Assembly (NCBI GenBank): GCA_000004985.1
Contig: GG738856.1
Length of the DNA stretch: 64,000 nucleotides
Source: Naegleria gruberi
Lineage: Eukaryota
Reading direction: 5' to 3' (one strand)
In this document: positions 1 through 64,000 of the stretch, piece after piece
Layout: each line of letters begins with the position of its first letter
Position numbering within the stretch: position 1 is the stretch's first letter
Notes under the pieces: generated by a model
Told to the model about the DNA's origin: nothing
Seen by the model: only the letters and a program-made list of their open reading frames with translations
Database searches by the model: none
Position numbers and translations under genes: made by a program

Positions 1-1055
1 TTGATTTTGTTTTTTTTGGTTTTTGGCTGCTCTTCAAATGAGTTGTGAAATTGGAGTTGATTTGTAGAGATTTCAGTTGCGGTTTTTTTTGGACGACCTC
101 TAGTCTTACCAGTATTTGAGAATTTGCATTCTTTCCCCAATCTAAAACATCTACTACAAGGATCCTTTCCATCACATTTCTTTTTTGCTATTCTACATGT
201 ACTACATGCCATTTTGGTTCGTTCTGGGCTGAATGAAGAGTTTTCCTCATTGCATGTATCATTAGAAGATGTCGAAGAATTAGTATTTACAGGATGATAT
301 GGTTTTCTCTTCAATGAGACATCTGGTATCTCTTTTGTGGCATTCATGTCAGATGTCGAATGATTTACATGAGATATTTCCCGTCCTGCATGCATGTGCA
401 TGTTGTGATAAGATGCATGTTCAGATGAAGATACATGGTTGGTATGTGTTGCTACAGTGCATGTATCAGTGTTATTTGCATCATGCTTAACATTCATGTT
501 ACATGAAGTGTTTATAGATGTGCCTTTCGCATGCATATCGTCGGTTTTCATTGGAAAGGTAGAATGATAGGAGAGTGGATGGTGGATTTGGGAAGAGGAT
601 ACTGGAGAAAATGGCATGGGTGAAGTATGTTTGGTGTTGTATTTGGTCAGTCTGTTGGATGAATTAAACACTTGGTGCATCATAGAAGCATGTATGTTAT
701 TGGCATGTAGATCATAAAGTAAAGATGATGGACTTTTGCTACCTGTTGGTGGTCTAGAACGGCTTGATATCTGTGATGATTCAGATAGGAGTGTATTGAT
801 TGGTGGAAGTCTAATGTCTTCTTGATTGGGAGAAGGTGAAATAGATGAATAATTGTGGAACATGTGACTGGATGTACCAGCATTGTCTCCCTTCATCACA
901 GATGATGCTGATCCATTAGATGGTTGTATGTTATAAGGTACATCATTGGTTGGAGGACTAGTAGTATTGGTAGTATTGGTATACTGTGATGTAAAGTATT
1001 GTTGCGAGGAGTAAATCGGTGGAGAATGATGGCTGCCTGGCATTGCCATTAACAT
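1..1055 (-). CDS. Zn(II)2Cys6 (GAL4-type) binuclear-cluster transcription factor, partial (3' end runs off window start)
   Basis: Minus-strand frame is open from an ATG at 1055 (MLMAMPGSHHSPP...) down to position 1. The Zn-cluster motif MACSTCRIAKKKCDGKDPCSRCFRLGKECKF is encoded at about 118..212 (revcomp). S/T/N/H-rich low complexity lies upstream of it. The ORF track misses this ORF because it has no stop within the window. A frame break relative to the listed 958..1215 ORF suggests an upstream intron or frameshift. Confidence 0.55.
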   Translation of the reverse strand, partial: MLMAMPGSHHSPPIYSSQQYFTSQYTNTTNTTSPPTNDVPYNIQPSNGSASSVMKGDNAGTSSHMFHNYSSISPSPNQEDIRLPPINTLLSESSQISSRSRPPTGSKSPSSLLYDLHANNIHASMMHQVFNSSNRLTKYNTKHTSPMPFSPVSSSQIHHPLSYHSTFPMKTDDMHAKGTSINTSCNMNVKHDANNTDTCTVATHTNHVSSSEHASYHNMHMHAGREISHVNHSTSDMNATKEIPDVSLKRKPYHPVNTNSSTSSNDTCNEENSSFSPERTKMACSTCRIAKKKCDGKDPCSRCFRLGKECKFSNTGKTRGRPKKTATEISTNQLQFHNSFEEQPKTKKNKI

Positions 1056-1491
1056 TTTGTTTTGGATTAGTTGAGTTGTTTTTTTTGAGTAAGAAGGCGA
1101 CTAGAGTCGCAATCATAAAGTAGGGTATGTCTTTTGAATCATTGTGTTTTTGTTGTTTAGTAGCCAAAAAGGCCCAATCGACTGAAATTGTTTGATGGCT
1201 TGGTGACATGTTCATATGAATTGTGATTCAACACTATTCTAAAACAAGCAAATGTTGGGTAAATAACAAGAATACATGCGGCTCATTTGTTGCTTGATTC
1301 CCTTCAATTTTGTCAATGCTGTTTAACCCGCTACTTTTTGGGTTCCCTGTCAAAATATGTCAAAACTCTTTTATGGAAAATCAGAGTTTCCAATAAAGCC
1401 GGTTAATGAAGCTGCGAAGTCGTTTGGATTGTCTGCGTGCACCCAGTGAGATGCATTCTTTAATTGTTTCTCAAGTTCAAACAAAGTACAA

Positions 1492-2595
1492 CTATTGAAA
1501 ACTTACCTTAATTGTTTTGAATTTGGCGCGAGGAAAAAATAATTTTGTAATTTCCTCGTACTTGTCTGTGACGTACATTGAATTCTCTCCTCTCAAAAAC
1601 AAAATATTATCGTAATTATATTGAATTGGTGCTAATTGAGCGTAAATACCAAGAGGATCATCTCTTACTTTGAATGGGAAGGAACCAATTTGAATTAAAT
1701 ATTCTTCAATAACATCTAAATTACATCTCCATTCCCATTTGACAGAGTTGTCGTCCAACGTTTTTCTCATAAGATTAGTAAGAAGGAATAAACGAACATC
1801 CCTTGAAATGTTTCCATTTGATAAATCTTTGAGAATTATCTCAGCTTGATTTCTAGTTTTAAGTTTGGAAAGATCTATTCCTTTCATTGCCTTGATGTGA
1901 TTTTGAATAACCCATCTAGAGTCTTGAGTATAATCAACAGGTGAAATATCCACGACTACTATCTTGTTGAATTTTTTCAATAATTCCTTCTCGTTACCAT
2001 TCATAGTTTCTCTTAAAAGCATGTTCATGATAGCTTTACCAGACATGGAGTGTCCGACCAGGTTTACTTTTTCTAATTGTTGTTCTTCACATAAATTCAA
2101 AATATCATCAGCCAAATCATCGTAGGTCATTGATTTAGTATGAAGACTTCTTCCGTGATTTCTACAATCCATCAAGAAGGCTTCTCTTTCTCCTTTCAAT
2201 AATTCTGGATGATAATTATTGATGAGGGAGACATAATTCTGACTACTTCCCAATAATCCATGCATAAATAATAGAGTATCTTTTTTAATAATCGATTCCG
2301 AGCCTCCATTTGTTTTTAATTCTTCATATTGTCCTCGAGAATATTGTTTTCCTTCCGCATCAAATCTTAGGAAGAACAAATGACTATCAAGTACTACATC
2401 TTCATCATCATTCTTCTTATTAGAGAGACAATGTCCAGTAGAAAATGAAACTCTCTGTATTGTTGTTGTATCAAATAATAAATTAATTGTTTTTTTCAAT
2501 TCAAGTGCGTAATGTTGTTGTGGAAAGTGTGAATGTTTGACCCTTGTGAGAAGACCTCTTCTTGGGCTTGACGTGTTGAATGTGAGTCTGTTCAT
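1492..2595 (-). CDS. alpha/beta-hydrolase fold protein (ABHD11/IMO32-like), single exon
   Basis: 367-aa ORF with HGLLGS oxyanion-hole-like motif and GHSMSG nucleophile elbow (G-x-S-x-G). N-terminus is basic and presequence-like. Confidence 0.7.
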   Translation of the reverse strand: MNRLTFNTSSPRRGLLTRVKHSHFPQQHYALELKKTINLLFDTTTIQRVSFSTGHCLSNKKNDDEDVVLDSHLFFLRFDAEGKQYSRGQYEELKTNGGSESIIKKDTLLFMHGLLGSSQNYVSLINNYHPELLKGEREAFLMDCRNHGRSLHTKSMTYDDLADDILNLCEEQQLEKVNLVGHSMSGKAIMNMLLRETMNGNEKELLKKFNKIVVVDISPVDYTQDSRWVIQNHIKAMKGIDLSKLKTRNQAEIILKDLSNGNISRDVRLFLLTNLMRKTLDDNSVKWEWRCNLDVIEEYLIQIGSFPFKVRDDPLGIYAQLAPIQYNYDNILFLRGENSMYVTDKYEEITKLFFPRAKFKTIKVSFQ

Positions 2596-2986
2596 TTTTT
2601 TAGACAGTCAACTTGCTAAAATATTAAAAGAGGAAATTAGATGACCATGTTGGGCATGAACACACAAACCAAGTCAATTAAATACTATTCTTTCATTAAT
2701 TTTCCTCCCTTGGCCTGTTCAGTATTTTATGCGCAATCTACAGTTTCAATTATGAAAAACTGTAGATTATTAAGCACCATTTCCTTCTTGTAAAAACATT
2801 GTTCATCATTACACTTGTACAGTTGCAAGACACAGTTAGCTTTCTTGTGATTGACTCTAATATTTAATCAGTTAGTATTCCAATATTCAATAATAGGAAA
2901 TGAGCAACAATGGAAGATAACAACAACTGTTGCTGTGAAATTCCTTATTCAATTAAAATTAATAAAAAAATCCAAAAACAAAAAAA

Positions 2987-3495
2987 ATGAAAAGTTTCTT
3001 CAAAGATTTTTTTGGTGGTTCTCGAAGTGGTGATGACAATCAAGAAACAACAGATTTAAAACAAGTATCCGAGTGGACAAAGGCTGATTTTTTGGAATAT
3101 ATTCATTCAAAGGAATTGGGAGATATTATTTTGGAGTGTAGGTTTAAATTCAAATTTTAATTAATCAATAATCGGAATGGATTAAAGCTGTGAAAGAGAG
3201 TGATTACTTTGATCAAATTACAGATTATACTAAATTAAACTTCTCGGATTTACTTGTAATTTTAACAAACAATGATGCCTCCACTGTTTTAAATTCTCTT
3301 GCTCACGATTATCCATCAATTTTCAAACCAATTAAAAAGTATGACAGTTATTTGCACACTAGTAATTCTGTTTCTGTGATTAGACACAGCGGAATGGATA
3401 AAGCAAATATGTTCGATAATTATGATGGACAGCACATTAACGATGATACTGCTCCAACACAACAAACCACCACCATCGAAGAAGAACAAAATTAA
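2987..3495 (+). CDS. small SAM-domain-like protein, 2 exons join(2987..3137,3188..3495)
   Basis: ATG at 2987 (MKSFFKDFFGG...WTKADFLEYIHSKELGDIILE). GTAGGT donor at 3138 and AG acceptor at 3186-87, phase-1 consistent. Continues into listed ORF 3190..3495. SAM-like W..DFLEYI...LGDIIL pattern. Confidence 0.4.
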
Positions 3496-3651
3496 TTTAT
3501 CATCATCAAAATAAATCTCAATTGTAAATAAAATTCATCAATATTCTCAATCTTCTAAATTTATCCCTCATTGCTTTATTCATCTGTGTAGATGAATAAT
3601 CAATAAGAATCTTCAATATCAAACCAGGGCTGGACTCGAGATTACAAAAAA

Positions 3652-5888
3652 TTGAGCCATCAATGGTTTTATTACCCAATTCGAGTGCATTACTCAAAAA
3701 AAATGCTTGAAAACCATCATCGTAGTGGTGCTTTGCCAAAAAGCAAGACAAGTTTTCAAACTGATAATAATAATAATAATAATACTAATAGTAGTAGTAA
3801 TAGTGATGAAGGAGTAGTTGATAAAAAACCAACATCGGAACAAAAAGGTTTTACAGTTGTGAATAAACAAGGAAGAGGAATGGTTGGTTCTTTGAGTTTT
3901 TCCAACCTTGTTCGATTGGATAATTCGGAAGTGCCTAAAGGACCCTATGGAAACAGTCCTCATTCAAAGAGAAAATTGGAAAGAGAATCAAATTGTCAAT
4001 CAACACCACAAGAAACAGGAAATAATACATTAATTAGTATTACAAGAATTTTGGCAATTTATACAGGAGGAACAATTGGTATGAAAAAGAGTAGTGAGGG
4101 TTATCAACCAGTTAAGGGATATTTGAGAAAGAAACTTGCTCAATTATCTCAATTTAACGATGAAAGACATAGAAAATTATATTTGACATTGGCAGGTGTT
4201 ATTAATGAGGAAGATAATGAAACAACTGAACAAGCAAAGATTGATCAATGGTTTTCAACTCCAAGAAGTGATGATGGTTGTGTAGCTCTTTATCAATTAT
4301 TAGAATTTGACCCAATTTTGGATAGTAGTGATATGGGTTATAAGGATTGGGTTAAAATTGCACAATGCGTTTATGATCATTACAATAATTATGACAGTGT
4401 AAGTGTTTGAGATATTGCTGAATATTAAGCTTGATTATCAAATTTAGTTTATTATTTTGCATGGTACTGATACTATGTGTTATACTGCGAGTGCTTTGAG
4501 TTTCATGTTTAGAAATTTGGCTAAACCAGTTATTCTTACTGGTTCACAAATTCCAATTTCTCAAACAAGAAATGATGGTATGTTAATCATGTGGAATTTT
4601 ACAATTTCTTACATTTGGAAATGAAGGTTTTGATAATTTATTGGGTTCTATTACTGTTGCCTCAAGAGTTTACATTCCAGAAGTTTGTGTATTTTTCCAT
4701 AACAAGTTATTTAGAGGAAATAGATGTACTAAAATGGATGCAGGTGATTTGAGTGCATTTGATTCTCCAAATGTTCCACCATTAGTTAAATTGGGTATTG
4801 ATATGGAAGTTAATTGGTCTTTAATTAGACCACCTCCTGCTCAGAATCAAGAATTCAAAATGGTCCCAATTACAAACAGTAATGGTAAGTAGACAGATTA
4901 TTGAAGGTTATATGATTGACCAAAATAATAGTCGGTATTTTAAGGATTTTCCCAGGTATTAGCCCAACATTGATGTCCAACTTTTTCTTGCCTCCAGTAA
5001 GTAGTTCAATTCAAAATTGTTATTTTTCATACCTGATGATAAATAGATGGAAGGAGTAGTAATGCTATCTTATGGTGTTGGTAATGTGCCTTCATCTAGA
5101 TCTGACTTTTTACAAGCTATTAAGGAAGCAACGAATAGAGGAATTGTAGTTGTAAATTGTACTCAATGTTGTAAGTTTCTATTGAAAGTCAAATTTCTTA
5201 TATTGTACAAAAATAGTTAAGGGAGCTGTATCTGCATCTTATAAAACAGGATCAGTACTTTATGAAATTGGAGTTGCGAGTGGATCAGAGTAAGTATTTT
5301 AGGAATATCAAACTTTAATATTTCAAAGTATGACACCTGAGGCATCAGTCACAAAATTGAGTAAGTTTTAACAAATGAACATATTACTAAGTAATTATTA
5401 TAGTGTATTTATTGAGTTGCGATTATGAAATTGAGGAAGTAAAGAGATTGCTCACTGTTGATCTGAGAGGAGAGCTTAATAAGCCAATGGCTGTTTCTCG
5501 TTACTCCCTGAGAGAAAGAGGATTTGTTACAGCAGTTTGTAAAGCTCTGAATTTCCAAGGAGGAGAATCTGATATCAAAGAAGTCAGTGATGCTCTCTTA
5601 CCTGTAATAATGTGTAATATTGGAAGTATTGGAGCAGTTGAAGAAATGACAAGACTAATTGAAAATGAAGGAGTTGATCCAAATATTCAAGACTATGATA
5701 AACGTACAGCACTCCACTTGGCTTGTTGTGAAGGACAGCTCGAGATGGTTAAGTTGTTAATTAATTACGGAGCTGATGTTAATACAAGAGATAGATGGGG
5801 ACATACACCTTATGGAGAAGCAATTAACTCTAAGCAGTATCTTGTTGTAAAATATCTGGAAAATCTGGGAATTGAATTACAAATTTAA
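3652..5888 (+). CDS. L-asparaginase / 60-kDa lysophospholipase (ASPG)-like with C-terminal ankyrin repeats, 8 exons join(3652..4398,4448..4577,4627..4884,4932..4996,5047..5170,5217..5289,5329..5360,5404..5888)
   Basis: Exon 1 carries the asparaginase N-terminal signature [12 protein letters not shown]. Exon 2 carries [10 protein letters not shown]...[11 protein letters not shown]. The last exon (ORF 5403..5888) has ankyrin repeats ([26 protein letters not shown]). All junctions are phase-consistent with GTAAGT/GTATGT donors and AG acceptors. Introns are 45-50 nt. Confidence 0.8.
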
Positions 5889-5892
5889 TAAA

Positions 5893-8063
5893 TTAATCAG
5901 TTTCTATTTCATTAATAGTTCTAAACTTGGATTGCATTGTCTTGAAGTGTTGTAATAATTCTTCTTCAAGACTCTTGTCTTCTTTTGAATTTTCTTCTTC
6001 AAGACTCTTTTGACCTGTCATTTGTATCATACAAAGGCTATTTACACACTCTAAACGTTTGCTCAATTTGGTGAAGGCTGTTGTTTGAGGTAAAAGCATC
6101 ATCAACCCATATAATGTTTTGAGGAGATAAGGGTGTTTGTGAGGCTCTAACAACTGAAGTCTCAAATCAACAAAGATTGGAGATTCCAATAATTGAACAA
6201 GATTATCGATTTGTGTTAAAAACTCCACCGTCACTTCGATTTCAGTACTTTTAAAGTAGTAAGAAAAGTGAATTATTTGTTGACAACTTACAAGCTAGAA
6301 ACTAAATAGCTTGCCAATTTGTACTGATTGGCAAGAAGGCATAAAGTAAGAGTGGCAATTGAATTGTGACACCAACTCTTAAATAAATCATGGAAAAGCT
6401 TTTGACCTTCAACAGAGCTATGGGACTTTTTAATGGAGGTTCTCAATCCTAACAATTCCTTACTGGTAAGTAAAATCATATTAAGAGTTTGGACCAGTGA
6501 TGATGTAAATTCCATATTACTTTGTTTGGTATCTAATAAGATATTTGAGAGTTCTTTGAAAATTTTCTCTGGATTGAGCATAACACTCAATTTTCTGAAA
6601 ATAAAACCAGCTTTGGTCAATAAATTATTATCATTTTGGAACATTTGAAGGAGGGACCTTAAGAACTTTTGGAAATTTTCTTCAGTGGTTGAAATAATTG
6701 CCAAAACTTGTAAATCTAGGGAAACAACATCTTCGTTAGGGTCAGATAGAGATTTCAAAAGTAATCCAAAAATAATGTCGATATGCTTCATTACACGGTC
6801 CAAATTCTTATTCAGAAGGATGTGGCACCATTTCAAAGCACAAATTCTATTAGGGATGGAAGGCTTTTGCAATTCAGTCTTGATGACTTTCATCACATCA
6901 CTGAATGAAATAGTTTGATCTGGTGTTGATTTATCCTCTATTATTCTCATAACTTCACTATTAGCTTGTGTACTGGCGTTTCTCAAATCCATTTCATTAT
7001 TGGAAATGTGTGGTAAAATAGCACCAATGACCTGTGAGTGATAAGGTAATACCTTTCTCTTGTCGAAAAGCAAAAATTTGTAAATCCAAATAATAGCTGT
7101 TTGTTTTGCAAGACTACTTCCTGGAGCATCATCACAATGAGCGATGAGAATTTTGATGAGAGGACCAAAATCAATAGAATCGTAGGAATATTCAATTTCT
7201 GTTAAAAATTCATCAAGAACTGTTTTGGCTTGATTGACTATTTCTCTATTAGGATCACTTAACATGAAAAATACGCCAGAAAGGAAATGAGGAAGATACT
7301 CAATCAGATCAATATCTGGTACAGAATCCAAGACAATAATCCAACTCAATAAAAATTGTCTAACATATGGATCGTTGGTGTTAATTCTCTTACTAAGCTC
7401 TGGAATAAATTGATCGATATTGAATATTTCATCTTCTGTCACAATATCTTTAATCAATCTATCCAAGACAACATTAGCATTTTGAACTGTTGTGTCAGGA
7501 TCTCCACTTAGTTTACACAATCCATCAAATATTACATGAAATTGTGGTATGATTTTTCCTCTTGCAATTTTAGCTACATTATACACAGCTTCGGAAGCAT
7601 GAAATCTTACTTTAGCATCTTGATCACCAAAACAACGAAGAATAGGAGGAACCAAATCTTCCAAATACTTTCCAATATCTCTATACAAAGCAATTGCACA
7701 AGATCCTAAAGCCCATAATCCTCCTTTCTTCATATTTGGCTGAATAGAGTCAATCAAGTGGATTGTCAAATATCTAATCAATTTTTTAACAAGTATTTCT
7801 CCTTTTTTTAATTTATCATCATCATCACTTGATGGTACAACAGATGTTGTTGTTGTTGATAATGTATCCGAATCAGTCAATAATAATTTCAAGACAAGCC
7901 TTTCAATTTCCTCTCCACCAATTTTTCTCTTTTCCTTTAATTTATCCGTTAAATTTCTAATCAAAGCTTGTGTGATCAGTGGAATAATTTCACTAAATTC
8001 ATTCTCTACACCCGTATTGTTTGATGGTTGATAGAGGGAGGCACTTGATGCCGAGTGTTGCAT
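5893..8063 (-). CDS. VAC14: VAC14 (PIKfyve/Fab1 scaffold) homologue, 2 exons complement(join(5893..6247,6292..8063))
   Basis: HEAT-repeat 591-aa ORF with DQDAKVRFHASEAVYNVAKIARG...VLDRLIKDIVTE, matching the Vac14 Fab1-binding region. A downstream 113-aa ORF carries the Vac14 C-terminal LLKTLYGLMMLLPQTTAFTKLSKRLECV. The two are joined by a 44-nt GTAAGT...AG intron, phase 2. Confidence 0.8.
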
Positions 8064-8388
8064 TTTTTTATTTGATGACTTGAAAGATTTTTATCTTGAT
8101 TAAAATTATTATTTATTCTTTGTTATTTATTATTTAATTAAATATTATTTGTCAATAATAATTCATTATTTATGAGTATTATTAAGAGTTCTTGGTGCAA
8201 AAATATAATCATCAATATCCAAATCGGAAAATGTCTACAGTTAGTTTGTAGCCGTTTTGGCGGGTGAATTTAATGAAGTCACAAAATAGAAAAAAATTAA
8301 AGAACATTAAGCGTGACGAGGTAGCAACCGCAAAGGAAAAAGCCGATCTCATTCTCAACGCTTCTCTCTCAATAAATTCATTCTTCTC

Positions 8389-9602
8389 ATGTCTTTTGAT
8401 GCTAGTAGTACTACGAAAAGGAGAAGTTTATCTGTACAGGAAACAAGAAATAGGCTGAGGAATACTCAGCTGAAGAAAGGAGAATTACCTGTATCTCATT
8501 CAATTCCCTCTCGGTTTGAAACAAAATTAAACTTGAATTATTCGGAGAGAAAAGGGTTCGGAACAAGCACAACACGTTTTCAAGTATTTGTGGTAGGTTG
8601 TTGAGTTGGATGTTTTTTGATTTAATTTCATGTTTGCAATAGAATGATACACTAGGACCAAATGCAACATCTTATAATATAAAACGAGAAATTAGAGAAG
8701 AAAAACCATCAGATTCAAAGAAAGGATACGGAAATTTAGCATCTCAAACAAAGAGATTTTTTGATCAACCTCGAGTTGCATTTATTACTCCAGGACCAGG
8801 TTCAGCAGAACCAAAATCATTTGTTGAGGATCGCCTTATTAAAACACCAAGTAGTAGAAAAGGAACTAGGTCATTTGTAGAACCAGTGTCCAAATCATTG
8901 AAAACACCAACATCAACAACTATGGTTGGTCCAGGTAGCTATGAAGTTGAATCACCAAGGAGAGCTCAATCAGCTAAATCATCAGTATTTGCTTCAAAAA
9001 CTGAAAGATTTGAAGCATTTAAGGGTCTATCTTCTCCAGCCGCTGTAAAAAATAGATTCGAGGATATGTTTGACCATAAGTATGAAAGAGAGCATTGTGA
9101 AGATATGCTCTACTCAAGGAAAGAAAAAAGAAATCTGTCACAATCAGTATTTAGATCTGCAACTTTCAGAGATTTCGATATTAATCCAAAATCAATGTAT
9201 GAGGAGGTCGATATTCGAGATATTAGTAAGCCAATCACTCCAAGTACTATTGAAAGAAAATCTGCTGTGGAAGATATGCAAAAAGATGGACGATCTTACA
9301 TTTTCAAGAACCACAATATGGATAGATTTGGTAACTTTGTTGGGAATACAAGGAAAAAACCAACAAAAACGCCTGCAAGTCCCCCAAGTTATTACCCTAG
9401 TTTTGATAGATTTGGTGGTAATATGGCAGAGTTGGAGAAGAAGAAACATATTAGTTCAAGCTTTTTCGTTTCGAACACTAAGAGAGATATGGATGTTATT
9501 CCAACAAATGTACCTTATCCAGGCAAATATGATACTTCACAACTATTTGCTACCGGCAATCAAAAGTCGTTTAATATGAATAAAAGTGGTATATTTCTGT
9601 AA
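8389..9602 (+). CDS. STPG (sperm-tail PG-rich repeat) family protein, 2 exons join(8389..8592,8643..9602)
   Basis: Repeated P-G-P-G-S-x-E / GPGSYEV / GPNATSYNI motifs are typical of STPG repeats. GTAGGT donor at 8593 and CAATAG acceptor at 8642, phase 0. Confidence 0.45.
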
Positions 9603-9607
9603 TTATC

Positions 9608-11668
9608 CTATTCGTCTGCATTTATTAATGAGGGTGTTTGCATGATTTTAGAAAGATGTTCTGCAATATGAAATAGTGACGTTTGTTCTTTTTGAATGCT
9701 AGTCCACTCGTTTTCAATATATGCTGTTTTAGCAGACTCTGTAAAGAATGCCTTAGATGTGCAATTGGTTATAGTAATTAAGAAAAATAAAAGTTCTGCT
9801 TCGCTCCAATTCAATTCCAATATTTCAGTGAGATTTTTCAAAATTCTCACATTTACAATTTGGTTATTCAATATTAACACATCTCTTTCTTCCTTGATAC
9901 CTAACAAGCTAGCAAGCTTCTTATTCGATGTCCTAATTGTTAATCTAAGGTTCTCTGCACCAATATATTTAAGTGATGTGAATCCCATAAAATTAAAAAC
10001 GAGCTCGAGACTAGACTTGTTTGTTGCACCTAGGAGCTTATTAGAAACTGTTGGAACAACATTCATTCTAACTATACTATAATTTGTACTTTCAACACTA
10101 GAGCCCAGTAATTTGAATCTAACTTCTCTACCGAATACATTTGAAACATTTCTAATAATTCTTTCATATTCTTGACTGTTTCTTTGGTAATTAACAAGCC
10201 TTCTTGGAATCTCTAGTAGCTGTATATCACAGAGTAGTTGATTTGTCATGTTAATAAGTAAGTCTAATAAATAAATTTTTGTGGATTTGATATTTGTTAA
10301 TTCAAATACATATTGTTTGAGGAAAGTGGATGATACAAAGTCAATACTTCGGAATTCTTCTGTTGTTTCTCTAGTTGTTACTTGGCATTTTTGTATTGCT
10401 GATGGGAATGTTTGTAAATTATTTCTCTTATAGTTATAGTATTGTTCAATTACATTTTGACAAGTGTCCAAAGTTCCACACATTGCCAAAAATTGGAACA
10501 TTTCTGTTACGGACATCGATGTAGTATTAGTAATGACACCACTTAGTTGACAAAGCTTGTAAAGAATGATATCATTGAATTCGTACTTGCTTCCTGCCAT
10601 ATTTACAATAATTTGTCTTTCATTATTAGCCAAGTCTCCTGAGAGTCCTAAAAATGTTCCATATTTTGTAGAGTTTGTTCCTATAGACATTTGATATAAT
10701 GTCACTCGTTTCTTTTGTTGTTGATTTTGTAAAGTTGTGGCCATAAGGTTTTGGTGAATAAACACTTTTTGGTCAAGTTGTTGCAAATCAGGTATTAATT
10801 GAATTACAGAGGAAAATCCATAATTTTCTTCTCCTTTGATTTGTTCAAATTCAATAATTTGAAGTTTTCCTAGTAAAAATGTACACATTTCTTGATAATA
10901 TACATTTTGAAGTGAAATGGTATCGATTAATTGTCTAACCATTTTGTGTTTTTTAGTAAATTCTACTCTAGATGATAAAGGTATGCACATAAATATTCCA
11001 ACTGGTGGTATATCTGGTTTATCTTTTGGCTCCTCAATCGATGGTATAGTTGCTTTATGAAAAAGTTCGTTCAATAGTAATTGTATTCTACAACTTCGTG
11101 AAATAACTTGAACAGACCTCAAAAAGTTGTGTTGCTTTTTTTTCAAAATGTCAGCTGTGATTGTTTCGGTATTTGAACTTAACATTAAAACGCAAACTTG
11201 ATGATACCATTGAATAAATTGATTCATACTGAAAATATATGGCGAATGTTTTTTAGCCAGCTGATTGAAATGTTGTGAAACACAACTGAAGATAATAGCC
11301 GATGAATATGGAAGAAACACAAGAATTCTTTGATAAAGTTCCTCTCCCGAATCATGTGCTTGTGCGAACATCTTCACCAAAGGAATAATATGGTCAGAAG
11401 AACTTCCGTTATGACTCTTATTCTTTGGTGTTTTCCTAATAATATTTACTCCAGATATTGCCACATTAGAATCCACATTATTAAATGTTCCATTACTATT
11501 TGTATTATTATTTAAAAGTTGAAAGGCTTGATTAGATGAAGCATGAGCCATCATTGAATTAACAACTTGATCATCATCTTTTAATTGAATTAATTGAAAA
11601 AACAGCATTCCATAAATAATTAAATTCTCGGATATTTCTAGAGAGTGTTGTTTCAAAGATGACTCCAC
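9608..11668 (-). CDS. hypothetical protein (686 aa, no recognisable domain)
   Basis: Long uninterrupted minus-strand ORF with codon usage like neighbouring genes. Divergently arranged with the lysyl-tRNA synthetase gene. Confidence 0.4.
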   Translation of the reverse strand: MESSLKQHSLEISENLIIYGMLFFQLIQLKDDDQVVNSMMAHASSNQAFQLLNNNTNSNGTFNNVDSNVAISGVNIIRKTPKNKSHNGSSSDHIIPLVKMFAQAHDSGEELYQRILVFLPYSSAIIFSCVSQHFNQLAKKHSPYIFSMNQFIQWYHQVCVLMLSSNTETITADILKKKQHNFLRSVQVISRSCRIQLLLNELFHKATIPSIEEPKDKPDIPPVGIFMCIPLSSRVEFTKKHKMVRQLIDTISLQNVYYQEMCTFLLGKLQIIEFEQIKGEENYGFSSVIQLIPDLQQLDQKVFIHQNLMATTLQNQQQKKRVTLYQMSIGTNSTKYGTFLGLSGDLANNERQIIVNMAGSKYEFNDIILYKLCQLSGVITNTTSMSVTEMFQFLAMCGTLDTCQNVIEQYYNYKRNNLQTFPSAIQKCQVTTRETTEEFRSIDFVSSTFLKQYVFELTNIKSTKIYLLDLLINMTNQLLCDIQLLEIPRRLVNYQRNSQEYERIIRNVSNVFGREVRFKLLGSSVESTNYSIVRMNVVPTVSNKLLGATNKSSLELVFNFMGFTSLKYIGAENLRLTIRTSNKKLASLLGIKEERDVLILNNQIVNVRILKNLTEILELNWSEAELLFFLITITNCTSKAFFTESAKTAYIENEWTSIQKEQTSLFHIAEHLSKIMQTPSLINADE

Positions 11669-11740
11669 AGAAAAGAAGAAGAAACAACAGAGTGAAAATA
11701 TTGCTAGATATGAAGAAGGCTTTTTTTTTGATTGTCCGTT

Positions 11741-11753
11741 GTGCGCGCACGTG
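11741..11753. promoter_or_regulatory. GTGCGCGCAC palindrome overlapping CACGTG E-box in divergent intergenic region (hypothetical gene / lysyl-tRNA synthetase)
   Basis: Direct reading. About 75 bp upstream of the minus-strand gene ATG at 11668. Confidence 0.3.
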
Positions 11754-12139
11754 GGGTAAATTGATTTTCCTGCTTGGCTTGTGGTGAGAAGAAGGATGTT
11801 CCTCTTTTTTTAATTAATTCTTGTTGGGGGATGATATTTCAATTATTATTTGGTTTATTGTTTTTTCTGTTAATGAGACAATGGTTGCTGTAGTTCAAAT
11901 AATAAGATTTCCATTTTCTTGGTTTAGTCTCATTTTGATTTTGGATAAAGATGACAATCATTAAAAAGCTTTAAATTTCCCAATAGGAATAGCGTTCAAT
12001 CTGAAGGCGTGTAATATATCACTATCCGAAGCAAATAATCATAATATTACCAATAGTAAAGATGTAATAAATTTTCAATAAACAAAATTAAAGAAATTAA
12101 TGATTATATTAATTAGCGAACAGGTATTAATTTAAAAAA

Positions 12140-13873
12140 ATGTACGGAACAAGAAGTGTTGTTGGAAAGTGTGTTACTTCAGGGCTCTTCTCAAAGAAAT
12201 ACTCATCACCAATTTGGATGAATGTAAAAACATTATCATGTGGAAAGGGATTTAAAACACATTCTTTTTTGAGTGATAAATCTAATCATGAACATACTAG
12301 TGTGAGCTCCGATGAAGAATATTTGCAAATGAGAAAGGAAGAATTAAAGCAATTTCAACAAAAGTATCCGAATGTATTGCCAACACTTTATCCAAATCAT
12401 TTTGCTTTAACTAGTAACATTAAAGAGTACAAGGAAAAATATGATTATCTTCAACCTAGTGAAAAATTGAAGGATGTTGAGGAATGTATTGCTGGAAGAA
12501 TTATCAGTAAGAGAAAGGCAAGCTCTAAACTTTTTTTCTATACAATTAGAACTAATAATGATCATTCCCTTCATCAAGTTCAAATTATGACTGGCTCCGA
12601 ATATTATGATGAAAGTAATAGAACTACTGATGAAACCAATTTCTCTCTAATTAATACCATCCTAAGAAAAGGTGACATTATAGGAATTAAAGGATTTCCA
12701 GCCAAATCCGGCAAGGGTGAATTGAGTATTATTCCAAAACAAATTACATTACTCAGCCCATGCTTGCATCAACTTCCTCACAAGGTTTCTTACTCCGAAG
12801 GCACTTCCCTTGATGATATTGAAAAGAGATTTAGATATAGATATTTGGATTTATTAACAAATCACGAAGAGCTTTACAATATATTTTTAATTAGAAATAA
12901 GACTATGAGTTTTATCAGAAACTTTTTTACCAATAAGGGTTTCCTCGAAGTTGAAACTCCTATTCTCAGTGAAAAGAGTGGTGGCGCCAACGCTAAACCT
13001 TTCGAAACTCATTTGAATGCCCTCGATATGGATTTAAAGTTGAGAATTGCCCCAGAATTATACTTGAAACAATTAGTTATTGGTGGTATGGACAGAGTGT
13101 TTGAATTGAGTAAAGTTTTTAGAAATGAAGGAATGGATTCTACACACAATCCTGAATTCACCAGCTGTGAAGCTTATCAAGCATTTGCTGATTATAATGA
13201 AATGATGGATATGACTGAAGAGTTTTTCAGACAAATTGTTACAGAAATCAATGGCTCACCTATTCTCAAAGTTGATGATATCGGAGAGATTGACTTTAGT
13301 AAGCCTTTCAGACGTGTTTCTTTTATTGATTCGATTGAGGAACATATTAAGGAAAAACTTCCATTGCCTACTGACCCAGACGCAGTCAACAAATTATTAG
13401 ATATCTGCAAGAAACACAAGGTTAAATATTCAACAGAAAAAGTTAATTATGGATACCTGTTAGACAAGTTGCTTGGTACCTTTGTTGAGCCTGAATGTGT
13501 TCAACCAACATTTATCATGGACCATCCTGTTGATTTGAGTCCACTTTCTAAATCTCACAGAGATAGTTCACTTATCACTGAAAGATTTGAACTTTTCATT
13601 GGAACAAAGGAATTGTGTAATGCCTACACTGAATTGAACGATCCAGAAGATCAAAGAGAAAGATTCAGAAAACAACAAGAAAAGAAGAAGCAAGACGATG
13701 AAGCACATGAAAATGATGAAGCTTTCTGTAAAGCTCTCGAATATGGATTGCCTCCTACAGGTGGTTGGGGTATTGGTGTTGATAGACTGGTAATGCTCTT
13801 GTCTAATCAAAAATCAATCAGAGATGTCTTGTTATTCCCAATGCTCAAGCCAAAGAATGTTTCAAAGGATTAA
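12140..13873 (+). CDS. lysyl-tRNA synthetase (class II), N-terminal extension suggests organellar/dual targeting
   Basis: Class-II motifs including FRNEGMDSTHNPEFTSCEAYQAFADY and the C-terminal GLPPTGGWGIGVDRLVMLL. Confidence 0.9.
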   Translation: MYGTRSVVGKCVTSGLFSKKYSSPIWMNVKTLSCGKGFKTHSFLSDKSNHEHTSVSSDEEYLQMRKEELKQFQQKYPNVLPTLYPNHFALTSNIKEYKEKYDYLQPSEKLKDVEECIAGRIISKRKASSKLFFYTIRTNNDHSLHQVQIMTGSEYYDESNRTTDETNFSLINTILRKGDIIGIKGFPAKSGKGELSIIPKQITLLSPCLHQLPHKVSYSEGTSLDDIEKRFRYRYLDLLTNHEELYNIFLIRNKTMSFIRNFFTNKGFLEVETPILSEKSGGANAKPFETHLNALDMDLKLRIAPELYLKQLVIGGMDRVFELSKVFRNEGMDSTHNPEFTSCEAYQAFADYNEMMDMTEEFFRQIVTEINGSPILKVDDIGEIDFSKPFRRVSFIDSIEEHIKEKLPLPTDPDAVNKLLDICKKHKVKYSTEKVNYGYLLDKLLGTFVEPECVQPTFIMDHPVDLSPLSKSHRDSSLITERFELFIGTKELCNAYTELNDPEDQRERFRKQQEKKKQDDEAHENDEAFCKALEYGLPPTGGWGIGVDRLVMLLSNQKSIRDVLLFPMLKPKNVSKD

Positions 13874-13959
13874 ATTATTATTTATTTCAACTTCCAACTT
13901 TCATATATTCTTGTATCAATAATTGTGTAGAAATTACAAGATTTGTAAAGTTAAAAAAA

Positions 13960-15042
13960 ATGAAACTAGAAACCCTTGCGTACATTTTGCACGAGTTGTG
14001 GGAACATTTTCTGTTAATACCCTGGTTTCTTCTCCTCACGCTCCGATATTCACTTTATTATTTTAATAATAATAGTGTTATTGGAAGATTTATTAACACA
14101 ACATCCCGATACTTTTTCAAAGATGTTAAATACGGAAAAGAGGAGAGCAATGTAATGGACATTTTTCCAGCCAAATCAGTAAAAATTGAAGATGGAAAAC
14201 ATAGAGTGTTATTATTTATTCATGGTGGTGGATGGGCATCAGGTAGGTTAATTGTTTGTCACACTCAAAATACAAATTGAATAGGAAATAAGCATATTTA
14301 TCATTATTTAGGAAAAAGGTAATTTTAAAATTGAATTTATTCTAAACTATTTCAAAGCTTGTCACAAAAATTCGAGGATTCTACAATAATTATCTGTAAT
14401 TACAGACTATGCCCAAAAGCATTCATTGAGGATCAAATGTGTGACATTAAAAAGTGTATTGAGTGGATTTATTCAGATTTGAATAATTATTTATTATCAA
14501 ACAACCTCTCACACTTATCAGATATAGCCAATACAGATATTGAGCTGACAGCATGTGGGCATTCAGCTGGTGGACATATTGTTTTAACAAGTATTTTGGA
14601 CGATCCATCTTTTGCAAAATACATCAAAAATCTCATTTGTCTTGCTGCAGTTTATGATTTGGAATCACAATATGAAAAAGAAAAGACTAGAGGAGTTGAA
14701 AAGATATCAGGTCTGTACAGAGTAATGAGAGGCGACTTGACCAAATATGCTCCTGTTGCAATATTGAAAAAGTCATCTCCCTTAGTACTCGAACAAATTC
14801 TCAACAATAACCCAGACCTTAGAATATCCATTCTTCATGGTCAAGAAGATACCACTGTAGATTTGTCATTTATACATGAATTTACTGATTTGTATCAGAA
14901 TTCTGAGTGTAGAAAGTGCCATTTTGCAAAGATCATTTTAGATGGTTTTAACCATACTGATTTTGTCAAACCCCTTATGAATATTAATTACCCACACAAA
15001 AAGGATCGCCTTTTGGATTTGCTCTCCTCAATAATACTGTAA
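13960..15042 (+). CDS. alpha/beta-hydrolase fold-3 esterase (arylacetamide deacetylase/carboxylesterase-like), 2 exons, intron approx 14243/14247..14357
   Basis: N-terminal hydrophobic anchor, HGGGWASG oxyanion motif, NYRLCPKA and GHSAGG nucleophile elbow, matching the AADAC family order HGGGW...NYRLAPK...GDSAGG. Both ORF pieces are in the same frame. No canonical GT..AG pair gives a clean phase, so the junction is approximate. Confidence 0.55.
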
Positions 15043-15737
15043 ACCATTGAGAAATTGTAACCTTAGAGTAATAACACTTGAAGAGGAGTGTTTGTTTGCA
15101 AATGATTATTGTGTGTTACTCTAGAGTTGAATAAAAGATATTTTCCCTCTATTTCAAATCTTAATATGAAAATTCCGAACACAACGGGTCACTTTAGGTC
15201 TCTACTATACCACATGTTGTTGAGGATGATGAAATTAAACAAGGATTTGCAAGCACACAGCTTTTACATCTTCCCGATGAACTCAGAGTTATCGTAATCT
15301 ACATGATTCAACACAATCCAAGTGCGCCCACCAACAAGGATGATTGTTGTTGATTTTAAAAAAAATAAGGCGAATTATTGCTCTGTTGTGTTTTCTTACC
15401 ATCATCACCCTCTGAATAAATATCCGAGAGTATCTAAACCCCAATACACAAAGAAGAACTTATCATCAGTGTTACTTCTGAAAACAATATTTTGGATAGT
15501 TATAAACTAGTCTGATTATTCTCTGGTGATGAGTAAGGAGTTTTCTGAATTTATGACCAATAGTTCGAAAAGAGAAAGCAAAAGACATTTACTTGTCAGC
15601 ACTTCACCAACTATTGAACTTTCAGGAAATGATCTTCAAGAAACAAACAATATCGTAACTAGTGATGGTAGGATCTTTTTCATTTCTTCATTAATTAATC
15701 ATCCTTCTAAATAGACACTGTTACGTATGAAACAATC

Positions 15738-18700
15738 ATGGCAAAGTATACAGTTTCAGAAAAAGCTGCTACTGTAGAAGATAAAGATGCCATGACATCA
15801 CAAAAGGATCTTGATGAAATACATACAATGATCTATTGCAAACCATTGAAATTGAATTGGTTTCTATTAATTTTATATTATATTTTAGTGATTTGTTCAT
15901 TAGGATTATTACTTTTACTTTCAAGATGGTTTGAATGGTTAAAAACAAGAATGACACACTTGGAGTGCTCCAATGAAGAAGCACAAATGGTATTGATCAA
16001 GGTAAGTGGATAATATATCGGAATTAGTGTCACAACTGTCTATAGAGTGCCACTGGTGCTTTAACTGCCTGCCCTGTTCAAAAACACTTCATAGGAAATT
16101 ATAGTTCTAGCACATCATTTGTTTCCAGTATCAATATTTTTACTTACAGATTTGTCAAATATATCTATGATACTGATTCCGATAAATTTAGAAGATTACA
16201 ATTCAATACAGCTGTTCCATACACTACTGTTCATTCTGAATTTTCTACAGGACTTACATCACAAGCAAGAGTTTTGAGAAATATTTTATTTGGAAAGAAT
16301 TTGATTGAAATTCCTGTGAAGAATATTGTTTCATTGTTATTGGATGAAGTTTTGCACCCTTTCTATATTTTCCAAATTATTTCTGTAACTATTTGGTTAG
16401 CTGACGAATATTGGTCATACTCTGCCTGTATTATTGTTTCAGCTGTTGTATCAATTATTTTCAGTTTAATTGAAACTAAAAGAAATTTGACTAAATTGAG
16501 AGATATGGCCCACTATGCATGTGATTTAACTAGATATTCTAAACAAGGAGAAAAACAAGTTGTCTCATCCGAACAACTTGTACCAGGTGATGTAATTGAA
16601 TTAACAGATGGTATTCTGTTACCATGTGACGTTCTCCTTCTCTCTGGTCAATGTATTATGAACGAAGCCATGCTTACAGGAGAAAGTATTCCAATTGTTA
16701 AAACTCCACTGCCTAATGAAGGATCCACTAACTATTCTGTAGATGCTGACAAATCCTTTACCCTTTATTCGGGCACTCAAATTATGCAAATTCGTAAAAT
16801 TGGAGATGAGAAAGTCAAAGGTGTTGTTTGTAGAACTGGTTTTGATACGGCCAAAGGAAAATTAATTTTATCAATTCTTTTCCCAAAGCCATCCTCATTC
16901 AAGTTTTACAGAGATTCTCTCAATTTCGTTGGTTGCATGTTCGCTATTGGTTTGATTGGTATTGCTTATGCTATTATCAAACTTGCTGTCTCTGGAGTTC
17001 CTTGGGACAACATTATTCTCAGAGCTCTCGATGTTATCACTATTACTGTTCCGCCTGCCCTACCTGTGGCTATGACAACTGGTATGTCTTTTGCAGTGGC
17101 TAGACTTAAGAAAACCAAAATATTTTGCATTTCTCCTAACAGAGTTAATGTTGCTGGTATGATTAAGTTGATGTGCTTTGATAAGACTGGAACAATTACC
17201 ACAGAAGGCTTAGATCTTTATGGTGTTCACCCATTGGAGGATGCTGAATTTTCTGACATGATTGTTGAGGAATCAGTTACTGAAGCATTTAAGGATGTTA
17301 AAAATTTGAGCGAAAAGAAAAAGATGTTGCTTTACTCAATGGCATCATGTCATGCCTTGACCTATGTTAACTTTGAATTAGTCGGTGACCCTCTTGAAGT
17401 TAAAATTTTTGAAGCAACCCAATGGAAACTAAAGGAACCACAAGCTTCAGACTACATGTTTGAGACTCCAATTCCTACTGTTGTTCATCCACCTCATCAC
17501 AATCACCACAAGACAGAATTGACAGAATTGGAAGTTCAAAATATCGATATTACTAGTCTTCCATTTGAGCTTGGCATTCTTAAAAAGTTTGAATTTAAAT
17601 CATCATTACAAAGAATGTCAGTAATTATGAGAAATCTCCAAGAAGAAAAAACTTATGCCCTCGTTAAAGGCTCACCAGAAATGATGCAAAAATTATGCGT
17701 TCCTGAATCAATGCCAGCTGACTTCTCAAAAGTTCTTTACGAATATGCCCACAAAGGTTTCCGTGTTATTGCTTTTGGTTATAAGGAATTGGATCAACCA
17801 TGGAAAAATCTTCAAAGAGCATCAAGAGAAGAAATTGAAAGTGATTTGACATTCATTGGTTTTGTTTGTATGCAAAACAAAATGAAACCAGACTCTAAGA
17901 AGGTTATTACCTCTCTCAATGAAGCTGGTATCAAAAGTGTCATGGTAACTGGTGACAATCCATTTACTGCCATCTCTGTTTCTAGACAATGTGGAATTGC
18001 CAAACCTGCTGGTAAAGTTTATTTGGGTGAACTTAAGGAATCTCACTATGGTGCATCATCTAATCAACATTATATTGACTGGAAGAATGTAGATGGTGAG
18101 GACAGATTAGATCCTGACAGTCTTACACCAATAGACACCAATGACTATGCTCCTTACGAATTGGCAATCACTGGTGGAGTTTTTGAACGACTTGTTAAGG
18201 ACCATACTTTAAAGATTGAATTATCTGGAAGTACTACATATGTAAATATCGATTCTCCATCTCTGCTTCACAGAGTTTTACTTGGATGTAAGATATTTGC
18301 TAGATTCACTCCTGACCAAAAGATGAGACTTGTTGAAGAATATCAAAAACTTGAATACTTTGTTGGTATGTGTGGAGATGGTGCCAACGATGCTGGTGCT
18401 TTGAAAGCTGCTCATGTTGGTATTTCATTGAGTGAGGCTGAAGCTTCCATTGCTGCTCCATTTACAAGTTTGAAACCGACAATTGCTTGTGTTCCAAAGG
18501 TCATCAAAGAAGGAAAAGCTGCATTGGCTACTAGTTTCCAAATGTTCAAATTTATGATGGTTTACAGTTTGATACAATTCTTTACTGTCATCCTCTTGTA
18601 TGATATCAATAGTAATCTTGGTGATAATCAATTTTTATGGGTTGATGGTGTTGTCATCTTTACTATGGCCCTTCTCATGGGTAGAACTGGTTCAAATAAG

Positions 18701-19430
18701 AAACTTGTTAGAGATAAGCCTTCTGCCTCATTGGTATCTCGTGAAGTCTTTTTTTCCATGGGATTCCAAATTCTTATTACCGTAATTAGTCAAATTATTA
18801 TTTGGAATAATATCAAAGTTCAAGGATTTTTCACTCCTCTTGATCCTGAACCAGAAACCAAAAAGAATATCAGATGTTATGAAACCACTGCCATGTTCTT
18901 GCTTTCTACATTCTTTACATATAATGCTGGTTTGTCATACAGTATTTCCAAACCATTCAAGAAACCTGTTTATAGAAATAGTAAGTATTTAAAGAAATAT
19001 TTTGAATTTTTTAACAATTAATTTAGAGCTCTACTTTGGACTTTTGGTTTTACTTTTTGGCATTCTCACCTACTGTTTCCTGATGCCTGACTATTATTTG
19101 AGTTGGTTCTTGTATATTAGAAGTATGCCAGTATACTATCGTTTCATTCTCTTTGGTGTCGCATTAATTCACATGGCCATCAGTTATAGCTTTGAAAGAT
19201 TCTTCATTCTTGGACCAGGTGTGAAGTGGTTGAGAGTGTTTTCAATCCGTCCTTTGAAACGTCTCTATTATTATTTGAGAGGACGTAACACAAGAATCTC
19301 CAAGAAGAGAAGACTCTATTCTAAATTGAAAGAAGCAATCAATGAAAGAGGAAGAACATTTGCCTCCACATTCTCTGAAAAGGATAGCTTCACTCAAACT
19401 AAGAGTTTTGGAGGTGTAGAATTAGTTTAA
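15738..19430 (+). CDS. P5B-type P-type ATPase (ATP13A2/Ypk9-like), 3 exons join(15738..16001,16046..18980,19027..19430)
   Basis: DKTGTITT phosphorylation motif, PPALP motif (P5B signature), TGDNP and GDGANDAGALK. N-terminal exon (MAKYTVSEK...TM hairpin) joins by a 44-nt GTAAGT..TAG intron in phase 0. C-terminal TM exon joins via GTAAGT at 18981. Confidence 0.8.
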
Positions 19431-19523
19431 AATTCTCAAATATTTGAAGTATTCCAATAAAATTCGTGTTTTCTTTACAAAATATTCTAAATACCATTTT
19501 GCCGCCTTCCTGTTTTCTCTTGA

Positions 19524-20274
19524 TTGAAAAAAATGAGTCAACAAAGAGTTAAAGACGAAAAGCCTTCCACAACAAGTGTGAGAGCAAATTTTGTTCGGGT
19601 TTCCGATTTGCAGAAAAATGGAGGCTCTGGAATTGATTATAAGAATTTATTTGGTCACAAGAAGACTGCATCCTCTTCTTCATCATCTTCCGTAAAAGCC
19701 TCTTCTTCATCAATTGAAAAAAAGAAGCCTTCCCGATCATCAACAAGTAGTACAACAACATCAAAAACAGAAAAGAAAAAAGCACCCGTTAAAAGAAAAT
19801 ATAAATCTAGAAATTCTGAACCTGTCAAAAAGGTTGAAAAAGGTGACAAACTCAAATGGATAACAAGAAAAGGAAAGAAATATGTATCTTATAATGGAAA
19901 GAAATATAGTGGAAAAAAAGGTATAGTTAAATTGTTATACATTCTCATTAAATCATTAAGCTTTTCAAATTTACAAAGAGTGGAAGGAAGTAAATGGAGA
20001 AGCATCAGATGAATCAGACAATGAGCAATCAGATGAAGAATATGTTCCGCCAAAGAAAAAGACTAAAAAGGAACCAAAAGAAAAGAAAGTTGAAGAAACT
20101 AAACCAAAACTCAAATTAAAAAAGAAAGAAATTGACTCTCAAGCAATTACCATTGATAAATTCTTTAAAAAAGAGGCTAAAGTGGAAACAATTGAAATTG
20201 AATCGGAAGACGAAATTGAATCATTCAGTACTGGAGATGAATTTGAGGATGATGTTGTGGAAATCATTGACTAA
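19524..20274 (+). CDS. lysine/serine-rich then acidic low-complexity protein (hypothetical, nuclear-like), 2 exons join(19524..19920,19979..20274)
   Basis: ORF 19524.. followed by GTATAG donor at 19921 and AG acceptor at 19977-78, phase-1 consistent. Acidic tail to stop at 20272-74. Confidence 0.4.
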
Positions 20275-20285
20275 TTTATTATTGA

Positions 20286-21777
20286 TTAAGAAATAACTCT
20301 TTCATTTCTTAATATCTGTAGTATTGCTTGCTTTGTCTCCTTATAATCTATTAGATTCATAACAAGGGTCTTCTTGTAAGATATTGTTGGAGGTATATGA
20401 GATAGATACATATTTTGGATGTATTGTATTGACTTTTGAACAATCCATCCTCTATTTTTGTAATACACTTTGAATATATTGTTTTCTTCATCAATAGAAT
20501 CAAGCTGATTTCTTGTCATTTCTTCAAATGTTTTCATAGCAAATCTATAGCTAATATGTGGGTGGTGATATTTACACAAATTGTACCAAACATTTTCTCT
20601 ATTTGCTGCTTTGTTGAATTGCTTACATGATTGCATGACTGAAAACAAATCATATGGATTCAAAAACTTGAAAATTTCTGAGAGCATGTCTTCATTCATG
20701 TTGGTTGAAGGAATTTGATTGACTTCTATTGAAGAGTTATTTGATTTTCCAAAATTAATGAATGGTTTGATTGGTTCAACACCCTCTATCATGAATCCAT
20801 TTAAAATCTTGCTTTCCAATAAGTCTACCTTGCTAAATATTATATACAATGGTATGTTAGAGGGGAAATTCCCATCAGATATTGTTTTCTTGAAGCAGCT
20901 CAATGAATCTGTCAATCTATTCAATGAATCATCTTTAAACTATTAACTTTGAAATTTGAATTAATTTACCAACCTTCAAAACAAAACTGATTAAATTCTG
21001 ATAATGAAATAACATAAATTAAACATCCCAACTTGTGTTCAAATATATATTTCCACTCTTTCCAAGATTTAAATATTCAATTTTGAATTCATAATGCACT
21101 TACTTTTCCTTCCACACCTCTGACCTTCAGAATCAAGAATAACCACAGTTCGATTCTCAACTAAGTTCGACTTGATTATGTATTCAGGTATTCCAGTTGT
21201 CTGTTAAGATACATTCTTCAATAACTATTGAAATCAACTGAAACTTACCATCCAATATGATTCCAAATCTTCCTGTAATCCAATATCAAGATTTTGAATA
21301 GAATCCACTTTTCTCAATAGACTTTCAAAATTTTCCAAAGGAAACTGATATCTGTGACGATTACTATATGCCAAGTGAATGTTGGGAGTGGTAAAGAATG
21401 GAATGAATTTCCTTATTGCCTCATAATCCGAATCGATATTATTACTAAGATATTGATTATCCAACTCTGTATTTAAAATACTAGCCATAGCATTCTTCAT
21501 CATGTAATATAGTATCCGCCTTAATTCTTCTCTATCAAACTCTGTTAGCGAGTACTTGTTCAATGCTGATTTGAAATTTTTCACAAGTGTACTTTTACCA
21601 CCTTCCCCTAATAAACGTTTAGAGAATTATCACTTAATCGAACAACCTACCAGTCCCAATTATTCCCACACAAAACGGATTCATTTCTACTCTGTTTACT
21701 TCATCAATAACGTCATTATCGCTCATTGACGAAGAATCATCATTATCAAATGATGATGAAGAGTTATGTTGACCCAT
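20286..21777 (-). CDS. G-protein alpha-subunit-like domain fused to C-terminal F-box, 5 exons complement(join(20286..20932,20974..21057,21104..21200,21249..21607,21651..21777))
   Basis: MGQHNS N-terminus (MGxxxS myristoylation consensus). P-loop GTGGEGGKST. Helical-domain-length insert. TTGIPEY (switch I without the Arg finger) and DSEGQRCGRK in place of DVGGQRSERKKW. WKYIFEHKLGCLIYVISLSEFN matches [63 protein letters not shown] matches [39 protein letters not shown]. The F-box follows (MLSEIFKFLNPYDLFSVMQSCKQFNKAANRENVWYNLC). All four introns are 41-48 nt with GT..AG and consistent phases. Confidence 0.7.
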
Positions 21778-21857
21778 TTTGTTTTAAAAATGTATTTTAA
21801 GGTTTGTTATTTGAATAAAATACCTTAATTTTTTATTTAGTGTTTCCGTAAAGAGAT

Positions 21858-23453
21858 TTAAAGAGTCAATTGGCTACCTTCAATCTTTGCCTTTTGATAT
21901 TTGGTACTAACCCATCCATCTTGGTTAGTTTCAAATCCAACATGGCCTATGTCTTGCCATTTTCCATTAGCAACCAAAGGTCCCTTAATTTGGAGAGTAC
22001 CGTCAACAATCTTAACTTCAGTATTGTCAACAAGTTGTCCGTTAATTGTCAAAACTCCTGATGATTCTTCTAATCCAGAAACAACCAAAGTGTTTGTGAC
22101 TTGTGGTAACTTTTGTTTAATCAAAGCAAGAGCAGTAGTAGAATCAAATCCAAGAGGAGCACAAATAACAACATTCTTCAAATCATCATAAGTATTCTTT
22201 GAGAAATCAGCATGATTCAATAAATCATCCAAATCTTGTGGTTCAGTGAAGAGAGTAGTACACTTTTCCTTTGACAAGAGAGAAAGTGTAGTAGCAATAT
22301 TGTATTCTTCAGATGGATAAACAATAACACCACCAGAAACAAAGGAGGCAAAGTTGCCCAAAATAGCTCCGGATGGAGTTGTAGAGTATTTTGGAACCAT
22401 AACACGGTCACCTTGTTTCAAGTTAAGAGCCTTAGCAACTGTAGAACCAGCGTTGAGGAGATTCTTGTGTGAATAAACAGTGGTGGTAGCCTTGTCTGGA
22501 TTCTTGTCATTAAATAAAATCAAACTTGGGTTATTTGGTTCCAATTCCATAGCAATTCTACGGAGAGGAGATTCATAGTATCCAAATGGACCATAAACCA
22601 AAACATCCTTCAATTGATAAGTTCCTTCTTTTGGCTTTTCCTTGATATCAGTGAAAAGAATTTGTTTACAGAATGGGAACTTTTTAGACTTGAATGGAAG
22701 ATGTAATTCTGACAAACTTAATTCTGGAACAACTTCTCTGATCATTTTGTAGTAGTTTCTGTTTCCGATCTTTGTAGATGATACCAAAACTCTTGGTCTA
22801 ACTAATTCCATGAATCGACTAGTTTATGTTAATGATATCATATCAACAACAATAACACTTACGTCATATCTTTGGCTGTTTTAATTTCTGGGAGAGGAAC
22901 CAAGATAGCACCAATCTTTGCACAAGCAAGGAGAGTAACAAGTTGTTCGGCGTTCATTCCTTGATTCAAAGCCAATCTATCACCAGGTCTAAGACCCATT
23001 TCAGTTAATCCACAAGCCAAAGCTTCCACATGTTTCTGAATTATAATAAATTTGTTAATTTTCTACTATTTAAATTTTCATCAATACTCACTTTAAGAGT
23101 AGAATATGACCAGTTGACGTTTTGGTGAGTACACTTCAAAGCATTGGCGTGAGGCATTTCTCTGGCATTTTGTGAGAGTTGGTATCCAATTGTAGTGTTG
23201 ATTTGTTGAGACTCAGCTCCCTTCAAATAAGTGGAAGCGAATCTTGTTTGTGCTGTAAATCCTCTATTTTTGTTGTTTTAATAATTATTCATCATGATGA
23301 TAATAGTAAAAATAATAATATAAATATTCAAATATTTTCGCTTTTAAACATACATCAAAGGGATATAGTCTAAATAATAAAGGTTAATAAAGAATAAAAT
23401 AAACACGGAAGATACGAACGCTTTTGAAGGTTTTTGGCGACTCTTGTAAGCAT
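21858..23453 (-). CDS. acyl-CoA synthetase family member 2 (ACSF2)-like AMP-binding enzyme, 4 exons complement(join(21858..22818,22863..23035,23092..23263,23407..23453))
   Basis: RGFTAQTRFASTYLKG...LACGLTEMGLRPGDRLAL...AKIGAILVPL AMP-binding N-terminal blocks, then NRNYYKMIREVVPELS... and C-terminal GWVSTKY. Putative first exon encodes presequence-like MLTRVAKNLQKRSYLP (143-nt intron). The 5' exon assignment is the least certain. Confidence 0.65.
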
Positions 23454-23779
23454 TTTTTATGGTGTTTAAAATCGTTTACTTTTTTACAATCCAACTTGCT
23501 CCAGTCATTTTATCAATATTAAGTTTGTTAACAATAAGAAATATTAAATACTTTTCATTCTCTGTTAATACCAAGTAAATACTATTCTCTTGCTATCCAA
23601 TATCTCATGTTGTATTCAACAAATAATTGGTGGTCGAGTTTGGATGTTATGACCGCTACTTTGGTTTCTTCCTGGCTCTTGTTGAATCCCAACAAACAAC
23701 CGTTAAAAAATATTGAGAGTCAAAAGTTGTCGACTCGAGCGCGAACAACACGCAAGAAAAACACAGGGAAAAAATAGCA

Positions 23780-26700
23780 ATGACAAGCAAGAAGAAGAAG
23801 GCTTCATCTTCGTCATCAACAACATCGTCATCACATGAAGAGGAATCATCAACAACAAAAAATAATATTATGGAGGATGATGCGGGTACTTCTAGTAATA
23901 ATAACAACAACAAGAAACACAAATCAAGTAAACGTAAAAAAAATTCTGATGAAAGTGTAGTGGATGAAGTAAAAAAGACACCTCTCAAAGTGAAAATTAA
24001 ACTGGGTGATACTGAAACAACAGTAGATCCTCTCGAACCTGAAAAGAGAAAGAAGAAGAGAGAATCTAAAAAATCCGATCAAAAATCACTTGTTTCAACA
24101 CTTATTACCCTTTTGGACAAACTTTTCAAGGCAGATAAGAAACAGAACTTCTGGTATGCTGTTCCCGAAAAAGAAAAACAGTACTATCAAGTCATTGATA
24201 ATCCTATGGATTTATCTTCAATTCAAGCAAAATTACTTCTTGGAAAGTACTCTTCAATTGGTAAATTTAGACAAGATCTAGACATTATTCACAACAATGC
24301 AGAAAAGTTTAATGGACAAGCTTCCCCAATTTTCAAGGCTGCAGAAAGGTTGAAATCAATTTATACAAAAGAACTTTCAGCTTACTCCGATTCGGATCCA
24401 ATAGTAACACCTCTCACAAATGACGATAGTACAGTAGAAGAATGTATGATACAGATTATAGATGCTCTTAAATATGAAGATTCTTATTCCATTTTCCATG
24501 AACCAGTCCCAAAGGAAGTTCCAAATTACTATGAGACTATCAAAAAACCAATGGATTTTGCCACTTTGAAGAAGAAGGTGACAGATCATAAGCTTTCCAT
24601 TTCTAAGTTTGAAAAGTACATGTTACGTATTTTTTCTAATGCAACAAAGTTCAACCTTCCAGATACTCTCTACTATGCAGAAGCTGTAAGAATTTCAAAA
24701 CTTTCTACTGAGCTGGTAGAGAAGCTTAAATCAAAATTCTCCTCTGAATCAAAACCAACTGTCACTATCACTGTAAAGGAGCCGCAACCAGAAGAGAAAA
24801 AAGAGAAAAAGTCAAAGAAAAAGAAAGAAGACAAAAAAGTCGAGAAGGAAGAAAAAGAAAAGAAATCAAAGAAAAAGAAAGAAAAAGAAGAAAAAAAGGA
24901 AGAAGTTAAAGTAGAACCTATTGTAGAAGAACCTTTTATTGATTTGAATGATACAGGATCTATGAGCGACGATGTTAAAACACCTAAGAAATCTTCCTCT
25001 GATAAAAAGAAAACTCCTAAGACAAAATCGACTACAAAATGGAAGGATCGTGTACGTATTACAGACTTAGATTTTCCAGATTTGGAGGACACACCTTTGT
25101 ATTCTCTTCTTGAATTAGTTTGGAAAAAACTAATGTCTATAGACGAATATTTAATATTTAAAGATCCTGTATCCAAAGATGTACCAAATTACCATAATAC
25201 AATTAAAACCCCAATGGATTTAACAACCATTAAGGGAAAAATAGATGATAAGAAATATACTAAGTGGCGAGAATTTGAAGATGATGTTGATCTTGTATAT
25301 GATAATTGCAAAACTTTTAACTCTCAAGATTCTATATATTCAAAAGAAGCTAACAGACAGCATAGATGGTTCAGAAAATGGAAGAAAGATATGGTGACTC
25401 ACTTTGGCAAGATTGAGGTTGCCGATCTTTCTGAAAAAGTTGTTTGTGACTATTTTAACGAGATATCTGTTGTTAAGACACACGCACCAAAGTATGATGT
25501 TACTCTTTTGAATACAATGGAAGAAGCAGAAGAGGAGACAACATTACCAAAAACTTCTCTTTGCTATCACCTTCTCAAAATTACAGAAGAGCTTAAAAAA
25601 CACGACAAGAACAAATACTTTTGGGAGAGTGTTGACGAAAGCGTTCATCCAAACTATAGTAACCAAATCAAACATTCTATTTGTTTATCAATGATAGCCA
25701 GTAATTGTAACAACAAACATTACAAGACTATTGATCAATTTATTAATGATATTGATCTCTTACATACTAATACTTCTACTTTCTTCTCTCCAAACTCTAA
25801 AGAAGCAAAAGAATCAAAAGCCTTATTGAATCTGGCTAAAGAAAAAGCACAACCTTTGAGAATTAAGACTTTCAAAGATGGTCCAACTTCTGCCAATAGT
25901 TCCAGTACAAACACTACAACACCAAAAACAAGGAGAGAAACTAGGGCATCAAGTTCACTTTTGGATGATATTGATAATTTTCTTGATATGGATGAAAAGG
26001 ATGATTTATTATCTAATGTGAAATCCGATAAAAAGAAGAAACCTTTAGCAAGTGCCTCTAAACCAAAAAGACGAAGACCAGTAAGCACTGCTGCAACAAA
26101 TCCATATAATAAGGATATTGAATTAGGATGGGTGCCACATATTCATAATTGTGCATACTGGCAATTCCCATCCTATTTGCCTGATCCTAATCCAGAAAAT
26201 AGACCTAAATCAATTGAATCCAATCATGATGCAACTCAATCATTCATTGATCCAGCATCCCTATCTAGCTCGTACAGTAGAGGTGATGATGAATCAAACT
26301 CATCTCAAGATGAAAGTGCTCCAAAACCAAAGAAAGAGAAAAAAGAAAAGGAAAAGACTCAAAAAATCACTTCCAATTCATCCGACATTGTTATTCCACA
26401 AAACATTTCAACATCAAAAACACCTAAGACCACCAAGAAGGAAAAGAATGTCACTATTCCACACACACCAACCTTAAATATCTCAGTTCCCCCATTCACC
26501 TCACCAAATTTATTCTCTCAATCAGCCACTGGTTCTAAATCAACTGCTCCACCTCAGGTTGTACATTTAACTACTGTTGAAAATAGACCACTTCCAAAGT
26601 ATTCCTATATCATCAAAAAGTATCGACAAAATTTATCTATTAACAAACCTAAAATTGATTTGAATCAACTCAAGACTATGAATCTTTCGGATTGTATGAA

Positions 26701-27256
26701 ACTCTTCTCAGATGATGAAAGATCAGTTTCTGAAATCGTTGAAGCAATGAAACAAAAACCAGATACCATACCAACAGATAATCTTTTATATGGACTTTCA
26801 GGCTTTAAGGACATTAGCCCAGAAGATGATGAACTCATTCAAAAGTTGGTCAAGATTGCTACCAAAGATGGAGGATTCAAGATGGATTCACACTTTGATA
26901 AGGCTTCACGTAATAATTCTTCACCAAAAGCTTCACTTTCATCAAAACATGTTGAAAAGGACATCATGGATGAAGATGATGACGACGATGAGGATGATGA
27001 GGAAGAAGAAAATGATTTGTCTGACATTGAAGATTTTGATGAGGAATTCGACCATAAGAAGGAAAAGTACACAGAAGAAGCTGATATGGATGATGACGAC
27101 GATGAATTTGTTGAGGGTGATGTTATGGAGAGAGTTTTGCAAGATTTTGAAACAGTTACCTTCCCAAGTACTAGAAGAAGTACTCCCGAAGAATTGTTCA
27201 AGAAGGTCAAACAAACACTCATGGATGAAGGTGTTAATATCTTTGAAGATGAATAA
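23780..27256 (+). CDS. poly-bromodomain protein (4 bromodomain-like units) with K/E-rich and acidic low-complexity regions
   Basis: Repeated F(H/K)(E/D)PV(P/S)K(E/D)VPNY(Y/H)(E/N)TIK(K/T)PMD(F/L) bromodomain signatures near aa 110, 230, 450 and 600. Single 1158-aa exon. Confidence 0.8.
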   Translation: MTSKKKKASSSSSTTSSSHEEESSTTKNNIMEDDAGTSSNNNNNKKHKSSKRKKNSDESVVDEVKKTPLKVKIKLGDTETTVDPLEPEKRKKKRESKKSDQKSLVSTLITLLDKLFKADKKQNFWYAVPEKEKQYYQVIDNPMDLSSIQAKLLLGKYSSIGKFRQDLDIIHNNAEKFNGQASPIFKAAERLKSIYTKELSAYSDSDPIVTPLTNDDSTVEECMIQIIDALKYEDSYSIFHEPVPKEVPNYYETIKKPMDFATLKKKVTDHKLSISKFEKYMLRIFSNATKFNLPDTLYYAEAVRISKLSTELVEKLKSKFSSESKPTVTITVKEPQPEEKKEKKSKKKKEDKKVEKEEKEKKSKKKKEKEEKKEEVKVEPIVEEPFIDLNDTGSMSDDVKTPKKSSSDKKKTPKTKSTTKWKDRVRITDLDFPDLEDTPLYSLLELVWKKLMSIDEYLIFKDPVSKDVPNYHNTIKTPMDLTTIKGKIDDKKYTKWREFEDDVDLVYDNCKTFNSQDSIYSKEANRQHRWFRKWKKDMVTHFGKIEVADLSEKVVCDYFNEISVVKTHAPKYDVTLLNTMEEAEEETTLPKTSLCYHLLKITEELKKHDKNKYFWESVDESVHPNYSNQIKHSICLSMIASNCNNKHYKTIDQFINDIDLLHTNTSTFFSPNSKEAKESKALLNLAKEKAQPLRIKTFKDGPTSANSSSTNTTTPKTRRETRASSSLLDDIDNFLDMDEKDDLLSNVKSDKKKKPLASASKPKRRRPVSTAATNPYNKDIELGWVPHIHNCAYWQFPSYLPDPNPENRPKSIESNHDATQSFIDPASLSSSYSRGDDESNSSQDESAPKPKKEKKEKEKTQKITSNSSDIVIPQNISTSKTPKTTKKEKNVTIPHTPTLNISVPPFTSPNLFSQSATGSKSTAPPQVVHLTTVENRPLPKYSYIIKKYRQNLSINKPKIDLNQLKTMNLSDCMKLFSDDERSVSEIVEAMKQKPDTIPTDNLLYGLSGFKDISPEDDELIQKLVKIATKDGGFKMDSHFDKASRNNSSPKASLSSKHVEKDIMDEDDDDDEDDEEEENDLSDIEDFDEEFDHKKEKYTEEADMDDDDDEFVEGDVMERVLQDFETVTFPSTRRSTPEELFKKVKQTLMDEGVNIFEDE

Positions 27257-27560
27257 ATTATCAGATTCATCTCTACATATTGTGTGTGGTATTTATTTTG
27301 TACATATTTACCAAACGCTTCTTCACTAGGAGTATGGGGACAAGTTAAAATTTTGAATCATTTCCTATGAGTGACATTCTTCATTTACACTTCGAATTCC
27401 CATTTTTTCAAAAATAATAACATTATTATCCTCCTATAATATTATTAATTCTGATCCGATCACTAATCAATGATAATTTACTGAATATTTATTCTTCGAT
27501 TTAATGATCATTTATTGTGTCTGAAGTTATTCTCCCTTCACGAAGAATGTTGTGTGAAAA

Positions 27561-27612
27561 CTCTCATCAAGCATTATTTTTTGATGAGAGTTTTAAAAAT
27601 GCGCTTAGCGCA
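27561..27612. promoter_or_regulatory. two perfect palindromes upstream of eS24: CTCTCATCAA-n10-TTGATGAGAG (27561..27590) and TGCGCTTAGCGCA (27600..27612)
   Basis: Direct reading. Located 77-128 bp upstream of the RPS24 ATG. Confidence 0.4.
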
Positions 27613-27688
27613 GACTTCATTGTAAAATACTCATATGCCTAGGCAACCTCAAAAATTAAAAATTTGTTTCGAAAAAAAATAGAACACA

Positions 27689-28090
27689 ATGACCGCCGGA
27701 AAGACTTCTATCAAGGTTAGACAATTCTTCACTAACAGACTTTTGAACAGAAAGCAATTCGTTGTTGACATCCTCCACCCAGGTCAACCATCCCTTTCTT
27801 CTGCTCAATTGAAGGAAAAGTTGGCTGAACAATTCAAGGTTGCTAACCCACAAACTATCATGTTGACTGGTTTCAAGACTAAGTTCGGTGGTGGTAAGAG
27901 CTCTGGTTTTGCTAACATCTACGATTCCATCCAAGATATCAAGCTCGTTGAAGCCAAGCACAAGTTGGCTAGAAACAAGCTCATCACCCTCAAGAAGGAC
28001 GGTAGAAGATTGAAGAAGGAAAAGAAGAACAGAGCCGCTGCTGTTCGTGGTAAGGAAAAGACTAAGGTCAAGGGTGCCAACAAGAAGTAA
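27689..28090 (+). CDS. RPS24: 40S ribosomal protein eS24
   Basis: MTAGKTSIKVRQFFTNRLLNRKQFVVDILHPG...IMLTGFKTKFGGGKSSGFANIYDS. C/G-ending codon preference is typical of highly expressed genes. Confidence 0.9.
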   Translation: MTAGKTSIKVRQFFTNRLLNRKQFVVDILHPGQPSLSSAQLKEKLAEQFKVANPQTIMLTGFKTKFGGGKSSGFANIYDSIQDIKLVEAKHKLARNKLITLKKDGRRLKKEKKNRAAAVRGKEKTKVKGANKK

Positions 28091-28408
28091 ATTACTTTTA
28101 CAAAATAAAAACTATTTAAAATCATTAAATTATTGTTTGTTGTTTTTAATATTTTTTAAATATTTTTATTTAATAATTGATTAATATCATCTATTCCGCA
28201 TAATACGAATAGTATGACTAATTATTCAGCTTCAACTTTATAAAAGAGCAGTAACCAAACAGAAGATACTTCTAAAAAGGATCCAAGCTCAATCAATTCT
28301 TTCCTTAAAATTCTCAAAATTCAATTCTGGATGGACATTGGACATCAAACCAACTATTATTAAAGCTTAACAGTTGATACAATACCAATTCCTCATATCA
28401 AAAAAACA

Positions 28409-29560
28409 ATGAAAACAATTCTTCTTGTTAACATTGCTCTCTTGTTCTGTTTGGGATTGGTTTTGGCAGATACCTATGCTCCTCAACCACCAAAAGAACA
28501 TTGCTATAATAAGTGTACTCATTACAAGACTGTTCAAGGTCAATGTGTTGATTTTGAATGGACTGGCACTAAGAAACAATGCTGTTTGTGGAAGACTGTT
28601 GGTATGTAATTTGTTTAATTGCATTTCTTTGTAATTTTCGATTGTGTTATTGGAAACATTTCAGGTCAAGGAAAATGTGCTGAATATAAGAAGATTTCCA
28701 AGTGTGACAAGTACAGTAAGGCAAGAACTCTCTGCTTGGGTCATGGTTATAAACAAGTTTGCAACAAGGTAACCAAACACAAGTTGTGTGCCAAATACGA
28801 ATGGAAAGAAGTGTGTAAACATAACGGAAAGAATCATGGTTGTGACAGTTATGGTTATCACTTTATCTGTACCAAGACTGACAAATCTCAAGGATGTTCA
28901 TTGTATACCTATGTTCCAAGAATCAAACATCATTACAAGAGAAGATGTTCCAAATATTCCATTCAACAATACTGTGCCAAGTATAAGAAGATTTACAAGA
29001 CTGTTAGAAGATGGGTTCCAGTCAGTAAGAAACATTACAAGGGTTGGATTGATCATTATTACAAGCAAGTTTTGGAAAAGAAGTTCCACACTATTTGTGT
29101 TGCCTATGCCAAGAAGAAGACTTGTACTGCTCACCAACGTGTCAAATTCTCAAAGAAGATTGGTTATGACAAGAAGTGTGTCAAATTCTTTGAAAAGAAG
29201 TATTGTATTGCCAAGAAGAGAGTTAAATTCTGTGAAAAGTGGTCTCCAAACAAATTCTGTGATTTGAAGGAAAGAGTTAGAGTTTGCATCAAGCACAGAG
29301 TTCAAAAATTCTGTTGTGATTATAAGGCTGTTCCATTCTGTACTCAATACAAGACATTGAAACCAAGATGTATCAAGAAATCTCACAAGAAGATTTGTGT
29401 CAAGAAGTCTAAAGGTTATAAGGTTTGTGCCAAGTATGAATTCGTTGGAGGAAAGAAGGTATGTAAGAAGTATGCTGAAAGAAGTGTCTGTGCTAAGAAA
29501 CAAAAGGTCTGTACCAAGATTGACACTTACAAGAAGGTTGATACCTATGCAAAGAAATAA
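28409..29560 (+). CDS. secreted Lys/Cys/Tyr-rich repetitive protein, 2 exons join(28409..28601,28665..29560)
   Basis: Signal peptide MKTILLVNIALLFCLGLVLA, GTATGT donor at 28602 and TTTCAG acceptor at 28664. Mature region is built of degenerate K-K-x-C-x-K-Y / C-x-K-x(3-6)-K-x-C repeats. More than 40 Cys, very basic. Confidence 0.55.
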
Positions 29561-29723
29561 GTGAGATTCAAATTGAATGAACGAAAATTTTGAAATTTTG
29601 TTAATATAAAGAGTAAAACTCTCTATTCGTTCTTCCCAAAACACATGGTTTTGATTTTATTTGTTTTTGAGAAAATGAGAATATTGATAGTCTCCTTAAT
29701 TGAAACAAATCATAATTTTCTTA

Positions 29724-31400
29724 TTAAACTTTGTTTTTTTTATTGTAGAGGAAAAGCTGGGAAGAGAAAAAGCCGCATCGTTGTAGAATGTCGTTAGGAG
29801 TTTCGCCATTGGTATTCTTTAGATTCATTTCAGTGTAATTAGAGTACATCAAAAAGGTCATGCATTCAATGGCACTTTCCTTTTCTGGAGTGATTTCGTT
29901 GTTTGTTTTAAATTCCATTAGAGATTCCATTCTGCGAGCTGCTTTATGGACTGGCGTTTCCTGCAGAGGAGTCGAATCTTTGGCATTGTAAATCTGCTTT
30001 AGTTGATCAGTGTTAGGATACATTTCTTGGAGTTGATTTGAAAGCAGTTCTAGAACTGGAAAATGACCTCCTTCGCAAGCAAAGTGGAGAATATTGTACT
30101 TTCTCTTATCTTTCTTCTCTATTAATTGATTGTAATAGTTTCTGTCCATCAGAAGAGAACAAACAGACAGCAATTCCTTGTTACCATTCAAAGCTGCTTG
30201 GTGGAAAATATTGATTCCTTCAGGGCATTCGGATTCGTTCTTGATCCATTTCTTAATGCTACCTCCACACATCAACTCTACCTCTTTCTGAATCAGAATA
30301 CAGTAGCACAAGCTTCTCTTCATTCTATTTGTTATTTCTGGTGGGAAGTCCATGTCCTCTGATGTTTTCTTACCAGAGGAGTTGTCGTCTGACTTTCTCT
30401 TCTTTGATTTTGTGCATGTTGCTTCTTCTTTAGAATCTGCACCATGTATTGATTGACCAATTTGAATTTGAGTGTTGGGTGAGTGTGGGGTAGGTAAGTT
30501 ATTGTGCCCATTGATTAATCCCTCTGAATTACAACTCTCTCTGTAATTATAGATGGAACTAATTAGTGGCCTTCTTCCATTCTCGTCTTTAGCCTGAATT
30601 TTGGCACCTCGTTTAATAAGCCAATTCAATCCTTTAGAATCTGACTTTTTAGCTGCAATGTGCATACAGGTTTCTGAACTTGTTTTCTTCGAATTAATAA
30701 CTTCGTTACCAAAAATTTCAATCAACTTGTCCATCACCTCAAATCTTCTTAATCTGTATGCTACGTGGAAGAATGTATTACCATAAACATCTTTGGCCTC
30801 TCTTTCAAGGCGTGAAAATACAAAATTGGTGTTTAAGAACAATAACATACAGTCCATCGAATTATTAGCGATGGCAACATGAAGTGGAGTTGCTCCACTC
30901 TTTTGTTCTCTAAGATTCACATCGAGTACTATGTCAGCACCAACACTGGAGAACGTTGTCAACAACGATAGCAGAATATTTACATGATTGCCTGCCATGC
31001 ACCAGTGAATTGCTGCTCTCTTGGTTGTTCTTTCAAGAGCATTGATATTATATGTTTTGATAAACTCTTCCTTCTTCATTTGAGCTCTAGCTTGAATCAT
31101 TTCTTCCAATAACTGATTGACTAAATATTCATCTCCAACTCTGCATGCCTCAACTATTTCCTGAATCCAATTAGAAGAGAAAGATGGACTCGAAGGTGAT
31201 GTTGGTGACGAAGGAGGATAGAATAATTGACTTTGACTTGTGCTAGCATAGTAAAAATCAATAGCTGCACCATCATCACTACTCACATCAGAAGAAGTGC
31301 TCAATTGGTCATTAAATTGATGTTGCTCGGAGGAACTATATCCAACATGAAGAAACTTTGGATTAATATCAATAGGACTACTTCTCAATATTTGTGGCAT
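29724..31400 (-). CDS. ankyrin-repeat protein (558 aa)
   Basis: Multiple ANK repeats (TPLHVAIANNSMDCMLLFL, TCMHIAAKKSDSKGLNWLIKRGAKI, YNILHFACEGGHFPVLELL). Confidence 0.7.
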   Translation of the reverse strand: MPQILRSSPIDINPKFLHVGYSSSEQHQFNDQLSTSSDVSSDDGAAIDFYYASTSQSQLFYPPSSPTSPSSPSFSSNWIQEIVEACRVGDEYLVNQLLEEMIQARAQMKKEEFIKTYNINALERTTKRAAIHWCMAGNHVNILLSLLTTFSSVGADIVLDVNLREQKSGATPLHVAIANNSMDCMLLFLNTNFVFSRLEREAKDVYGNTFFHVAYRLRRFEVMDKLIEIFGNEVINSKKTSSETCMHIAAKKSDSKGLNWLIKRGAKIQAKDENGRRPLISSIYNYRESCNSEGLINGHNNLPTPHSPNTQIQIGQSIHGADSKEEATCTKSKKRKSDDNSSGKKTSEDMDFPPEITNRMKRSLCYCILIQKEVELMCGGSIKKWIKNESECPEGINIFHQAALNGNKELLSVCSLLMDRNYYNQLIEKKDKRKYNILHFACEGGHFPVLELLSNQLQEMYPNTDQLKQIYNAKDSTPLQETPVHKAARRMESLMEFKTNNEITPEKESAIECMTFLMYSNYTEMNLKNTNGETPNDILQRCGFFSSQLFLYNKKNKV

Positions 31401-32568
31401 TCTTTAATATATATTTACAGGAAATCAAAATAGTAGTAGTATTATTTACAATAATCTCTCTGAATCAAAATCACACACGAGAGCAAGAAAACCTAATAAT
31501 TGTCGTATAAGGTGCAAGTTGTGCCAGATGGTATCTATTGTGCCTCTGTCTTTTTTTAGATTTTTGAATACAAAACACAGGCTTCGAATCAGCACGACGG
31601 TAGTCTAGAGCAATTTCTAGGTTGTTTTTTCTTTTTTGAAAAATTCAGAGACAACACCACCTGATAACCATCCGAATTGCATCAACAACAGTAACTTGTT
31701 GGTAGAGGTGATGCACATTCCTTTTGGTATTTAACGAGACAATTATGAATTGGGAGAATCCAATCAATCGAAAAGACAAAATTGAAGCACTTTGCTTGAT
31801 TGGTCTTGATTGCATCACACAATTGATCCAGTTTTTACGAATTGAGATAGTTTAATGCTGAGAAGGTTTCTAATGTCAAGTTCAGAAAACATCTCAACAA
31901 ATTCAAATACAAAGATGGTTTCTAAAAGACTCTTTTAGTTTAACACGAACACTTTGGCATAAAGGCCATCATTGGTAAAGATATATTGTTTTGAACGTTA
32001 TGAAAAAACTGTTTGAATTACAGTTTGAAATGAGGTGAGAGTTCAAACGAAACTGATCGAATCGTATACAAAATACTTTGAACGGCTTTTTGGTACTAAA
32101 ATGATACACCAATACTACACAGAGATATTTGTTGCATTTGAGATGTTCGTTTCAATATTGAGTGTTCTTTATCCAATTTTCCATTCTTCTGAAACCTATT
32201 CTAATAACTCATTGTAAAGTGAGTTGATATTATTGAGAGTTAAAATGTTAACAACTACTAGAATATTAGTTAGTCTGCATTTAGGCATTTTATACATTTC
32301 TTCACAACCATCGTTATTTACATTTTTGTGTTATGGTGTTATCTAGGTGCAATGGTTAATTATCTTTTGGAGAATATTAAGAATGAAAATGCAATTTAAT
32401 AATCAATTCTTACCAAGTAAGTAGAATGTTACTCTTGAATGGAAGCACCTTTGACGACTCCACTGTAAAGTTAACTCTTTGGATTTACAGTTTTTTAACA
32501 GGAGGATAAAGAGACTGTGAAAATAAGAAACCTTTATGTCTGAAAAATTTCAAATCAGGTGGTGTTGG

Positions 32569-32608
32569 TTTAGCGCCTAAACTTTCTTCGCGCCAAAAGT
32601 TTCCCGCC
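32569..32608. promoter_or_regulatory. cluster of E2F-like motifs (TTTAGCGCC, TTCGCGCCAAAA, TTTCCCGCC) 50-90 bp upstream of kinesin-14 ATG
   Basis: Matches to TTTSSCGC in an otherwise AT-rich leader. GCGC is rare elsewhere in the window. Confidence 0.4.
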
Positions 32609-32657
32609 TTCACAAAAATTAATCAGTTAACATTTTTAAAACAACCACACAAAAAAA

Positions 32658-34157
32658 ATGTCTCAACTTCCATCATCTGCCCAGAGCAACATTTCCATCG
32701 ATTTTAACGATCCTCCAATCGGCCTTGAACAATCATGGCTCGAAGAAAATAGAGACAGTCGTGAAGGACATACTCTTCTTAAATCATTAATTATTGATCA
32801 AATTAATCAAATTCCGGTTGCTAACTTTAATCTTGTTCTTCAACAGTGCAGAAATAGAACAAGTGATGGAGTGAGTTGCCATCTTTCCCAACAAATTGAA
32901 TTATACAAACAAGAGATTGACAAGTTGATTCAAGAAAATCAACGTGTTAGTAAACAATTACACAAGGAGATGAAACTCCGTCAACAATACTTTAACGAAT
33001 TGCAATTGTTGAAAGGTGCCATCAGAATTTTTGTTAGAGTCAGACCATTGCTGACACATGAAATTCAACAAGGAGACTTTACAGTACTCAGATTTTCAAA
33101 GACAAATCCACAAACTCTTTTCCTTCCAAAAGTTTTACAAGAAACACAACCAGAAGATAAGATTACCAAACAAAGCCATAGACAATTCCAATTTGACAAG
33201 GTATTAGGACCTAATGTTCATCAAAAGATGTAAGTGATTATTGATTTTAATTTATATTAATATTTACATTTGAAATATAGGTTATATGACGAAGAAATTT
33301 CACCACTAACTAAATCAGTTCTTGATGGCTATAATGTTTCTATCTTTGCTTATGGTCAAACTGGTACTGGTAAAACTCACACAATGCAAGGAAATGGAGA
33401 TGAAATTGGTATTCAACAATATATTTTACAAGATTTATATAATCACAAGAATAAGGATAAGGATATGTATAATATGACAATTGCATTGAGTTGTATGGAA
33501 ATTTACAATGAAACTTGTATTGATTTACTCAGAAGTCAAGATAACAAATTAGAACTCAAGATGGATCCACAAAATAAGAAAATTATTGCTCAGGGATTAA
33601 GAGAAGTAGTTTGTAATGAATTACAGGAAGCTTTGCAATGTTTGATTTTCGCTCAAAAGAATAGAGCTGTTTCATCTACAAGTCAAAATCATAGATCCTC
33701 AAGATCTCACCTTATTGTGCAAATTTCTGTTTGCAAAATGTTCCTTAAACACCCAGAAGCTAACAGTGAAGAAGAACAACAAAATATTACGCCAACCTGT
33801 ACAACATCTCAAATGTACTTGATTGACTTGGCTGGTAGCGAGAAGATCAACACCAGTGGTGCAAGCAATCCAATTACTGACAGTGAAACAAAACATATTA
33901 ACAAATCTTTATCTGCTCTTGGCAATGTTATGGAAGGATTAAGAAACAGAAGTGCTAAACCTGGACAAAATGCTCACATTCCTTACAGGGATACAAAATT
34001 GACATACTTTATGAGTAATGTTTTTAGAGATAAGCACTCGATATGCTGTATGATTCCTCACGTTGCTCCAAGCTCTTTATGTTTCAATGAATCTTTGAGA
34101 ACACTTCAATTTGCTGAAAGAATGAGTGGAATAGCTCTTAACAATGTAAATCAATAA
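32658..34157 (+). CDS. kinesin-14 (C-terminal motor, KAR3/Ncd/KIFC-like), 2 exons join(32658..33229,33281..34157)
   Basis: Neck GAIRIFVRVRPLL, P-loop GQTGTGKTHTM, switch II LIDLAGSE and HIPYRDTKLT. GTAAGT donor at 33230 and ATATAG acceptor at 33280, phase 2. Confidence 0.85.
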
Positions 34158-34195
34158 ATTAATTTATTTAAATAATATTAACAAATGTTGACAAA

Positions 34196-35348
34196 TTACA
34201 AGTTGAGTAAATCAGCTTCTTCCTTAATTCTTCTAGAGAAATCAGCAATGGTAAGAGAAATACCTTCATGCAAGGCAACCTTTGGTGACCAACCAAGTAA
34301 AGTCTTTGCCTTGGTAATGTCTGGTCTTCTGACTTTTGGATCATCTTGTGGAAGTTCGTGGAAAACTAATTGATTTGACTCGGTTGCTCCAATCATTTCT
34401 CTAATCTTTTCAGCCATTTCCAAAACAGTATATTCTTCTGGATTACCAATATTGACAGGTCCAATAGTAACATCTTGATTCATCAAAGTGTGCAATCCTT
34501 CAATTTGATCACTAACATAACAGAATGATCTGGTTTGTTTACCAGTTCCGTAGACAGTGATGTTAATTCCCTTAAGAGCTTGATAAACAAAATTACTAAT
34601 AATACGTCCGTCAGTCAAATTCATTCTAGGTCCATAAGTGTTGAAAATTCTAGCAACACGGACTTGAGTATTCTTGGTTCTATTAAAATCAAAGCAGAGA
34701 GTTTCAGCAGCTCTCTTTCCTTCATCATAACAAGATCTAGTACCAGTACAGTTGACATTTCCCCAATAAGTTTCAACTTGTGGATTAATAGCTGGATCAC
34801 CATAAACTTCACTAGTAGAAGTGATCAACAATCTAGCATTCCACTTTGTAGCAAGAGTGAGGAAATTATATGTTCCTTGAACACAAGTCATTGTTGTATG
34901 AATTGGATCTTTTTGATAATGTGGTGGTGAAGCAGCACAAGCCATGTGATAGATTTGTCCAATACCTTCCAATGATGTAATTCTTTCATCGGAGAGAGCA
35001 TTAATCACATCAGCTTGAATGAAATGTACATTAGGATTTTCAGACAAGTGTTTCAAATTAACCAAACTTCCTGTTTGCAAATTATCAATAACATAGATTT
35101 CATCCTTGTTATCACTCTTTTTCAAAAGGTAATCAACCATATGACTTCCTATTGTATTGGAGGTATAATTTTAATATTATTATTATTGTTGATGATGATG
35201 ATAATTATATATGATGTTCATAAACCATCCACATCCATTATTATTGCAATAAGTAAAATAATATGATGGTAATTCATATTAGTAAACTAATATTGACAAA
35301 ATAATACAAACCAAGGAAGCCAGCACCACCAGTCACTACAATCTTCAT
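34196..35348 (-). CDS. UXS1: UDP-glucuronate decarboxylase (UDP-xylose synthase), 2 exons complement(join(34196..35148,35312..35348))
   Basis: Exon 1 MKIVVTGGAGFL(G) Rossmann motif. Exon 2 SHMVDYLLKK...YDEGKRAAETL...DGRIISNFVYQALKGINITVYGTGKQTRSFCYVSD. 163-nt intron with GTTTGT donor. Confidence 0.85.
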
Positions 35349-35500
35349 TTTTGTTTGTTTTTTTTAATCGTTGTTGCCAATGAGAAACAACTATTTGATT
35401 GGTGAATGGTCAGCTTATTGGATAATTTGTGATATTACATTTTACAAAAGTTAAAGTACACCATGCCAATTATGAAGAGTGGATGTTGAGTTTTGGATTT

Positions 35501-36574
35501 TTAATTGAGAGAAACTTGATAAACATCAAAGTGATGATTTAGCTTTGAATTCTCATGGACGCAGTATTCTTGATTTACCTTATTGATTAGTCCACCAAAA
35601 TTATTTCCACATTCATGTACAAAGTATATTCTTCTAATTCTAGAGTGTAAGAGAGCCATTGCACACATACAGCAAGGTTCATGTGAAATAAATAAATCCA
35701 ATCCTTTGCAGAGGTAGGGAATTTCTGTACTCGGTGTGTTAGGTGGTAGCTTCTCAATTGTCTCTATACAGTATTGGGCAATGACATCCACACCAACAAC
35801 AGCACAGTGCCTCAGTGAGCATTTGAATTTTCCCAAATTTGAAAGAGTACCTTCTGTTTCTGAATAGTAAGGAGAGAAAAATGAATTTTTAGATTCGTCT
35901 AGGAATAATTCATCATGAATACTAGATTTAACAATTGTCTTGGTTTGTGGATTGAAAAATAACCCAGAAACTCGCTTACTCTTTTCAAATGAATCAATTA
36001 CTAGTTTTGTACATGTTTCTACAGATTTCTCATCGTGACTATTTACATTTAGTTCTGCTTTTGGATCTAATTTTGCCAATTGAAGTTCAGTTTCATATAA
36101 ATTAACAGTTTTAAGAGGCCAATATTGAGTATTCCATTCCTTCCACTGATATTTCAATTTAGGTCCATATTTTGGAATTTTAAAAAGTTTCAAAATTTTT
36201 TCTGCTTGTTGATGATCCGAACATTCTAAAATTGTTTTAAAAACATGATTTTCTTTTGTAAGTAATTCATCATCCGAGCTTTGAAAAACATTAGAAATCC
36301 ACCTCTGTAAATTTGTATTTTCATCAGTATCATCATCAATATTCAACAATGGATACAAAACACAATAAGTATCACTTCCAATAGTTTTAATTCTTTTAAT
36401 AAAATCTATATCACGAGCCTCCAATGGAAAATTCTTATTCAAATATTGAATCAAGCCTGAAGTTTTTGATTTATTTTCCACTCTTATCCCGATAATATTA
36501 ATCAACTCCAAATCGGTAATCTTCGGCTTGGTGTAGATGTTTTTAATTGATAACTGTGATGATGAATTTTCCAT
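35501..36574 (-). CDS. CMP/dCMP-deaminase zinc-binding domain protein, tRNA adenosine deaminase subunit TAD3/ADAT3-like
   Basis: C-terminal HCAVV...PCCMC (H-x-V...PC-x-x-C, Glu-less variant typical of ADAT3) with a long N-terminal domain. True ATG is at 36574 (MENSSSQ). The ORF-track start at 36610 uses an alternative TTG. Confidence 0.5.
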   Translation of the reverse strand: MENSSSQLSIKNIYTKPKITDLELINIIGIRVENKSKTSGLIQYLNKNFPLEARDIDFIKRIKTIGSDTYCVLYPLLNIDDDTDENTNLQRWISNVFQSSDDELLTKENHVFKTILECSDHQQAEKILKLFKIPKYGPKLKYQWKEWNTQYWPLKTVNLYETELQLAKLDPKAELNVNSHDEKSVETCTKLVIDSFEKSKRVSGLFFNPQTKTIVKSSIHDELFLDESKNSFFSPYYSETEGTLSNLGKFKCSLRHCAVVGVDVIAQYCIETIEKLPPNTPSTEIPYLCKGLDLFISHEPCCMCAMALLHSRIRRIYFVHECGNNFGGLINKVNQEYCVHENSKLNHHFDVYQVSLN

Positions 36575-36582
36575 ATTTTTTT

Positions 36583-36599
36583 TTTTTTTTAAATGCAAT
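36583..36599. repeat. target-site duplication, left copy (TTTTTTTTAAATGCAAT)
   Basis: Identical 17-mer recurs at 38013..38029, immediately flanking the LINE fragment. Confidence 0.6.
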
Positions 36600-38012
36600 G
36601 GGCAAGACAATTAGTAGTTTTATCCATCTAGCAAGAGGAAATTCAATTTCCAATCCTCGCCTACAAACAATTGACTCAACAATAAGGGGTAACCTAAAAA
36701 GATCAATGAAGATCGATGCAAAGGTAAAACCATCCACAATGTATGCACAATTCGAAAGAAAAGGACTAGAAATTCCAAACCTCGAATACATAGCCAACTC
36801 AATCCTTTGCAATAACTTAATCAACAAATTCCACTCAAGTAACCCACTTGTCAGAGAAGCAGTACAGTACGGAATTAATAACTGTAACACGAACAAAACA
36901 AAACTACACAACATATTTGAAAAATTCCACTACATCCTAAAACAACACAAACTTACCACAACAATATGTAACACCAATCATCAACTTCTGGAAAAGGAAA
37001 AAGATGAACAATACTCCTACTCAGAATTCACAATATGGACTGATGGATCCAAATCAGAAAACAAAGTAGGATTCAGTGTAATCATTCAGAACAACGAATT
37101 TACAAAAGGATACAAATACAAGCTCCACTCATACCACTCAAACAACATGGCTGAATTATCAGCAATTACAACAGCACTACACATCATACCACCAAACAGC
37201 AATGCAAAGGTACTCACTGACAGTGAAATAGCAGTCAAAATAATTTACAACACAAATTACAAAGGTCAATTTAAGCAAATCAAAGATGAAATTACCAACC
37301 TCATCAGCACTAAAAAACTTCAAGCATCCATCGAATGGACAAAAGCTCATACAGGAATAACAGATGGAAATAACTACGCTGATAAGAAAGCCAAACAAGC
37401 CTCAAGAATAGGACATCGAATTGCACCCCAACATCTACTAACTCAAGGGCAACTAATTATCACCAATTCGAAAAAAGTTTGGAAAAGTAGAATCAAAGGA
37501 GTACTTAGTGAAAAGCTCTACAATCAAGGAACATCCGAACTCATCAACAGAACAAATCTCAATTACCTCAAAGAACATACCACCCCAACTCACAAATACT
37601 CAATCTGGAGGCTCATGATAAATGGACACTTAAGAAGCCTCATAGTAGACAACCCACAATGCCCAACATGTAACAAAAACCTTGACACAGAACACCTCTT
37701 CATAGAATGCCCAGAAATGAATTCAGCTAGAAACTGGATGATTGAAGAAATCAAAAAAAATACCAATCTCGAACCAGTACTAAGCACAGAGAGGACAGAA
37801 ATATTAACACCAAACTCATTCCAACTGAATATCTTTGGTATTCTGACAGAACCTATTCAAGGTATTATCAAAGAACAATGGCCCAAGATACAAGGAGGCC
37901 TCTCACTTTTTGGAGGAAGAGTACAAAAACAATACAACAAAATCTTAAAAATTCAATAAGACGTTCCAAATGGACGAACCCGTCGGGTTCATTCGATTAA
38001 TAAACGTTTAAA
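36600..38012 (+). mobile_element. 5'-truncated non-LTR (LINE-like) retrotransposon copy: ORF2 C-terminal part (RNase H + Cys-His motif) plus 3' UTR
   Basis: Uninterrupted 453-codon ORF ending at 37959 with RNase H motifs TIWTDGS, AELSAI, HTGITDGNNYADKKAK and C-terminal CPTCNKNLDTEHLFIECPE. 3' UTR contains hairpin GAACCCG-T-CGGGTTC and AATAAA. Flanked by identical 17-bp direct repeats. Confidence 0.65.
37976..37990 (+). other. perfect 7-bp stem hairpin in LINE 3' UTR (GAACCCG T CGGGTTC)
   Basis: Direct reading of the sequence. Lies 17 nt after the ORF stop and before AATAAA. Confidence 0.6.
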
Positions 38013-38029
38013 TTTTTTTTAAATGCAAT
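38013..38029. repeat. target-site duplication, right copy (TTTTTTTTAAATGCAAT)
   Basis: See left copy at 36583..36599. Confidence 0.6.
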
Positions 38030-38350
38030 TTCAAAATTTATTTTTTAATCTTTTTGTAAAATATACAACAACAAACTGTAGTGAAAATTGTAAAGATTGC
38101 GACCTGTAATTTGAAAATATGTTCAATCTTGATACAATGTCGGAATTATTGCGCTCAGGAAGGGTAATTTCATTGTTTGACTTTAGATGTGTTCATTGTT
38201 GAAAAAGAGAAATAATTCCACAAACACAACATTTCAGTTCTTGCAAGGAACCATGCATAAGGTTGAGGGAACATATTTGGCACTAACCTGAAACTTCAAT
38301 TCTATTGTTTTTAATGACATTTTGTCCCAGTTGATCTATTTGAAAGACAG

Positions 38351-39016
38351 ATGCAACAATGTTTCTTTCACTCACTTATTCAAAAAATGTCTCAATATAA
38401 CCAATCTTTTACCACTCAACCTGGTTATCCTCAACCAGTTAATGTTCAACCATTGTCTTATAACCCTGCCATTCAACAATTTTCTCAACCACAATATGGT
38501 CAACCAATGAGCCCATCTCTGCAACCAAGTCCATCAACTCCAAATTCTTCTTTCACAAAGCAATCTGGAGGTTCTTTCCACATGCAACAAGATCCAGCTC
38601 TAATTCAATCAAACACACCAAGTCAACCAGTTCTCGAGTGTAAGAATTTGTTACCTTTTATTGTTAATGATAAGCTTGTAAAGAATACTTTTTGGGCAAC
38701 TGGTGGTAATATCCTAATCAAGATATTCATATTTGTTGTCAATAAGTTTATTCTCATGGGTTTAGGTGAAGCTCTGATGGTCAATTACATTACCAGAAGA
38801 GAAGTTAAAAACATGAGAATTGGTAACAGAATGTTGAGCTACAAATCAAGAGGAAACTTCAAGATGGCCCTCCTATGTGTTGTTAATTGGATATTGAACA
38901 TATTCTCATGTGGTTTATTCTACATTCTTGGTTATAGTCATATCATGTACCTTTCTCAACTCGATGCCAGAATTCACTGGGGAAAACCAGCTAAAATTTC
39001 CAAGAAGAGTCAATGA
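38351..39016 (+). CDS. hypothetical Pro/Gln/Tyr-rich N-terminus + hydrophobic segments (membrane protein), possibly 5' half of one gene with the next ORF
   Basis: ORF with PGYPQP..QPQYGQP region then TM-like segments and a ...NIFSCGLFYILGY motif. Stop overlaps the next ORF start (ATGA). Confidence 0.35.
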   Translation: MQQCFFHSLIQKMSQYNQSFTTQPGYPQPVNVQPLSYNPAIQQFSQPQYGQPMSPSLQPSPSTPNSSFTKQSGGSFHMQQDPALIQSNTPSQPVLECKNLLPFIVNDKLVKNTFWATGGNILIKIFIFVVNKFILMGLGEALMVNYITRREVKNMRIGNRMLSYKSRGNFKMALLCVVNWILNIFSCGLFYILGYSHIMYLSQLDARIHWGKPAKISKKSQ

Positions 39017-39648
39017 AAGAGGCAATTTGTTGGGAACCAATTGGTAATGGAATGGGTGAATTCAAGATATTTAGTGTATACTTGGGTGTTGGATTTGAAA
39101 TAATGTTCATCATTTTGTATTCACTCAATTTGGTTTCGTTTGGTTTACTTTCTCCACTATTGTACAAGATTTACTTCCCAGCCTACTTTGAGAAGGTTCA
39201 ATTGGGAAAGGGAAGATTTGCAGTCATTCATCCAAAGATGATTTCCTCAATTAATAAGCATGCCAAGAAGAGATCCAAATTGAAGAAGGAAAAAATTGAA
39301 CAACCAACAGAAGTTTATCCATGTGATTATCCAGTTTTAGGTTTTCCACCTCAACCTTCTCATGAAACATACAAACTTAAATTGAAATTTGTTCCAACTT
39401 TTTGTGAGTTGATCAAATTCTTTGTAACGATCAATGTTCTCAGCTTTGTGTCATGTGGATTATTTGTCAAGTGTTGCTTGGCAAATTATGCCAGAAATTA
39501 CATGAATAGAAATATTCATATTGAATTGGAATCAGTTCCATTAGAAGAGCTGCTCAATAATAATAATATCACAGTTTCAAATAATGAGATTGCATTGCAA
39601 CAAGTGACTGTAGTTGAAACTGTTATCATTCAACCTAATCAACAATAA
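39013..39648 (+). CDS. hypothetical membrane protein (second ORF of the pair; repeats the SCGLF-containing motif)
   Basis: Begins in the +1 frame at the ATGA overlap. Contains ...SFVSCGLFVKCCLANY similar to the upstream ORF. Confidence 0.35.
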   Translation: MKEAICWEPIGNGMGEFKIFSVYLGVGFEIMFIILYSLNLVSFGLLSPLLYKIYFPAYFEKVQLGKGRFAVIHPKMISSINKHAKKRSKLKKEKIEQPTEVYPCDYPVLGFPPQPSHETYKLKLKFVPTFCELIKFFVTINVLSFVSCGLFVKCCLANYARNYMNRNIHIELESVPLEELLNNNNITVSNNEIALQQVTVVETVIIQPNQQ

Positions 39649-39693
39649 ATATTACTTCAATTCTTATGAAATGAATTTATTCGATATGTTAAT

Positions 39694-39708
39694 TTTGGCG
39701 CCATTTTG
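39694..39708. promoter_or_regulatory. palindromic E2F-like site TTTTGGCGCCATTTT about 30 bp upstream of ORC2 ATG
   Basis: TTTGGCGC core on both strands. Confidence 0.4.
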
Positions 39709-39736
39709 AAATGTTGAACTTTTTAAAATAAAAAAA

Positions 39737-41086
39737 ATGAGCGCCAATAACACACTCACTATCAGCAATTTAATTTTTGTTGGTGATGAGGATGAATCTT
39801 TACAGGATAGATTTAACAAGATTGATCCGAGTATTCTGACTAAATATTCACGAGATTGTACCTTTAAAGAATATAGGCTTGTGGATTCGGATGATATTAC
39901 ATTGGATTCGGAGAAGGAAGATAAATTCTTCTCCACTCCTTTTGAACAATACAATTTACAGAAATTAATTAAAAAGACTAAAACATCGGCCAGTGATAAG
40001 GTTGTAATTTCGTTGGAAGATGTTGATTGTACAATTCCTTCTCATGATGACAAGTATTTTGAACCTGTTTCTTTTAAAACTAAAAGTGATAATTTAGTAT
40101 TGGAACGAGTGAATGAATGGATGCACTGTTTGAGATGTGATAATAATTTATTATTTTATGGATTAGGATCAAAGATTAATCCACTGAATCAATTAATGTA
40201 TTGCATGAAGGAAAGTGATGTGAATAGTTTCTTTGCAATTGTTTGTGGATATAATCCTGAAATTACAATCGGAATAATGTTGGATGACATTTTAAAGACA
40301 CATCTGAAAGAGAAGAATACTAAGAATTTATCATATGTGGAGAAAGTGGACACAATTATAAGAATAATGAATCAACGTAATGAATTGGCCAAACCTTTAC
40401 CTGATGATGAATTTGGTGATTTTGCAGAATTTATGAAAGATGAAGAGCCATCTACAAAACATGCCAAACAACATTTGTACATTTGCATTCATAATATTGA
40501 TGGACCAGGCCTTCGTTCTAAATCCACTCAACATTTACTCTCTGTTCTATCAAGTAATAGATATATTCACTTGATTTGTAGTGTAGATAATCAATTATCA
40601 AATTTATTATGGGAACCCTCAATTGAAGACAAGTTTGGCTTTATGAGATTCAATATTACCAACTTTTGTACATATTTTGCTGAATCTGAATATTACTCAT
40701 TACAAGATTTGTACAATGAATCATCTGATGGAAAGAAGAGTAGTGAAGAGAAATCACTTGGACCAGTTGAAATTGTTGCCAATATTTTAAAGTCAGCAAA
40801 CAAGAAACACAGACAAATTTACATGATTATTTGCAACAAATTTATTGAAAATGAAAAGTACAATGAATCGGAAGAAGGATCTAGCCAACCTAAACCTAGT
40901 GGCAGCACTCATCAAGAAATCAAATCTTCTATGGGTGTTTATTCAACAGATGATGCCTTGCTGAGAGATGGTTTGTCATATCTGGAAAATCAAATTAAGG
41001 TTATCAAGAAGAAGCAAAATACCTTTATTCCGACCTTGAAGCGAAATCAATGTGAAAAACTCTTGGTCATATTAAACAATTCATAA
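39737..41086 (+). CDS. ORC2: origin recognition complex subunit 2
   Basis: LLFYGLGSK...IHNIDGPGLRSKSTQHLLSVLSSNRYIHLICSVDNQLSNLLWE matches the ORC2 C-terminal domain (VHNIDGPMLR...IASIDH.NAPLLWD). Confidence 0.8.
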   Translation: MSANNTLTISNLIFVGDEDESLQDRFNKIDPSILTKYSRDCTFKEYRLVDSDDITLDSEKEDKFFSTPFEQYNLQKLIKKTKTSASDKVVISLEDVDCTIPSHDDKYFEPVSFKTKSDNLVLERVNEWMHCLRCDNNLLFYGLGSKINPLNQLMYCMKESDVNSFFAIVCGYNPEITIGIMLDDILKTHLKEKNTKNLSYVEKVDTIIRIMNQRNELAKPLPDDEFGDFAEFMKDEEPSTKHAKQHLYICIHNIDGPGLRSKSTQHLLSVLSSNRYIHLICSVDNQLSNLLWEPSIEDKFGFMRFNITNFCTYFAESEYYSLQDLYNESSDGKKSSEEKSLGPVEIVANILKSANKKHRQIYMIICNKFIENEKYNESEEGSSQPKPSGSTHQEIKSSMGVYSTDDALLRDGLSYLENQIKVIKKKQNTFIPTLKRNQCEKLLVILNNS

Positions 41087-41087
41087 T

Positions 41088-44000
41088 TTATTTGAGTTGT
41101 TTCAAACATTGTTCAATAGTATCCTTAGTCTTACTATTCTTGGTCTTTCTTTGAATGTATTCCAATAATTCAACATCACGAGCTTCAAAGGCAGCTTCAA
41201 CAGCCTCCTTGAATTTAAGTAAATTAATCCAATATTCAACTTTGGTTTCTAATGATTCAATTAGAGGAATGTACTTGAGTGCTTCATCAGATCTATCAGC
41301 TTCCAAACAAGCTTCAACAAATGGAATGTAACCAATTGGTGATTTCTTTGCAGTGGCAAATGTTTCTAATTTCTTCCATTCTCCCAAGAATACCAAAGCT
41401 TTGATTTTAGAATAATAATATCTCTTTGGGGAAACTCCAAAATTCTTTTTCAATACCTTGACAAACTTTTTTCTTTCTCCCTTTTTGGCTTTGAGAGCTT
41501 CACTTGTCATGACTCTGTACAGAGTATCTTGTAATGATGCTCCAACAAATTCTTCATCTGTTTCATCTTCCAATTTCAATTGCAACCCGTAGAGTTCTCT
41601 TTCCTTGACTGCAAACTCGAGGTCAAGCTTATCTGCTGATCTTTCCTTAAAGTAAGTTTCTGCCTTCTCAATATAATAGGCAAATCTCTCCTCTGCCTTA
41701 TCATCAACGGAATCGTAATTCTTATAGGCATGTCTAATTTGTGTAAAACCATTTTCTCTTGAGGCAGCTTCTTCATTTTGTTCATTCTTTAAATACTTGT
41801 AGAATTTTTCTAATTTCTTATACTTTCCAAGTTGTGTACAGTAGGAAATGAAAAGTTTTCTTGCCATCTTCTTGTCAGCAATCAATTCATACATGTAATA
41901 AGCATCAAAGAACTTCATCAAATAGAGTAATACAGTGTAAAGTAGATCAGTATCATTACTCTTTTGTGCCTTGTCTAATGCACTCAATGTCTCATGCATA
42001 GATAAGTAGAGTTTGATTTGAGAGTTAGCATTAGAATCTACTTCAAGGAGAGCCTTAGCTAACTTTGGCTTTTGAACCTTGTAAGCTTCCATGGCAATAT
42101 TTGAAAAACTGACACTTGCTGAGAATTTTTCCAAATTCTTAATAATGATATCCTTGAGTTTCAATTGAGAAGTTTCATTCTTATCTTCAATCTTACTTCT
42201 AATCATGGCTTTGGCCCAATGTTCTAATACTTTGGACTTTGCCAAATTCAAATAGTCACAAACCTTATAGGCCAACAAGTATTCACGCATTTCAGAGAGT
42301 CTCTGTACCAAAACTTGAGGAGAAAGTGAAAGAATTTGTTCATAAGTGATTGGAATTTCACTTCTACTTCTCAGTTCATTCATAAGTCTAATATATTTAC
42401 ATTTCAATTGGAATGCTTTTGCTTCATCAATGGTTGTTCTCATGAAATTCTTTCCATAAATGGCAGCATTTAATAATTGTTCTTGAATGTGAACATCAAA
42501 CTCTCTACAAGCAGCATCAATACACTTATTGACACCATCATACAATGCATCAACACTTTGATCTCCCATTTCCTTGTTTTTAATTTCTCTGATTGTCTTT
42601 AAACAAGTAGCTCTTTCATTGACATAATCAGAATAGGCATCATACAATAAGGCAGCAGGTGACAAGCTACCAATTCTGAAAACTTCAACAACACTTTCAG
42701 GAATACGTTCAATCATTTCTACACTTTGAGTAGTATAGTAACGACAGGAATCTATTTCTTGTGAGACAATGATTGGACCATCATATGTGAATGATTCATA
42801 GTGTCTGAAAATAATGTTATTAAATAAATGAAACAAATTAAACTTACCCAAAACAGTTCACTAATAATACAAGAGATTGATCACCACCTCCAATATTTTC
42901 TGGACTCCAATAGAGCATCATTGATTCACCTCCACAATAGGTTAGGGAATCCAATCGGTGTTCAGTAATTCCAGTGAAGAATTTCAAATAATTTGAAGTC
43001 AGAGCCAAATCAAATACAAATAAATTACCAGAAGCTTGATGGAATGCTGAAATGGTTTTGTAATCAGGTGAAACTGATATTTTAGTGAAACCAGAAGTAT
43101 CTCTTTCTGGAATATCTCCTTTCAATCTTTCATTCAATTTTAAATCCTTATATAAATTCGAATAACATGCAATAATTGACATTCTATCTGGAACTGAGAA
43201 GAGAACAAGTGGACCCTTACCAACTTTGAATGATTTGTTTTCAGCTGGTGCAATAGAAGTATTATTCACAACAGTTCTTTGATTTCTTCTTCCCAATAAA
43301 TTACTGAAAAATCCACCAGATTTCTCATTTGATGAAAGTGAAGGAGCCAAGTTGAGAGTTGGTTTTCTAATTGTTGCTGATCGACTTGTTGTAATTGATT
43401 TAGTATCTTCATCATCGTCCTCTTCTTCCTCTTCCTCTTCTTCATTTTCCTTTTCCTCACCACTCTTTTCATTCATGCTCCTTTTCAAATCATTGACTTT
43501 CTTTTTTCTGACTGTCAAATCAAAATTAGTTACAACAGACATTACAACGTGTGTTAATTCAGCATTATTTCCAACTGCACTCTTTGGGAAAATATATTCA
43601 TGGAAAGGTTTAGTTTCTGATAAATCATATGCTACAAGGAGACGTCTCTTTGATGTGAAAACTACACATCCTTCTCCATAAAATGTGTGAGCTCTAATTT
43701 CTTCTTCTGATTGTAAAGGAATTGAAATAAATGTTGCAGTACTTGAATTAGTATTATTATTATTCGAATCATTTTGATTCTTTTTCATTTTACTTTCCAT
43801 AAGTGGACTATCTTTCTTTTTATCAACGTCATCATTTTGCCATGGTCCTGAATATCTCTCACCATTAAATACATTAAATAATGATAAACGTTTTCTATTA
43901 TTTAAATTGAAAATCATAATTCACACCATCATCATCATCGTCATTAACAATTGATCAAATTTTCATCATCAATTAATACATCCACAACAATAAGATCATC

Positions 44001-44442
44001 CATAATTTTGATGAATAAATAGTAAAGTACAATAGAAATAGTTTAAACACATTCACTTTCTAATAAAAACCTACTTGGTCAAACACATTAATTTCATATC
44101 ATCGGTCCATCCAACACCAATCAATGGTTCTTCCTTTGTCATGTCAATTTTTCTCTGAAATTTACAAGCAGCATTATAAATGTAAATAATTTGAGATTCA
44201 CTAATGTTATTATTATTATTAGATGCAGATGATGAAGTATCTAATAAAGTATTTGTTGGTTTTTTAAATAGAGCAATTGGTCCACCAAATGGACAAACAG
44301 AAGTTTCATAATATGACAAATCCTTTAATTTTACTCCTTGATCATTGAACCACGTAATATTGTTGTATAGTGGTATTCTACGATAGTAGAAAAAGTTATT
44401 GTTATATTCTGTTAGTTGAATCCATGAGGCTGCAATACTCAT
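41088..44442 (-). CDS. VPS16: VPS16 (HOPS/CORVET core subunit), 3 exons complement(join(41088..42804,42848..43894,44075..44442))
   Basis: Exon 1 WIQLTEY..FFYYRRIPLY...FGGPIALFKK matches the Vps16 N-terminus. C-terminal AQKSNDTDLLYTVLLYL matches the Vps16_C motif. GTAGGT and GTAAGT donors, phases consistent. Introns 180 and 43 nt. Confidence 0.8.
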
Positions 44443-44703
44443 TTTTTTTTATGATACTGATTGACATGAACTGACATTTGAGGTCTACACTCAACAGAGC
44501 TTTTTTCATTAATCGATTCTTCTTTGGAAATAAGAGAGTAGTCCCAGATTTGATCTTTTGATTTCCAAATTGTTGTAAAAATTGAAAATATTGAAAATTA
44601 CATATTTACAATTTTTTTTAATTATTTTTTAAATTAGTTTTTTCTAAAGGCATTAATATCCACAATTATTATTATTATTATTATTTTAACATCATTTCCA
44701 AAA

Positions 44704-45387
44704 TTAACGAGGAACATATTTGGATGCAGGTGGGTTAATTGTTGAGGAACCCAAAATTTCTTGTTGTTCAGCATATTTAACAGAAATTCTGTTAAAAGCA
44801 TCTCTTTCAATCATTGTTCGTTCATCAGGTGAAATATCATTTGAACCTTTAAAGTTTTGATAATCCCTAATCATTCTCATTGTTAATTTTTCAACTTCAG
44901 AATTAAATTCAGTTGGATTTCTTCCGTAATAATATCCTTGATCTCTGTTTTGTAATTCCTTGTTATTAGTGAATAAGTCAAATACATATCTTCCTCCGAA
45001 ATAAAAAGCTTGACCTAAAACAAAAGAACCAAACAATAGGCCAATTCGTTTTTGAAGTGGTGTCATACCCTTCTTGAATTTTCCTTCATGAACACCTTTT
45101 CTAAGTGTTTTCAATGCTTGAGCACCGACATCACCACCATAAAAACCTTCAATTTTTGCTTCAACTCTTGCTTTGAAAGGCAAATCAGTGCCTTCCTGAA
45201 TGTATTTCTTTTGAATGGCTTCTCTTGTGAATTGTGAATATTCGGATTTTAATAATTCCTTTAAATTACTAGCAGCTGTTGCTGAAACCTTTGGTAAATC
45301 GGATGGTTTGGTAAAAGATGATGAAGAAGAAGATTCGGAAGATGATGACGATGTATTCTCCTTTTGATCCTGTTGTTGTGTACTCAT
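44704..45387 (-). CDS. hypothetical protein with Ser-rich N-terminus and one predicted TM helix (LLFGSFVLGQAFYFGG)
   Basis: Single 227-aa ORF. No recognisable domain. Confidence 0.35.
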   Translation of the reverse strand: MSTQQQDQKENTSSSSSESSSSSSFTKPSDLPKVSATAASNLKELLKSEYSQFTREAIQKKYIQEGTDLPFKARVEAKIEGFYGGDVGAQALKTLRKGVHEGKFKKGMTPLQKRIGLLFGSFVLGQAFYFGGRYVFDLFTNNKELQNRDQGYYYGRNPTEFNSEVEKLTMRMIRDYQNFKGSNDISPDERTMIERDAFNRISVKYAEQQEILGSSTINPPASKYVPR

Positions 45388-45799
45388 TTTTTTAAAAAAG
45401 CCTATTTATTGCACTTGGAGGCGATTTTTGGATAAAAATAAGAATGGAGGTATTGTTACTACTTTTTATGAACAATTTCAAGTATGCTAAGAAATAAACT
45501 TATTGCAAAATTATTGGTTTTTATTAGAAAGAAGCTAAATTTGTCTGTTGGAAATTGTGTTAGTTTTAAAATTCTCCTTTTATTAATAGACAACAACACA
45601 TCACCTATTGGAGCATTATTAGAACATTTCCCATTAAAATTCACTTTCAAAAAAACAAGATTTTTACTTGTTGTTGTTACAGGTTATTCGACTCCGATTG
45701 ATAGAACGAACTCTCCACTTTGTTGGTCGGTACATCATCTTCTTCTTCATCATTATTAATAGTATATTATTAATTGATTATTAATTTAAAACAGAAGAA

Positions 45800-46979
45800 A
45801 TGCCCTCTTTTCAACATCAAGATGAATTGTTGTGGATTTTGAATAATGTAAATAATTATAGTCAAAATGTACTTCCGAATCTACTCTTCTCAACTTTGAA
45901 TCAATCATTACCAAATATACAGCTGCAGGAAACAACACCCAATGATCCACCTGATATTTTGTTCATTATATTTCAAGTGATTTTTGTAATTTTAAATTGC
46001 ATTCAGTTCGAGTAATATATTATTTACTGTTTGGTCATGGTGTGTTGAGTATGCACCTGCATTGAATGTTCAAAATAGTGAGATTTCGAATGTGACGTGG
46101 ATTTTGAGTCATCTATTTGCACATGGAAACTTTGCATTTGCATTATGTTCAGCAACTTGGAGTGTTTCTATAGCTGTAGCAATTTATGCAACAACGAAGA
46201 AGGTTAAATGGATGGAAGAAAATTATGTCTACGACATATTATTTCACATAATTTCATGGGGTGTTGCCTTAATTTCATTCATTTCAGTATTTACCTACAG
46301 AGTTTCTGCCAAATTGACTGGATTTCATGACCAACATCCAGATATTGAAAATTATATTCTCACCTTTTTCAACTTTTTTGGAGCATTCTATCTTATCATT
46401 GTAAGTATTTGTCAATTTATACTAATAAGCTGATTTCGCGTTTTCAGGCTGCTGTTGTGGACTTTTCTATTTTGTACCTTATTTGGAAGCATGTCGGGAA
46501 TGTTTTATCCAGAACTCAACTTAGGATTGTTGTCAAACAGGAAACAAAGCGAGCCCAACGCAGAATTATTGGAAAATTAAGCTTATATTTGGTCCCTTTG
46601 TAAGTATCTACCTCCTCAATATTTTGTTAATTATTCCACAAACAGTTTGGTTTCCTCTAGTTTTCAATCAATATGGCTATTATACAATGGATGTAAATAT
46701 CTAGTTGGAAGAAATGATGATAATTTTGAGTATTATTTCTACTTGCTATATAGTATCTTTGTTCCAATGCAAGGATTTTTAAATTTCCTAGTTTTTGGTC
46801 TGACATTGGGAAGGTCAGCACTTGTTAAACTTTTACGATGTGATTGCCTTAGGGGCAAATATACAACTTCAGAAGAAAGAGAGTCCTTATTGAGCATTAA
46901 CAATACTATGCTTAATTCCTTAAATTCCAATGTTGGTGTTGGTAGAGAACGTTCTGCATCTGATGATCTAAGTTCATGA
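45800..46979 (+). CDS. 7-transmembrane receptor-like protein (GPCR-like), 4 exons join(45800..46011,46079..46400,46448..46599,46646..46979)
   Basis: Six to seven hydrophobic helices spread over four in-frame exon pieces, joined by phase-consistent GTAATA/GTAAGT..AG introns of 47-67 nt. Cytoplasmic Ser-rich tail. Family assignment (cAMP-receptor/Git3-like) not secure. First exon is inferred. Confidence 0.4.
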
Positions 46980-47432
46980 GTAATATGTTGTCTTCTATTG
47001 TTGTTGTAGTTGTGCATGACCATAGTAATTTGCAAGCCATCATCACATATCATTATAAAACGACATTATTCAACCTCTTGGTTGTGTTTGCATTTTTCAA
47101 TGAAGAAAATGCATCATGAATCCACACCTCAATTAATGAGGAAGTTTCAGTGCACTTATTCGCACTCCATTTTCTCCAATTTTTTACTTTCTAATAAAAA
47201 ACTCGGTATTATCTCTGCTGATTGACTTTAGTTTACAACAAATTTTCAACAATTATTGATAATTTTATGGCGAAATGTTTCAGGCTACCTCGCATAATTT
47301 TGAGTGTTTAATATTGAAGGTTCGGAGACTAACGTTCGATTCTTTGAAAGCACCAAACTTTTACACCAAGAAAAGATACCCCTTTAGGCTTCAATACAAT
47401 TTTCAAAAAAAGATCACAACACCTAATCTAAA

Positions 47433-49132
47433 ATGTCTTCCTTGTTAAAAGAGAGAGTCAAATGTGCTTCCTTGTTGAAGAAGGTAGTCACCCACCCAAG
47501 AGACTTGGTTTCATTGTTTAAACATGGTGATTATATTGGTATGAGTGGTTTTACTGGTATGTAATTTATTGTTGTAGGCTTGTATTCATGATTTATCTTC
47601 GGAATGATTATTTCATAAATACTACAATAATTAAAGGTGTTGGTTATCCAAAGGTTGTTCCACAAGTAAGTAAGACAATTTATCATCCATTATTCATCAA
47701 TTAATTCGGAAAGGCTTTGGCTGATCATGTCCAAGAAAACAAACTTGAAGGTAAAATGAAGTTTAATCTCTTTGTTGGTGCTTCATTAGGTGCTGAAGTT
47801 GAAGATAGATGGGCTAAATTAGATATGATTGATAGAAGATATCCTCACCAAGTCGGAAAGAACATTCAAAAGGGTATTAACGAAGGTAGAATTAGATTCT
47901 CTGACCAACACTTGTCTATGTTCTCTCAAAACTTGACTTATGGTTTTTATACTAAGGAATGTGCTAATCAAAAGAGCCCAATCAATTATGCTATTATTGA
48001 AGCTACTGAAATTAAGGAAGATGGAAGTATTATTTTGGCTGCTTCTGTTGGTGCTACACCAGAAATTCTTCACATGGCTGATAAGATTATTATTGAAGTC
48101 AATACTGCTTTGCCATCATTCGACGGTATTCATGATATTCATCTTCCTTTGGATCCTCCACACAGAAAGCCATTGATGATTGAAAATGTTCAAGATCGTA
48201 TTGGTACTACTGGATTGAAGATTGATTTGAGTAAGGTTGTTGCTATTGTTGAAAGTACTAAACCAGATAACACTGGTGGTAATGCTCCTGAAGATGAATC
48301 CAGTAAGCAAATTGCTAAGAATTTGACTGAATTCTTGATTTCCGAAGTTGACGCCAAGAGACTTCCAAAAGAATTGTTGCCACTCCAATCTGGTATTGGT
48401 AACATTGCCAATGCTGTTATTTCTGGATTGGTTGAATCTCCATTTGAAAATTTAACTGTATTTACTGAAGTTTTGCAAGATTGTTTCATTAACTTGTTCG
48501 AAGCTAACAAATTGAACTTTGCTTCTGCCACCTCTGTCAGATTGTCTGAGGAAGGTTTCAAGAAGTTCTATGCTGATTGGGATAACTATAAGAATAAGAT
48601 TGTTCTCAGACCACAAACTATTTCTAACGCTCCTGAATTGATCAGAAGACTTGGTGTCATTGCTATGAATACTCCAGTCGAATTCGATATTTATGGTCAC
48701 GTCAACTCTACCTGTGTTAATGGTTCTAGAATGATCAATGGTTTGGGTGGTTCTGGTGACTTTTTGAGAAATGGTAAGCTCTCAATTATGCACACTCCAG
48801 CTGCTAGACCATCTAAGAATGATCCAATTGGTATCACTTGTATTGTCCCAATGGTCAGTCACGTTGATCACACTGAACACGATTTGGATGTCTTTGTCAC
48901 TGAATTTGGTTATGCTGATGTTCGTGGTTTGTGTCCAAGAGACAGAGCTAAGCTTATTATTGAAAAGTGTGCTCATCCAGAATACAAACCAATTCTCCTC
49001 GACTACTTTGAAACTAACTTGAAGAAGTGTTTGAAGACTAGCTCTGCTCACCAGCCACACGACTTATCCACTGTTTTCAAGATGTACCAAAATCTCCAAG
49101 AAAAGGGTACAATGAGAATTGAACACTGGTAA
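47433..49132 (+). CDS. ACH1: acetyl-CoA hydrolase/transferase (ACH1 family), 3 exons join(47433..47556,47637..47665,47714..49132)
   Basis: MSSLLKERV...GMSGFTG | VGYPKVVPQ | [34 protein letters not shown]. Includes a 29-nt micro-exon. GTATGT and GTAAGT donors. Confidence 0.8.
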
Positions 49133-49311
49133 TCATTTTTGACGTCTGTACTTTAATTTGTAAATAAACCTAAGTTTTGGAAATACTGAACCAAGAGTTG
49201 CCATCTAAGGATTTTCTTATCATGCTAAGGTAGAAAGGCAACAAAATCAAAGTGAATTTAACACAGTACCTTAAGCAAAGCTGTCCATAATATAATTATG
49301 TGAATATATTA

Positions 49312-52300
49312 TTATTTATTTGCCTTCTTTTTCATTATCACTGATAATGGCATGTCATGTTTAAATAAGTGATTAATTAACATGGTAGAAATTTCTGCAA
49401 ATAAATCTTCGTTCATAGTAAAATCCAAAGTGTTCAATTTCATTAAATTTCCTTCCAATTTTGAAATGAATAAATCGTGATCTTGTTTGTGACCGGCTGC
49501 TCCTGGAATATTATTCTCTTGCATGTATTGTTCTTGTTTTGAGAAGAATTTTCTTGTCTTTTCCAAGAAATCACTCAATAAAATTTGTATCTGAATTGAA
49601 TGTTGATCAGCTACCCAAATATAGTATAATTTGTTAACTTGATAGAATAATTCTTTGTGATATTCATTCATTTCTGGGTCAAAATCCATCTTGGCATTCC
49701 ATTTAATGAATGGTTGATTCTTAATCATTTCATCAATCTCCTCCTGTGATGTTAATTTGTTCGTTGAGGATGAGCTTCTACTGTAACGTTTACCATCAGT
49801 TGTCTTTACAATGGATGCTCTTGTATTGGTTTGTTTGGAAGTTGAATAGGATGGGAATGCACTGGTGTGTCTTTTGGCTTTTTCTTCTAATGAAAGTTGA
49901 CTCGTGTCCTTCTTGAATTTAAATTTCATCTTTTGGAAAAATCCTAAACCTTGACTTTGAGATTTCAAACTCTTTAAGGTTTTATCTTCTTCCACTTTGA
50001 GAGAAATTCCTAGCTTCTTTGCTAATTGTTTGGCTGTTACTTTTTGATTATTTTTAATTCCAACACTACAATTGGCTGCTACTAGAATGGTAACAATTTC
50101 TTGATTTTGTTGATTGACTGCAATGTGAAGAGCAGTATCACCTGCATCATTTTGTGCATCAACATCAACTTCTCTTGCTCTTGCAAGTAGAAGAATTATA
50201 TCCTGATGTCCTTTCCTTGTTGCCAAATGAAGTGGACTATCACCATTCTTTTTATCCTTCTCATTTAAACATTCAACTATTGAATCTGTTCCTGACATGT
50301 AGTTAATTAACAATTTCAATGAATTAATATATCCAAAATTAGCACAATGATGAATAATGGTATTTCCTGCACCAGAGAGACGATTCACTATTTTAGAAAG
50401 TGTTGGCTTTCCAAATGCATCCTTAGGTGCTAAATTACCACTACCACTCAAACTTGATGATGATGAAGTTGCACTATCGAATTGATCAACAAATAACTTG
50501 TCATGCTTATTTTGCTCTTCAATTTCTAGGTATTTTGAATTTGTCAAGTGTTGTTGTTGAGTTTGATGATTTGGTGTTGAATTGGTTGGTGATGGACTCG
50601 AATTACTTGTTATATTAAATACAGATTCTTCTTCTATGGAAAGTAAATATCTACACAAATAATCAATTAAATGTGGATGTGGAGCAGCAGAATATAAACA
50701 ATGTTGATCTTCACGATTCATTCTCAAAATACTTGCACCCTTTTCCAATAGAAATTCAACCTTACTCAAATCACCCTCCTCACAACAAGTATGAAGACAT
50801 GTTTGACCTTTCTGTGTTTTAAAATTAACATCAGCACCAAACATGATTAAAGTTTTAGCAATATCTAAATATCCCTTTCTCAATGCCACACTCAGTGGTG
50901 TATTTTCAAAATTATCTTTCACATTCACTTTAGCACCACGCATCAATAAATAAACACAAGCACGAATACAATTATTGGCAACAGCATAAAAGAGTGGAGT
51001 TGAACCACCACCATCCTTCTTCTCTACCAAAGCTCTATATTCATCAATGAGAATACTAATAATTTTGAAACGATTCAAAGAGGCTGCCTTATGTAAAAGT
51101 GTCGTATTCGTTGCATCCTTATCAATATAATTTGAACTGATATTGAACACTTTGCCAGATTCTTCTCTTTCCTTCCTATCTTGTTCCAATCTATTTCTAA
51201 GTTCTTGTATGAAATTATGTTTAATATAATAATTCAATTCTTCTGTAATATCAATAAAATCAGTTCTAATTCCTTTTTGTCTTTCTAATTTAGTGGCTTC
51301 ATCCTCTTCCTCTTCTTCATTTTCTGATACTGTTACATTTGAATTTGAATTTGTTATTGTTGTTTTAGATAAAGTTGATGATTGAGAGTTGTTGGAATTA
51401 TCAACATCAATATTGGTGGATTTTTCAGAATGTTCAAATGTGGTTTCTGATAACCTGTTTGATCGTTTTTTATGGGAAATTATGAATTTGTTATCGGAAC
51501 ATTCTCTATAAATTGTTTTCTCTAAATTCATATAATCTTCTGTTGTTTTAAAATATTTCTTTCTCTTTCGTCTTTGTAAACCAGTGTTTGGATCAATACT
51601 TGGTGATTGTGGAGTTGAAGTAACTGAATCACTTATAGATAGTAATTGAATCATTATAGATGAAGGAACAGATGTTGTTCTATCCAAAGATGACAATTCA
51701 CTACCCACCACTTCATTAGAAATGTTATTCGAAATATTATTAGAAACACCTTGAGTTGTTGTAATAGATGGAATATCATCAAGTAAATCAAATAAACTAT
51801 TTTCTTGATTTTTAGATATTGTTGAAGATGAATGATTATTCAAATTAGTTGAATTATTCGAATTATTATTCGATGATGGTGATGAACGAATTAATTGTTG
51901 TTTAAAATTATTACTTGTTGATGATGGCCTCAGTGATGACATGTTAGAAAATGTTCTCATCAATGGACTTGTATCTTCTCCACCACCACCATTATTAGCA
52001 GCAACAGAAACAGCAGTAACAGTAGTACTACCATTACCTATAACCTCACCAGTTCTATCATCATCACCAGTATTAGTGATGGATGACGAAAAAGCCTTCA
52101 TTGACAAGCCTTTACAAGATGACAAAGATGATGCTAGCACCTCTTCTTCTTCTGAGGAGGATAATTGATTTAAATGATTGGAACAAGTTGTACTCGTTGA
52201 TGATGATAATAATTGTTTCTCATTCTTTGGAACAATAGAATCATGATTGATATTATTAGCAATAGCATCAGACTGTAGATGGCACTGCTGGCAAGTGTTA

Positions 52301-52356
52301 TGGTTGTTTGACATTTTTTTGGTTGAAGAATATAACGCAATTCTTGTCTGTGTCAT
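49312..52356 (-). CDS. large ankyrin-repeat protein (1014 aa) with N-terminal low-complexity region and C-terminal non-ANK domain
   Basis: At least 8 ANK repeats (TPLFYAVANNCIRACVYLLMRGAKVN, TPLSVALRKGYLDIAKTLIMFGADVN, SPLHLATRKGHQDIILLL). Confidence 0.7.
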   Translation of the reverse strand: MTQTRIALYSSTKKMSNNHNTCQQCHLQSDAIANNINHDSIVPKNEKQLLSSSTSTTCSNHLNQLSSSEEEEVLASSLSSCKGLSMKAFSSSITNTGDDDRTGEVIGNGSTTVTAVSVAANNGGGGEDTSPLMRTFSNMSSLRPSSTSNNFKQQLIRSSPSSNNNSNNSTNLNNHSSSTISKNQENSLFDLLDDIPSITTTQGVSNNISNNISNEVVGSELSSLDRTTSVPSSIMIQLLSISDSVTSTPQSPSIDPNTGLQRRKRKKYFKTTEDYMNLEKTIYRECSDNKFIISHKKRSNRLSETTFEHSEKSTNIDVDNSNNSQSSTLSKTTITNSNSNVTVSENEEEEEDEATKLERQKGIRTDFIDITEELNYYIKHNFIQELRNRLEQDRKEREESGKVFNISSNYIDKDATNTTLLHKAASLNRFKIISILIDEYRALVEKKDGGGSTPLFYAVANNCIRACVYLLMRGAKVNVKDNFENTPLSVALRKGYLDIAKTLIMFGADVNFKTQKGQTCLHTCCEEGDLSKVEFLLEKGASILRMNREDQHCLYSAAPHPHLIDYLCRYLLSIEEESVFNITSNSSPSPTNSTPNHQTQQQHLTNSKYLEIEEQNKHDKLFVDQFDSATSSSSSLSGSGNLAPKDAFGKPTLSKIVNRLSGAGNTIIHHCANFGYINSLKLLINYMSGTDSIVECLNEKDKKNGDSPLHLATRKGHQDIILLLARAREVDVDAQNDAGDTALHIAVNQQNQEIVTILVAANCSVGIKNNQKVTAKQLAKKLGISLKVEEDKTLKSLKSQSQGLGFFQKMKFKFKKDTSQLSLEEKAKRHTSAFPSYSTSKQTNTRASIVKTTDGKRYSRSSSSTNKLTSQEEIDEMIKNQPFIKWNAKMDFDPEMNEYHKELFYQVNKLYYIWVADQHSIQIQILLSDFLEKTRKFFSKQEQYMQENNIPGAAGHKQDHDLFISKLEGNLMKLNTLDFTMNEDLFAEISTMLINHLFKHDMPLSVIMKKKANK

Positions 52357-52820
52357 ACCGTGTATGGATAGTCACAAAATTGAATCGCACCTGCCTGATT
52401 TAATTTAACAACGAAATGAGAAATGGATGGCACAATTAATTGAGATGATTCTTAATTGGTGAACTCACATATTATATTGTGAATTCATTTGTTTTCATGT
52501 TATTTCGTTATAATTACAGAAAGTAATGGGGTTGTACTTTTGGTTGATGATGAGAAAATTTTAAATAAGGTTTACTAATTAAAAGAATCCAATAGGATTC
52601 AACAAAATAATGAAAAGTAAACAATAAGCTTCAAAATTATCATCTCTTTCAATACATACACTCAAACACTTTAAAGTCGTCGACTACTCTGTCCACACTT
52701 TCCCTAGTGATATCACTCTTCATTCAAGAAAACCTTAGTTTCTCAGTTCAGTTTATTCATATCTGAAACCTTTAGGCGGGTAAAAGGAAAATCTTCACTT
52801 CAAAACTCTGAAAAAACAAA

Positions 52821-53951
52821 ATGACACTCACAAATGCTGATACACTACCAATAGTAATGACATTTCTTGATGTAAAATCAGTGATATTATCATGTTCACT
52901 TGTATCTAGAGAGTGGAATCATTTAACAAGATTAAATTCCATATGGAAGTTAAAATATGAACAAATATTCATGGAGAGTGTATTTAATTGGACTAAACAT
53001 GTTACAAATTCTTCTAATGATGATGATGATTCCGATTCTGATTCTGATTCGAAAGATGAATCTTCTGATAATTCATCATCTTCAGAATCGGAAGGAAGAA
53101 AAAGAAAAAAAAGAAAGAAAATTAAAAAGTCAAAGAAACAAAAAACAAGAAAATCCAATCAAGAAGATTACTATTGGTTTAATTTATTTAAAAAATGTAT
53201 ATTACTATTTCCTATTTTAGATATTGAATATGAAAATGTTGAACTACTTGCCAATCAATTAGATTACAATGAAATTAAAAAAATTACAAATGTTCAACAA
53301 TTACATGAAATAATTTACCACTTGAAAGAAACTATTAGAAATCAAGAAAATGGTCAATCTCAACTCACTTCTGATTATCAATATAAATTTCACAACAGTA
53401 AGGCACTAACTCTAAACAAGGAAATGAAAGCTAATTTAATGCAATTAGCAACAATATTAACAGTTTTATATGATGGACAATCAATATTCTATTTTACAGA
53501 TAATGTTTTAATTAGAGTTAAAAAGGAAATGTGGCAATGGGCTCATGAAGATGAAATTGATTGTTTTGAATGTACTTTACCTGCTTTTTGCATGTTGGTT
53601 CTCTATCCTAAAGCTGAAGAAAATATTCCCTTAAAGAAGATGAAGAAAAAGTATCATTTAATGGTATCTCCATCTATAGAAAATCATAAAAGGGAAGAAG
53701 AATCAGACTCAGAATCAGACAATGATGATGAAAAAGAAGGAGGGAGAGTACTCAATACAACAAATTCATGTTTCTGGTTAGATATGATGGGATACTCTGA
53801 ACCTGAAGGAAAGAATGATATTTGTTTTTGTAATTACTTTGATTGGTGTCCAAATTTCATTTCCTCAGAAAATTCAACCAACAATTCTCCAACCATTAAT
53901 ACATCAATGAATACAAAGAAGAGAACTATTCAGATATCAAAGTATGAATAA
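52821..53951 (+). CDS. F-box protein with acidic/Lys-rich linker
   Basis: N-terminal LPIVMTFLDVKSVILSCSLVSREWNHLTRLNSIWK F-box consensus. Confidence 0.5.
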   Translation: MTLTNADTLPIVMTFLDVKSVILSCSLVSREWNHLTRLNSIWKLKYEQIFMESVFNWTKHVTNSSNDDDDSDSDSDSKDESSDNSSSSESEGRKRKKRKKIKKSKKQKTRKSNQEDYYWFNLFKKCILLFPILDIEYENVELLANQLDYNEIKKITNVQQLHEIIYHLKETIRNQENGQSQLTSDYQYKFHNSKALTLNKEMKANLMQLATILTVLYDGQSIFYFTDNVLIRVKKEMWQWAHEDEIDCFECTLPAFCMLVLYPKAEENIPLKKMKKKYHLMVSPSIENHKREEESDSESDNDDEKEGGRVLNTTNSCFWLDMMGYSEPEGKNDICFCNYFDWCPNFISSENSTNNSPTINTSMNTKKRTIQISKYE

Positions 53952-54010
53952 GATTTTTGTACAACAGAATAGGCAAACAGACTATCAGTCAATTGGAATA
54001 ATACCACCTG

Positions 54011-55516
54011 TTGGTAGTCCTAAAACTTGAAATTAACAAGTCAATCAAGAAATTAAACATATTTCAATCGGATTTGAAGATACTAAAAATTCTAAGTGAA
54101 ATGACAAGATTTAATTCCTCACTTGAACGTTTAATAAACATTATCAAGCCTAATTATTATTTGTTTACAAAAAAAATGATCAATAAGAAATCTCATCATA
54201 AAAAGCCTTTTGATCATCGTAATCATGATCATGATAATACAATAGATCATGTTCCGATGATGGTAGGTGAAAAATCACTACTTGAAATAGGTTCCGATTG
54301 TATTTTGGAAATATTTAAATATCATGTTGAAACATCTGATGATATTTTAGTATTATCACATACATGTTCAGATTTTAAACAATTAATTAATACAAATACG
54401 GAAATTTGGACTTGTAAAATTAAATCAATATTTAAAAGAAAGGCTTTACAATTTCAAAATTTCAAAGTTAATAGAGTTGATTTGTTAAATCAATTTTTAT
54501 TAAATAATTTAACAGATAATTATTATTTACTTCCAGAAAAGGAAGTTTATCAATTTTCTAAAAAAAATGGTGGAGAATTTATTAATATGATTACAAATAC
54601 AAATGATTTAATCAAGTATTTTAAATATGAAAAACAAGTTGAATCTGATTTTAATAATAGAAATTTCATTTATTCCAAATTAGGAAATCTATTTGAATGG
54701 ATTCAAAGAATTTTTATAATCTTATTTTGTATTTATATTTCATTCCAAGAATATTATGTGGTCATGAAAACAGCATTAGATTTAAATATATATAGTTGGG
54801 TTAAATATTCTGATTTAATTATTTATACTTCTCTAATTTTGGAATCTTTAATTATTTTTATAGATGTTTTTATTTTGTGCTATTTTAGTGAATTTATTTT
54901 AAATATTAAAAAATCCATTAAAAGAGCCTATTCAAAAATTACATACACGCGCAGATATAAAATTATAGTACTCATTCTAATTCTATCAATTGCATCATTA
55001 TTTATTAGAATTATGTTTTATTTTAATAATGATAGTGATGGTTCTCTTTTACAAGAACGTAGAAAATATTATAATGAATTGGATTTGGAAAATGCAAATA
55101 TTTTACAAAGATTTCAATTAGGTGTATTTAATGGTGAAGAAATATTTAGATCTTTAATTAACAATTTTAATTTATTACTTTCAATTCCATTGGCTTTTGG
55201 ATATTATGAAGCTTCTAAATTTTTAACGGAATTTAATACTTTATTTGTTTTTGGAGTGGGAATTTATTTACAATTATTTACTTTGATATTTTTTACTAAT
55301 ATTTTAACTCCTATTTTAGCATTTGTTATTGCTATATTAGGAGGATATTATTATAAGTATGATATTTCTAATTGGAAAAAAATATTATCAATTGCAACAT
55401 CACATTTATTTGCTTATTTGGGATTTTCATCATTTTATATATTTTTACCACATGTAATTTATTTTACTATTTGTGAGAATACTGGTCATGGAAGTTCAGA
55501 GGATATAAATTTTTAA
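54011..55516 (+). CDS. F-box-like domain fused to multi-pass transmembrane region
   Basis: LLEIGSDCILEIFKYHVETSDDILVLSHTCSDFKQLINTNTEIWTCKI, then at least 6 hydrophobic helices in the C-terminal 280 aa. Confidence 0.45.
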   Translation: MVVLKLEINKSIKKLNIFQSDLKILKILSEMTRFNSSLERLINIIKPNYYLFTKKMINKKSHHKKPFDHRNHDHDNTIDHVPMMVGEKSLLEIGSDCILEIFKYHVETSDDILVLSHTCSDFKQLINTNTEIWTCKIKSIFKRKALQFQNFKVNRVDLLNQFLLNNLTDNYYLLPEKEVYQFSKKNGGEFINMITNTNDLIKYFKYEKQVESDFNNRNFIYSKLGNLFEWIQRIFIILFCIYISFQEYYVVMKTALDLNIYSWVKYSDLIIYTSLILESLIIFIDVFILCYFSEFILNIKKSIKRAYSKITYTRRYKIIVLILILSIASLFIRIMFYFNNDSDGSLLQERRKYYNELDLENANILQRFQLGVFNGEEIFRSLINNFNLLLSIPLAFGYYEASKFLTEFNTLFVFGVGIYLQLFTLIFFTNILTPILAFVIAILGGYYYKYDISNWKKILSIATSHLFAYLGFSSFYIFLPHVIYFTICENTGHGSSEDINF

Positions 55517-56354
55517 TTTTATCGTTTCTGGATAGAAGAACTTTGATTGTGGTTGTAATAAGGCAAGTAGTCGTTTGGTAGAACTATTCGAATAAATTGA
55601 ATGGTTGATGAGTGAGGACTGTTACAAAACATGTTACTATCACAAGGATCCTTGACAGTATGTAATATTTCTCACTAACACATCTGATGCTTCAATAATT
55701 GTGAGCCACTTTTCATCCCAAATATTCTATTAAATTCATTATCATCCCAACAATTTGTTTCAAAAAAACTGTAGATCAAATGAGTAAAACCCATTTCATT
55801 GTATTTTGATATGGAGACTTTACAATGAAATCTATTCAAGAGACTCTTTTATTTCAGATATGATACTACTTACAAGTTGGAGATACGCTCAACTTGTATT
55901 GAAATAATTAGATTTATTAGCAATAATACCTTCAATTATTAGAAAGATTGACTTTTTCCTTTTTAGTATTGACACAATTCCGCTTGTCATTTTACAATGT
56001 GCACCAATCAGAGTGTTACATTTTTCAGTACAAAATATATTTAATATTATTATACAATCAGATACTTCACTCTGCTGAACCTAACTTTCGTTTCCTTTCA
56101 CACTGAATCGAACTAATGTTTAAATTCTAACATAAAAATCACCAATGTCACTACTATTTCAGCTTCAGTGGAAGATTCTACTTCAGTTGAAAATTGACGT
56201 CTTTATCGGCAATGGTTTTTTGAAAAGGGAAACTTTTTTCAAAGCCTAAAAAAAATCGCTTGACATTAGACTGAAACAATTTCAGTGATTTACAAGCAAT
56301 CTACCTCAACACCACTCTAATAACAGTGAACCAAACTAATTACTTTGAGAGTAA

Positions 56355-58449
56355 ATGTATTATAATAATATGATGGCAACTACAACATCAACTGAAGAAC
56401 ATGATATATTTCAATATCATTCTAATTTTCAAATTCTATCCAATGGAAGTAAATCAACAACAACAACTTCACCTAACAAACAACAACAACCTTTAAATTC
56501 TACCGATACTACTATTACTACTACTAACGATACATTATCATCTCTATCAACTGATAATATACCAATGGCTATTTCACCCTCCTTGTTATCGGTAGAAGAT
56601 TCTACAACAGTCTACAGTACAAGTTGTAATGATTCATCACTCATGATGGATCAACAATCTTCATCATCACTCGTTTCTTCATCCATTATAAACTCAACAA
56701 TATCTAATAATAATAATATTAATAATAATATTAATAACAATAACAATAATAACAATAATAATAATATTAACGGTTCAATTCCACTAATAACACTCAACCA
56801 AGAACAAAATGGTTCAGATCATGATGAATTAATTGATGTACATAGTTCATCATCCCCTAATCAATCACCTTCACATTCAACTGGAACACCGACAGATGAA
56901 GATTCGTTTACCTTCTCCAATTTAAATTGTTCTAATAGAAGTATTAATATTGCAATAACACCAACAACAAGTTTAAATGATTTAACTGTGGAATCATCAA
57001 GTGATTCATTATTATTATCAGATAATTATTCATTACAATATCCTCAATACTATTCTAATCAGACAGATCCTAAAAATTTACTTTTCCAATATTGTGTTGA
57101 GGGAAAGGAAGATTTATTTATTGAATTGTTAAAAGAACAAATTGAATCACCAAATCAAACATTGGGAAATTCATCACTTGATGCTAATAGAGTTTTAACA
57201 AGTCAATTCATTTATCATGATTTTGATAAATGTACTCTATTTCATTTATCAAGTAAATTTAATAGAGTCAATTCAATGGAGAAAATGTTGGAATATTTAC
57301 CTTCAATTTTAACATTTAAAGATTCAAAACAAGCTAATTGTTTATTTTATGCAGTTTCTAATAATTCAAAAGAAGCTTGTGCTCTAGTTTGTAATTATTA
57401 TTCAATGATAAATGGTTTATCAGATAAGAAATTTACAAATGAATTAGACATGTATGGTAATTGTTGTTTATATTTGGCAATGCAAAAATCTTTTTATGAA
57501 TTGGCTGATTTACTTTTATTATTTGGTGCTAATATTGATATTAGTTTTAAAACAGGTGAAACAATGTTACATAGAGCTATAACAGAGAGAAGATTAGATA
57601 TTGTTGAATATTTATCAAAGAAGGGTGCAAATTTATTGAAACAAAATCAAAATAATGTAAGTAGCTTTTTTTTTACCATTACTGGAAAGGTATTTAATCT
57701 TTTTGAACTATGTGTTGATTTTAAAATGTCAATTGATAATTGAACTATTTGTTGATAATTGATTCAATTGATTTATATCTTCTATAATATAATAGGAAAA
57801 TCCATTATTTAATGTATTTGTTCATCAGAAAAAGAAGGAAACCAATGTAAATACAAGTCAAGATAGTATCAATAGTACTGGTAGTAATGGTGGTAATAAC
57901 AAGACACCAACAAGTTTAGAATCACCAACTCATAGTGCACCACTCTTTTCATCAAATAATTCAAATTTCTGTAGAAATGGAGCTCTATTTTTACAAAATC
58001 TATTGAAAAGTAATGCATTTTCAAGTGAAATTATAATGAAAGGATTAAAACAAAAGAATTCTCATGGACGTACAATGTTTCAAGAATGTATTGTAAAAGG
58101 AGATTTACCAAGTTTTAAAGTACTAGTTGCCTATTTAACAACAAGAGAAAATTCAGAACAAACTCTTTCATGGTTTGTGAATGATGTTGAAAATCAAAAA
58201 CAAAGAACTTCACTTCATTTATCAGTTGCTTACAAACAATTTCACATGTGTAAGATTCTAGTTGATGCCATTCCAGGTATTGCTAAATTAGATACACTTG
58301 ATTCTGATGGTAAAACTGCAATGGATTTGGCAAGAGAAACAAATCAGGAAAATACCATTCAATTTTTCAATGAAATTCAACAATTACAGAAAGAAAAGAA
58401 AAGTTCTGGATTTGGTTTTAAAAAATTATTTAGAAGACTGAAAAAGTAA
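56355..58449 (+). CDS. ankyrin-repeat protein with Asn-rich N-terminus, 2 exons join(56355..57656,57796..58449)
   Basis: GTAAGT donor at 57657 and AATAG acceptor at 57795, phase 0. ANK repeats in both exons (TMLHRAITERRLDIVEYLSKKGANL, TSLHLSVAYKQFHMCKILV). Confidence 0.6.
56695..56790 (+). repeat. coding (AAT)n / (AAC)n microsatellite giving poly-Asn
   Basis: Inside the ankyrin gene's N-terminal exon. Similar tracts occur at 3768..3810, 59462..59590 and 62985..63075. Confidence 0.7.
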
Positions 58450-58611
58450 ATTGTACATATTTTGTAAACTTACTATTATTATTGAAATAATAATAATAAT
58501 GGATCTCATACAACAACAACAACAACAACATTATCAAATAATTTATCATCATCAACATCATCAACATCAACAACAATAACATTACAAAGTGCTCAACAAT
58601 TTTTCAAAAAT

Positions 58612-60390
58612 ATGAAAAAGGGTAAAATTGATATTGTAGAACAAATGTTAAAAGAGAATATAAATTTTCTAATGATACGAGATGTAGATGGAAGTACAGC
58701 ATTAATTAAAGCAGCATCTAAAAATTTAGTAAATTTTGTAGATTTATTTTGTAAATATAGTAGAGATAACAAACTTGGATTTAGTTGTTTAGATTTAACT
58801 AATAAGGATAGATATACAGCAATTAATATAGCAGTTAAAAAACAAAATATTCAAGTTGTAAAATTATTATTATCATATAATGCAGATATAACAAATACAC
58901 CAAATAAGGATGGTAATTTACCTATACATAGTGCGAGTAGACGTGGATTTACAGATGTTATTTCAATTTTAGTAAATTATGATATAAAACAATTAAATAT
59001 AATGAATCCATTAAATAATAGAACACCTATATTTATGGCAGCACAACATGGTCATTTAAAAACTGTTGAATGGTTTTTAGATCAAGATGGAATTGATTTA
59101 TCTATAAAAAGTTGTGATTACAAAAGACCAATACATTCAGCTGCATCACATGATAATTTAGATGTTTTAAAATTATTATTAGAAAAAGGACGAGAAAATA
59201 TTAATGTTATTACAACAAATGAAACTGATAAGGATAAAAGATATACTCCAATGCATTATTGTTGTAAAAAAGGTGCTTTAAAAACTGCTAAATATTTATT
59301 AGAAAGAGGTTCTCTATTAGGAATATTCATTTTAAATGCTCAACATGGTTATTTTGGTAAAAAAACACCTCTCTATTTAGCTGTTCATGGTAAAAAGGAT
59401 GAAATTGTTGAATTATTTTTAACTTATTATAAAATTATTAATGAAATGATTAATGAAATTGAAAAATCAGAAGAATTAATTAATATTAATATCAATACTA
59501 GTAATATCAATACTAGTAATAATAATACTAGTAATAATATCAATAATAATGATAGTAATAATAATAATAATGAATCTAAAAATTCAAATGAAAATGAATC
59601 AAGAATATTTAAAAAAATTGAAAAGTATAACAAATTTTCATTAGATTTAAGTTTAATTTATAAAACGTTAAATGAATATTTAAAAAAAGAAGATATTCAA
59701 GCAATAATATCAGATCCATCAAGTGAAAATTCAGGAGATTCAGATAATGATAATGCTGATGATTTCCAAAGAAACGAGGAAAAGAAATTATCAAGTGATT
59801 ATAAAAGAGTTACAAGATCAATTAAAAATGTTATACAAATTGCAACTTCAGAAGAGAATCAAGAATTAGTACATTTATCATTTTCAATTGTTCATTTTGA
59901 TATTGTAAAAGTGTATTTAGAATATTTCCCAGAATTATTGAATTGTAAATCAACTTCAAATGGAAATACATTAATTAATAAGGCAGCACATATTGGACAT
60001 TTAGAAATAATGAAATATTTAGTTTCAAAAGGAAGTAATATTTCAATACCAAATGATGTTGGTAATAGACCTATTCATAGAGCTGCGTATTGTGGACATT
60101 CTGAAATTGTTAAATTTCTCGTTGAGGATTGTGGAGAAAAGGTTGATGTATTTCAACATTCAACTCCAAAAACTAAACGGTTAGAAACATCTCTACATTT
60201 AGCTGCTAGAAAAGGTTGGATTGAATGTGTTAAAATTTTACTTTTAAATGGTTCTGATATTACACTTGCTACTAAGAGTGATAATCCAAATGGAAGAAGA
60301 GATGCACTTCAATTATCTAAGAGATATAATCAATTCCTTGTTTTTGATTTTCTTGAAAAGGTTTTCCAGAGAGTTACTCGATCTTATTAA
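58612..60390 (+). CDS. ankyrin-repeat protein (at least 10 ANK repeats) with Asn-rich insert
   Basis: Repeats such as NRPIHRAAYCGHSEIVKFLV and TSLHLAARKGWIECVKILLLNGSDI. Confidence 0.7.
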   Translation: MKKGKIDIVEQMLKENINFLMIRDVDGSTALIKAASKNLVNFVDLFCKYSRDNKLGFSCLDLTNKDRYTAINIAVKKQNIQVVKLLLSYNADITNTPNKDGNLPIHSASRRGFTDVISILVNYDIKQLNIMNPLNNRTPIFMAAQHGHLKTVEWFLDQDGIDLSIKSCDYKRPIHSAASHDNLDVLKLLLEKGRENINVITTNETDKDKRYTPMHYCCKKGALKTAKYLLERGSLLGIFILNAQHGYFGKKTPLYLAVHGKKDEIVELFLTYYKIINEMINEIEKSEELINININTSNINTSNNNTSNNINNNDSNNNNNESKNSNENESRIFKKIEKYNKFSLDLSLIYKTLNEYLKKEDIQAIISDPSSENSGDSDNDNADDFQRNEEKKLSSDYKRVTRSIKNVIQIATSEENQELVHLSFSIVHFDIVKVYLEYFPELLNCKSTSNGNTLINKAAHIGHLEIMKYLVSKGSNISIPNDVGNRPIHRAAYCGHSEIVKFLVEDCGEKVDVFQHSTPKTKRLETSLHLAARKGWIECVKILLLNGSDITLATKSDNPNGRRDALQLSKRYNQFLVFDFLEKVFQRVTRSY

Positions 60391-60634
60391 TATTGTCATC
60401 TTTCATTAATATTTGTTGAGATAATATTAGTGATATATTAGTGAATGATATATTGAATGATATTATTTTTAAAACTAAATTAACGTAATATTTTAACTGA
60501 AATCAAATGAAATAATACAAATAATAATACTATTTGTAATGGTATTATTAAAAAATTCAATAATTTGATTAATGATGTAAAAAAAGAAATGATATATTAT
60601 TAATAATAACCATTATAATTGTACAAATAAAATT

Positions 60635-61129
60635 TTAATTCTTAATCTTGTTCATTGCTTGATATTTTTGAATATCAAACCAAACCTTAAATAAATCACG
60701 TGTACCTAAAGCAAAAACAGAATTTGCTCTCAAATATAAATATGGTGATCCACTCAATTGAACAAGACATGGATAGAATGTATTTTCAAATATTGGTTTA
60801 CAAGGATCATTTTCAGGTGATTCTGACATGGCTTCCGATGGTGATTTTCCGTCTTTCTTTTCATTTAAACATTCTTTATATTTTCCTAATTGTGGTCCAC
60901 AAGGAGTATGTGGGGCATGAAGAAAACAATAAGAACACAAATACTTGTCTTCTTTCTGTATTAAATCTTCAGCAGTAACTAAAGGATATATTCTTCCGTT
61001 AACATCAAATTTATTCTTTAACACTTCTGGTCTAAATTGTGCAAGTGTCTTCAAGGCTTGTTGTCTTCTTTCCTCTTCCAATTTCCTTTCTTCCTCAGCA
61101 GCTGATAATGATTTGTTTGATATTGGCAT
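60635..61129 (-). CDS. hypothetical small Cys-containing protein (164 aa)
   Basis: ORF with coiled-coil-like N-terminus and a CSYCFLHAPHTPC...C...C segment. No family recognised. Confidence 0.35.
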   Translation of the reverse strand: MPISNKSLSAAEEERKLEEERRQQALKTLAQFRPEVLKNKFDVNGRIYPLVTAEDLIQKEDKYLCSYCFLHAPHTPCGPQLGKYKECLNEKKDGKSPSEAMSESPENDPCKPIFENTFYPCLVQLSGSPYLYLRANSVFALGTRDLFKVWFDIQKYQAMNKIKN

Positions 61130-61269
61130 TTTTTTAAATGTTATTTATTTATAAAAAAGCAATCAATTTCTATTGAATAGAAAACAAAGCCTTTTTTTTC
61201 ATCGTCTGTCTGTTACTATTGGATGATCATTATTTTGAGGAGCAGTAGTAGAAGATAATAATAATAACA

Positions 61270-64000
61270 ATGGATTTTGAATCATCACAACATTTAAATA
61301 TTCATTCTTCGGAAGAGGATTTATCATTGATCAGTGAATCAAGTGGTAATAATAATAATAATAACAATATCAGCAGCAACAGTAGTAGTAGTAGTGGTAC
61401 TATTAGTAATATTAGTAGTACATCAGATATTATTGGAAGTATTACTTCATCAAAAACAACTGATAACGAGGTTTTTGAAATTAGAGATTTCTCAACACTT
61501 TCATCATGGGAAAAGTATGTTATGATCAATTATCATCATCAATAATTTAATAATCATCATATTTAAATAATAATATTATAGATTAATAGATAAATTTGAA
61601 CAATTAATATTAGCATGGTTTAATAGATTTTCCAATTTTCAATTTACACCCACTGAAACATTCTTCTATAAGAGTCATATCATTCAATTTAATGGAACTA
61701 AATATTTATTTTCATATTATAATTTTAATCAATCATCTTTATCAGAAGAAGAACATGATCATCAAATAGAAAAGGATTTTCTTCATAGATCTCATCATTT
61801 AACTAGATGGTTTGGAGTTAAAGAATTTTTCATCATTTCTTTATATAACAATAATAATAATAACAAGCCTTCATCTTTATCACCATTTCATTCTTATCAT
61901 CATTCTAATAATAATAATAATTCATCCAATAATAATTCTAATAATTCATCTCATAATAATTCAAATAACATTTCAATTCAATCATCAACAAGTTTATCAT
62001 CTGCATTATCAGTTTCATTATCAAATTTAAATAAGAATGAAATATCATATTTTATATTATTAAATAATGAATGTTTAAATTATAATGGAAGATTAAATTC
62101 TAAAAATAATCAAGTTACTAAATATAAAAGTGAATCTTTATATGAAAAACAATTAAATTCTTCATATATAACATCATCTTTAATGAAATTAAGTGGAATG
62201 ATTGATTTATTTTGTATAAATTTAGGTAAACATATTAGAATTACAAATGAATTAACTATTAAATCTAGATATACATTTATATTACCATATTTAAATAGTA
62301 AAGAATGGTTAAAAATTAAAGATGATTTTAATTTTACAAAAAGTGAAAGAAATTTATTATTTACAATTGGTACAAAACAAGATCCAATTAAAAATTTTCA
62401 CTTTTCATGTATTTTTAATTCTATAAATATTAATGAACCAAATATAGATAATTTAAATATTAAAAATGCACATTTATGGGAATTAAAATTTAATCAATTA
62501 AAATTAAATGAATTTGAATTATCATCAAAATTAAAATTATTTATAAATAATATTATTTTAAATAATGAAAATGATAATACTTCCAATAATGGAAATAATT
62601 TATATATAAATGAAATAATTTATGATATATTTGAAACATTATCAGATGAAACATTTCAAATTAAATCAAAGTTATTAAATGAAAAACAAGAAATTAAATC
62701 ATGTCAACCTAATAGTTTATTAAGAAGATTTTGTGATCACATTTTAAGAATTAAATCAAAACAAGATTTAAAATTATTATGGAAATTATTTATTAAAGTT
62801 TTATTTAAATATTGGGAAGAATCAAATATAAATGATTTAATTAATGAATTTCCATTAAATATTTCATTCATTCCTTTTACAAATCAAAATGTTAATTGGT
62901 CAACTTGTTTAATTGAACAAAAAATTGACATGTTAAATATTTGTTGTTTAAAACAAATTGAAATTTTAAAAAATAATTTTAATTTAAATAATAATAATAA
63001 TAATAATAATAATACAAATAATACAAATGATAAGAATACTGAAAATAATAATATTAATATTAATAATAATACTGATAATAATAATGATAATATAAATGAA
63101 AAAGAATTTAATAATAAAAAAGATGAACAAGTTGAAGAAGAAGAAGAATGGAAAGATTCAGGCTTTGAAATATTATCAGATCATGAAAGTGTAGATTTAG
63201 ATGAAGAATATTTTGAAATTGAAAATGATGAAAATTTAGAATTAAAAGAAAATATAATTAAAATTATTGAAATTTCACCTGGTAAGGAAATTAAAATTCC
63301 AAAAACACAAAATCCACCACAAAATACAGAAGATGTTATTGAGGAGGAACGTGAAATTTTATCAAATATGATTTCATCAGATCAGAGAATTAGATTTCAA
63401 TGTGAAGGTTTAATTTCTGATATGCAAGCTTTTAAAGTATGTTATTTAATATTTTACAATAATATATTTAATAATACTTTACAATACTTTACAATAATAT
63501 ATTTAATAATATATTTAATAATAGTTTGTTAATCCTGGATGTGAATTTTCTGATTTTTTATTATGGTATTCACCTAAAGATGTTAAAGATGAAAATTTAA
63601 GTTCAAGAATGAAAATGAATGAAAATATTTGGAAGAAATTTTGGGAAGAATCAAAGCCTTTACCAATTTCAAAACAAAAACAAATTTTTGATCACAAATT
63701 ACAAGCAGAAAAAATTATACATCAAATTGAAACTATGGATTTTGATATTATTTTACAACAGTATGTAATAATATATTAATAATTTACAATAATATTATTT
63801 AATATTATATAATATTTAAAATATAGATTAATGATATGTACATTAACAGGACATTATTACATGTTAAAAGAATGGTGGATTGATTTAATTATGGATAGTA
63901 CAGATATATTTAGTAATGAATTTAAACAAGTTGATAAAAAATTAGATTTAAATTTACCTTTAATTAGAATTGTAGAAAGTAAATTTTTAAAAACAAAAGA
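61270..64000 (+). CDS. RAB3GAP1: Rab3 GTPase-activating protein catalytic subunit (RAB3GAP1) homologue, partial (3' end beyond window), exons join(61270..61514,61582..63436,63525..63760,63827..>64000)
   Basis: NEVFEIRDFSTLSSWEK|LIDKFEQLILAW matches SEVFEITDFTTASEWERFISKVEEVLNDW. Also HHLTRWFGVKEFFIIS, LNICCLKQIE and RIRFQCEGLISDMQAFK|FVNPGCEFSDFLLWYSPKDV match conserved Rab3GAP catalytic-subunit blocks. GTATGT donors, ATAG acceptors, consistent phases. Confidence 0.8.

What the first reader, a model, noticed from the sequence alone, without database searches (positions are those of the whole stretch)
28409..29560. Secreted, extremely basic Lys/Cys/Tyr-rich protein built from degenerate C-x-K-Y/K-K-x-C repeats
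After a clean signal peptide the 313-aa exon is an almost periodic array of CAKY, CKKY, CxKxxxK and KKxC units. It has more than 40 Cys, abundant Tyr and Lys, and essentially no acidic residues. The composition resembles adhesive or structural wall and cyst proteins, or cationic antimicrobial proteins. I could not assign it to a known family. Its 3' end is convergent with the ankyrin gene at 29724.
Basis: partly seen in the sequence, partly recalled or inferred. Interest (0 to 1): 0.6.

Follow-up and report, generated by a model that had tools for sequence, protein, structure and literature searches.

The report
Secreted basic protein: giant disulfide-laddered hairpin
This is a real, conserved gene of a Naegleria-type amoeba for a secreted, very lysine-rich protein whose two halves appear to pair antiparallel and be stapled by about 15 disulfide rungs into one long rod, a build with no solved or named counterpart and an untested function.

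Summary
The gene is real. It has two exons (28409..28601 and 28665..29560) and a 63-nt GT..AG intron, and encodes 362 aa with a signal peptide. The mature protein is 23% Lys with pI 9.8.

The true repeat is a nonamer, C-x-K-[YFW]-x-K-x-K-[VFYI]. Cys spacing is exactly 9 in 16 of 31 gaps (0 of 10,000 shuffles reach this).

Relatives occur only in Naegleria and Willaertia, with several paralogues per genome, all annotated as hypothetical. There is no Pfam, PDB-sequence or fold match. dN/dS is 0.17.

New finding: the Cys pattern is a mirror image about residue ~189. There are 16 Cys in each half, and 14-15 pairs obey i+j≈378. Across paralogues, insertions and deletions occur at mirrored segments of both halves (0 of 20,000 permutations). 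Cys residues are also gained or lost together at mirrored sites (153/227, 175/205, 177-179/201). AlphaFold (13 sequences, pLDDT 75) independently gives two ~100-residue strands around a turn at 185-195. I read this as one giant cystine-laddered β-hairpin, about 50 nm long if extended.

Function is inferred only. Most likely it is an extracellular structural or cross-linking polycation, possibly in the cyst wall. A cationic antimicrobial role is the main rival.

The parts
28409..28601 (+). Exon 1 (codons 1-64 plus the first base of codon 65)
   Evidence: ATG at 28409. The ORF runs into GTATGT at 28602. The spliced product aligns without a gap to intronless homologues.
28409..28468 (+). Signal peptide, residues 1-20 (MKTILLVNIALLFCLGLVLA)
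   Evidence: Read from the sequence. An equivalent hydrophobic N-terminus is present in all full-length relatives.
28469..28501 (+). Mature N-terminal overhang, residues 21-31 (DTYAPQPPKEH), carrying the D-[ST]-Y-x-P motif
   Evidence: The motif recurs at the mature N-terminus of the orthologues (VDTYG, VDSYG, ADTYKPP).
28602..28664 (+). Intron, 63 nt, GT..AG, phase 1
   Evidence: It is absent from homologues L002 and L004-L006.
28502..28975 (+). N arm of the ladder, residues 32-168 (16 Cys; interrupted by the intron)
   Evidence: Cys at 32, 36, 46, 58, 59, 69, 78, 88, 97, 106, 115, 124, 133, 142, 159, 168. All are invariant in the main subfamily. AF2 predicts strands 31-184.
28976..29095 (+). 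Tip of the hairpin, residues 169-208 (AKYKKIYKTVRRWVPVSKKHYKGWIDHYYKQVLEKKFHTI); Cys-free here and rich in aromatic residues
   Evidence: The mirror centre is at about residue 189. The AF2 break and low pLDDT fall at 185-195. W181, V184, H188, Y189, G191, W192, D194, Y196 and Y197 are invariant in A1.
29096..29512 (+). C arm of the ladder, residues 209-347 (16 Cys)
   Evidence: Cys at 209, 218, 236, 245, 254, 263, 272, 281, 282, 290, 300, 309, 319, 331, 340, 347. They mirror the N arm with i+j = 376-379. AF2 predicts strands 196-348.
29513..29560 (+). C-terminal tail, residues 348-362 (TKIDTYKKVDTYAKK), plus the TAA stop. It holds two degenerate copies of the (V/I)D(T/S)Y-K-P-P-K unit
   Evidence: The unit is present in 4 tandem copies in P0002 (KVDTYKPPK) and in P0004 (IDSYKP). 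Copy number varies between orthologues.

Best explanation
The locus is an expressed-type, spliced gene of a Naegleria-clade amoeba (Heterolobosea). It encodes a secreted polycationic protein of about 342 aa, from an orphan family found only in Naegleria and Willaertia.

Shown or strongly supported. The mature chain is built of nonamers, C-x-K-[YFW]-x-K-x-K-[VFYI]. Its N-terminal half (residues 32-168) and C-terminal half (209-347) run antiparallel and in register. The 16 + 16 Cys face each other as about 15 rungs: 32-347, 36-340, 46-331, 58-319, 69-309, 78-300, 88-290, 97-281, 106-272, 115-263, 124-254, 133-245, 142-236, 159-218 and 168-209. An aromatic, Cys-free tip lies at 169-208. The two termini carry D-T-Y motifs and lie together at the open end.

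Inferred. The rungs are disulfides, because the protein takes the secretory route. The arms are β-strands, giving a two-stranded ribbon about 50 nm long if extended (about 155 residues at 3.3 Å each).

Inferred with less support. The molecule acts outside the cell as a stiff polycationic rod (net charge about +70). It binds polyanionic or carbohydrate matrix material. It is then locked in place through its exposed Tyr/Lys/Pro end motifs and its two unpaired Cys (C59, C282). On this reading it is a structural or cross-linking component of the cyst wall or surface coat.
For: Gene and selection:
- Splice model and composition.
- 7 synonymous to 1 non-synonymous difference against a near-identical metagenomic copy.
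- dN/dS = 0.17 against a 70%-identical homologue.
- All 32 mature Cys are invariant across five orthologues that share only 55-71% identity.
- Codon usage is shifted towards that of the neighbouring RPS24 gene: AAG 71% and TTC 75%, against 40% and 34% in the window background, with GAA and CAA at 100%. This suggests substantial expression at some stage.

Periodicity:
- Spacing of 9 in 16 of 31 gaps, reached by 0 of 10,000 shuffles.
- Nonamer consensus from 201 units in 13 proteins.

Antiparallel pairing, four independent lines:
(a) 14 of 16 possible Cys pairs satisfy i+j = 377±1. Gap-order shuffles give a mean of 9.5 and a maximum of 13, with 0 of 300 reaching 14. A tandem-offset model fits worse, at 12. 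The irregular gaps are mirrored: 17 against 18, 10-9-10 against 10-9-10, and 12 against 12.
(b) Indels in paralogues fall in mirrored segments of both arms: P0012 +6/+12; P0018 +2/+2, +2/+4 and +3/+3; P0016 +3/+3; P0026 -3/-3, -2/-1 and -8/-3. That is 9 same-sign mirrored cells against a null mean of 2.2 and a maximum of 8, with 0 of 20,000. After dropping related sequences it is 7 against a maximum of 6.
(c) Cys are gained or lost together at mirrored positions: 153 with 227, 175 with 205, and 177/179 with 201.
(d) AlphaFold2 on the 13-sequence alignment gives pLDDT 75.4, an all-β model, uninterrupted strands at 85-184 and 196-296, a low-confidence turn at 185-195, and strand breaks that are themselves mirrored: 53-54/326-327, 65-68/313-315 and 82-84/297-299.

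No known fold or family.

Structural-role hints:
- The copy number of the terminal (V/I)D(T/S)YKPPK unit varies between orthologues.
- The same D-x-Y-x-P motif occupies the mirrored inserted bulges of subfamily 2.
- There are at least 4 paralogues in N. gruberi.
- It was not listed in a 2-DE survey of proteins preferentially secreted by N. fowleri trophozoites.
Against: - There is no expression, localisation or biochemical datum for any family member. The function is inference from composition and shape.
- I could not inspect the AF2 coordinates, so S-S distances and strand register are unverified. pTM is 0.23. The first AF2 run, with 5 sequences, failed (pLDDT 34).
- A 9-residue (odd) spacing places successive rungs alternately at hydrogen-bonded and non-hydrogen-bonded positions of an ideal antiparallel ribbon. 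The former are unfavourable for disulfides (established knowledge). The real structure must therefore be twisted or bulged, or must differ in detail.
- Non-Cys mirrored columns show no covariation with 13 sequences; this test was uninformative.
- Sequence cannot distinguish an intramolecular hairpin from an antiparallel domain-swapped dimer or polymer.
- Some small indels are unmatched: P0010 -4, and +1 in P0018 and P0016.
- The gap-shuffle null is high because of the periodicity (14 observed against a maximum of 13).
Confidence: 0.45

Rival explanations
1. The protein is a giant cationic antimicrobial or bacteria-binding protein. The amoeba secretes it, or delivers it to phagosomes, and the polycationic cystine-laddered hairpin binds and disrupts anionic bacterial envelopes. 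It would work like tachyplesin- or protegrin-type β-hairpin peptides, but at about 15 times their length.
For: It has a net charge of about +70, abundant aromatic residues, and an inferred cross-strand disulfide ladder on one hairpin. These are the hallmarks listed for β-hairpin antimicrobial peptides (PMC13001179). Naegleria feeds on bacteria (established knowledge).
Against: Known β-hairpin antimicrobial peptides are 11-25 aa and are enriched in Arg over Lys. This protein is 342 aa with K 78 against R 13. It is under strong purifying selection, and its Cys and many other residues are invariant over deep divergence, unlike typical fast-evolving effectors. The terminal Tyr-Lys-Pro tandem units of variable copy number are more typical of structural or adhesive proteins. 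It was not among the proteins listed in a trophozoite secretome survey, though this is weak evidence.
Confidence: 0.2
2. The antiparallel register is the same but intermolecular. The N arm of one chain pairs with the C arm of another in a domain-swapped arrangement, giving disulfide-linked dimers or open-ended polymers (fibrils) rather than a monomeric hairpin.
For: The mirror rule i+j = constant, the mirrored indels and the paired Cys gains are satisfied equally by an antiparallel homodimer. Two Cys (C59, C282) have no mirror partner and lie 38 residues out of register, which suggests some intermolecular bonding. N. gruberi-clade proteins have an odd number of Cys, 35.
Against: AF2 models a monomeric hairpin with a defined turn at 185-195. 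The tip is conserved. In some lineages it acquires extra mirrored Cys close to the centre (175/205, 177/201), which fits a tight intramolecular turn.
Confidence: 0.15
3. The protein is a beads-on-a-string chain with local disulfides. Consecutive Cys pair up (C-x8-C loops), or small local modules form, as in CREMP, DPY, Chironomus Sp185 or EGF-repeat fibres. On this reading the mirror symmetry is incidental.
For: Every characterised disulfide-rich tandem-repeat structural protein that I could cite uses local C1-C3/C2-C4 modules (PMC12723725). Periodicity alone raises the mirror-score null to 9.5-13 out of 16.
Against: There is one Cys per nonamer, not four per module. There are no EGF or DPY Pfam hits. 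Mirrored indels are significant at 0 of 20,000. Single Cys are gained together at 153 and 227, which are 74 residues apart; under consecutive pairing this would shift every bond in between. The AF2 model also argues against it.
Confidence: 0.1
4. The protein is a polyprotein precursor. It is cleaved at its many dibasic sites into small C-x8-C peptides, such as signalling or toxin peptides.
For: KK, KR and RR dipeptides occur throughout the sequence.
Against: The units are not near-identical copies, and the DNA repeats are degenerate. Irregular segments and the tip are strictly conserved. The mirrored covariation implies that the whole chain folds as one unit. The dibasic sites follow simply from a 22% Lys content.
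Confidence: 0.04

Closest known systems
Uncharacterised Naegleria/Willaertia proteins: N. gruberi NAEGRDRAFT_64508 and _48501, N. fowleri FDP41_004030 and FDP41_003065, N. lovaniensis C9374_000273. More distant paralogues: NAEGRDRAFT_66117, _67458, C9374_009239 and W. magna ABK040_005866.
   Same: These are true homologues, at 55-71% identity in the main subfamily and 30-40% in the others. They share the signal peptide, all 32 Cys, the nonamer, the tip and the terminal DTY motifs.
   Different: None is characterised; all are annotated 'hypothetical' or 'predicted protein'. No paper in the searched library cites their identifiers. The window copy has an intron that the sampled homologues lack, and only two degenerate C-terminal repeat units.
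Cystine-ladder β-hairpin antimicrobial peptides (tachyplesin, protegrin, gomesin, arenicin, θ-defensin)
   Same: They are cationic and aromatic-rich, and form a single antiparallel hairpin stapled by cross-strand disulfides (class features as reviewed in PMC13001179).
   Different: They are 11-25 aa with 2-3 rungs and are enriched in Arg over Lys. This protein is 342 aa with about 15 rungs spaced 9 residues apart, is Lys-rich (78 K, 13 R), shows no sequence relationship and is under purifying selection.
Disulfide-rich tandem-repeat extracellular structural proteins (avian CREMP, Drosophila DUMPY DPY modules, Chironomus Sp185 silk, octopus octovafibrin EGF arrays)
   Same: They are secreted, contain about 10% or more Cys, are built from many short repeats and have an elongated shape. 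They form insoluble extracellular fibres or membranes (PMC12723725).
   Different: Those proteins use autonomous 2-3-disulfide modules with local C1-C3/C2-C4 bonds joined by linkers. This protein has one Cys per 9-residue unit and long-range mirrored partners across the whole chain. There are no Pfam EGF or DPY hits.
Tyr/Lys/Pro-repeat wall and adhesive proteins (mussel foot protein-1 AKPSYPPTYK, plant PRP PPVYK repeats; mfp-6 for overall Cys/Tyr/Lys-rich basic composition). This comparison is from memory and was not tested.
   Same: The terminal unit K-V-D-T-Y-K-P-P-K is present in variable copy number. The overall composition is basic and rich in Tyr, Lys and Cys.
   Different: In this protein the repeats are confined to the ends and the inserted bulges. 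DOPA, hydroxyproline or dityrosine chemistry is unknown in Naegleria. No homology was detected.
Protist cyst or oocyst wall proteins (Giardia CWP1-3, Entamoeba Jacob/Jessie, Acanthamoeba Luke/Leo/Jonah, apicomplexan COWP). This comparison is from memory.
   Same: They are secreted, Cys-rich and lineage-restricted wall-building proteins, and some carry basic tails.
   Different: There is no sequence or Pfam relationship. Those proteins contain LRR, chitin-binding, CBM or 6-Cys modules. A wall localisation for the Naegleria family is untested.

Membership tests
Naegleria/Willaertia orphan 'nonamer Cys-ladder' family (NAEGRDRAFT_64508-like) | Significant full-length sequence homology | tested here: met
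   E = 1e-117 to 1e-159 against Naegleria proteins over 94-99% of the query. The profile search finds the same set.
Naegleria/Willaertia orphan 'nonamer Cys-ladder' family (NAEGRDRAFT_64508-like) | N-terminal signal peptide and 32 conserved Cys at fixed spacing | tested here: met
   All 32 mature Cys are invariant in A1. A hydrophobic N-terminus is present in all full-length members.
Naegleria/Willaertia orphan 'nonamer Cys-ladder' family (NAEGRDRAFT_64508-like) | Mirror-symmetric Cys spacing about a central Cys-poor tip | tested here: met
   14 mirror pairs in the window protein and in P0002, P0003, P0004 and P0008; 15 in P0005. Mirrored indels and paired Cys gains in the other subfamilies.
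β-hairpin (cystine-ladder) antimicrobial peptides | Length of 11-25 residues | tested here: not met
   The mature protein is 342 aa. The class definition is from PMC13001179.
β-hairpin (cystine-ladder) antimicrobial peptides | Cationic, with at least 2 Cys pairs across one hairpin | tested here: inconclusive
   The protein is cationic (pI 9.8). Cross-hairpin pairing is inferred from mirror statistics and AF2, not demonstrated chemically.
β-hairpin (cystine-ladder) antimicrobial peptides | Arg enriched relative to Lys | tested here: not met
   K 78 against R 13 in the mature protein.
β-hairpin (cystine-ladder) antimicrobial peptides | Antimicrobial activity | not testable with these tools
   This requires an assay on purified protein.
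Modular disulfide-rich tandem-repeat structural proteins (EGF, DPY, CREMP, Sp185 type) | Repeats are autonomous modules with 4-6 Cys and local C1-C3/C2-C4 bonds | tested here: not met
   There is one Cys per nonamer. Partners are inferred to be long-range. There are no EGF or DPY Pfam hits. Module definitions are from PMC12723725.
Modular disulfide-rich tandem-repeat structural proteins (EGF, DPY, CREMP, Sp185 type) | Secreted and incorporated into an insoluble extracellular structure | not testable with these tools
   A signal peptide is present. Incorporation into a wall or fibre is unknown.
Tyr-Lys-Pro repeat adhesive or wall proteins (mfp-1, plant PRP/extensin type) | The bulk of the protein is tandem Pro/Tyr/Lys oligopeptide repeats | tested here: not met
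   Only the 15-residue tail (KIDTYKKVDTYAKK) and the N-terminal DTYAPQPP resemble such units. Orthologues have up to 4 copies.
Tyr-Lys-Pro repeat adhesive or wall proteins (mfp-1, plant PRP/extensin type) | Post-translational DOPA, hydroxyproline or (iso)dityrosine cross-links | not testable with these tools
   This needs amino-acid analysis or MS of the native protein.
Known protist cyst-wall protein families (Giardia CWP, Entamoeba Jacob/Jessie, Acanthamoeba Luke/Leo/Jonah, COWP) | Presence of their signature domains (LRR, chitin-binding, CBM, OWP repeats) | tested here: not met
   No Pfam family matches at E ≤ 0.01 for the protein or for any of 13 relatives.
Known protist cyst-wall protein families (Giardia CWP, Entamoeba Jacob/Jessie, Acanthamoeba Luke/Leo/Jonah, COWP) | Encystment-specific expression and wall localisation | not testable with these tools
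   No Naegleria encystment transcriptome or wall proteome was found in the library.

The most novel reading that the evidence does not exclude
The family represents a previously undescribed protein architecture. The entire chain of about 340 residues is a single two-stranded antiparallel β-ribbon, zipped by about 15 evenly spaced (every 9 residues) cross-strand disulfides into a polycationic rod about 50 nm long. It has sticky Tyr/Lys/Pro ends and one or two spare thiols for end-to-end or lateral polymerisation. This would be a new way for a eukaryote to build an extracellular fibre or wall element, found only in Naegleria and Willaertia.
Probability: 0.4. Interest if true: 0.8.

Novelty: new variant of a known kind. 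Interest (0 to 1): 0.62.

Why it matters

Biology. The molecular make-up of the Naegleria cyst wall and surface is essentially uncharted. Cysts are the environmentally resistant stage of the pathogen N. fowleri. A conserved, genus-restricted, abundant-looking secreted protein family with orthologues in N. fowleri (FDP41_004030, FDP41_003065) is therefore a concrete candidate for a wall component, a diagnostic antigen or a marker of encystment.

If the protein turns out to be antimicrobial, it would extend the β-hairpin antimicrobial principle by an order of magnitude in size.

Tried and rejected
- Pfam on the protein, on 13 relatives, and on fused or extended relatives gave nothing relevant. 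The only hits were Rhv at E = 0.043 and SVM_signal, both below cut-off.
- PDB sequence searches with the single protein and with a profile gave 0 hits at E ≤ 10.
- The first AlphaFold run, on 5 orthologues, was unusable (pLDDT 33.8).
- Mutual information between non-Cys mirrored columns showed no peak at the expected register. With 13 related sequences this test is uninformative.
- Literature searches on gene identifiers returned no paper. Searches on the Naegleria cyst wall, encystment and transcriptomes found nothing specific to Naegleria wall proteins.
- The supplements of a Naegleria copper-proteomics paper contain none of the six N. gruberi identifiers searched. An N. fowleri trophozoite secretome table does not list the orthologues.
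- A tandem-duplication origin of the two halves was rejected. A direct-offset model fits 12 Cys against 14 for the mirror, and the irregular gaps run in opposite order. DNA repeats are short and degenerate.
- There is no paralogue elsewhere in the window (tblastn).
- The N-terminal 359-aa Cys-rich extension of the distant relative P0016 had no PDB or protein-database homologue, so the fusion gives no functional hint.
- The fused gene models P0023 (SAM + PB1) and P0021 (RCC1) look like annotation chimeras, and I did not use them as functional evidence.
- The alignment-based metagenome scan failed with A2. With A1 it gave only three more N. gruberi-clade orthologues.
Full report
1. What is in the sequence

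The region 28409..29560 on the + strand carries a two-exon gene.
- Exon 1 runs from the ATG at 28409 to 28601.
- A 63-nt intron (GTATGT...TTTCAG, phase 1) occupies 28602..28664.
- Exon 2 runs from 28665 to the TAA at 29558..29560.

The splice is supported by homologues that lack the intron and read ...CC-WKTVGKGKC... without interruption.

The product is 362 aa. Residues 1-20 (MKTILLVNIALLFCLGLVLA) form a classical signal peptide; this is read from the sequence, as no predictor was available.

The composition is K 79 (21.8%), C 33 (32 mature), Y 29, R 13, H 15 and D+E 22. The mature pI is 9.8 and the mass about 40.7 kDa. There is no N-x-S/T sequon.

The gene lies 318 bp downstream of a ribosomal protein S24e gene (27689..28090). 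It is convergent with an ankyrin-repeat gene (29724..31400, - strand), 163 bp away.

2. The repeat

Cutting the chain at each Cys gives units of 9 residues in 16 of 31 cases. Shuffling the mature sequence gives a mean of 1.4 and a maximum of 7 in 10,000 trials. Autocorrelation peaks at 9, 18, 27 and 36.

Over 201 nonamers from 13 family members the consensus is C-[VA..]-K-[YFW]-x-K-x-K-[VFYI]. At the DNA level there are only short, degenerate matches and no recent tandem array. The periodicity is therefore old and is maintained at the protein level.

3. Relatives

A word-indexed search of 5.8 billion proteins found seven relatives. An exhaustive profile search of 1.84 billion cluster representatives found 20 hits, two of which are low-complexity noise.

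Every named hit is from Naegleria (N. gruberi, N. fowleri, N. lovaniensis) or Willaertia magna, and is annotated 'hypothetical' or 'predicted protein'. The rest are metagenomic contigs. One of these, L001, is 98% identical in DNA to the window over 3.8 kb and has the same ankyrin neighbour. A metagenome scan added three N. gruberi-clade orthologues.

The identity matrix shows four subfamilies:
- The main one contains the window, P0002 at 70%, and N. fowleri, N. lovaniensis and N. gruberi at 55-60%.
- The second contains P0012 and P0031, at about 40%.
- The third contains P0026 and P0019, at about 30%.
- The fourth contains P0018, P0016 and P0032, at about 30%. P0016 and P0032 also carry an unrelated N-terminal Cys-rich extension with no homologues.

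N. gruberi alone has at least four loci.

There is no Pfam family, no PDB sequence match even with a profile, and no paper citing the identifiers. The window organism is therefore a Naegleria-clade heterolobosean that is not among the annotated genomes.

4. Selection and expression hints

Against L001 the coding region differs at 8 sites, 7 of them synonymous. Against the 70%-identical P0002 gene, dN/dS is 0.17, with dS about 1.1. All 32 mature Cys and about 90 other positions are invariant across five orthologues.

Codon usage is shifted towards that of the adjacent RPS24 gene. AAG is 71% and TTC 75%, and GAA and CAA are 100%. The 22 long ORFs of the window give AAG 40% and TTC 34%. This is indirect evidence for substantial expression at some stage.

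5. The key structural finding: a mirror-symmetric Cys ladder

The second AlphaFold run, on the 13-sequence alignment A2, gave a mean pLDDT of 75.4, with 284 residues at 70-90, and an all-β model. It has two uninterrupted strands at 85-184 and 196-296, separated by a low-confidence segment at 185-195. The outer strand breaks pair up as mirror images: 53-54 with 326-327, 65-68 with 313-315, and 82-84 with 297-299. The model is therefore one giant hairpin.

I could not inspect the coordinates, so I tested the topology on sequence alone, in three ways.

(a) Mirror spacing. There are exactly 16 Cys before residue 169 and 16 after residue 208. With i+j = 377±1, 14 of the 16 possible pairs match. Shuffling the order of the gaps gives a mean of 9.5 and a maximum of 13, with 0 of 300 reaching 14. 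A tandem-offset model matches only 12. The irregular gaps sit at mirrored places: 17 against 18, 10-9-10 against 10-9-10, and 12 against 12.

(b) Mirrored indels. I mapped each paralogue's Cys onto the window's rungs and compared segment lengths. Length changes occur in the same inter-rung segment on both arms:
- P0012: segment 12, +6 and +12.
- P0018: segment 10, +2 and +2; segment 13, +2 and +4; segment 14, +3 and +3.
- P0016: segment 14, +3 and +3.
- P0026: segment 3, -3 and -3; segment 4, -2 and -1; segment 13, -8 and -3.
- P0019: segment 13, -8 and -3.

That gives nine same-sign mirrored cells against a permutation mean of 2.2 and a maximum of 8, with 0 of 20,000. After removing the two related sequences it is seven against a maximum of 6. 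Four small changes are unmatched.

(c) Paired Cys gains and losses.
- A Cys at window-equivalent position 153 and one at 227 (sum 380) are both present in P0012, P0031, P0018 and P0032, and both absent in all eight main-subfamily proteins.
- Cys at 175 with 205, and at 177 or 179 with 201, appear together in the N. gruberi clade and in subfamily 2.

A protein cannot inherit a reversed spacing from a DNA inverted repeat. The symmetry must therefore reflect a structural constraint, namely that the two halves lie antiparallel and in register.

The inferred rungs are 32-347, 36-340, 46-331, 58-319, 69-309, 78-300, 88-290, 97-281, 106-272, 115-263, 124-254, 133-245, 142-236, 159-218 and 168-209.

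C59 and C282 are left over. They are 38 residues out of register with each other, and they are present only in the main subfamily (C282 only in part of it).

Non-Cys covariation gave no signal with 13 sequences.

6. What is shown and what is inferred

Shown:
- The gene model, composition and nonamer periodicity.
- The lineage restriction and the purifying selection.
- The mirror symmetry, with correlated indels and Cys gains.

Strongly inferred: antiparallel pairing of the two halves, with Cys facing Cys.

Inferred:
- The rungs are disulfides, because the protein takes the secretory route.
- The arms are β-strands. This rests on AF2 only.
- Pairing is intramolecular. An antiparallel domain-swapped dimer or polymer satisfies the same rules.
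- The length is about 50 nm if extended (about 155 residues at 3.3 Å each).

One caveat comes from established β-sheet geometry. An odd spacing of 9 puts alternate rungs at hydrogen-bonded positions, which are poor sites for disulfides. The real ribbon must therefore be twisted or bulged.

7. Function

No datum bears directly on function. Four features favour an extracellular structural or cross-linking role:
- The molecule is rod-shaped and carries about +70 net charge, which suits binding to polyanionic or carbohydrate matrix.
- Both chain ends lie together at the open end of the hairpin and carry the motif (V/I)D(T/S)Y-x-P(P)K. This motif is tandemly amplified to four copies in some orthologues. 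It also fills the mirrored inserted bulges and the tip insertions of subfamily 2. It resembles Tyr-Lys-Pro cross-linking repeats of mussel and plant wall proteins; that comparison is from memory and untested.
- There are spare Cys.
- There are several paralogues per genome.

The cyst wall is the obvious extracellular structure in Naegleria and Willaertia, but the link is a hypothesis.

The main rival is a giant cationic antibacterial protein. Known β-hairpin antimicrobial peptides share the cationic cystine-ladder hairpin, but they are 11-25 aa and Arg-rich (PMC13001179).

Known disulfide-rich repeat fibres (CREMP, DPY, Sp185, octovafibrin) use local two- or three-disulfide modules (PMC12723725), so this protein is built differently.

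8. Verdict

The 'unassignable, wall-like or antimicrobial-like' interpretation is reasonable but incomplete.

The protein belongs to an uncharacterised family restricted to Naegleria and Willaertia. Its predicted architecture is a single cystine-laddered hairpin spanning the whole chain. That architecture has no solved counterpart and rests on three independent sequence tests plus AF2.

I rate it a new variant of known kinds (cystine-ladder hairpins; disulfide-rich extracellular repeat proteins), with a substantial chance of being a new architecture. Interest is 0.62.

Noticed in passing
window 28602..28664, compared with L002, L004, L005 and L006: The window gene has a 63-nt phase-1 intron after codon 64. 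The sampled homologues (P0002 on L002 and the three N. gruberi-clade loci) have none there. This is intron presence/absence variation within the family.
   Followed up: partly
window 27689..28090 (+): This is a ribosomal protein S24e gene (Pfam E = 4e-32) with extreme codon bias: AAG 25/25, ATC 7/7 and AAC 7/7. I used it as the reference for highly expressed codon usage.
   Followed up: partly
window 23780..27256 (+): An 1158-aa protein with four bromodomains (Pfam E = 1e-73) and long poly-Lys/Glu/Ser low-complexity linkers.
   Followed up: no
window 29724..31400 (-), 49312..52356 (-), 56355..57743 (+), 58612..60390 (+): Four separate ankyrin-repeat protein genes lie in one 64-kb window. This may be a dispersed ankyrin gene family.
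   Followed up: no
window 54001..64000: G+C drops from about 33% to 17-27% over the last 10 kb. ORFs there use AAG and TTC far less (AAG 8-25%) than ORFs in the rest of the window. The cause is not examined; it could be a compositional domain or a subtelomeric or repeat-rich region.
   Followed up: no
window 47717..49132 (+): An acetyl-CoA hydrolase/transferase (ASCT-like) gene with strong codon bias (AAG 84%, GGT 86%). It is probably highly expressed.
   Followed up: no
window 39737..41086 (+): A homologue of ORC2 (origin recognition complex subunit 2; Pfam E = 5e-39).
   Followed up: no
P0023 (N. gruberi NAEGRDRAFT_76199) and P0021 (W. magna ABK040_005866): These public gene models fuse a C-terminal piece of the Cys-ladder family to unrelated cytosolic domains: SAM + PB1 in P0023 and RCC1 repeats in P0021. 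They are probably annotation chimeras of neighbouring genes.
   Followed up: partly
L003 3836..5977 (P0016) and P0032: A distant family member from metagenomes carries an extra N-terminal domain of about 350 aa. The domain is Cys-rich and contains recurring 'ECP...CPAGKK' units. It has no Pfam, PDB or database homologue.
   Followed up: partly
window protein residues 59 and 282 (nt 28583..28585 and 29315..29317): The two CC doublets each contribute one Cys with no mirror partner. C282 occurs only in lineages that also have C59. N. gruberi-clade proteins keep C59 alone and so have an odd number of Cys. These may be free thiols or sites of intermolecular bonding.
   Followed up: partly

Follow-up and report, generated by a model that had tools for sequence, protein, structure and literature searches.

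A cluster of E2F-like boxes conserved upstream of a kinesin-14 gene of Naegleria gruberi

Within the 64,000 nt of nuclear DNA from Naegleria gruberi contig GG738856.1 studied here (GenBank assembly GCA_000004985.1, hereafter the window), a short run of GC-containing motifs lies in the AT-rich DNA directly upstream of a kinesin-14 gene, which raises the question of whether these motifs are E2F sites, and to which programme they would connect this microtubule motor. Three motifs close to the TTTSSCGC consensus had been placed 50–90 bp before the ATG in a first-pass annotation of the window; the positions hold, with the cluster located 50–89 nt upstream of the ATG, whereas only two of the three are strict matches (32590–32597 on the minus strand, TTTGGCGC, and 32600–32607 on the plus strand, TTTCCCGC), and the distal box TTTAGCGCC has one mismatch. 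The middle box was also present, albeit one base off the implied 32588–32599, as the sequence places it at 32587–32598 (Table 1), and it nearly equals TTTCGCGCCAAA, the E2F site of the mammalian DHFR gene. The figure of about 75% AT given for the leader was a fair approximation, with 66% AT before the cluster (32400–32568) and 80% AT after it (32609–32657), versus 50% in the 40-nt cluster itself.

Table 1. Coordinates in the window of the kinesin-14 and ORC2 genes, their upstream elements and further box-bearing promoters
Feature	Position	Strand	Remarks
Distal E2F-like box TTTAGCGCC	32569–32577	+	One mismatch to TTTSSCGC; specific to N. gruberi
Middle E2F-type box TTCGCGCCAAAA	32587–32598	both	Overlapping inverted site; minus strand reads TTTGGCGC
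Proximal E2F-type box TTTCCCGCC	32600–32608	+	Contains the exact match TTTCCCGC
YTCA(N)AAAA element TTCACAAAAA	32609–32618	+	Abuts the proximal box; putative initiator or transcription-start region
Myb-core CAGTTA (TAACTG on minus strand)	32624–32629	-	Counterparts at about L001:9970–9975, L003:2430–2435 and L002:9970–9975
Kinesin-14 exon 1	32658–33229	+	Acidic N-terminal tail, coiled coil, start of motor
Kinesin-14 exon 2	33281–34157	+	Motor domain and stop codon
Palindromic E2F-type site TTTTGGCGCCATTTT	39693–39707		30–44 nt before the ORC2 ATG; palindromic TTTTGGCGCC at about -40
ORC2 CDS	39737–41086	+	449 aa; Pfam RecA-like_ORC2, 4.6e-39
TTCGCGC heptamer	23739–23745	-	35–41 nt before ATG 23780 of a four-bromodomain protein (1158 aa)
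Box TTTGCCGCC	19498–19506		At about -30 of a Lys/Ser-rich orphan gene at 19533
E2F-like box TTTTGGCGGG	8255–8264		Spacer between the Vac14 ATG at 8063 (-) and the SHIPPO/STPG-repeat ATG at 8389 (+)

The gene downstream of the cluster is a kinesin-14, as had been proposed: removal of a 51-nt intron (GTAAGT...TAG) gives a CDS of 482 aa with a Pfam Kinesin match of 1e-80, in which Kinesin and Microtub_bd cover residues ~190–480, and the product has the coiled-coil stalk followed by a C-terminal motor that defines this family. The top homologs were C-terminal motor kinesins (KIFC and KIN-14), and the nearest annotated distant relatives were of the KIFC3 type. Exon 2 was 100% identical to XP_002679701/EFC46957 ("kinesin, partial [Naegleria gruberi]"), a public model of 283 aa which lacks the N-terminal exon; the alignment of orthologs supports the 482-aa product, with QSNISIDFNDPPIGLE near the N-terminus also being kept in the orthologs, so that the boxes are rightly measured from the ATG at 32658. 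The spacer upstream of the gene (31401–32657, 1.26 kb) is free of ORFs and corresponds in syntenic position to a 590-aa gene in N. lovaniensis, of which no remnant was found in the N. gruberi spacer by tblastn.

Five kinesin-14 paralogs have been described in N. gruberi, all of them regulated; mitosis induces two and flagellate differentiation the other three (Kennard et al., bioRxiv 10.1101/2024.01.08.573270), so that the earlier description of the gene as a classic cell-cycle-regulated gene is an assumption in the case of XP_002679701. A negatively charged tail was reported for one of the five paralogs, a mitotic one (bioRxiv 10.1101/2024.01.08.573270). The first 75 residues of the kinesin described here have a net charge of -4, which is a hint as to the class of paralog rather than an assignment.

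The TTTSSCGC motif was found five times in the window against an expectation of 0.84 from dinucleotide-preserving shuffles (n=100), none of which reached five, and the shorter TTSSCGC was found nine times against 1.9 expected. Six of the eight distinct TTSSCGC sites were located between -100 and +15 of a start codon (binomial P = 6e-7), with these zones around the start codons of long ORFs representing 5.4% of the window. Taken with the conservation described below, the shuffles exclude a chance origin of the boxes. Among ~65 promoters surveyed, those of ORC2 and of all the kinesin-14 orthologs have the motif, and most of the remainder lack it. Looser matching with SSCGCS adds two boxes, TTTTGGCGGG in the spacer between the divergent Vac14 and SHIPPO/STPG genes and TTTAGGCGGG before an F-box gene, and off-consensus boxes among the promoters include TTTGCCGCC, TTTAGGCGGG and the distal kinesin-14 box. 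The bromodomain, F-box and orphan genes and the Vac14/SHIPPO spacer bear boxes and have no obvious role in the cell cycle, which weighs against a cell-cycle reading of the motif.

The strongest evidence for the kinesin-14 boxes is conservation at the sequence level, which spans three independent lineages of heteroloboseans. The orthologous loci compared were those of N. lovaniensis (L001, 75% protein identity), an ENA contig (L003) with a motor 89% identical to that of N. lovaniensis, and Willaertia magna (L002, 59% identity), and in all three further genomes E2F-type boxes are located 40–72 nt before the orthologous ATG. The promoter of N. lovaniensis has TTTTCGCGCC (L001:9933–9942) together with TTCCCGC, that of L003 has TTCCCGC together with CCGCCAAAAAA, which is degenerate and has no TTSSCGC match, and that of W. 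magna has TTCCCGCC together with GCGCCAAAAA (L002:9958–9967), with TTTTCGCGCC, CCGCCAAAAAA and GCGCCAAAAA being the counterparts of the middle box. All four promoters have TTCCCGC itself, at 48–72 nt from the ATG. No counterpart of TTTAGCGCC was found in the three orthologous promoters, and this makes it the weakest of the three boxes. Two scans of metagenomes for further kinesin-14 orthologs returned just one unrelated kinesin (32% identity).

Upstream of the boxes the alignment between the orthologous loci is lost, and downstream of them the three Naegleria sequences have a block in common, TTCCCGC-YTCA(N)AAAAA-...-CNGTTA. In N. lovaniensis the middle box has the opposite orientation, and in Willaertia the boxes have changed places; these differences in orientation and order argue for orientation-independent sites in DNA, and not for an RNA element. 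Outside the four promoters, 15 distinct TTSSCGC sites were counted in 207.7 kb of heterolobosean DNA, a background of 0.0087 per 120 bp, from which the Poisson probability of two or more sites in a single promoter is 3.7e-5; the 21.5 kb from Willaertia contain no TTSSCGC sites other than the two in the promoter. The kinesin-14 boxes are thus very probably real promoter elements, and of a familiar kind.

Two other elements accompany the boxes. The first, TTCACAAAAA, has counterparts in N. lovaniensis (TTCTCAAAAAA) and L003 (CTTCAAAAAA), and among 65 upstream regions from heteroloboseans (including L001, L004 and L005) 13 contain its pattern YTCA(N)AAAA, often directly before the ATG. The pattern may be characteristic of initiators or leaders in Naegleria. 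An A-run (AAAAAAATG) precedes most of the true start codons. The second is a Myb-core, with TAACNG present at -26 to -34 in all four orthologous kinesin-14 promoters versus 4 of 61 other promoters, which suggests that it is a second conserved element beside the E2F-type boxes.

The presence of E2F and DP homologues in the genome had been named as a check on the E2F reading, and the source data of Medina et al. 2016 (PMC4862756, supplementary file 4/6) do contain NgruE2F, NgruDP, a DEL/E2F7-like protein (NgruDEL) and NgruRB. Pfam searches confirmed the first two, with E2F_TDP and E2F_CC-MB domains in NgruE2F and E2F_TDP and DP domains in NgruDP. NgruE2F matches N. gruberi protein P0127, and N. 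lovaniensis, N. fowleri, Willaertia and Acrasis have orthologs of it. When its DNA-binding domain was aligned with that of human E2F4 (E2F4-DP2-DNA structure 1CF7), a stretch of 24 residues was identical and the recognition helix was the same as the E2F4 helix, and from established structural knowledge NgruE2F is therefore expected to have the same sequence specificity as E2F4. Autoregulation of the E2F gene was also considered and is unsupported, with no box within 400 bp in its own promoter in N. lovaniensis, and in Willaertia only an ambiguous TTGGCGC located 47 nt inside the called CDS.

The similar motif that had been seen before ORC2 in the same window is also there, and takes the form of a palindrome; an additional GCGCCAA heptamer is located just inside the CDS (39741–39747). 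The encoded protein was 100% identical to NAEGRDRAFT_88227, and the public ORC2 model (296 aa) is shorter than the product of 449 aa, which is supported by the alignment of orthologs. A second Naegleria lineage (ENA contig L006) has TTTGGCGCC 30–38 nt before the ORC2 ATG, whereas N. lovaniensis and N. fowleri, in which the spacer between the genes has shrunk to 20–30 bp, have no ORC2 box, showing that turnover of E2F-type sites does occur.

In the properties of E2F sites that can be examined in silico, namely the consensus, the excess and position of the motif, the presence of cognate factors and conservation, the cluster agrees with E2F sites throughout, and the boxes are probably functional E2F-family sites that link the kinesin-14 gene to proliferation. 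The core promoter of this gene would thus contain a pair of E2F-family sites, plus a third, lineage-specific site, bound by an E2F-DP heterodimer and/or a DEL/E2F7-like protein, directly upstream of the conserved YTCA(N)AAAA as probable mark of the transcription start. If the sites work as their animal and plant counterparts do, E2F-DP would occupy them under modulation by the RB homologue and so tie kinesin-14 transcription to cell-cycle progression, and the gene would then be co-regulated with replication genes such as ORC2. That E2F binds here, where transcription starts, whether the effect is activating or repressing, and that the output is linked to mitosis are inferences from these data.

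As the main alternative, the boxes may be real E2F-family sites that serve the differentiation of amoebae into flagellates, with this kinesin-14 being a differentiation-induced paralog, which we consider rather unlikely. Animal multiciliated cells do provide a precedent for such a role, as they use E2F4/5, reused cell-cycle transcription machinery, for de novo assembly of basal bodies and microtubules. The KIFC3-type identity of the closest annotated distant relatives and the presence of TTTTGGCGGG ~130 nt upstream of the flagellar-type SHIPPO/STPG gene (which has an intron around 8590–8642) also favor a role in differentiation; however, the box in front of the SHIPPO/STPG gene is common to the divergent Vac14 gene, and the same motif precedes the replication gene ORC2. 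Differentiation is the sole inducer of three of the five paralogs in N. gruberi (bioRxiv 10.1101/2024.01.08.573270), and no transcription factor for cilia genes is known for Naegleria, which is without RFX, FOXJ1 and XAP5 (PMC12183034), but the acidic N-terminus of the protein described here points the other way, since the sole negative tail reported belongs to a mitotic paralog, a mapping which is putative.

The conserved elements could also be bound by another factor recognising GC boxes, for instance a protein of the zinc-finger or CXC type, with the likeness to E2F sites being coincidental, and this we consider improbable. Some of the promoter boxes (TTTGCCGCC, TTTAGGCGGG and TTTAGCGCC) are off-consensus and the ORC2 box is not conserved everywhere, which favors such a factor, but the two conserved kinesin-14 boxes are exactly the two canonical variants of the E2F half-site, and their T-run or A-run is on the side expected of E2F. 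Palindromes such as TTTGGCGCCA and TTCGCGCCAAAA are also a usual form of E2F sites, and the cognate E2F has an unchanged recognition helix. Fungal MCB and SCB elements (ACGCGT and CRCGAAA, read by MBF and SBF) are G1/S motifs that also contain CGCG, and GGCGCGAA on the minus strand of the cluster is SCB-like, but Medina et al. 2016 (PMC4862756) found this factor family, like Whi5, to be limited to fungi, and neither element accommodates TTCCCGC, which puts the fungal reading out. Least probable by far is that the GC-rich run is a chance cluster, or that it works in the RNA as a structure or translational element of a 5′ leader. The boxes could be transcribed, but the DNA motif is kept while their orientation and order vary from species to species, the Rfam matches were sub-threshold chance hits with none at the gathering threshold, and chance is excluded by the shuffles and by conservation.

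E2F sites in animals and plants occur both as overlapping inverted sites, as in the DHFR promoter (TTTCGCGCCAAA), and as tandem sites, as in the promoters of E2F1, p107 and the plant ORC, MCM and PCNA genes. The N. gruberi cluster has the same TTTSSCGC consensus, palindromic and tandem arrangements and a location tens of nucleotides from the presumed start, and N. gruberi further resembles these systems in having such a site at a gene for an ORC subunit, in the presence of E2F, DP and RB, and in a recognition helix identical to that of E2F4. Unlike the classical E2F-site genes of animals, the putative target here is a kinesin-14. Animal kinesin-14 genes mostly belong to the G2/M class and are controlled via CHR elements. 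The combination of E2F-type boxes with TAACNG at a spindle-type motor gene resembles the DREAM and Myb-MuvB systems that control G2/M genes (CDE/CHR in animals; MSA elements with MYB3R and E2F-RBR in plants), with the Myb core being TAACTG or TAACAG here versus AACGG in the plant MSA. We note the doubtful but specific possibility, based on the promoter sequences, that the boxes and the Myb-core form a DREAM- or Myb-MuvB-like module which may switch on a set of microtubule genes used only in mitosis, a set that would comprise the mitotic tubulins, kinesin-5, kinesin-14 and kinetochore genes. A CDE/CHR tandem as such, in which a CHR (TTYGAA) follows the CDE by ~4 nt on the same strand, was not found, as the TTCAAA/TTTGAA hexamers in the four promoters are at variable positions and orientations, without this canonical spacing.

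To our knowledge, cis-regulatory evidence for E2F is scarce beyond animals, plants and a few algae, and no E2F cis-element of Heterolobosea (Discoba) was described in the literature searched. An unchanged E2F helix and selectively kept TTTSSCGC motifs in a discoban amoeba suggest that the code by which E2F reads DNA has survived the deepest divergences among eukaryotes. We also know of no transcription factor or promoter element assigned to the mitotic or flagellate microtubule gene sets of Naegleria, which RNA-seq has shown to be turned on as whole sets for either mitosis or flagellate differentiation (bioRxiv 10.1101/2024.01.08.573270). The boxes, the Myb-core and the initiator-like element together are a concrete candidate for the control of these gene sets; the mechanism is as expected, which makes the finding useful, rather than surprising.

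Several features of other promoters and genes were also recorded. The promoter of the four-bromodomain gene (23700–23780) has a CCGTTA Myb-core at -80 and TTCGCGC at -38, and thus pairs the two elements in the way seen upstream of kinesin-14. The Lys/Ser-rich orphan consists of two exons (19533–19920 and 19979–20276) encoding 227 aa, with a Lys/Ser-rich basic N-terminal part, an acidic C-terminus and a sequence QAITIDKFFKK loosely like a PIP box, and has no Pfam family. The GCCGC variant of the box preceding it is the same as that of TTTTGCCGC in Willaertia, located 42 nt before an MGMT-type DNA-repair gene (L009:15211–15217; Pfam DNA_binding_1). The region upstream of the gene for ribosomal protein S24e (27640–27690) contains a palindrome, TGCGCTTAGCGCA, which contains GC and is not E2F-like. 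Finally, the GC content of the window drops from ~32% to 15–25% toward the 3′ end (54000–64000), a region with ankyrin-repeat and F-box genes.

What the first reader, a model, noticed from the sequence alone, without database searches (positions are those of the whole stretch)
36583..38029. Recent 5'-truncated LINE-type insertion with 17-bp target-site duplication inside the 5' leader of the ADAT3-like deaminase gene
Identical 17-mers TTTTTTTTAAATGCAAT flank a 1.41-kb block. The block carries an intact ORF with RNase H motifs (DGS..., AELSAI, HTGITDGNNYAD) and a C-terminal CxxC...H...C motif typical of non-LTR ORF2 ends. An AATAAA-containing 3' UTR follows. The left TSD ends only 17 bp upstream of the deaminase ATG at 36574 (opposite strand). 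The element therefore now forms the entire proximal promoter of that gene. The intact ORF and perfect TSD argue for a young insertion. The element ends in ...CGTTTAAA rather than a poly(A) tract.
Basis: seen in the sequence. Interest (0 to 1): 0.6.

Follow-up and report, generated by a model that had tools for sequence, protein, structure and literature searches.

The report
Polymorphic truncated LINE insertion in Naegleria

Summary
The window is Naegleria gruberi NEG-M. A 1,413-bp block (36600-38012) is flanked by a perfect 17-bp duplication, TTTTTTTTAAATGCAAT.

- **Content:** it carries the last about 35% of a LINE ORF2. That is the RT tail, an RNase H domain with intact D-E-D-H-D residues (Pfam 3.7e-17) and a CX2CX7HX4C motif, followed by a 53-nt 3' UTR with AATAAA.
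- **Empty site:** a contig assembled from run ERR1078381 (98.6% and 96.4% identical on the two flanks) carries the 17-mer exactly once with nothing inserted. N. fowleri and N. lovaniensis also lack the block at the orthologous locus.
- **Relatives:** full-length relatives (N. fowleri, Willaertia, metagenomes) encode ORF1 plus APE-RT-RNase H-CCHC.
- **Verdict:** this is a young, polymorphic, dead-on-arrival LINE insertion made by target-primed reverse transcription, a new member of a known kind.

All four copies with genomic context lie head-to-head against a host start codon. Each has T7-8 directly after its 3' end, which starts the duplication in the three with a verified one. A(≥7)TG marks start codons in Naegleria in 25 of 28 cases, so the family may target start codons. 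Promoter function of the element is untested.

The parts
36583..36599 (.). Left copy of the 17-bp target-site duplication, TTTTTTTTAAATGCAAT
   Evidence: Exact match to 38013-38029. The same 17-mer is present once at the empty site in L003.
36576..36582 (.). Seven extra T that extend the left T-run to T15. They are absent from the empty allele and from the right copy. Unexplained; possibly slippage.
   Evidence: Alignment of window to L003 shows a 7-nt T indel at 36576. Sequence read.
36600..38012 (+). 5'-truncated non-LTR (LINE) retrotransposon copy, 1,413 bp, sense strand on +
   Evidence: Absent from L003: the two alignments break at 36583 and 38012. A-rich strand skew. 69% nucleotide identity over its whole length to another truncated copy, L001.
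36601..37959 (+). Open remnant of ORF2 (452 codons plus stop): RT C-terminal tail/linker, RNase H, CCHC. An ATG formed at the junction (36598-36600: AT from the target, G from the element) is in frame.
   Evidence: 59% identical to P0001, 37% to N. lovaniensis P0002 and 35% to N. fowleri ORF2 residues 727-1188.
37024..37404 (+). RNase H domain with D148, E185, D207, H250 and D261 intact
   Evidence: Pfam PF00075 E=3.7e-17, aa 142-268. These five residues are invariant in alignment A1.
37660..37710 (+). C-terminal CX2CX7HX4C zinc-knuckle-like motif (CPTCNKNLDTEHLFIEC)
   Evidence: C354, C357, H365 and C370 are invariant in A1. C, H and C are invariant across 7 divergent ORF2s in A4. Weak Pfam zf-RVT, E=0.018.
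37960..38012 (+). 3' UTR. It contains a hairpin GAACCC-GUC-GGGUUC (37976-37990) and AATAAA (37999-38004), and ends CGTTTAAA with no poly(A) tract.
   Evidence: Fold -15.5 kcal/mol, z=-2.0. Near-identical 3' UTR in L001 despite 59% protein identity. An analogous hairpin is seen in 5 of 6 copies.
38013..38029 (.). Right copy of the 17-bp target-site duplication
35501..36574 (-). ADAT3/Tad3-like deaminase gene (357 aa). Its start codon lies 25 bp from the insertion point. The coding sequence is not disrupted.
   Evidence: Pfam dCMP_cyt_deam_1 2.9e-5. Orthologues in N. fowleri and N. lovaniensis and JGI-named ADAT3 homologues. N-termini align.
38030..38350 (.). Remainder of the original 347-bp divergent intergenic region. 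It is now separated from the deaminase gene by the insertion and remains attached to the + strand gene starting at 38351.
   Evidence: Collinearity with L003.

Best explanation
The block at 36600-38012 is a dead-on-arrival, 5'-truncated copy of an APE-type, RNase H-bearing LINE that is native to Naegleria and its relatives. It inserted recently by target-primed reverse transcription into N. gruberi NEG-M.

**Proposed steps**
1. The element's endonuclease nicked the coding strand of the deaminase gene at the end of its A8 leader: 5'-...TTTAAAAAAAA^TATGG-3', one base before the ATG.
2. The 3' OH primed reverse transcription from the 3' end of the LINE RNA (...AAUAAACGUUUAAA).
3. Reverse transcription aborted after about 1.4 kb.
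4. The other strand was cut 17 bp away, and fill-in produced the 17-bp duplication.

**Consequences**
- The copy keeps only the RT tail, RNase H and CCHC, so it cannot move by itself.
- It leaves the deaminase gene with 25 bp of native upstream DNA (18 bp before the T-run grew). It pushes the former 330-bp shared intergenic region 1.43 kb away.

**Shown:** the duplication, the empty allele, the truncation, the family relationship, and the same target geometry at other copies.

**Inferred:** the order of the nicks, priming without base-pairing, and any effect on deaminase transcription.
For: - **Repeat and ORF.** Perfect 17-bp repeat, unique in the window. ORF with RNase_H at 3.7e-17 and a CCHC motif. 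A-rich sense strand.
- **Empty-site allele.** L003 from run ERR1078381 matches window 34460-36583 at 98.6% and 38012-39555 at 96.4%. The 17-mer is present once and nothing lies between.
- **Orthologous loci.** The block is absent at the orthologous loci L004, L005 and L006.
- **Host identity.** The window is N. gruberi NEG-M by three exact protein matches.
- **Relatives.** They have APE+RVT_1+RNase_H(+zf-RVT) architecture and an upstream ORF1. They occur as multi-copy clusters in N. fowleri, with 14 and 30 members. The window copy aligns to ORF2 residues 727-1188 of 1,320.
- **Independent copies with their own duplications.** N. lovaniensis L002 has 16 bp, TTTTTTTCTGTTGGTT. N. fowleri L009 has 12 bp, TTTTTTTCATGC, at 2550-2561 and 6342-6353.
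- **Shared 3' end.** All copies have AATAAA 0-11 nt from the end.
Against: - No second copy of the same subfamily could be found. There is none in the window. The best protein matches anywhere are 75% over 170 aa and 59% over the full length. The rest of the NEG-M genome could not be searched.
- The element has no poly(A) or simple-repeat tail.
- The primer left by the nick (A8-3') has no complementarity to the RNA end.
- Seven extra T lie outside the left duplication, which the simple model does not predict.
Confidence: 0.93

Rival explanations
1. The empty allele in L003 is secondary. Under this view the insertion is old, and L003 lost it by recombination between the two 17-bp repeats, which would restore an exact empty site.
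For: Recombination between direct repeats would give exactly the sequence seen in L003. The two haplotypes differ by 1.4% SNPs, so they are not very close.
Against: - The ORF is completely open over 452 codons and the repeats are 17/17 identical.
- N. fowleri, N. lovaniensis and the metagenomic relative L004 all lack the block.
- Precise excision through 17 bp of homology is rare.
Confidence: 0.04
2. The block is a host RNase H-domain gene, or a domesticated one, rather than a transposon remnant.
For: The ORF is intact, and a junction-formed ATG (36598-36600) is in frame. NCBI and UniRef call relatives 'ribonuclease H'.
Against: - It shows presence/absence polymorphism with a target-site duplication.
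- The N-terminal 140 aa are the tail of a reverse transcriptase that continues upstream in relatives.
- Relatives are multi-copy and carry APE and RT.
- The block is not syntenic in other species.
Confidence: 0.01
3. Endonuclease-independent capture: LINE cDNA was patched into a chance double-strand break rather than inserted by the element's own nick.
For: The copy is heavily 5'-truncated, has no poly(A) tail, and shows an irregular T-run at the left side.
Against: Endonuclease-independent insertions typically lack duplications and often delete target DNA. Here there is a clean 17-bp duplication. The same A(n)^T(G) nick position recurs at three other independent copies in two other species.
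Confidence: 0.02

Closest known systems
I-group non-LTR retrotransposons (clades I, Ingi, Tad1, Loa, R1, Nimb, Loner, Outcast), including ingi/L1Tc of trypanosomes, which like Naegleria belong to Discoba
   Same: - The ORF2 order in full-length relatives is APE endonuclease, RT, RNase H, then a C-terminal Cys/His motif.
- The RNase H has the canonical D-E-D-H-D residues. PMC4640811 lists the I group as the main RNase H-bearing LINE clades.
- The element has two ORFs, variable-length target-site duplications and frequent 5' truncation.
   Different: - Clade placement by RT phylogeny was not done.
- ORF1 of relatives has no recognisable Pfam domain.
- There is no poly(A) or (TAA)n tail.
- The target motif A(7-8)^T(G), abutting start codons, is not one I know for these clades (own knowledge).
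L1 clade (mammalian and plant LINE-1)
   Same: - APE-type target-primed reverse transcription, with duplications of about 12-17 bp and 5'-truncated dead copies.
- A homopolymer-based target preference.
- A Pfam zf-RVT-like C-terminal motif.
   Different: - L1 nicks 5'-TTTT^AA-3' and primes on poly(A), so L1 duplications begin with A-rich sequence after a poly(A) tail (established knowledge). Here the nicked strand ends in an A-run, the duplication begins with T8, and there is no poly(A).
[quoted passage not shown] This one has H.
- The RT of a full-length relative scores better against R2 (6.6e-18) than against human L1 ORF2p (2.9e-9).
Position-specific LINEs of compact protist genomes (Dictyostelium TRE5/TRE3 near tRNA genes; trypanosomatid SLACS/CZAR in spliced-leader genes)
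   Same: These are LINEs in gene-dense genomes that land at a recurrent, gene-defined position rather than at random. Four of four Naegleria copies with context abut a start codon.
   Different: - Here the apparent specificity can be explained by a simple DNA motif, A(≥7)T(G), that happens to be the host's start-codon context. Recognition of a transcription complex or a repeated gene is not needed.
- The sample is only four copies.
Stringent-type LINE 3' ends (for example eel UnaL2, silkworm SART1)
   Same: A short stem-loop lies just upstream of the 3' end. The stem sequence differs between subfamilies while pairing is kept. PMC3747384 describes such stem-loops as typical of LINEs that recognise their own 3' UTR.
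   Different: The hairpins were picked by eye from each sequence, so the covariation count is circular. One of six copies (L009) has no convincing hairpin. There is no functional test.

Membership tests
Non-LTR (LINE) retrotransposon, APE type | Insertion flanked by a target-site duplication, with a matching empty site | tested here: met
   17-bp perfect duplication. Empty allele with the 17-mer once in L003.
Non-LTR (LINE) retrotransposon, APE type | ORF2 encoding an apurinic-like endonuclease and a reverse transcriptase | tested here: met
   Both are missing from this truncated copy but present in full-length relatives. P0021, P0036, P0053, P0054, P0168 and P0169 have Exo_endo_phos/Exo_endo_phos_2 plus RVT_1. 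The window ORF aligns to their C-terminal third.
Non-LTR (LINE) retrotransposon, APE type | Complete 3' end with variable 5' truncation among copies | tested here: met
   The window copy, L001 and L002 start at different points within or after the RT, and L009 upstream of ORF2. All share the ...AATAAA(N0-11) 3' end.
Non-LTR (LINE) retrotransposon, APE type | 3' poly(A) or simple-repeat tail | tested here: not met
   The element ends ...AATAAACGTTTAAA and is followed directly by the duplication. The other copies end in 1-3 A. Not all LINE clades have such tails, so this does not exclude membership.
Non-LTR (LINE) retrotransposon, APE type | No long terminal or inverted repeats | tested here: met
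   No terminal direct repeats were found around the full-length copy L008 or around L009, apart from the short duplication. Inverted repeats were not searched.
I group of LINEs (I, Ingi, Tad1, Loa, R1, Nimb and others) | RNase H domain downstream of RT with D-E-D-H-D residues | tested here: met
   Pfam RNase_H 3.7e-17. D148, E185, D207, H250 and D261 are invariant. The domain order RT then RNH is seen in relatives.
I group of LINEs (I, Ingi, Tad1, Loa, R1, Nimb and others) | RT domain groups with I-group references in a phylogeny | not tested
   No reference clade sequences (Repbase/RTclass1) were available. Named database hits were uninformative.
I group of LINEs (I, Ingi, Tad1, Loa, R1, Nimb and others) | ORF1 with gag-like zinc knuckles | tested here: inconclusive
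   L007 ORF1 (517 aa) has no significant Pfam hit.
L1 clade | Poly(A) tail and a TTTT^AA target (duplication beginning with A) | tested here: not met
   There is no poly(A). The duplication begins with T8, so the nicked strand reads A8^T.
ADAT3/Tad3 (neighbouring gene) | Cytidine-deaminase fold with PCxxC but no catalytic Glu in the H(A)E motif | tested here: met
   HCAV and HEPCCMC motifs. Pfam dCMP_cyt_deam_1 at 24.3 bits, just under the 25-bit cut-off. Homologues named ADAT3.

The most novel reading that the evidence does not exclude
The Naegleria/Willaertia LINE lineage may be a start-codon-targeting retrotransposon.

**Proposed mechanism.** Its endonuclease would nick the coding strand of host genes at the boundary between the A7-8 leader and the ATG, as A(n)^TG or A(n)^TATG. 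Copies would therefore land head-to-head a few bases from start codons. The 12-17-bp duplication would rebuild the A-tract/ATG context, so the gene keeps its translation start.

**Evidence so far.**
- All four copies with genomic context show this geometry: the window, N. lovaniensis L002, and N. fowleri L008 and L009.
- A(≥7)TG is a start codon in 13 of 15 cases in the window and in 12 of 13 cases in the fetched N. fowleri and N. lovaniensis loci.

**What would follow.** The family would be a natural probe of how little upstream DNA a Naegleria gene needs.
Probability: 0.45. Interest if true: 0.6.

Novelty: new member of a known kind. Interest (0 to 1): 0.35.

Why it matters
As a single insertion it matters little. 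It is a textbook dead LINE copy, and LINE fragments are already counted in Naegleria genomes (190 in N. lovaniensis, PMC6125883). Three things give it some value.

1. **Recent mobility.** The filled/empty pair is direct evidence that LINEs have moved recently within N. gruberi. I found no paper in the held library describing Naegleria LINE structure, ends or targets.
2. **A natural experiment on promoters.** The insertion strips an ADAT3-like gene (Tad3 is essential in yeast, own knowledge) of all but 18-25 bp of its upstream DNA. That tests Naegleria promoter and leader requirements, provided NEG-M is not simply heterozygous.
3. **A possible unusual target specificity.** The recurrent A-tract/ATG target, if it holds genome-wide, would be unusual for a LINE. 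It would also explain how a LINE persists in a gene-dense genome.

Tried and rejected
**Searches that gave nothing useful**
- Other copies in the window: blastn and tblastn found none.
- Exact-sequence look-ups of the LINE ORF and of the deaminase: not on record. No NCBI N. gruberi protein appeared among the deaminase homologues either. Both therefore seem unannotated or modelled differently in NEG-M.
- Clade naming through database names: two cluster look-ups and a profile search returned almost only unnamed metagenomic proteins or 'hypothetical protein'.
- Metagenome scan for more copies: only three weak RNase H matches.
- Literature on Naegleria LINEs: four searches found only repeat-content tables. 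The N. gruberi genome paper is not held. The run ERR1078381 is not mentioned in any held paper.
- tRNA genes as a possible target: none in the window.

**Ideas considered and dropped**
- An LTR-element or DIRS fragment. Rejected because relatives carry an APE domain and an ORF1-ORF2 layout, and no terminal direct repeats were found.
- L1-type priming. Rejected because the polarity of the homopolymer is reversed.
- A universal 3' hairpin. Weakened because L009 lacks one.
- The deaminase coding sequence being truncated by the insertion. Rejected because the N-termini of the orthologues align at the same Met.

Full report
**1. What is in the sequence**

The 17-mer TTTTTTTTAAATGCAAT occurs exactly twice in the 64-kb window, at 36583-36599 and 38013-38029, even when two mismatches are allowed. 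It is the only exact 17-mer pair 100-3000 bp apart that is not a trinucleotide microsatellite or a GAT/GAC coding repeat. Markov simulations give 0.43 such pairs on average.

The 1,413 bp between the repeats (36600-38012) have a strongly A-rich + strand, with AT skew 0.35-0.41 against about 0 outside. They carry one uninterrupted reading frame, 36601-37956 with stop at 37957-37959. Pfam finds RNase_H at E=3.7e-17 (aa 142-268). It also finds a sub-threshold zf-RVT match over a CX2CX7HX4C motif. After the stop come 53 nt with AATAAA (37999-38004), and the block ends ...CGTTTAAA.

The deaminase gene on the minus strand starts at 36574.

**2. Whose genome**

Three long ORFs of the window are exact matches to annotated proteins of Naegleria gruberi strain NEG-M: XP_002679697.1, XP_002679838.1 and XP_002679708.1, on a 602-kb contig.

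**3. It is an insertion: the empty site exists**

The deaminase protein has a 100%-identical counterpart on a 3.6-kb contig assembled from sequencing run ERR1078381 (L003). L003 aligns to window 34460-36583 at 98.6% and to 38012-39555 at 96.4%, with nothing in between. At the junction it reads CCATA-TTTTTTTT-AAATGCAAT-TTCAAAA, which is the 17-mer once.

The two haplotypes differ by 51 SNPs and 6 indels over 3.7 kb. L003 is thus a different strain or a divergent haplotype of the same species.

In N. lovaniensis, N. fowleri and a metagenomic relative, the deaminase gene lies head-to-head with ORC2 and there is no such block. Alignment of the orthologues shows that the ATG at 36574 is the conserved start, so the coding sequence is untouched. 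The protein has HCAV in place of the catalytic HAE, has PCxxC, and has homologues named ADAT3.

**4. What inserted**

The word-indexed search found two relatives:
- P0001, 59% identical, on a 2-kb metagenome contig (L001).
- P0002, 37% identical, from N. lovaniensis (L002).

An exhaustive HMMER search with their alignment found 3,393 hits, 17 of them below 1e-30. The long hits (1,152-1,236 aa) have Exo_endo_phos (APE), RVT_1, RNase_H and sometimes zf-RVT, in that order.

They come from several sources:
- N. fowleri, in two 90%-identity clusters with 14 and 30 members.
- N. gruberi NEG-M.
- Willaertia magna.
- Unnamed assemblies.

A near full-length contig (L007) and an N. fowleri locus (L008) also have an upstream ORF1 of about 520-530 aa with no recognisable domain.

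The window ORF aligns to residues 727-1188 of a 1,320-aa N. fowleri ORF2, whose Pfam RT domain ends at residue 683. P0001 continues 83 aa further upstream into the RT tail. The window copy is therefore a 5'-truncated LINE that keeps about 35% of ORF2. It keeps none of the endonuclease or the RT core, so it is dead on arrival. The five RNase H catalytic residues (D-E-D-H-D) and the CCHC residues are invariant in the alignment.

**5. Family features**

*Independent duplications.*
- The N. lovaniensis copy has a 16-bp duplication, TTTTTTTCTGTTGGTT.
- An N. fowleri copy (L009) has a 12-bp duplication, TTTTTTTCATGC, at 2550-2561 and 6342-6353.

*The 3' end.* All six copies end 0-11 nt after an AATAAA and finish in one to three A. 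None has a poly(A) tract.

*A possible 3' hairpin.* Five of the six copies have a 5-6-bp hairpin with a 3-4-nt loop a few bases upstream of AATAAA. Its stem sequence differs between subfamilies while pairing is kept. I chose these hairpins by eye, which makes the covariation count circular, and L009 has no convincing one. This is a lead, not a result. Such stem-loops are typical of LINEs that recognise their own 3' UTR (PMC3747384).

**6.

In all four copies with genomic context, the left flank is the start codon of a minus-strand host gene, followed directly by the T-run that begins the duplication.

| Copy | Left flank and duplication | Host gene |
|---|---|---|
| Window | CCATA\|T8... | deaminase |
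| L002 | GCA\|T7... | SNF2 helicase |
| L008 | CA\|T8-9 | Nas2 |
| L009 | ACA\|T7... | 1,923-aa protein |

L007 also ends AATAAA followed by T8 at the contig end. L001 is the one exception.

On the nicked strand, which is the gene's coding strand, this reads A(7-8)^TG or A8^TATG.

How common is this motif at start codons?
- In the window, 55 A-runs of ≥7 exist on both strands and 14 abut an ATG that opens an ORF of ≥100 aa.
- Of the 15 A(≥7)TG sites in the window, 13 are such starts.
- In the fetched N. fowleri and N. lovaniensis loci the figure is 12 of 13.

An endonuclease preferring A(n)^T(G) would therefore hit start codons almost automatically. Four of four is unlikely if any A-run were equally good (about 0.004). 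It is unremarkable if the motif includes the TG. The sample is small, and I rate the start-codon-targeting reading at about 0.45.

**7. Mechanism**

*Shown:* the duplication, the empty site, the truncation and the target geometry.

*Inferred:*
1. The first nick falls on the gene's coding strand at A8^TATG.
2. Reverse transcription is primed from that 3' OH on the RNA end ...AAUAAACGUUUAAA.
3. Synthesis stops early.
4. A second nick falls 17 bp away, followed by fill-in.

*Two loose ends.*
- The primer (A8) cannot pair with the RNA end. Either priming needs no complementarity, or source transcripts read through into their own flanking T-run.
- The left T-run is T15, while the empty allele and the right copy have T8. 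Slippage during gap filling, later expansion, or a pre-existing longer allele are all possible.

**8. Consequence for the deaminase gene**

Before insertion, the deaminase and the gene starting at 38351 shared a 347-bp divergent intergenic region. Now only 25 bp of native DNA remain upstream of the deaminase ATG, followed by the antisense LINE. Whether the LINE supplies a promoter is untested. So is whether the gene is read from 1.4 kb away, or whether NEG-M keeps an empty allele.

**9. Comparison with known families**

- **Plant L1:** this RNase H has H, not the R of the plant-L1 archaeal type, so plant L1 is unlikely.
- **Dualen/RandI:** there is no room or match for a second endonuclease after the CCHC, which argues against it.
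- **L1 generally:** the RT of a full-length relative matches R2 better than human L1 in PDB sequence searches, and the homopolymer polarity at the target is opposite to L1.
- **I group:** this is the best guess, but no RT phylogeny with clade references was possible, so membership at clade level is untested.

**10. Verdict**

This is a polymorphic, 5'-truncated LINE insertion in N. gruberi NEG-M. It is a new member of a known kind and of modest interest in itself. The family's apparent aim at start-codon A-tracts is the part worth following up.

Noticed in passing
window 36572-36599; L002 9547-9566; L008 1003-1013; L009 2548-2561: All four copies of this LINE lineage with genomic context abut the start codon of an opposite-strand host gene. 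The T7-8 run that abuts the ATG is repeated directly after the element's 3' end, and in three of them it begins a verified duplication. The implied nick is A(n)^TG or A(n)^TATG on the gene's coding strand.
   Followed up: partly
window, e.g. 3696, 12134, 13953, 19527, 32651, 39730 (+); 2601, 8069, 44450, 45393, 61135 (-): N. gruberi genes very often start with A7-9 directly fused to the ATG. Of 15 A(≥7)TG sites in the window, 13 open ORFs of ≥100 aa. In fetched N. fowleri and N. lovaniensis loci the figure is 12 of 13. The motif is almost diagnostic of start codons.
   Followed up: partly
window 38351-39648 (indels near 39009-39013): The + strand gene upstream of the insertion is split into two overlapping ORFs in the window (38351-39016 and 39013-39648). 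In L003 it is one continuous ORF of ≥392 aa, because L003 has 7 extra bases (AAA and CACT) there. This is a frameshift allele, an assembly error or an unrecognised intron in NEG-M. The gene has no Pfam match. The N. fowleri, N. lovaniensis and L004 loci have only a short gap between the deaminase and ORC2, so the gene seems absent there, though no direct search was made.
   Followed up: partly
window 38112-38137: The window carries 26 bp (TGAAAATATGTTCAATCTTGATACAA) in the intergenic region that are absent from L003. This is a second structural difference between the two haplotypes, close to the insertion.
   Followed up: no
window 36576-36590: The T-run next to the deaminase ATG is T15 in the window but T8 in the empty allele and in the right duplication copy. 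The 7 extra T lie outside the duplication.
   Followed up: partly
window 36598-36600: The insertion junction creates an ATG (AT from the target, G from the element) in frame with the 452-codon LINE remnant. This gives a potential 453-aa RNase H/CCHC protein (MGKTISS...). No evidence of expression.
   Followed up: no
window 35501-36574 and 36598-37959: Neither the ADAT3-like protein nor the LINE ORF is in the protein collection as an exact sequence. No NCBI N. gruberi protein appears among the deaminase homologues. The ADAT3-like gene seems unannotated or mis-modelled in the NEG-M annotation.
   Followed up: partly
L009 6342-6459 (N. fowleri VFQX01000035.1): The annotated N. fowleri protein XP_044561950.1 (P0016) runs past the LINE's 3' end and right duplication into flanking DNA. 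Its last about 50 residues are therefore not element-encoded, which is a gene-model artefact.
   Followed up: no
window 37976-37990; L001 1943-1957; L002 ~11259-11271; L007 ~5237-5252; L008 ~6585-6599: A 5-6-bp hairpin with a 3-4-nt loop lies a few bases upstream of the AATAAA in five of six copies. The stem sequences differ but remain paired. It is absent in L009. It may be a 3' recognition element for the reverse transcriptase.
   Followed up: partly

Follow-up and report, generated by a model that had tools for sequence, protein, structure and literature searches.

We report a candidate E2F promoter element in a stretch of 64 kb of Naegleria gruberi nuclear DNA (the window): the sequence TTTGGCGCC(A) at 39694-39703, in the spacer ahead of the gene for origin recognition complex subunit 2 (ORC2), is fairly likely to be a functional site in the ORC2 promoter for the E2F/DP of N. 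gruberi, or for an E2F7/8-like relative. We favor this reading because of the sequence match, the statistical excess of the motif, its promoter-proximal position, the conservation of the trans-acting factors, and a partial phylogenetic conservation of the site itself.

The ORC2 gene and the box in its upstream spacer

The gene downstream of the box had been named as ORC2 in a sequence-only reading of the window, and protein comparisons confirmed this. The 449-aa open reading frame (ORF) at 39737-41086 on the + strand matches PF04084, the ORC2 RecA-like domain, at an E value of 4.6e-39 and is 100% identical to NAEGRDRAFT_88227, which carries the UniRef name "Origin recognition complex subunit 2." The public model of NAEGRDRAFT_88227 comprises 296 aa and begins at Met154 of the ORF found here; since the N-terminal 153 residues of the longer ORF align with the orthologs from N. 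lovaniensis, N. fowleri, and the metagenome contig L003, the ATG at 39737 is the likely start of ORC2. The public N. gruberi model therefore appears to be truncated at its 5' end, and what would pass for its upstream region (39737-40198 of the window) appears to be coding; such a truncated model would conceal the promoter box from motif scans based on annotation. With the start at 39737, the 88-bp intergenic spacer at 39649-39736, which lies between the stop codon (39646-39648) that ends the upstream ORF and the ORC2 ATG, must hold the ORC2 core promoter. A BLAST comparison of the spacer with the window and all loci revealed no repeat, and its sole GC-containing match was the box in L003; when the window was scanned for Rfam families and tRNA genes, none were found, so that no RNA gene explains the box.

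Direct reading of the window placed the 15-mer TTTTGGCGCCATTTT (reverse complement, AAAATGGCGCCAAAA) at 39693-39707, so the sequence first noted is present, but its position had been given one base too far downstream, as 39694-39708. On the + strand, TTTGGCGC at 39694-39701 fits the E2F consensus TTTSSCGC at every position, its T-run facing away from ORC2, which bears out the description of the site as E2F-like. The 8-bp sequence TGGCGCCA at 39696-39703 is palindromic (half-length, 4), as is no other part of the 15-mer, and within it lies the symmetric core GGCGCC (39697-39702), which fits [C/G]GCGC[C/G]. The perfect two-sided palindrome of the TTTGGCGC/GCGCCAAA type that had been proposed is not what the sequence contains: the consensus is found on the + strand only, the reverse strand (AAAATGGCGCC) giving no fit, and a search at the box for the 12-bp two-sided form with a 5' T-run and a 3' A-run (TTTSGCGCSAAA) was negative. 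On the 3' side the flank reads ATTTT instead of AAA, and hence there is no GCGCCAAA; this departure from the A-run of the optimal 12-mer counts against an E2F/DP site. The two-sided 12-bp form is typical of optimal E2F sites; a member of the class need not show it. E2F2/3 SELEX motifs may be of the AAAATGGCGCCATTTT type, in which case they would fit the ORC2 box in its right half; a literature check for AAAATGGCGCCATTTT as an E2F2/3 motif returned PCR primers only.

The ORC2 ATG follows the 15-mer after 29 bp, in agreement with the distance of about 30 bp first given; the center of the core lies ~38 bp upstream from the ATG, and the TTTSSCGC match spans 36-43 bp before it, close upstream from a replication gene. 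A further sequence one mismatch away from TTTSSCGC, ATTGGCGC on the - strand (GCGCCAAT on the + strand), is found at 39741-39748 within ORC2 codons 2-4. Two other identities of the box were considered and rejected: a hairpin or terminator, as the 8-bp palindrome has no loop, and an NFI-type site (TTGGC-N5-GCCAA), as the spacing is wrong by the rule generally held for such sites.

Frequency and location of E2F-type motifs in the window

Both forms of the motif are in excess in the window. TGGCGCCA was found twice, against 0.08 expected matches, and TTTSSCGC five times, against 0.84; none of 100 shuffles reached 2 or 5, respectively. The two occurrences of TGGCGCCA, and likewise of GGCGCC, are at 39696 in the ORC2 spacer and at 12982, inside an ORF for a class II tRNA synthetase of the D/K/N type. 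The scarcity of GCGC that had been remarked upon holds in absolute terms, with 15 sites in 64 kb, but does not amount to depletion, since 10.35 sites were expected and 6 of 100 shuffles reached 15.

Promoter zones were defined as the stretches of up to 100 bp upstream from the first ATG of ORFs of 120 aa or more. They account for 6.6% of the window and contain four of the five TTTSSCGC matches, or three of the four independent loci (binomial p, 9e-5 counting hits and 1e-3 counting loci). The genes with such promoter-proximal matches are ORC2, a gene for a K/S-rich protein, and a kinesin-14 gene. The fifth exact match, TTTGGCGC at 1522, falls in coding sequence; together with the coding copy of TGGCGCCA, it indicates that some occurrences are not regulatory. 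These figures describe a sample of one 64-kb window and six loci, with the canonical targets MCM2-7, PCNA, RNR, and CDC6 lying outside it.

Kinesin-14 promoters and other E2F-like boxes

The kinesin-14-type gene occupies 32658-34157 on the + strand, with exons at 32658-33229 and 33281-34157 and an intron of the form GTAAGT...TATAG. Its E2F-like cluster, at 32570-32608 and thus 50-88 bp before the ATG at 32658, reads TTAGCGCC...TTCGCGCCAAAAgTTTCCCGCC and is made up of TTAGCGCC, TTCGCGCCAAAA (32590-32597; TTTGGCGC on the - strand), and TTTCCCGCC (32600-32608). Orthologs of the spliced protein were taken from N. lovaniensis, Willaertia magna, and the Naegleria-like contig L006, and in all four promoters E2F-type boxes are kept 45-90 bp before the ATG: TTCGCGCCAAAAgTTTCCCGCC in N. 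gruberi, TTTTTCGCGCC...TTCCCGC in N. lovaniensis, CCGCCAAAAaaTTCCCGC in L006, and TTCCCGCC...GCGCCAAAA in W. magna. In this clade, E2F-type boxes thus seem to be genuine elements of promoters; their retention, even though the W. magna protein is just 59% identical to that of N. gruberi, is good evidence that they function as such in Heterolobosea.

The three Naegleria kinesin-14 promoters also have in common the sequence C(A/T)GTTA(A/T), ~15-20 bp downstream of the E2F-like boxes (window, 32620-32632; L004, 2968-2982; L006, 2425-2436). We take this sequence to resemble a Myb site (CNGTTR), and it may point to a combined E2F-Myb module at a mitotic gene. The ~1.2 kb between an ankyrin gene and the kinesin-14 promoter (31400-32560) contains no ORF that reaches 120 aa and gave no Rfam match.

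At the K/S-rich protein gene, the TTTSSCGC match is part of TTTGCCGCC at 19498-19506 on the + strand, 35 bp before the ATG at 19533. This gene (19533-20275) has one apparent intron (~19921-19979) and encodes a low-complexity product with no Pfam match; the C-terminal AITIDKFF resembles, by eye only, a PCNA-interacting (PIP) box, and the protein may be linked to replication. Another box, TTTTGGCGGG at 8255-8264, is of the E2F4-type GGCGGG form and lies 9 bp before an ATG at 8273, which may start a gene of putative multi-exon structure ending in an ORF with SHIPPO (sperm-tail PG-rich) repeats (8886-9602); that ORF encodes a flagellar-type protein.

Weaker E2F-like sequences were noted before two further genes: GCGCGAA at 23739-23745 (TTCGCGC on the - strand), with its start 41 bp ahead of the ATG of a four-bromodomain gene, and TTTAGGCGGGTAAAA at 52772-52786, ~46 bp before the ATG of an F-box gene (52821). 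A GCGC-containing element distinct from E2F is present upstream from the gene for ribosomal protein S24e (ATG at 27689), where, within 27560-27612, an 11-bp inverted repeat (AACTCTCATCA...TGATGAGAGTT) comes ahead of the near-palindrome TGCGCTTAGCGCA. Toward the end of the window, at 54000-64000, the G+C content falls from ~32% to 17-27%, and ankyrin-repeat and F-box-like proteins are encoded.

E2F, DP, and RB proteins of N. gruberi and known E2F sites

Proteins that could act on such a site are present in the host. NgruE2F, NgruDP, NgruRB, and NgruDEL, an E2F7/8-like protein, are given by Medina et al. 2016 in their supplement (PMC4862756). According to Pfam, NgruE2F combines the E2F_TDP and CC-MB domains and NgruDP the E2F_TDP and DP domains. 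The DNA-binding domain of NgruE2F matches that of human E2F4, as crystallized in the E2F4-DP2-DNA complex (1CF7), at an E value of 7e-25, and the two proteins are identical over the 24-residue recognition region, including the RRIYD helix; the DNA-contact motif RRXYD thus takes the form RRIYD in NgruE2F and RRVYD (within RRRVYD) in NgruDP. The structural basis of E2F-DP recognition was established by Zheng et al. 1999, as cited in PMC3734150. On this basis, the N. gruberi E2F/DP presumably reads the same [C/G]GCGC[C/G] core.

The ORC2 box can be set against several known systems. ORC subunits had been called canonical E2F targets, and for ORC2 there is precedent in Arabidopsis, where putative E2F sites occur in the promoters of all prereplicative complex (pre-RC) genes except ORC5 and where ORC2 and CDT1a are reported to be regulated by E2F (PMC5452130). 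As in such animal and plant pre-RC promoters, a TTTSSCGC sequence lies near the start of an ORC gene in N. gruberi, and the host likewise has E2F, DP, and RB; the differences are that Naegleria is a heterolobosean amoeba (Discoba), that the promoter spans at most 88 bp, and that the box, a candidate site, is not found in all congeners. Compared with the human E2F1 HT-SELEX motif TTTGGCGCCAAA (PMC5449588), the N. gruberi box is identical at positions 1-10 of 12 (TTTGGCGCCA) and ends in TT instead of AA, which makes it one-sided. In Cryptosporidium parvum, TGGCGCCA is the E2F-like motif most overrepresented upstream from genes (Oberstaller et al. 2013, PMC3734150): there, too, the same palindromic octamer is found in the compact, AT-rich genome of a protist whose intergenic regions are very short, and its reading as an E2F/DP site was a computational inference. 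The C. parvum motif, however, precedes many gene classes, including ribosomal, glycolytic, and many other non-cell-cycle genes (PMC3734150), whereas in the N. gruberi window the exact consensus precedes three genes only. The presence of the motif alone is therefore no proof of G1/S control.

That breadth in Cryptosporidium would also suit the view that the ORC2 box is functional but serves a factor other than E2F/DP, such as another GC-box or palindrome binder or a general core-promoter element, and carries no G1/S information. The palindromic TGGCGCCA could accommodate any homodimer, and our literature search yielded no description of Naegleria promoters. We nevertheless consider such a factor unlikely: the N. 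gruberi E2F and DP retain the RRXYD recognition helices for exactly this core, the other boxes conserved among these amoebae, TTCCCGC and GCGCCAAAA, are E2F forms of the asymmetric kind rather than palindromes, and with an exact TTTSSCGC at only ~3 promoters in the window the motif is not a general core element.

Comparison of ORC2 promoters

The ORC2 locus of N. gruberi was compared with those of N. lovaniensis (L001), N. fowleri (L002), and a Naegleria-like metagenome contig (L003). At the protein level, ORC2 of L003 is 54% identical to that of N. gruberi and ~50% identical to those of N. lovaniensis and N. fowleri, which are 81.5% identical to each other. The 10-mer TTTGGCGCCA, which starts 43 bp before the ORC2 ATG in N. 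gruberi, recurs without change and in the same orientation in L003, at 1794-1803 and 37 bp before the likely ATG (1831); the L003 DNA flanking it is otherwise unalignable with the N. gruberi spacer. N. lovaniensis has a decayed version, TTTTTTCGCCAC, and N. fowleri has no counterpart within ~300 bp, even at one mismatch. This decay and absence count against an E2F/DP site at ORC2, and they leave the proposal of a conserved regulatory code shared with kinesin-14 standing in part: the kinesin-14 boxes are kept in four heterolobosean loci, but the ORC2 box is not kept throughout the genus. Additional relatives were sought with a profile search using the four ORC2 sequences, aimed at Willaertia and other heterolobosean ORC2 proteins, which returned the same four proteins only, and with two metagenome scans using ORC2 alignments, which returned no relatives.

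The comparison bears directly on whether the box might be a GC-rich octamer that arose in the ORC2 spacer by chance and has no function. Chance would allow for the shortness of the site, for the similar sequences that coding regions contain at 1522 and 12982, and for the degeneracy of the box in one congener and its absence from another. The low expectation for TGGCGCCA in the window and the strong promoter bias of the motif class argue against it, as does the identical 10-mer at about the same distance before the L003 ORC2 gene amid unalignable flanks: shuffles of L003 gave 0.20 TTTSSCGC matches per 6.3 kb, or ~0.003 per 100-bp promoter, and the exact 10-mer would be expected far less often. 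We therefore regard a chance origin as improbable.

The surroundings of the gene also differ between the loci. In L003 the upstream neighbor is a divergently transcribed, deaminase-like gene, different from the neighbor in N. gruberi, which indicates that the box goes together with ORC2 rather than with the neighbor. In N. gruberi two features lie between the deaminase-like gene and ORC2: an ORF at 36547-37959 that combines an RNase H domain with a reverse-transcriptase-like tail and has the appearance of a non-LTR retroelement truncated at its 5' end, and an ORF pair of unknown function at 38351-39648, overlapping at 39013-39016. Neither is present in the syntenic head-to-head deaminase/ORC2 layout of N. 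lovaniensis, N. fowleri, and L003, and the head-to-head spacer has shrunk to ~20 bp in N. lovaniensis and ~31 bp in N. fowleri. A second exact TTTGGCGC was seen in L003 at 3211-3218, 28 bp after the ORC2 stop codon.

Although the upstream ORF of N. gruberi (38351-39648) stops only 45 bp before the box, within the 88-bp spacer, a role of the box as a 3'-untranslated-region, polyadenylation, or termination signal of that ORF is very improbable, as the divergent neighbor in L003 has no 3' end there while the box keeps its distance to the ORC2 ATG, the AATAAA at 39644-39649 that overlaps the stop codon would by the usual spacing put cleavage before the box, and a loopless 8-bp palindrome cannot form a hairpin.

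For the E2F/DP site, the simplest reading of its distribution is ancestral presence followed by loss in the branch of N. fowleri and N. lovaniensis; the box could instead have been gained in the clade of N. gruberi and L003. If functional, the ORC2 box is dispensable in part of the genus.

Discussion

Our results make it probable that the ORC2 box represents an E2F promoter element of the ordinary type, from a lineage for which none seems to have been described. A literature search combining Naegleria and E2F gave no title or abstract on E2F sites in Naegleria promoters, a search on Naegleria promoters and transcription starts gave nothing relevant, and no Naegleria cell cycle transcriptome was found. 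Because the trans-acting factors are conserved, such an element is to be expected rather than surprising. In the mechanism that we envisage, the winged-helix domains of E2F and DP would use their RRXYD helices to contact the symmetric GGCGCC core, the 5' T-run would orient the E2F/DP dimer, and repression by the RB family, with CDK-dependent release, would tie ORC2 transcription to cell cycle entry, as it does in animals and plants. Binding by E2F/DP, the position of the transcription start, and a cell cycle periodicity of ORC2 mRNA are the parts of this scheme that we infer.

A broader hypothesis, which we put forward tentatively and consider somewhat doubtful at present, is that the Heterolobosea (Discoba) use a recognizable E2F-based cis-regulatory code. 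In the window this code would comprise ORC2, kinesin-14, the K/S-rich gene with its PIP-like sequence, and possibly the SHIPPO-repeat gene, and at kinesin-14 it would be combined with the conserved Myb-like C(A/T)GTTA box. Such a code, if real, would offer an initial way into the control of transcription in Naegleria, its unexplained differentiation program included.

E2F, DP, and RB are already known across eukaryotes, including Naegleria, and evidence at the level of the cis-acting sites is thin outside animals, plants, and a few protists. If the present reading is true, a conserved E2F box at ORC2 and kinesin-14 would extend the logic of E2F targets to Discoba and would provide an entry point for studies of promoters and the cell cycle in Naegleria, the genus of the pathogen N. 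fowleri.

What the first reader, a model, noticed from the sequence alone, without database searches (positions are those of the whole stretch)
54011..55516. F-box-like domain fused to a polytopic membrane domain
The N-terminal segment (LLEIGSDCILEIFKYHVETSDDILVLSHTCSDFKQLINTNTEIWTCKI) has F-box spacing. The C-terminal 280 aa contain at least six strongly hydrophobic helices. Together with the F-box gene at 52821 and the Galpha-F-box gene, this gives three F-box genes in 35 kb. It suggests lineage-specific diversification of SCF adaptors, here apparently targeting or residing in membranes.
Basis: inference. Interest (0 to 1): 0.5.

Follow-up and report, generated by a model that had tools for sequence, protein, structure and literature searches.

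The report
Membrane-embedded F-box-like protein of Naegleria
This is a real gene of the amoeba Naegleria gruberi, apparently missing from its public protein set, that joins a probable F-box (the handle that plugs a protein into the SCF ubiquitin ligase) to a many-pass membrane domain of unknown family; that combination has not been characterised, but so far it rests on sequence evidence alone.

Summary
The ORF is real. It is open for 501 codons in 21.5% GC DNA (chance about 3e-22), and the other five frames carry 35-70 stops. The window is Naegleria gruberi NEG-M. The true CDS is most likely 54176..55516 (446 aa, single exon). An exhaustive HMMER search of 1.84 billion representatives found one homologue, N. 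lovaniensis XP_044545463.1 (E=3e-88, 37-39% identity, full length, single exon). It found no N. gruberi entry, so the gene appears unannotated. The F-box call is moderately supported. Pfam F-box-like scores 16.5-18.2 bits in both orthologues in the same register, below the 24.3-bit cutoff. The only other hit in the library is a bona fide F-box-like domain. A two-sequence profile scores 24-26 bits on each of that protein's three F-box-like repeats. This block is the most conserved part of the protein. The canonical Leu-Pro is Ile-Gly. The C-terminal half has 5-7 TM-length hydrophobic segments conserved in both species (hydropathy r=0.81), with invariant Glu/Asp in TM2, and matches no known family. 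The split-gene alternative is refuted. I found no sign that the window's F-box genes arose by local duplication. Skp1 binding is untested, and both structure predictions failed. I rate it a new variant of a known kind, of moderate interest.

The parts
54176..55516 (+). Most likely complete CDS (446 aa plus stop), single exon; Naegleria-specific F-box-like polytopic membrane protein
   Evidence: ORF. The start is supported by the aligned Met of the N. lovaniensis orthologue. The orthologue is called as a single exon of 455 aa.
54011..54175 (+). In-frame open extension upstream of the real start; probably 5' UTR or promoter, not coding
   Evidence: It starts at a mechanical TTG. It has no counterpart in the orthologue, whose Met1 aligns with 54176.
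54176..54274 (+). Basic, His/Lys-rich N-terminal tail (aa 1-33), poorly conserved (24% identity)
54275..54421 (+). F-box-like block (aa 34-82: SLLEIGSDCILEIFKYHVETSDDILVLSHTCSDFKQLINTNTEIWTCKI); the most conserved segment (53% identity; pN 0.30 vs pS 0.71)
   Evidence: Pfam PF12937 16.7-18.2 bits in both orthologues, same register. Hits to the F-box-like repeats of P0002. hhalign. Conservation.
54422..54685 (+). Conserved cytosolic linker (aa 83-170) with invariant motifs QFSKKNGG and IYSKLG; no known domain
   Evidence: no Pfam or NCBIfam hit
54695..54763 (+). Candidate TM1 (aa 174-196), marginal hydrophobicity, starts with invariant FEWIQR
54812..54886 (+). TM2 (aa 213-237) with invariant intramembrane Glu223 and Asp230
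54887..54955 (+). Basic loop (aa 238-260; 7 Lys/Arg and 1 acidic residue), predicted cytosolic by the positive-inside rule
54956..55024 (+). TM3 (aa 261-283), the most hydrophobic segment, with invariant Arg278
55025..55234 (+). Long acidic loop (aa 284-353) with invariant FNGEE-FR and IPLA motifs; contains a weakly hydrophobic helix (aa 327-345) that could be a seventh TM or a re-entrant segment
55235..55351 (+). TM4-TM5 hairpin (aa 354-392)
55382..55471 (+). Last hydrophobic segment or segments (aa 403-432)
52821..53951 (+). Adjacent upstream gene NAEGRDRAFT_64992 (XP_002679708.1), a soluble F-box protein; context only, not a paralogue of the target
   Evidence: PF00646 20.8 bits; exact match to the N. 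gruberi protein; no similarity to the target outside the motif

Best explanation
The locus encodes a 446-aa integral membrane protein specific to Naegleria. Its cytosolic N-terminal region carries a divergent F-box, followed by a conserved linker and a 5-7-helix membrane domain of a previously undescribed family.

The most likely mechanism is that the F-box docks Skp1, and through it Cul1-Rbx1, at an intracellular or plasma membrane. The membrane domain would then act as the substrate-recognition module, selecting membrane-embedded partners through its conserved polar intramembrane residues (Glu223/Asp230 in TM2, Arg178, Arg278). Cytosolic lysines of those partners would be ubiquitinated. In short, it would be a membrane-integral SCF substrate receptor.

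Shown here: the gene is real, under purifying selection and a single unit; the N-terminal block resembles F-box domains at profile level; the C-terminal half is polytopic and conserved. Inferred: the N-in topology (positive-inside rule, no signal peptide), Skp1 binding, SCF assembly, and substrate recognition within the bilayer.
For: Gene reality:
- The ORF is 501 codons open at 21.5% GC, P about 3e-22, and the other frames have 35-70 stops.
- There is a full-length orthologue in N. lovaniensis (E=3e-88; BLASTP 1e-103, 37% identity over 459 columns), called as a single exon.
- pN 0.386 is below pS 0.607 overall, and 0.303 against 0.713 in the F-box block.

F-box:
- PF12937 scores 16.5-18.2 bits, E=0.002-0.007, in both orthologues at profile positions 8-42.
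- The only other protein recovered from 1.84 billion representatives is P0002 (E=6.8e-4). Pfam calls P0002 F-box-like at 57.9 bits with 3 repeats.
- A two-sequence HMM of the block scores 24-26 bits on each of those three repeats. It also ranks the window's two Pfam-supported F-box ORFs first and second of 58 other ORFs, in register.
- hhalign gives 96% probability, and P=0.0022 against the window's own two F-boxes alone.
- A reverse HMM built from five bona fide F-boxes ranks the target as the best non-self ORF.
- The block is the most conserved part of the protein, at 53% identity against 38% overall.
- UniRef names the orthologue 'F-box domain-containing protein'.

Membrane domain:
- Hydropathy peaks exceed shuffles in both species. 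Smoothed profiles correlate at r=0.81, and hydropathy at non-identical columns correlates at r=0.44.
- The loop after TM2 has 7 K/R, consistent with a cytosolic N-terminus.
- Invariant E223, D230, R178 and R278 lie in or at TM helices.

Precedent: Arabidopsis CFB is an F-box protein with a functional membrane anchor. It binds ASK1 through its F-box (PMC5853388).
Against: - Both Pfam F-box models stay below their gathering scores (16.7-18.2 vs 24.3; 12.8-14.9 vs 20.5).
- The Leu-Pro that opens helix 1 of canonical F-boxes is Ile-Gly in both species. From my own knowledge, that dipeptide is commonly mutated to abolish Skp1 binding.
- No F-box protein of the PDB is reached by the family profile, even at E<=10.
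- Both AlphaFold2 runs gave pLDDT of about 36, so there is no structural confirmation.
- Only two family members exist, so profile statistics are thin.
- Nothing here shows transcription, membrane insertion, Skp1 binding or any substrate.
Confidence: 0.5

Rival explanations
1. It is an orphan polytopic membrane protein, for example a transporter, channel or scaffold-like protein. Its N-terminal helical region only resembles an F-box and does not bind Skp1. Under this reading the conserved block serves another role, such as regulation, oligomerisation or binding of a different partner.
For: - Pfam scores are below threshold.
- The LP dipeptide is replaced by IG in both orthologues.
- There is no PDB F-box hit and no confident structure.
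- Invariant charged residues inside TM helices (E223, D230, R278) are typical of transporters and channels. This last point is from my own knowledge.
Against: - Independent profile tests all point to F-box, and in the correct register.
- The block is the best-conserved part of the protein and has the lowest pN.
- No transporter or channel family matches the membrane domain in Pfam, NCBIfam or PDB sequences.
- There is no internal 3+3 repeat.
Confidence: 0.3
2. It is a Skp1-binding membrane protein that works without cullin. It would tether or regulate Skp1 at a membrane for trafficking or organelle dynamics rather than for substrate ubiquitination. Yeast Rcy1 is described as working this way (own knowledge, not checked here).
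For: The F-box evidence is the same as for the best explanation. The membrane setting also fits. From my own knowledge, some F-box proteins act in Skp1 complexes that lack Cul1.
Against: Nothing in the sequence distinguishes this from the SCF reading. There is no homology to Rcy1 or any other characterised protein.
Confidence: 0.12
3. The two halves belong to different genes, or the ORF is a non-functional remnant or an artefact of AT-rich composition that produces Ile/Leu/Phe-rich 'helices' by chance.
For: - The gene is extremely AT-rich (GC 21.5%, GC3 0.11), which enriches for F/I/L/Y/N/K codons.
- The protein is absent from the N. gruberi set in the searched collections.
- No expression data were available.
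Against: - The ORF is uninterrupted in both species with full-length colinear similarity, and the junction region is well conserved.
- The ORF length is essentially impossible by chance.
- Hydrophobic clustering exceeds composition-matched shuffles. It is also reproduced in the 34% GC orthologue.
- pN is below pS.
Confidence: 0.03

Closest known systems
Naegleria lovaniensis C9374_008344 (XP_044545463.1 / KAG2378201.1; UniRef A0AA88GKM1, auto-named 'F-box domain-containing protein')
   Same: It is the orthologue. It is full-length and colinear at 37-39% identity. It has the same F-box-like block, linker motifs, hydropathy profile and single-exon structure.
   Different: It is uncharacterised. 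Its genomic neighbours are different (RGS, GST, histidine kinase). Its GC is higher (34% vs 21.5%), and its N- and C-terminal tails are not conserved.
Canonical soluble F-box proteins / SCF substrate receptors (Pfam PF00646, PF12937), e.g. the neighbouring NAEGRDRAFT_64992 and the Galpha-F-box gene in this window
   Same: It has an N-terminal motif of about 45 aa with the F-box hydrophobic pattern (..IF..., DxL, (C/S)xx(W/F), LI, xW). Similarity is detectable at profile level.
   Different: It scores below the Pfam cutoffs, and LP is replaced by IG. The usual soluble substrate-binding domain (LRR, WD40, kelch and so on) is replaced by a polytopic membrane domain.
Arabidopsis CFB (AT3G44326) group: F-box proteins with a C-terminal transmembrane helix
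   Same: The layout is the same: an N-terminal F-box, a region with no known domain, then a membrane anchor. For CFB the F-box binds ASK1, and the TM segment is required for membrane association and for the overexpression phenotype (PMC5853388).
   Different: There is no sequence homology, since the exhaustive search found nothing outside Naegleria. CFB has one predicted TM helix at the extreme C-terminus, whereas this protein has 5-7 helices spanning about 260 aa with conserved intramembrane charges.
[quoted passage not shown]
   Same: This is a functional analogy only: a ubiquitin-ligase module on the cytosolic face joined to a multi-pass membrane domain that can select membrane substrates.
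   Different: The ligase chemistry and the module differ (RING versus an F-box adaptor that must recruit Skp1-Cul1-Rbx1). There is no homology.

Membership tests
F-box domain (Pfam PF00646 / PF12937) | Score at or above the curated Pfam gathering threshold | tested here: not met
   PF12937 scores 16.7 bits (full ORF) and 18.2 bits (N-terminal 175 aa) against 24.3. PF00646 scores 12.8 against 20.5. The orthologue scores 16.5/17.9 and 14.9.
F-box domain (Pfam PF00646 / PF12937) | Profile-level similarity to bona fide F-box domains in the correct register | tested here: met
   The only non-orthologue hit in 1.84 billion proteins is the F-box-like region of P0002, which Pfam scores at 57.9 bits. 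The two-sequence HMM scores 24-26 bits on each of its 3 repeats. hhalign gives 96% probability, and P=0.0022 against the window's own F-boxes. The reverse HMM ranks the target as best non-self ORF.
F-box domain (Pfam PF00646 / PF12937) | Hallmark residues, including the Leu-Pro at the start of helix 1 | tested here: inconclusive
   IF, D(I/L)L, (C/S)S, (F/W), LI and (I/L)W are present and conserved, but LP is IG in both species. The consensus used for this comparison is from my own knowledge of the family.
F-box domain (Pfam PF00646 / PF12937) | Three-helix fold | tested here: inconclusive
   AlphaFold2 places helices at aa 35-50, 54-60 and 65-79, but pLDDT is about 30-36 in both runs, so the models are unusable and no fold search was run.
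SCF substrate receptor | Binds Skp1 through the F-box and assembles with Cul1/Rbx1 | not testable with these tools
   No Skp1 sequence could be submitted for co-folding, and no experiment was possible.
Integral polytopic membrane protein | Several TM-length hydrophobic segments, beyond what composition gives, conserved in orthologues | tested here: met
   There are 5-7 segments. Shuffle tests give p=0.013 here and 0 of 2000 in the orthologue, and the hydropathy profiles correlate at r=0.81.
Integral polytopic membrane protein | Experimentally or algorithmically established topology (N-terminus cytosolic) | tested here: inconclusive
   Only the positive-inside rule was applied by hand. The loop at aa 238-260 has 7 K/R, and the 6- and 7-TM models could not be separated. 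No dedicated predictor was available.
Arabidopsis CFB-type membrane-anchored F-box proteins | Sequence homology to CFB / AT2G27310 / AT2G36090 and a single C-terminal TM helix | tested here: not met
   There are no plant hits in the exhaustive search, and this protein has multiple TM helices. The CFB architecture is taken from PMC5853388.
Any described membrane-protein family (Pfam, NCBIfam, PDB sequences) | Significant profile match of the C-terminal 270 aa | tested here: not met
   The best Pfam hit in the region is O_anti_polymase at E=2.4. There is nothing for the orthologue, nothing in NCBIfam and only FliG at E=0.75 in the PDB. There is no internal repeat.

The most novel reading that the evidence does not exclude
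This is the founding member of a class of cullin-RING substrate receptors that are themselves multi-pass membrane proteins. The F-box would recruit Skp1-Cul1 to the bilayer, and the transmembrane bundle would read out substrates inside the membrane through its conserved Glu/Asp/Arg residues. That would give SCF ligases a direct, RING-independent route to membrane-protein turnover. It is found so far only in some Naegleria species and not in the annotated proteome of the pathogen N. fowleri.
Probability: 0.25. Interest if true: 0.6.

Novelty: new variant of a known kind. Interest (0 to 1): 0.4.

Why it matters
Ubiquitin ligases known to be embedded in membranes are essentially all RING-type. 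SCF ligases reach membrane substrates through soluble, lipid-anchored or single-helix receptors. The only membrane-anchored example that my literature searches turned up is Arabidopsis CFB, and a full-text search for 'F-box domain' with 'polytopic' found no described case. An F-box receptor whose substrate-binding module is a multi-pass membrane domain would therefore be a new architecture for cullin-RING ligases.

There are also practical points. The gene appears to be missing from the N. gruberi protein set, so it needs a gene model. The family is present in N. gruberi and N. lovaniensis but was not found among N. fowleri proteins. That is a small but concrete difference between the pathogen and its closest non-pathogenic relative.

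The limits are real. There are only two sequences, the domain call is sub-threshold, and there are no functional data.

Tried and rejected
- Word-indexed protein searches. The single sequence found nothing. The two-sequence profile recovered only the N. lovaniensis protein.
- Exact look-ups of the target with four alternative starts. None is in the collection, and the gene-position index does not hold this genome.
- Two metagenome scans, one by automatic peptide patterns and one by a back-translated YSKLGxxFEWIQR pattern. Neither found a relative.
- AlphaFold2 on the full protein and on the N-terminal 147 aa, each with the two-sequence alignment. Mean pLDDT was 36.0 and 36.2, so I did not run fold searches, because the matches would be meaningless.
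- PDB sequence search with the family profile at E<=10. It gave only FliG at E=0.75, which I rejected as chance.
- NCBIfam scan: nothing.
- Test for an internal duplication of the membrane domain (TM1-3 vs TM4-6). hhalign probability was 0.1%, so this is rejected.
- Paralogues in the window or near the orthologue. tblastn found none.
- Tandem-duplication origin with the adjacent F-box gene. I found no similarity beyond a weak motif-level match.
- Synteny with N. lovaniensis: none within 10 kb.
- TMEM183 as a possible animal precedent, a recollection of my own. The literature search gave only gene-list mentions, so I dropped it.
- The third PF00646 hit seen in the whole-window scan. I traced it to ORF 9611-11809(-) after two wrong candidates.

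Full report
**What is there.** On the + strand the window has one long open frame. It runs stop-to-stop over 54002..55513, with a mechanical TTG start at 54011 and the stop at 55514-55516. The region is 21.5% GC. At that composition a stop codon is expected about every 11 codons, so 501 open codons have a chance probability of about 3e-22. The other five frames of the same interval contain 35-70 stops each. This is therefore a maintained coding sequence. The first ATG in a typical A-rich context is at 54176 (aaaaaaaATG) and gives 446 aa.

**Whose genome.** Three neighbouring ORFs are exact matches to Naegleria gruberi proteins on a 602,266-bp scaffold:
- 52821-53951 is XP_002679708.1 / NAEGRDRAFT_64992.
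- 29727-31400(-) is XP_002679838.1.
- 60638-61129(-) is XP_002679844.1.

The acetyl-CoA hydrolase exon at 47.7-49.1 kb falls in the same 90% cluster as XP_002679707.1. It is 87% identical to the N. lovaniensis protein and 74% to Willaertia. The window is N. gruberi NEG-M.

**Homologues.** The word-indexed search of 5.8 billion clusters found nothing. The exhaustive HMMER search of 1.84 billion representatives found exactly two proteins.
- P0001 (E=3e-88, 39% identity, query 30-441 vs 32-446) is N. lovaniensis XP_044545463.1 / C9374_008344, which UniRef auto-names 'F-box domain-containing protein'.
- P0002 (E=6.8e-4) matches only query aa 50-84.

BLASTP aligns the orthologue from Met1 to the last TM segment (1e-103, 37% identity), which fixes the start at 54176. 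In N. lovaniensis the gene is a single exon of 455 codons among unrelated neighbours (RGS, GST, histidine kinase, VWA). A profile of the pair recovers nothing more, and two metagenome scans were empty. N. fowleri and Willaertia proteomes are present in the collections, yet neither yields a homologue.

No near-identical N. gruberi entry exists under any of four start choices or in the exhaustive search, although the immediate neighbours are present. I infer that the gene is missing from the public N. gruberi protein set. UniProt accessions appear to follow scaffold position. D2V814 is the gene at 52.8 kb and D2V816 the gene at 60.6 kb, which leaves a single accession for the interval holding both this ORF and a large ankyrin gene. 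This is inference, and I could not read the annotation itself.

**One gene or two.** It is one gene. The frame is continuous in two species that share under 40% identity. The junction between the halves is among the best-conserved parts, with QFSKKNGG, IYSKLG and FEWIQR invariant. Nei-Gojobori counts give pN 0.386 against pS 0.607 overall, with synonymous sites near saturation. The values are 0.303 against 0.713 in the F-box-like block, 0.36 against 0.575 in the linker and 0.39 against 0.606 in the membrane half. All parts are under purifying selection, strongest at the N-terminal block.

**Is it an F-box.** By the curated criterion it is not. PF12937 scores 16.7 bits on the ORF, 18.2 on the N-terminal 175 aa and 16.5/17.9 on the orthologue, against a cutoff of 24.3. 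PF00646 scores 12.8/14.9 against 20.5. Several independent observations still point the same way.
- Both orthologues hit the same model positions (8-42 of 47).
- The only non-orthologous protein found in the exhaustive search is matched through a segment that Pfam calls F-box-like (57.9 bits, three repeats).
- An HMM built from the two orthologous blocks scores 25.1, 26.1 and 24.0 bits on those three repeats.
- Among 58 other window ORFs, the same HMM ranks the two Pfam-supported F-box ORFs first and second, in register. Taking the window's three other F-box-like ORFs as the possible targets, I compute the chance of this as (3/58)(2/57), about 0.002.
- hhalign gives 96% probability against a reference set that includes P0002. 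It gives P=0.0022 against the window's own two F-boxes alone.
- An HMM of five bona fide F-boxes ranks the target as the best non-self ORF (11.3 bits).
- The block is the most conserved part of the protein, at 53% identity against 38% overall.

Against the F-box reading:
- The LP dipeptide that opens canonical F-boxes is IG in both species.
- No PDB F-box is reached by the family profile.
- Both AlphaFold2 attempts failed (pLDDT 36). The helices at aa 35-50, 54-60 and 65-79 are only suggestive.

My verdict is that this is a divergent F-box-like domain. That is probable, not proven, and Skp1 binding is untested.

**The membrane half.**
- Kyte-Doolittle analysis gives five non-overlapping 19-aa windows at or above 1.6.
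- Together with a Hessa-type scale (values recalled from the literature), there are 6-7 candidate helices: aa 174-196 (marginal), 213-237, 261-283, 327-345 (weak), 354-372, 374-392 and 403-432.
- The gene's AT-richness could in principle create Ile/Leu/Phe runs by chance, so I tested this. Residue shuffles give a mean of 2.0 such windows (p=0.013) here, and 1.25 against 6 observed (0 of 2000) in the 34%-GC orthologue.
- The two smoothed hydropathy profiles correlate at r=0.81. Hydropathy at the 260 non-identical columns still correlates at r=0.44.
- The loop after TM2 carries 7 Lys/Arg and 1 acidic residue. With no signal peptide and a 170-aa N-terminal domain, the F-box-like region should face the cytosol (positive-inside rule; inference).
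- Invariant Glu223 and Asp230 lie one face apart in TM2, Arg178 opens TM1 and Arg278 lies in TM3.
- The domain matches no family in Pfam, NCBIfam or PDB sequences, and it has no internal repeat.

**Context.** The upstream neighbour, 225 bp away on the same strand, is a soluble F-box protein (PF00646 20.8 bits). The Galpha-F-box ORF at 20.3 kb is a strong F-box (38.5 bits). ORF 9611-11809(-) is a fourth borderline case (19.6 bits). So F-box genes are frequent here. However, the target shares nothing with its neighbour beyond the motif, and the orthologue has no F-box neighbour. I therefore found no evidence of local tandem diversification. Whether 3-4 in 64 kb is enrichment cannot be judged without the genome-wide count. 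Ankyrin-repeat genes flank the pair on both sides.

**Mechanism.**
- Best reading (0.5): a membrane-integral F-box protein. Its cytosolic F-box recruits Skp1-Cul1-Rbx1, and its transmembrane bundle, with conserved intramembrane charges, selects membrane partners for ubiquitination.
- Rival 1 (0.3): an orphan membrane protein with an F-box look-alike.
- Rival 2 (0.12): a Skp1 tether that works without cullin.
- Rival 3 (0.03): an artefact, a pseudogene or two separate genes.

**Comparison with the known.** The nearest characterised precedent found is Arabidopsis CFB. It has an F-box plus one C-terminal TM helix, binds ASK1 in an F-box-dependent way and associates with membranes in a TM-dependent way (PMC5853388). 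CFB is not homologous to this protein and is not polytopic. Full-text searches for 'transmembrane F-box protein', and for 'F-box domain' with 'polytopic', found no described polytopic case. Membrane-embedded E3s reviewed in the literature are RING-type (PMC4021871). I class this as a new variant of a known kind, of moderate interest. The evidence is limited to two sequences, a sub-threshold domain call and no functional data.

Noticed in passing
window 52000-64000 versus 1-50000: There is a sharp compositional shift. Genes at 12-49 kb have GC3 of 0.27-0.35. The target has GC3 of 0.11, and the genes at 56-64 kb have 0.06-0.13. Bulk GC falls to 17.5% at 62-64 kb. This looks like an isochore-like AT-rich domain or a position effect on this scaffold. 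It may explain why the gene caller missed the target.
   Followed up: partly
window 20289-20939 (-) and 21237-21626 (-): This is a G-protein alpha subunit fused to a strong F-box. F-box-like scores 38.5 bits and F-box 33.3 bits, directly after the G-alpha C-terminal part, and the G-alpha N-terminal part lies in the next ORF piece upstream. It is an unusual domain combination in its own right.
   Followed up: partly
window 9611-11809 (-): This is a fourth F-box candidate in the window. PF00646 scores 19.6 bits (cutoff 20.5) at aa 157-192 of a 733-aa open frame with no other Pfam domain.
   Followed up: no
window 36547-37956 (+) and 35504-36610 (-): This ORF has RNase H (63 bits), RVT_3 and zf-RVT matches, which suggests a retroelement-derived gene or fragment. 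Its 5' end overlaps, on the opposite strand, an ORF with a cytidine/deoxycytidylate deaminase zinc-binding motif.
   Followed up: no
window 3-1100 (-): This ORF runs off the window start and carries a fungal-type Zn(2)-Cys(6) binuclear cluster domain (34.5 bits). That family is best known from fungi.
   Followed up: no
window 49312-52356 (-), 56355-57743, 57796-58446, 58486-60390 (+): Large ankyrin-repeat genes flank the two adjacent F-box genes on both sides. The three downstream ORF pieces probably form one multi-exon ankyrin gene.
   Followed up: partly
window 61574-63529 (+): This ORF has a Rab3 GTPase-activating protein catalytic-subunit match (39.8 bits). Its 62183-63529 portion is coded at only 17% GC, with GC3 of 0.056.
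   Followed up: no
L001 (N. lovaniensis PYSW02000034.1, 59868-81235): The orthologue's neighbourhood shares no gene with the N. gruberi window within 10 kb. It contains RGS, a hybrid histidine kinase, GST and a receptor-type guanylate cyclase. The gene has therefore moved, or the regions have been thoroughly rearranged, since the two species split.
   Followed up: partly
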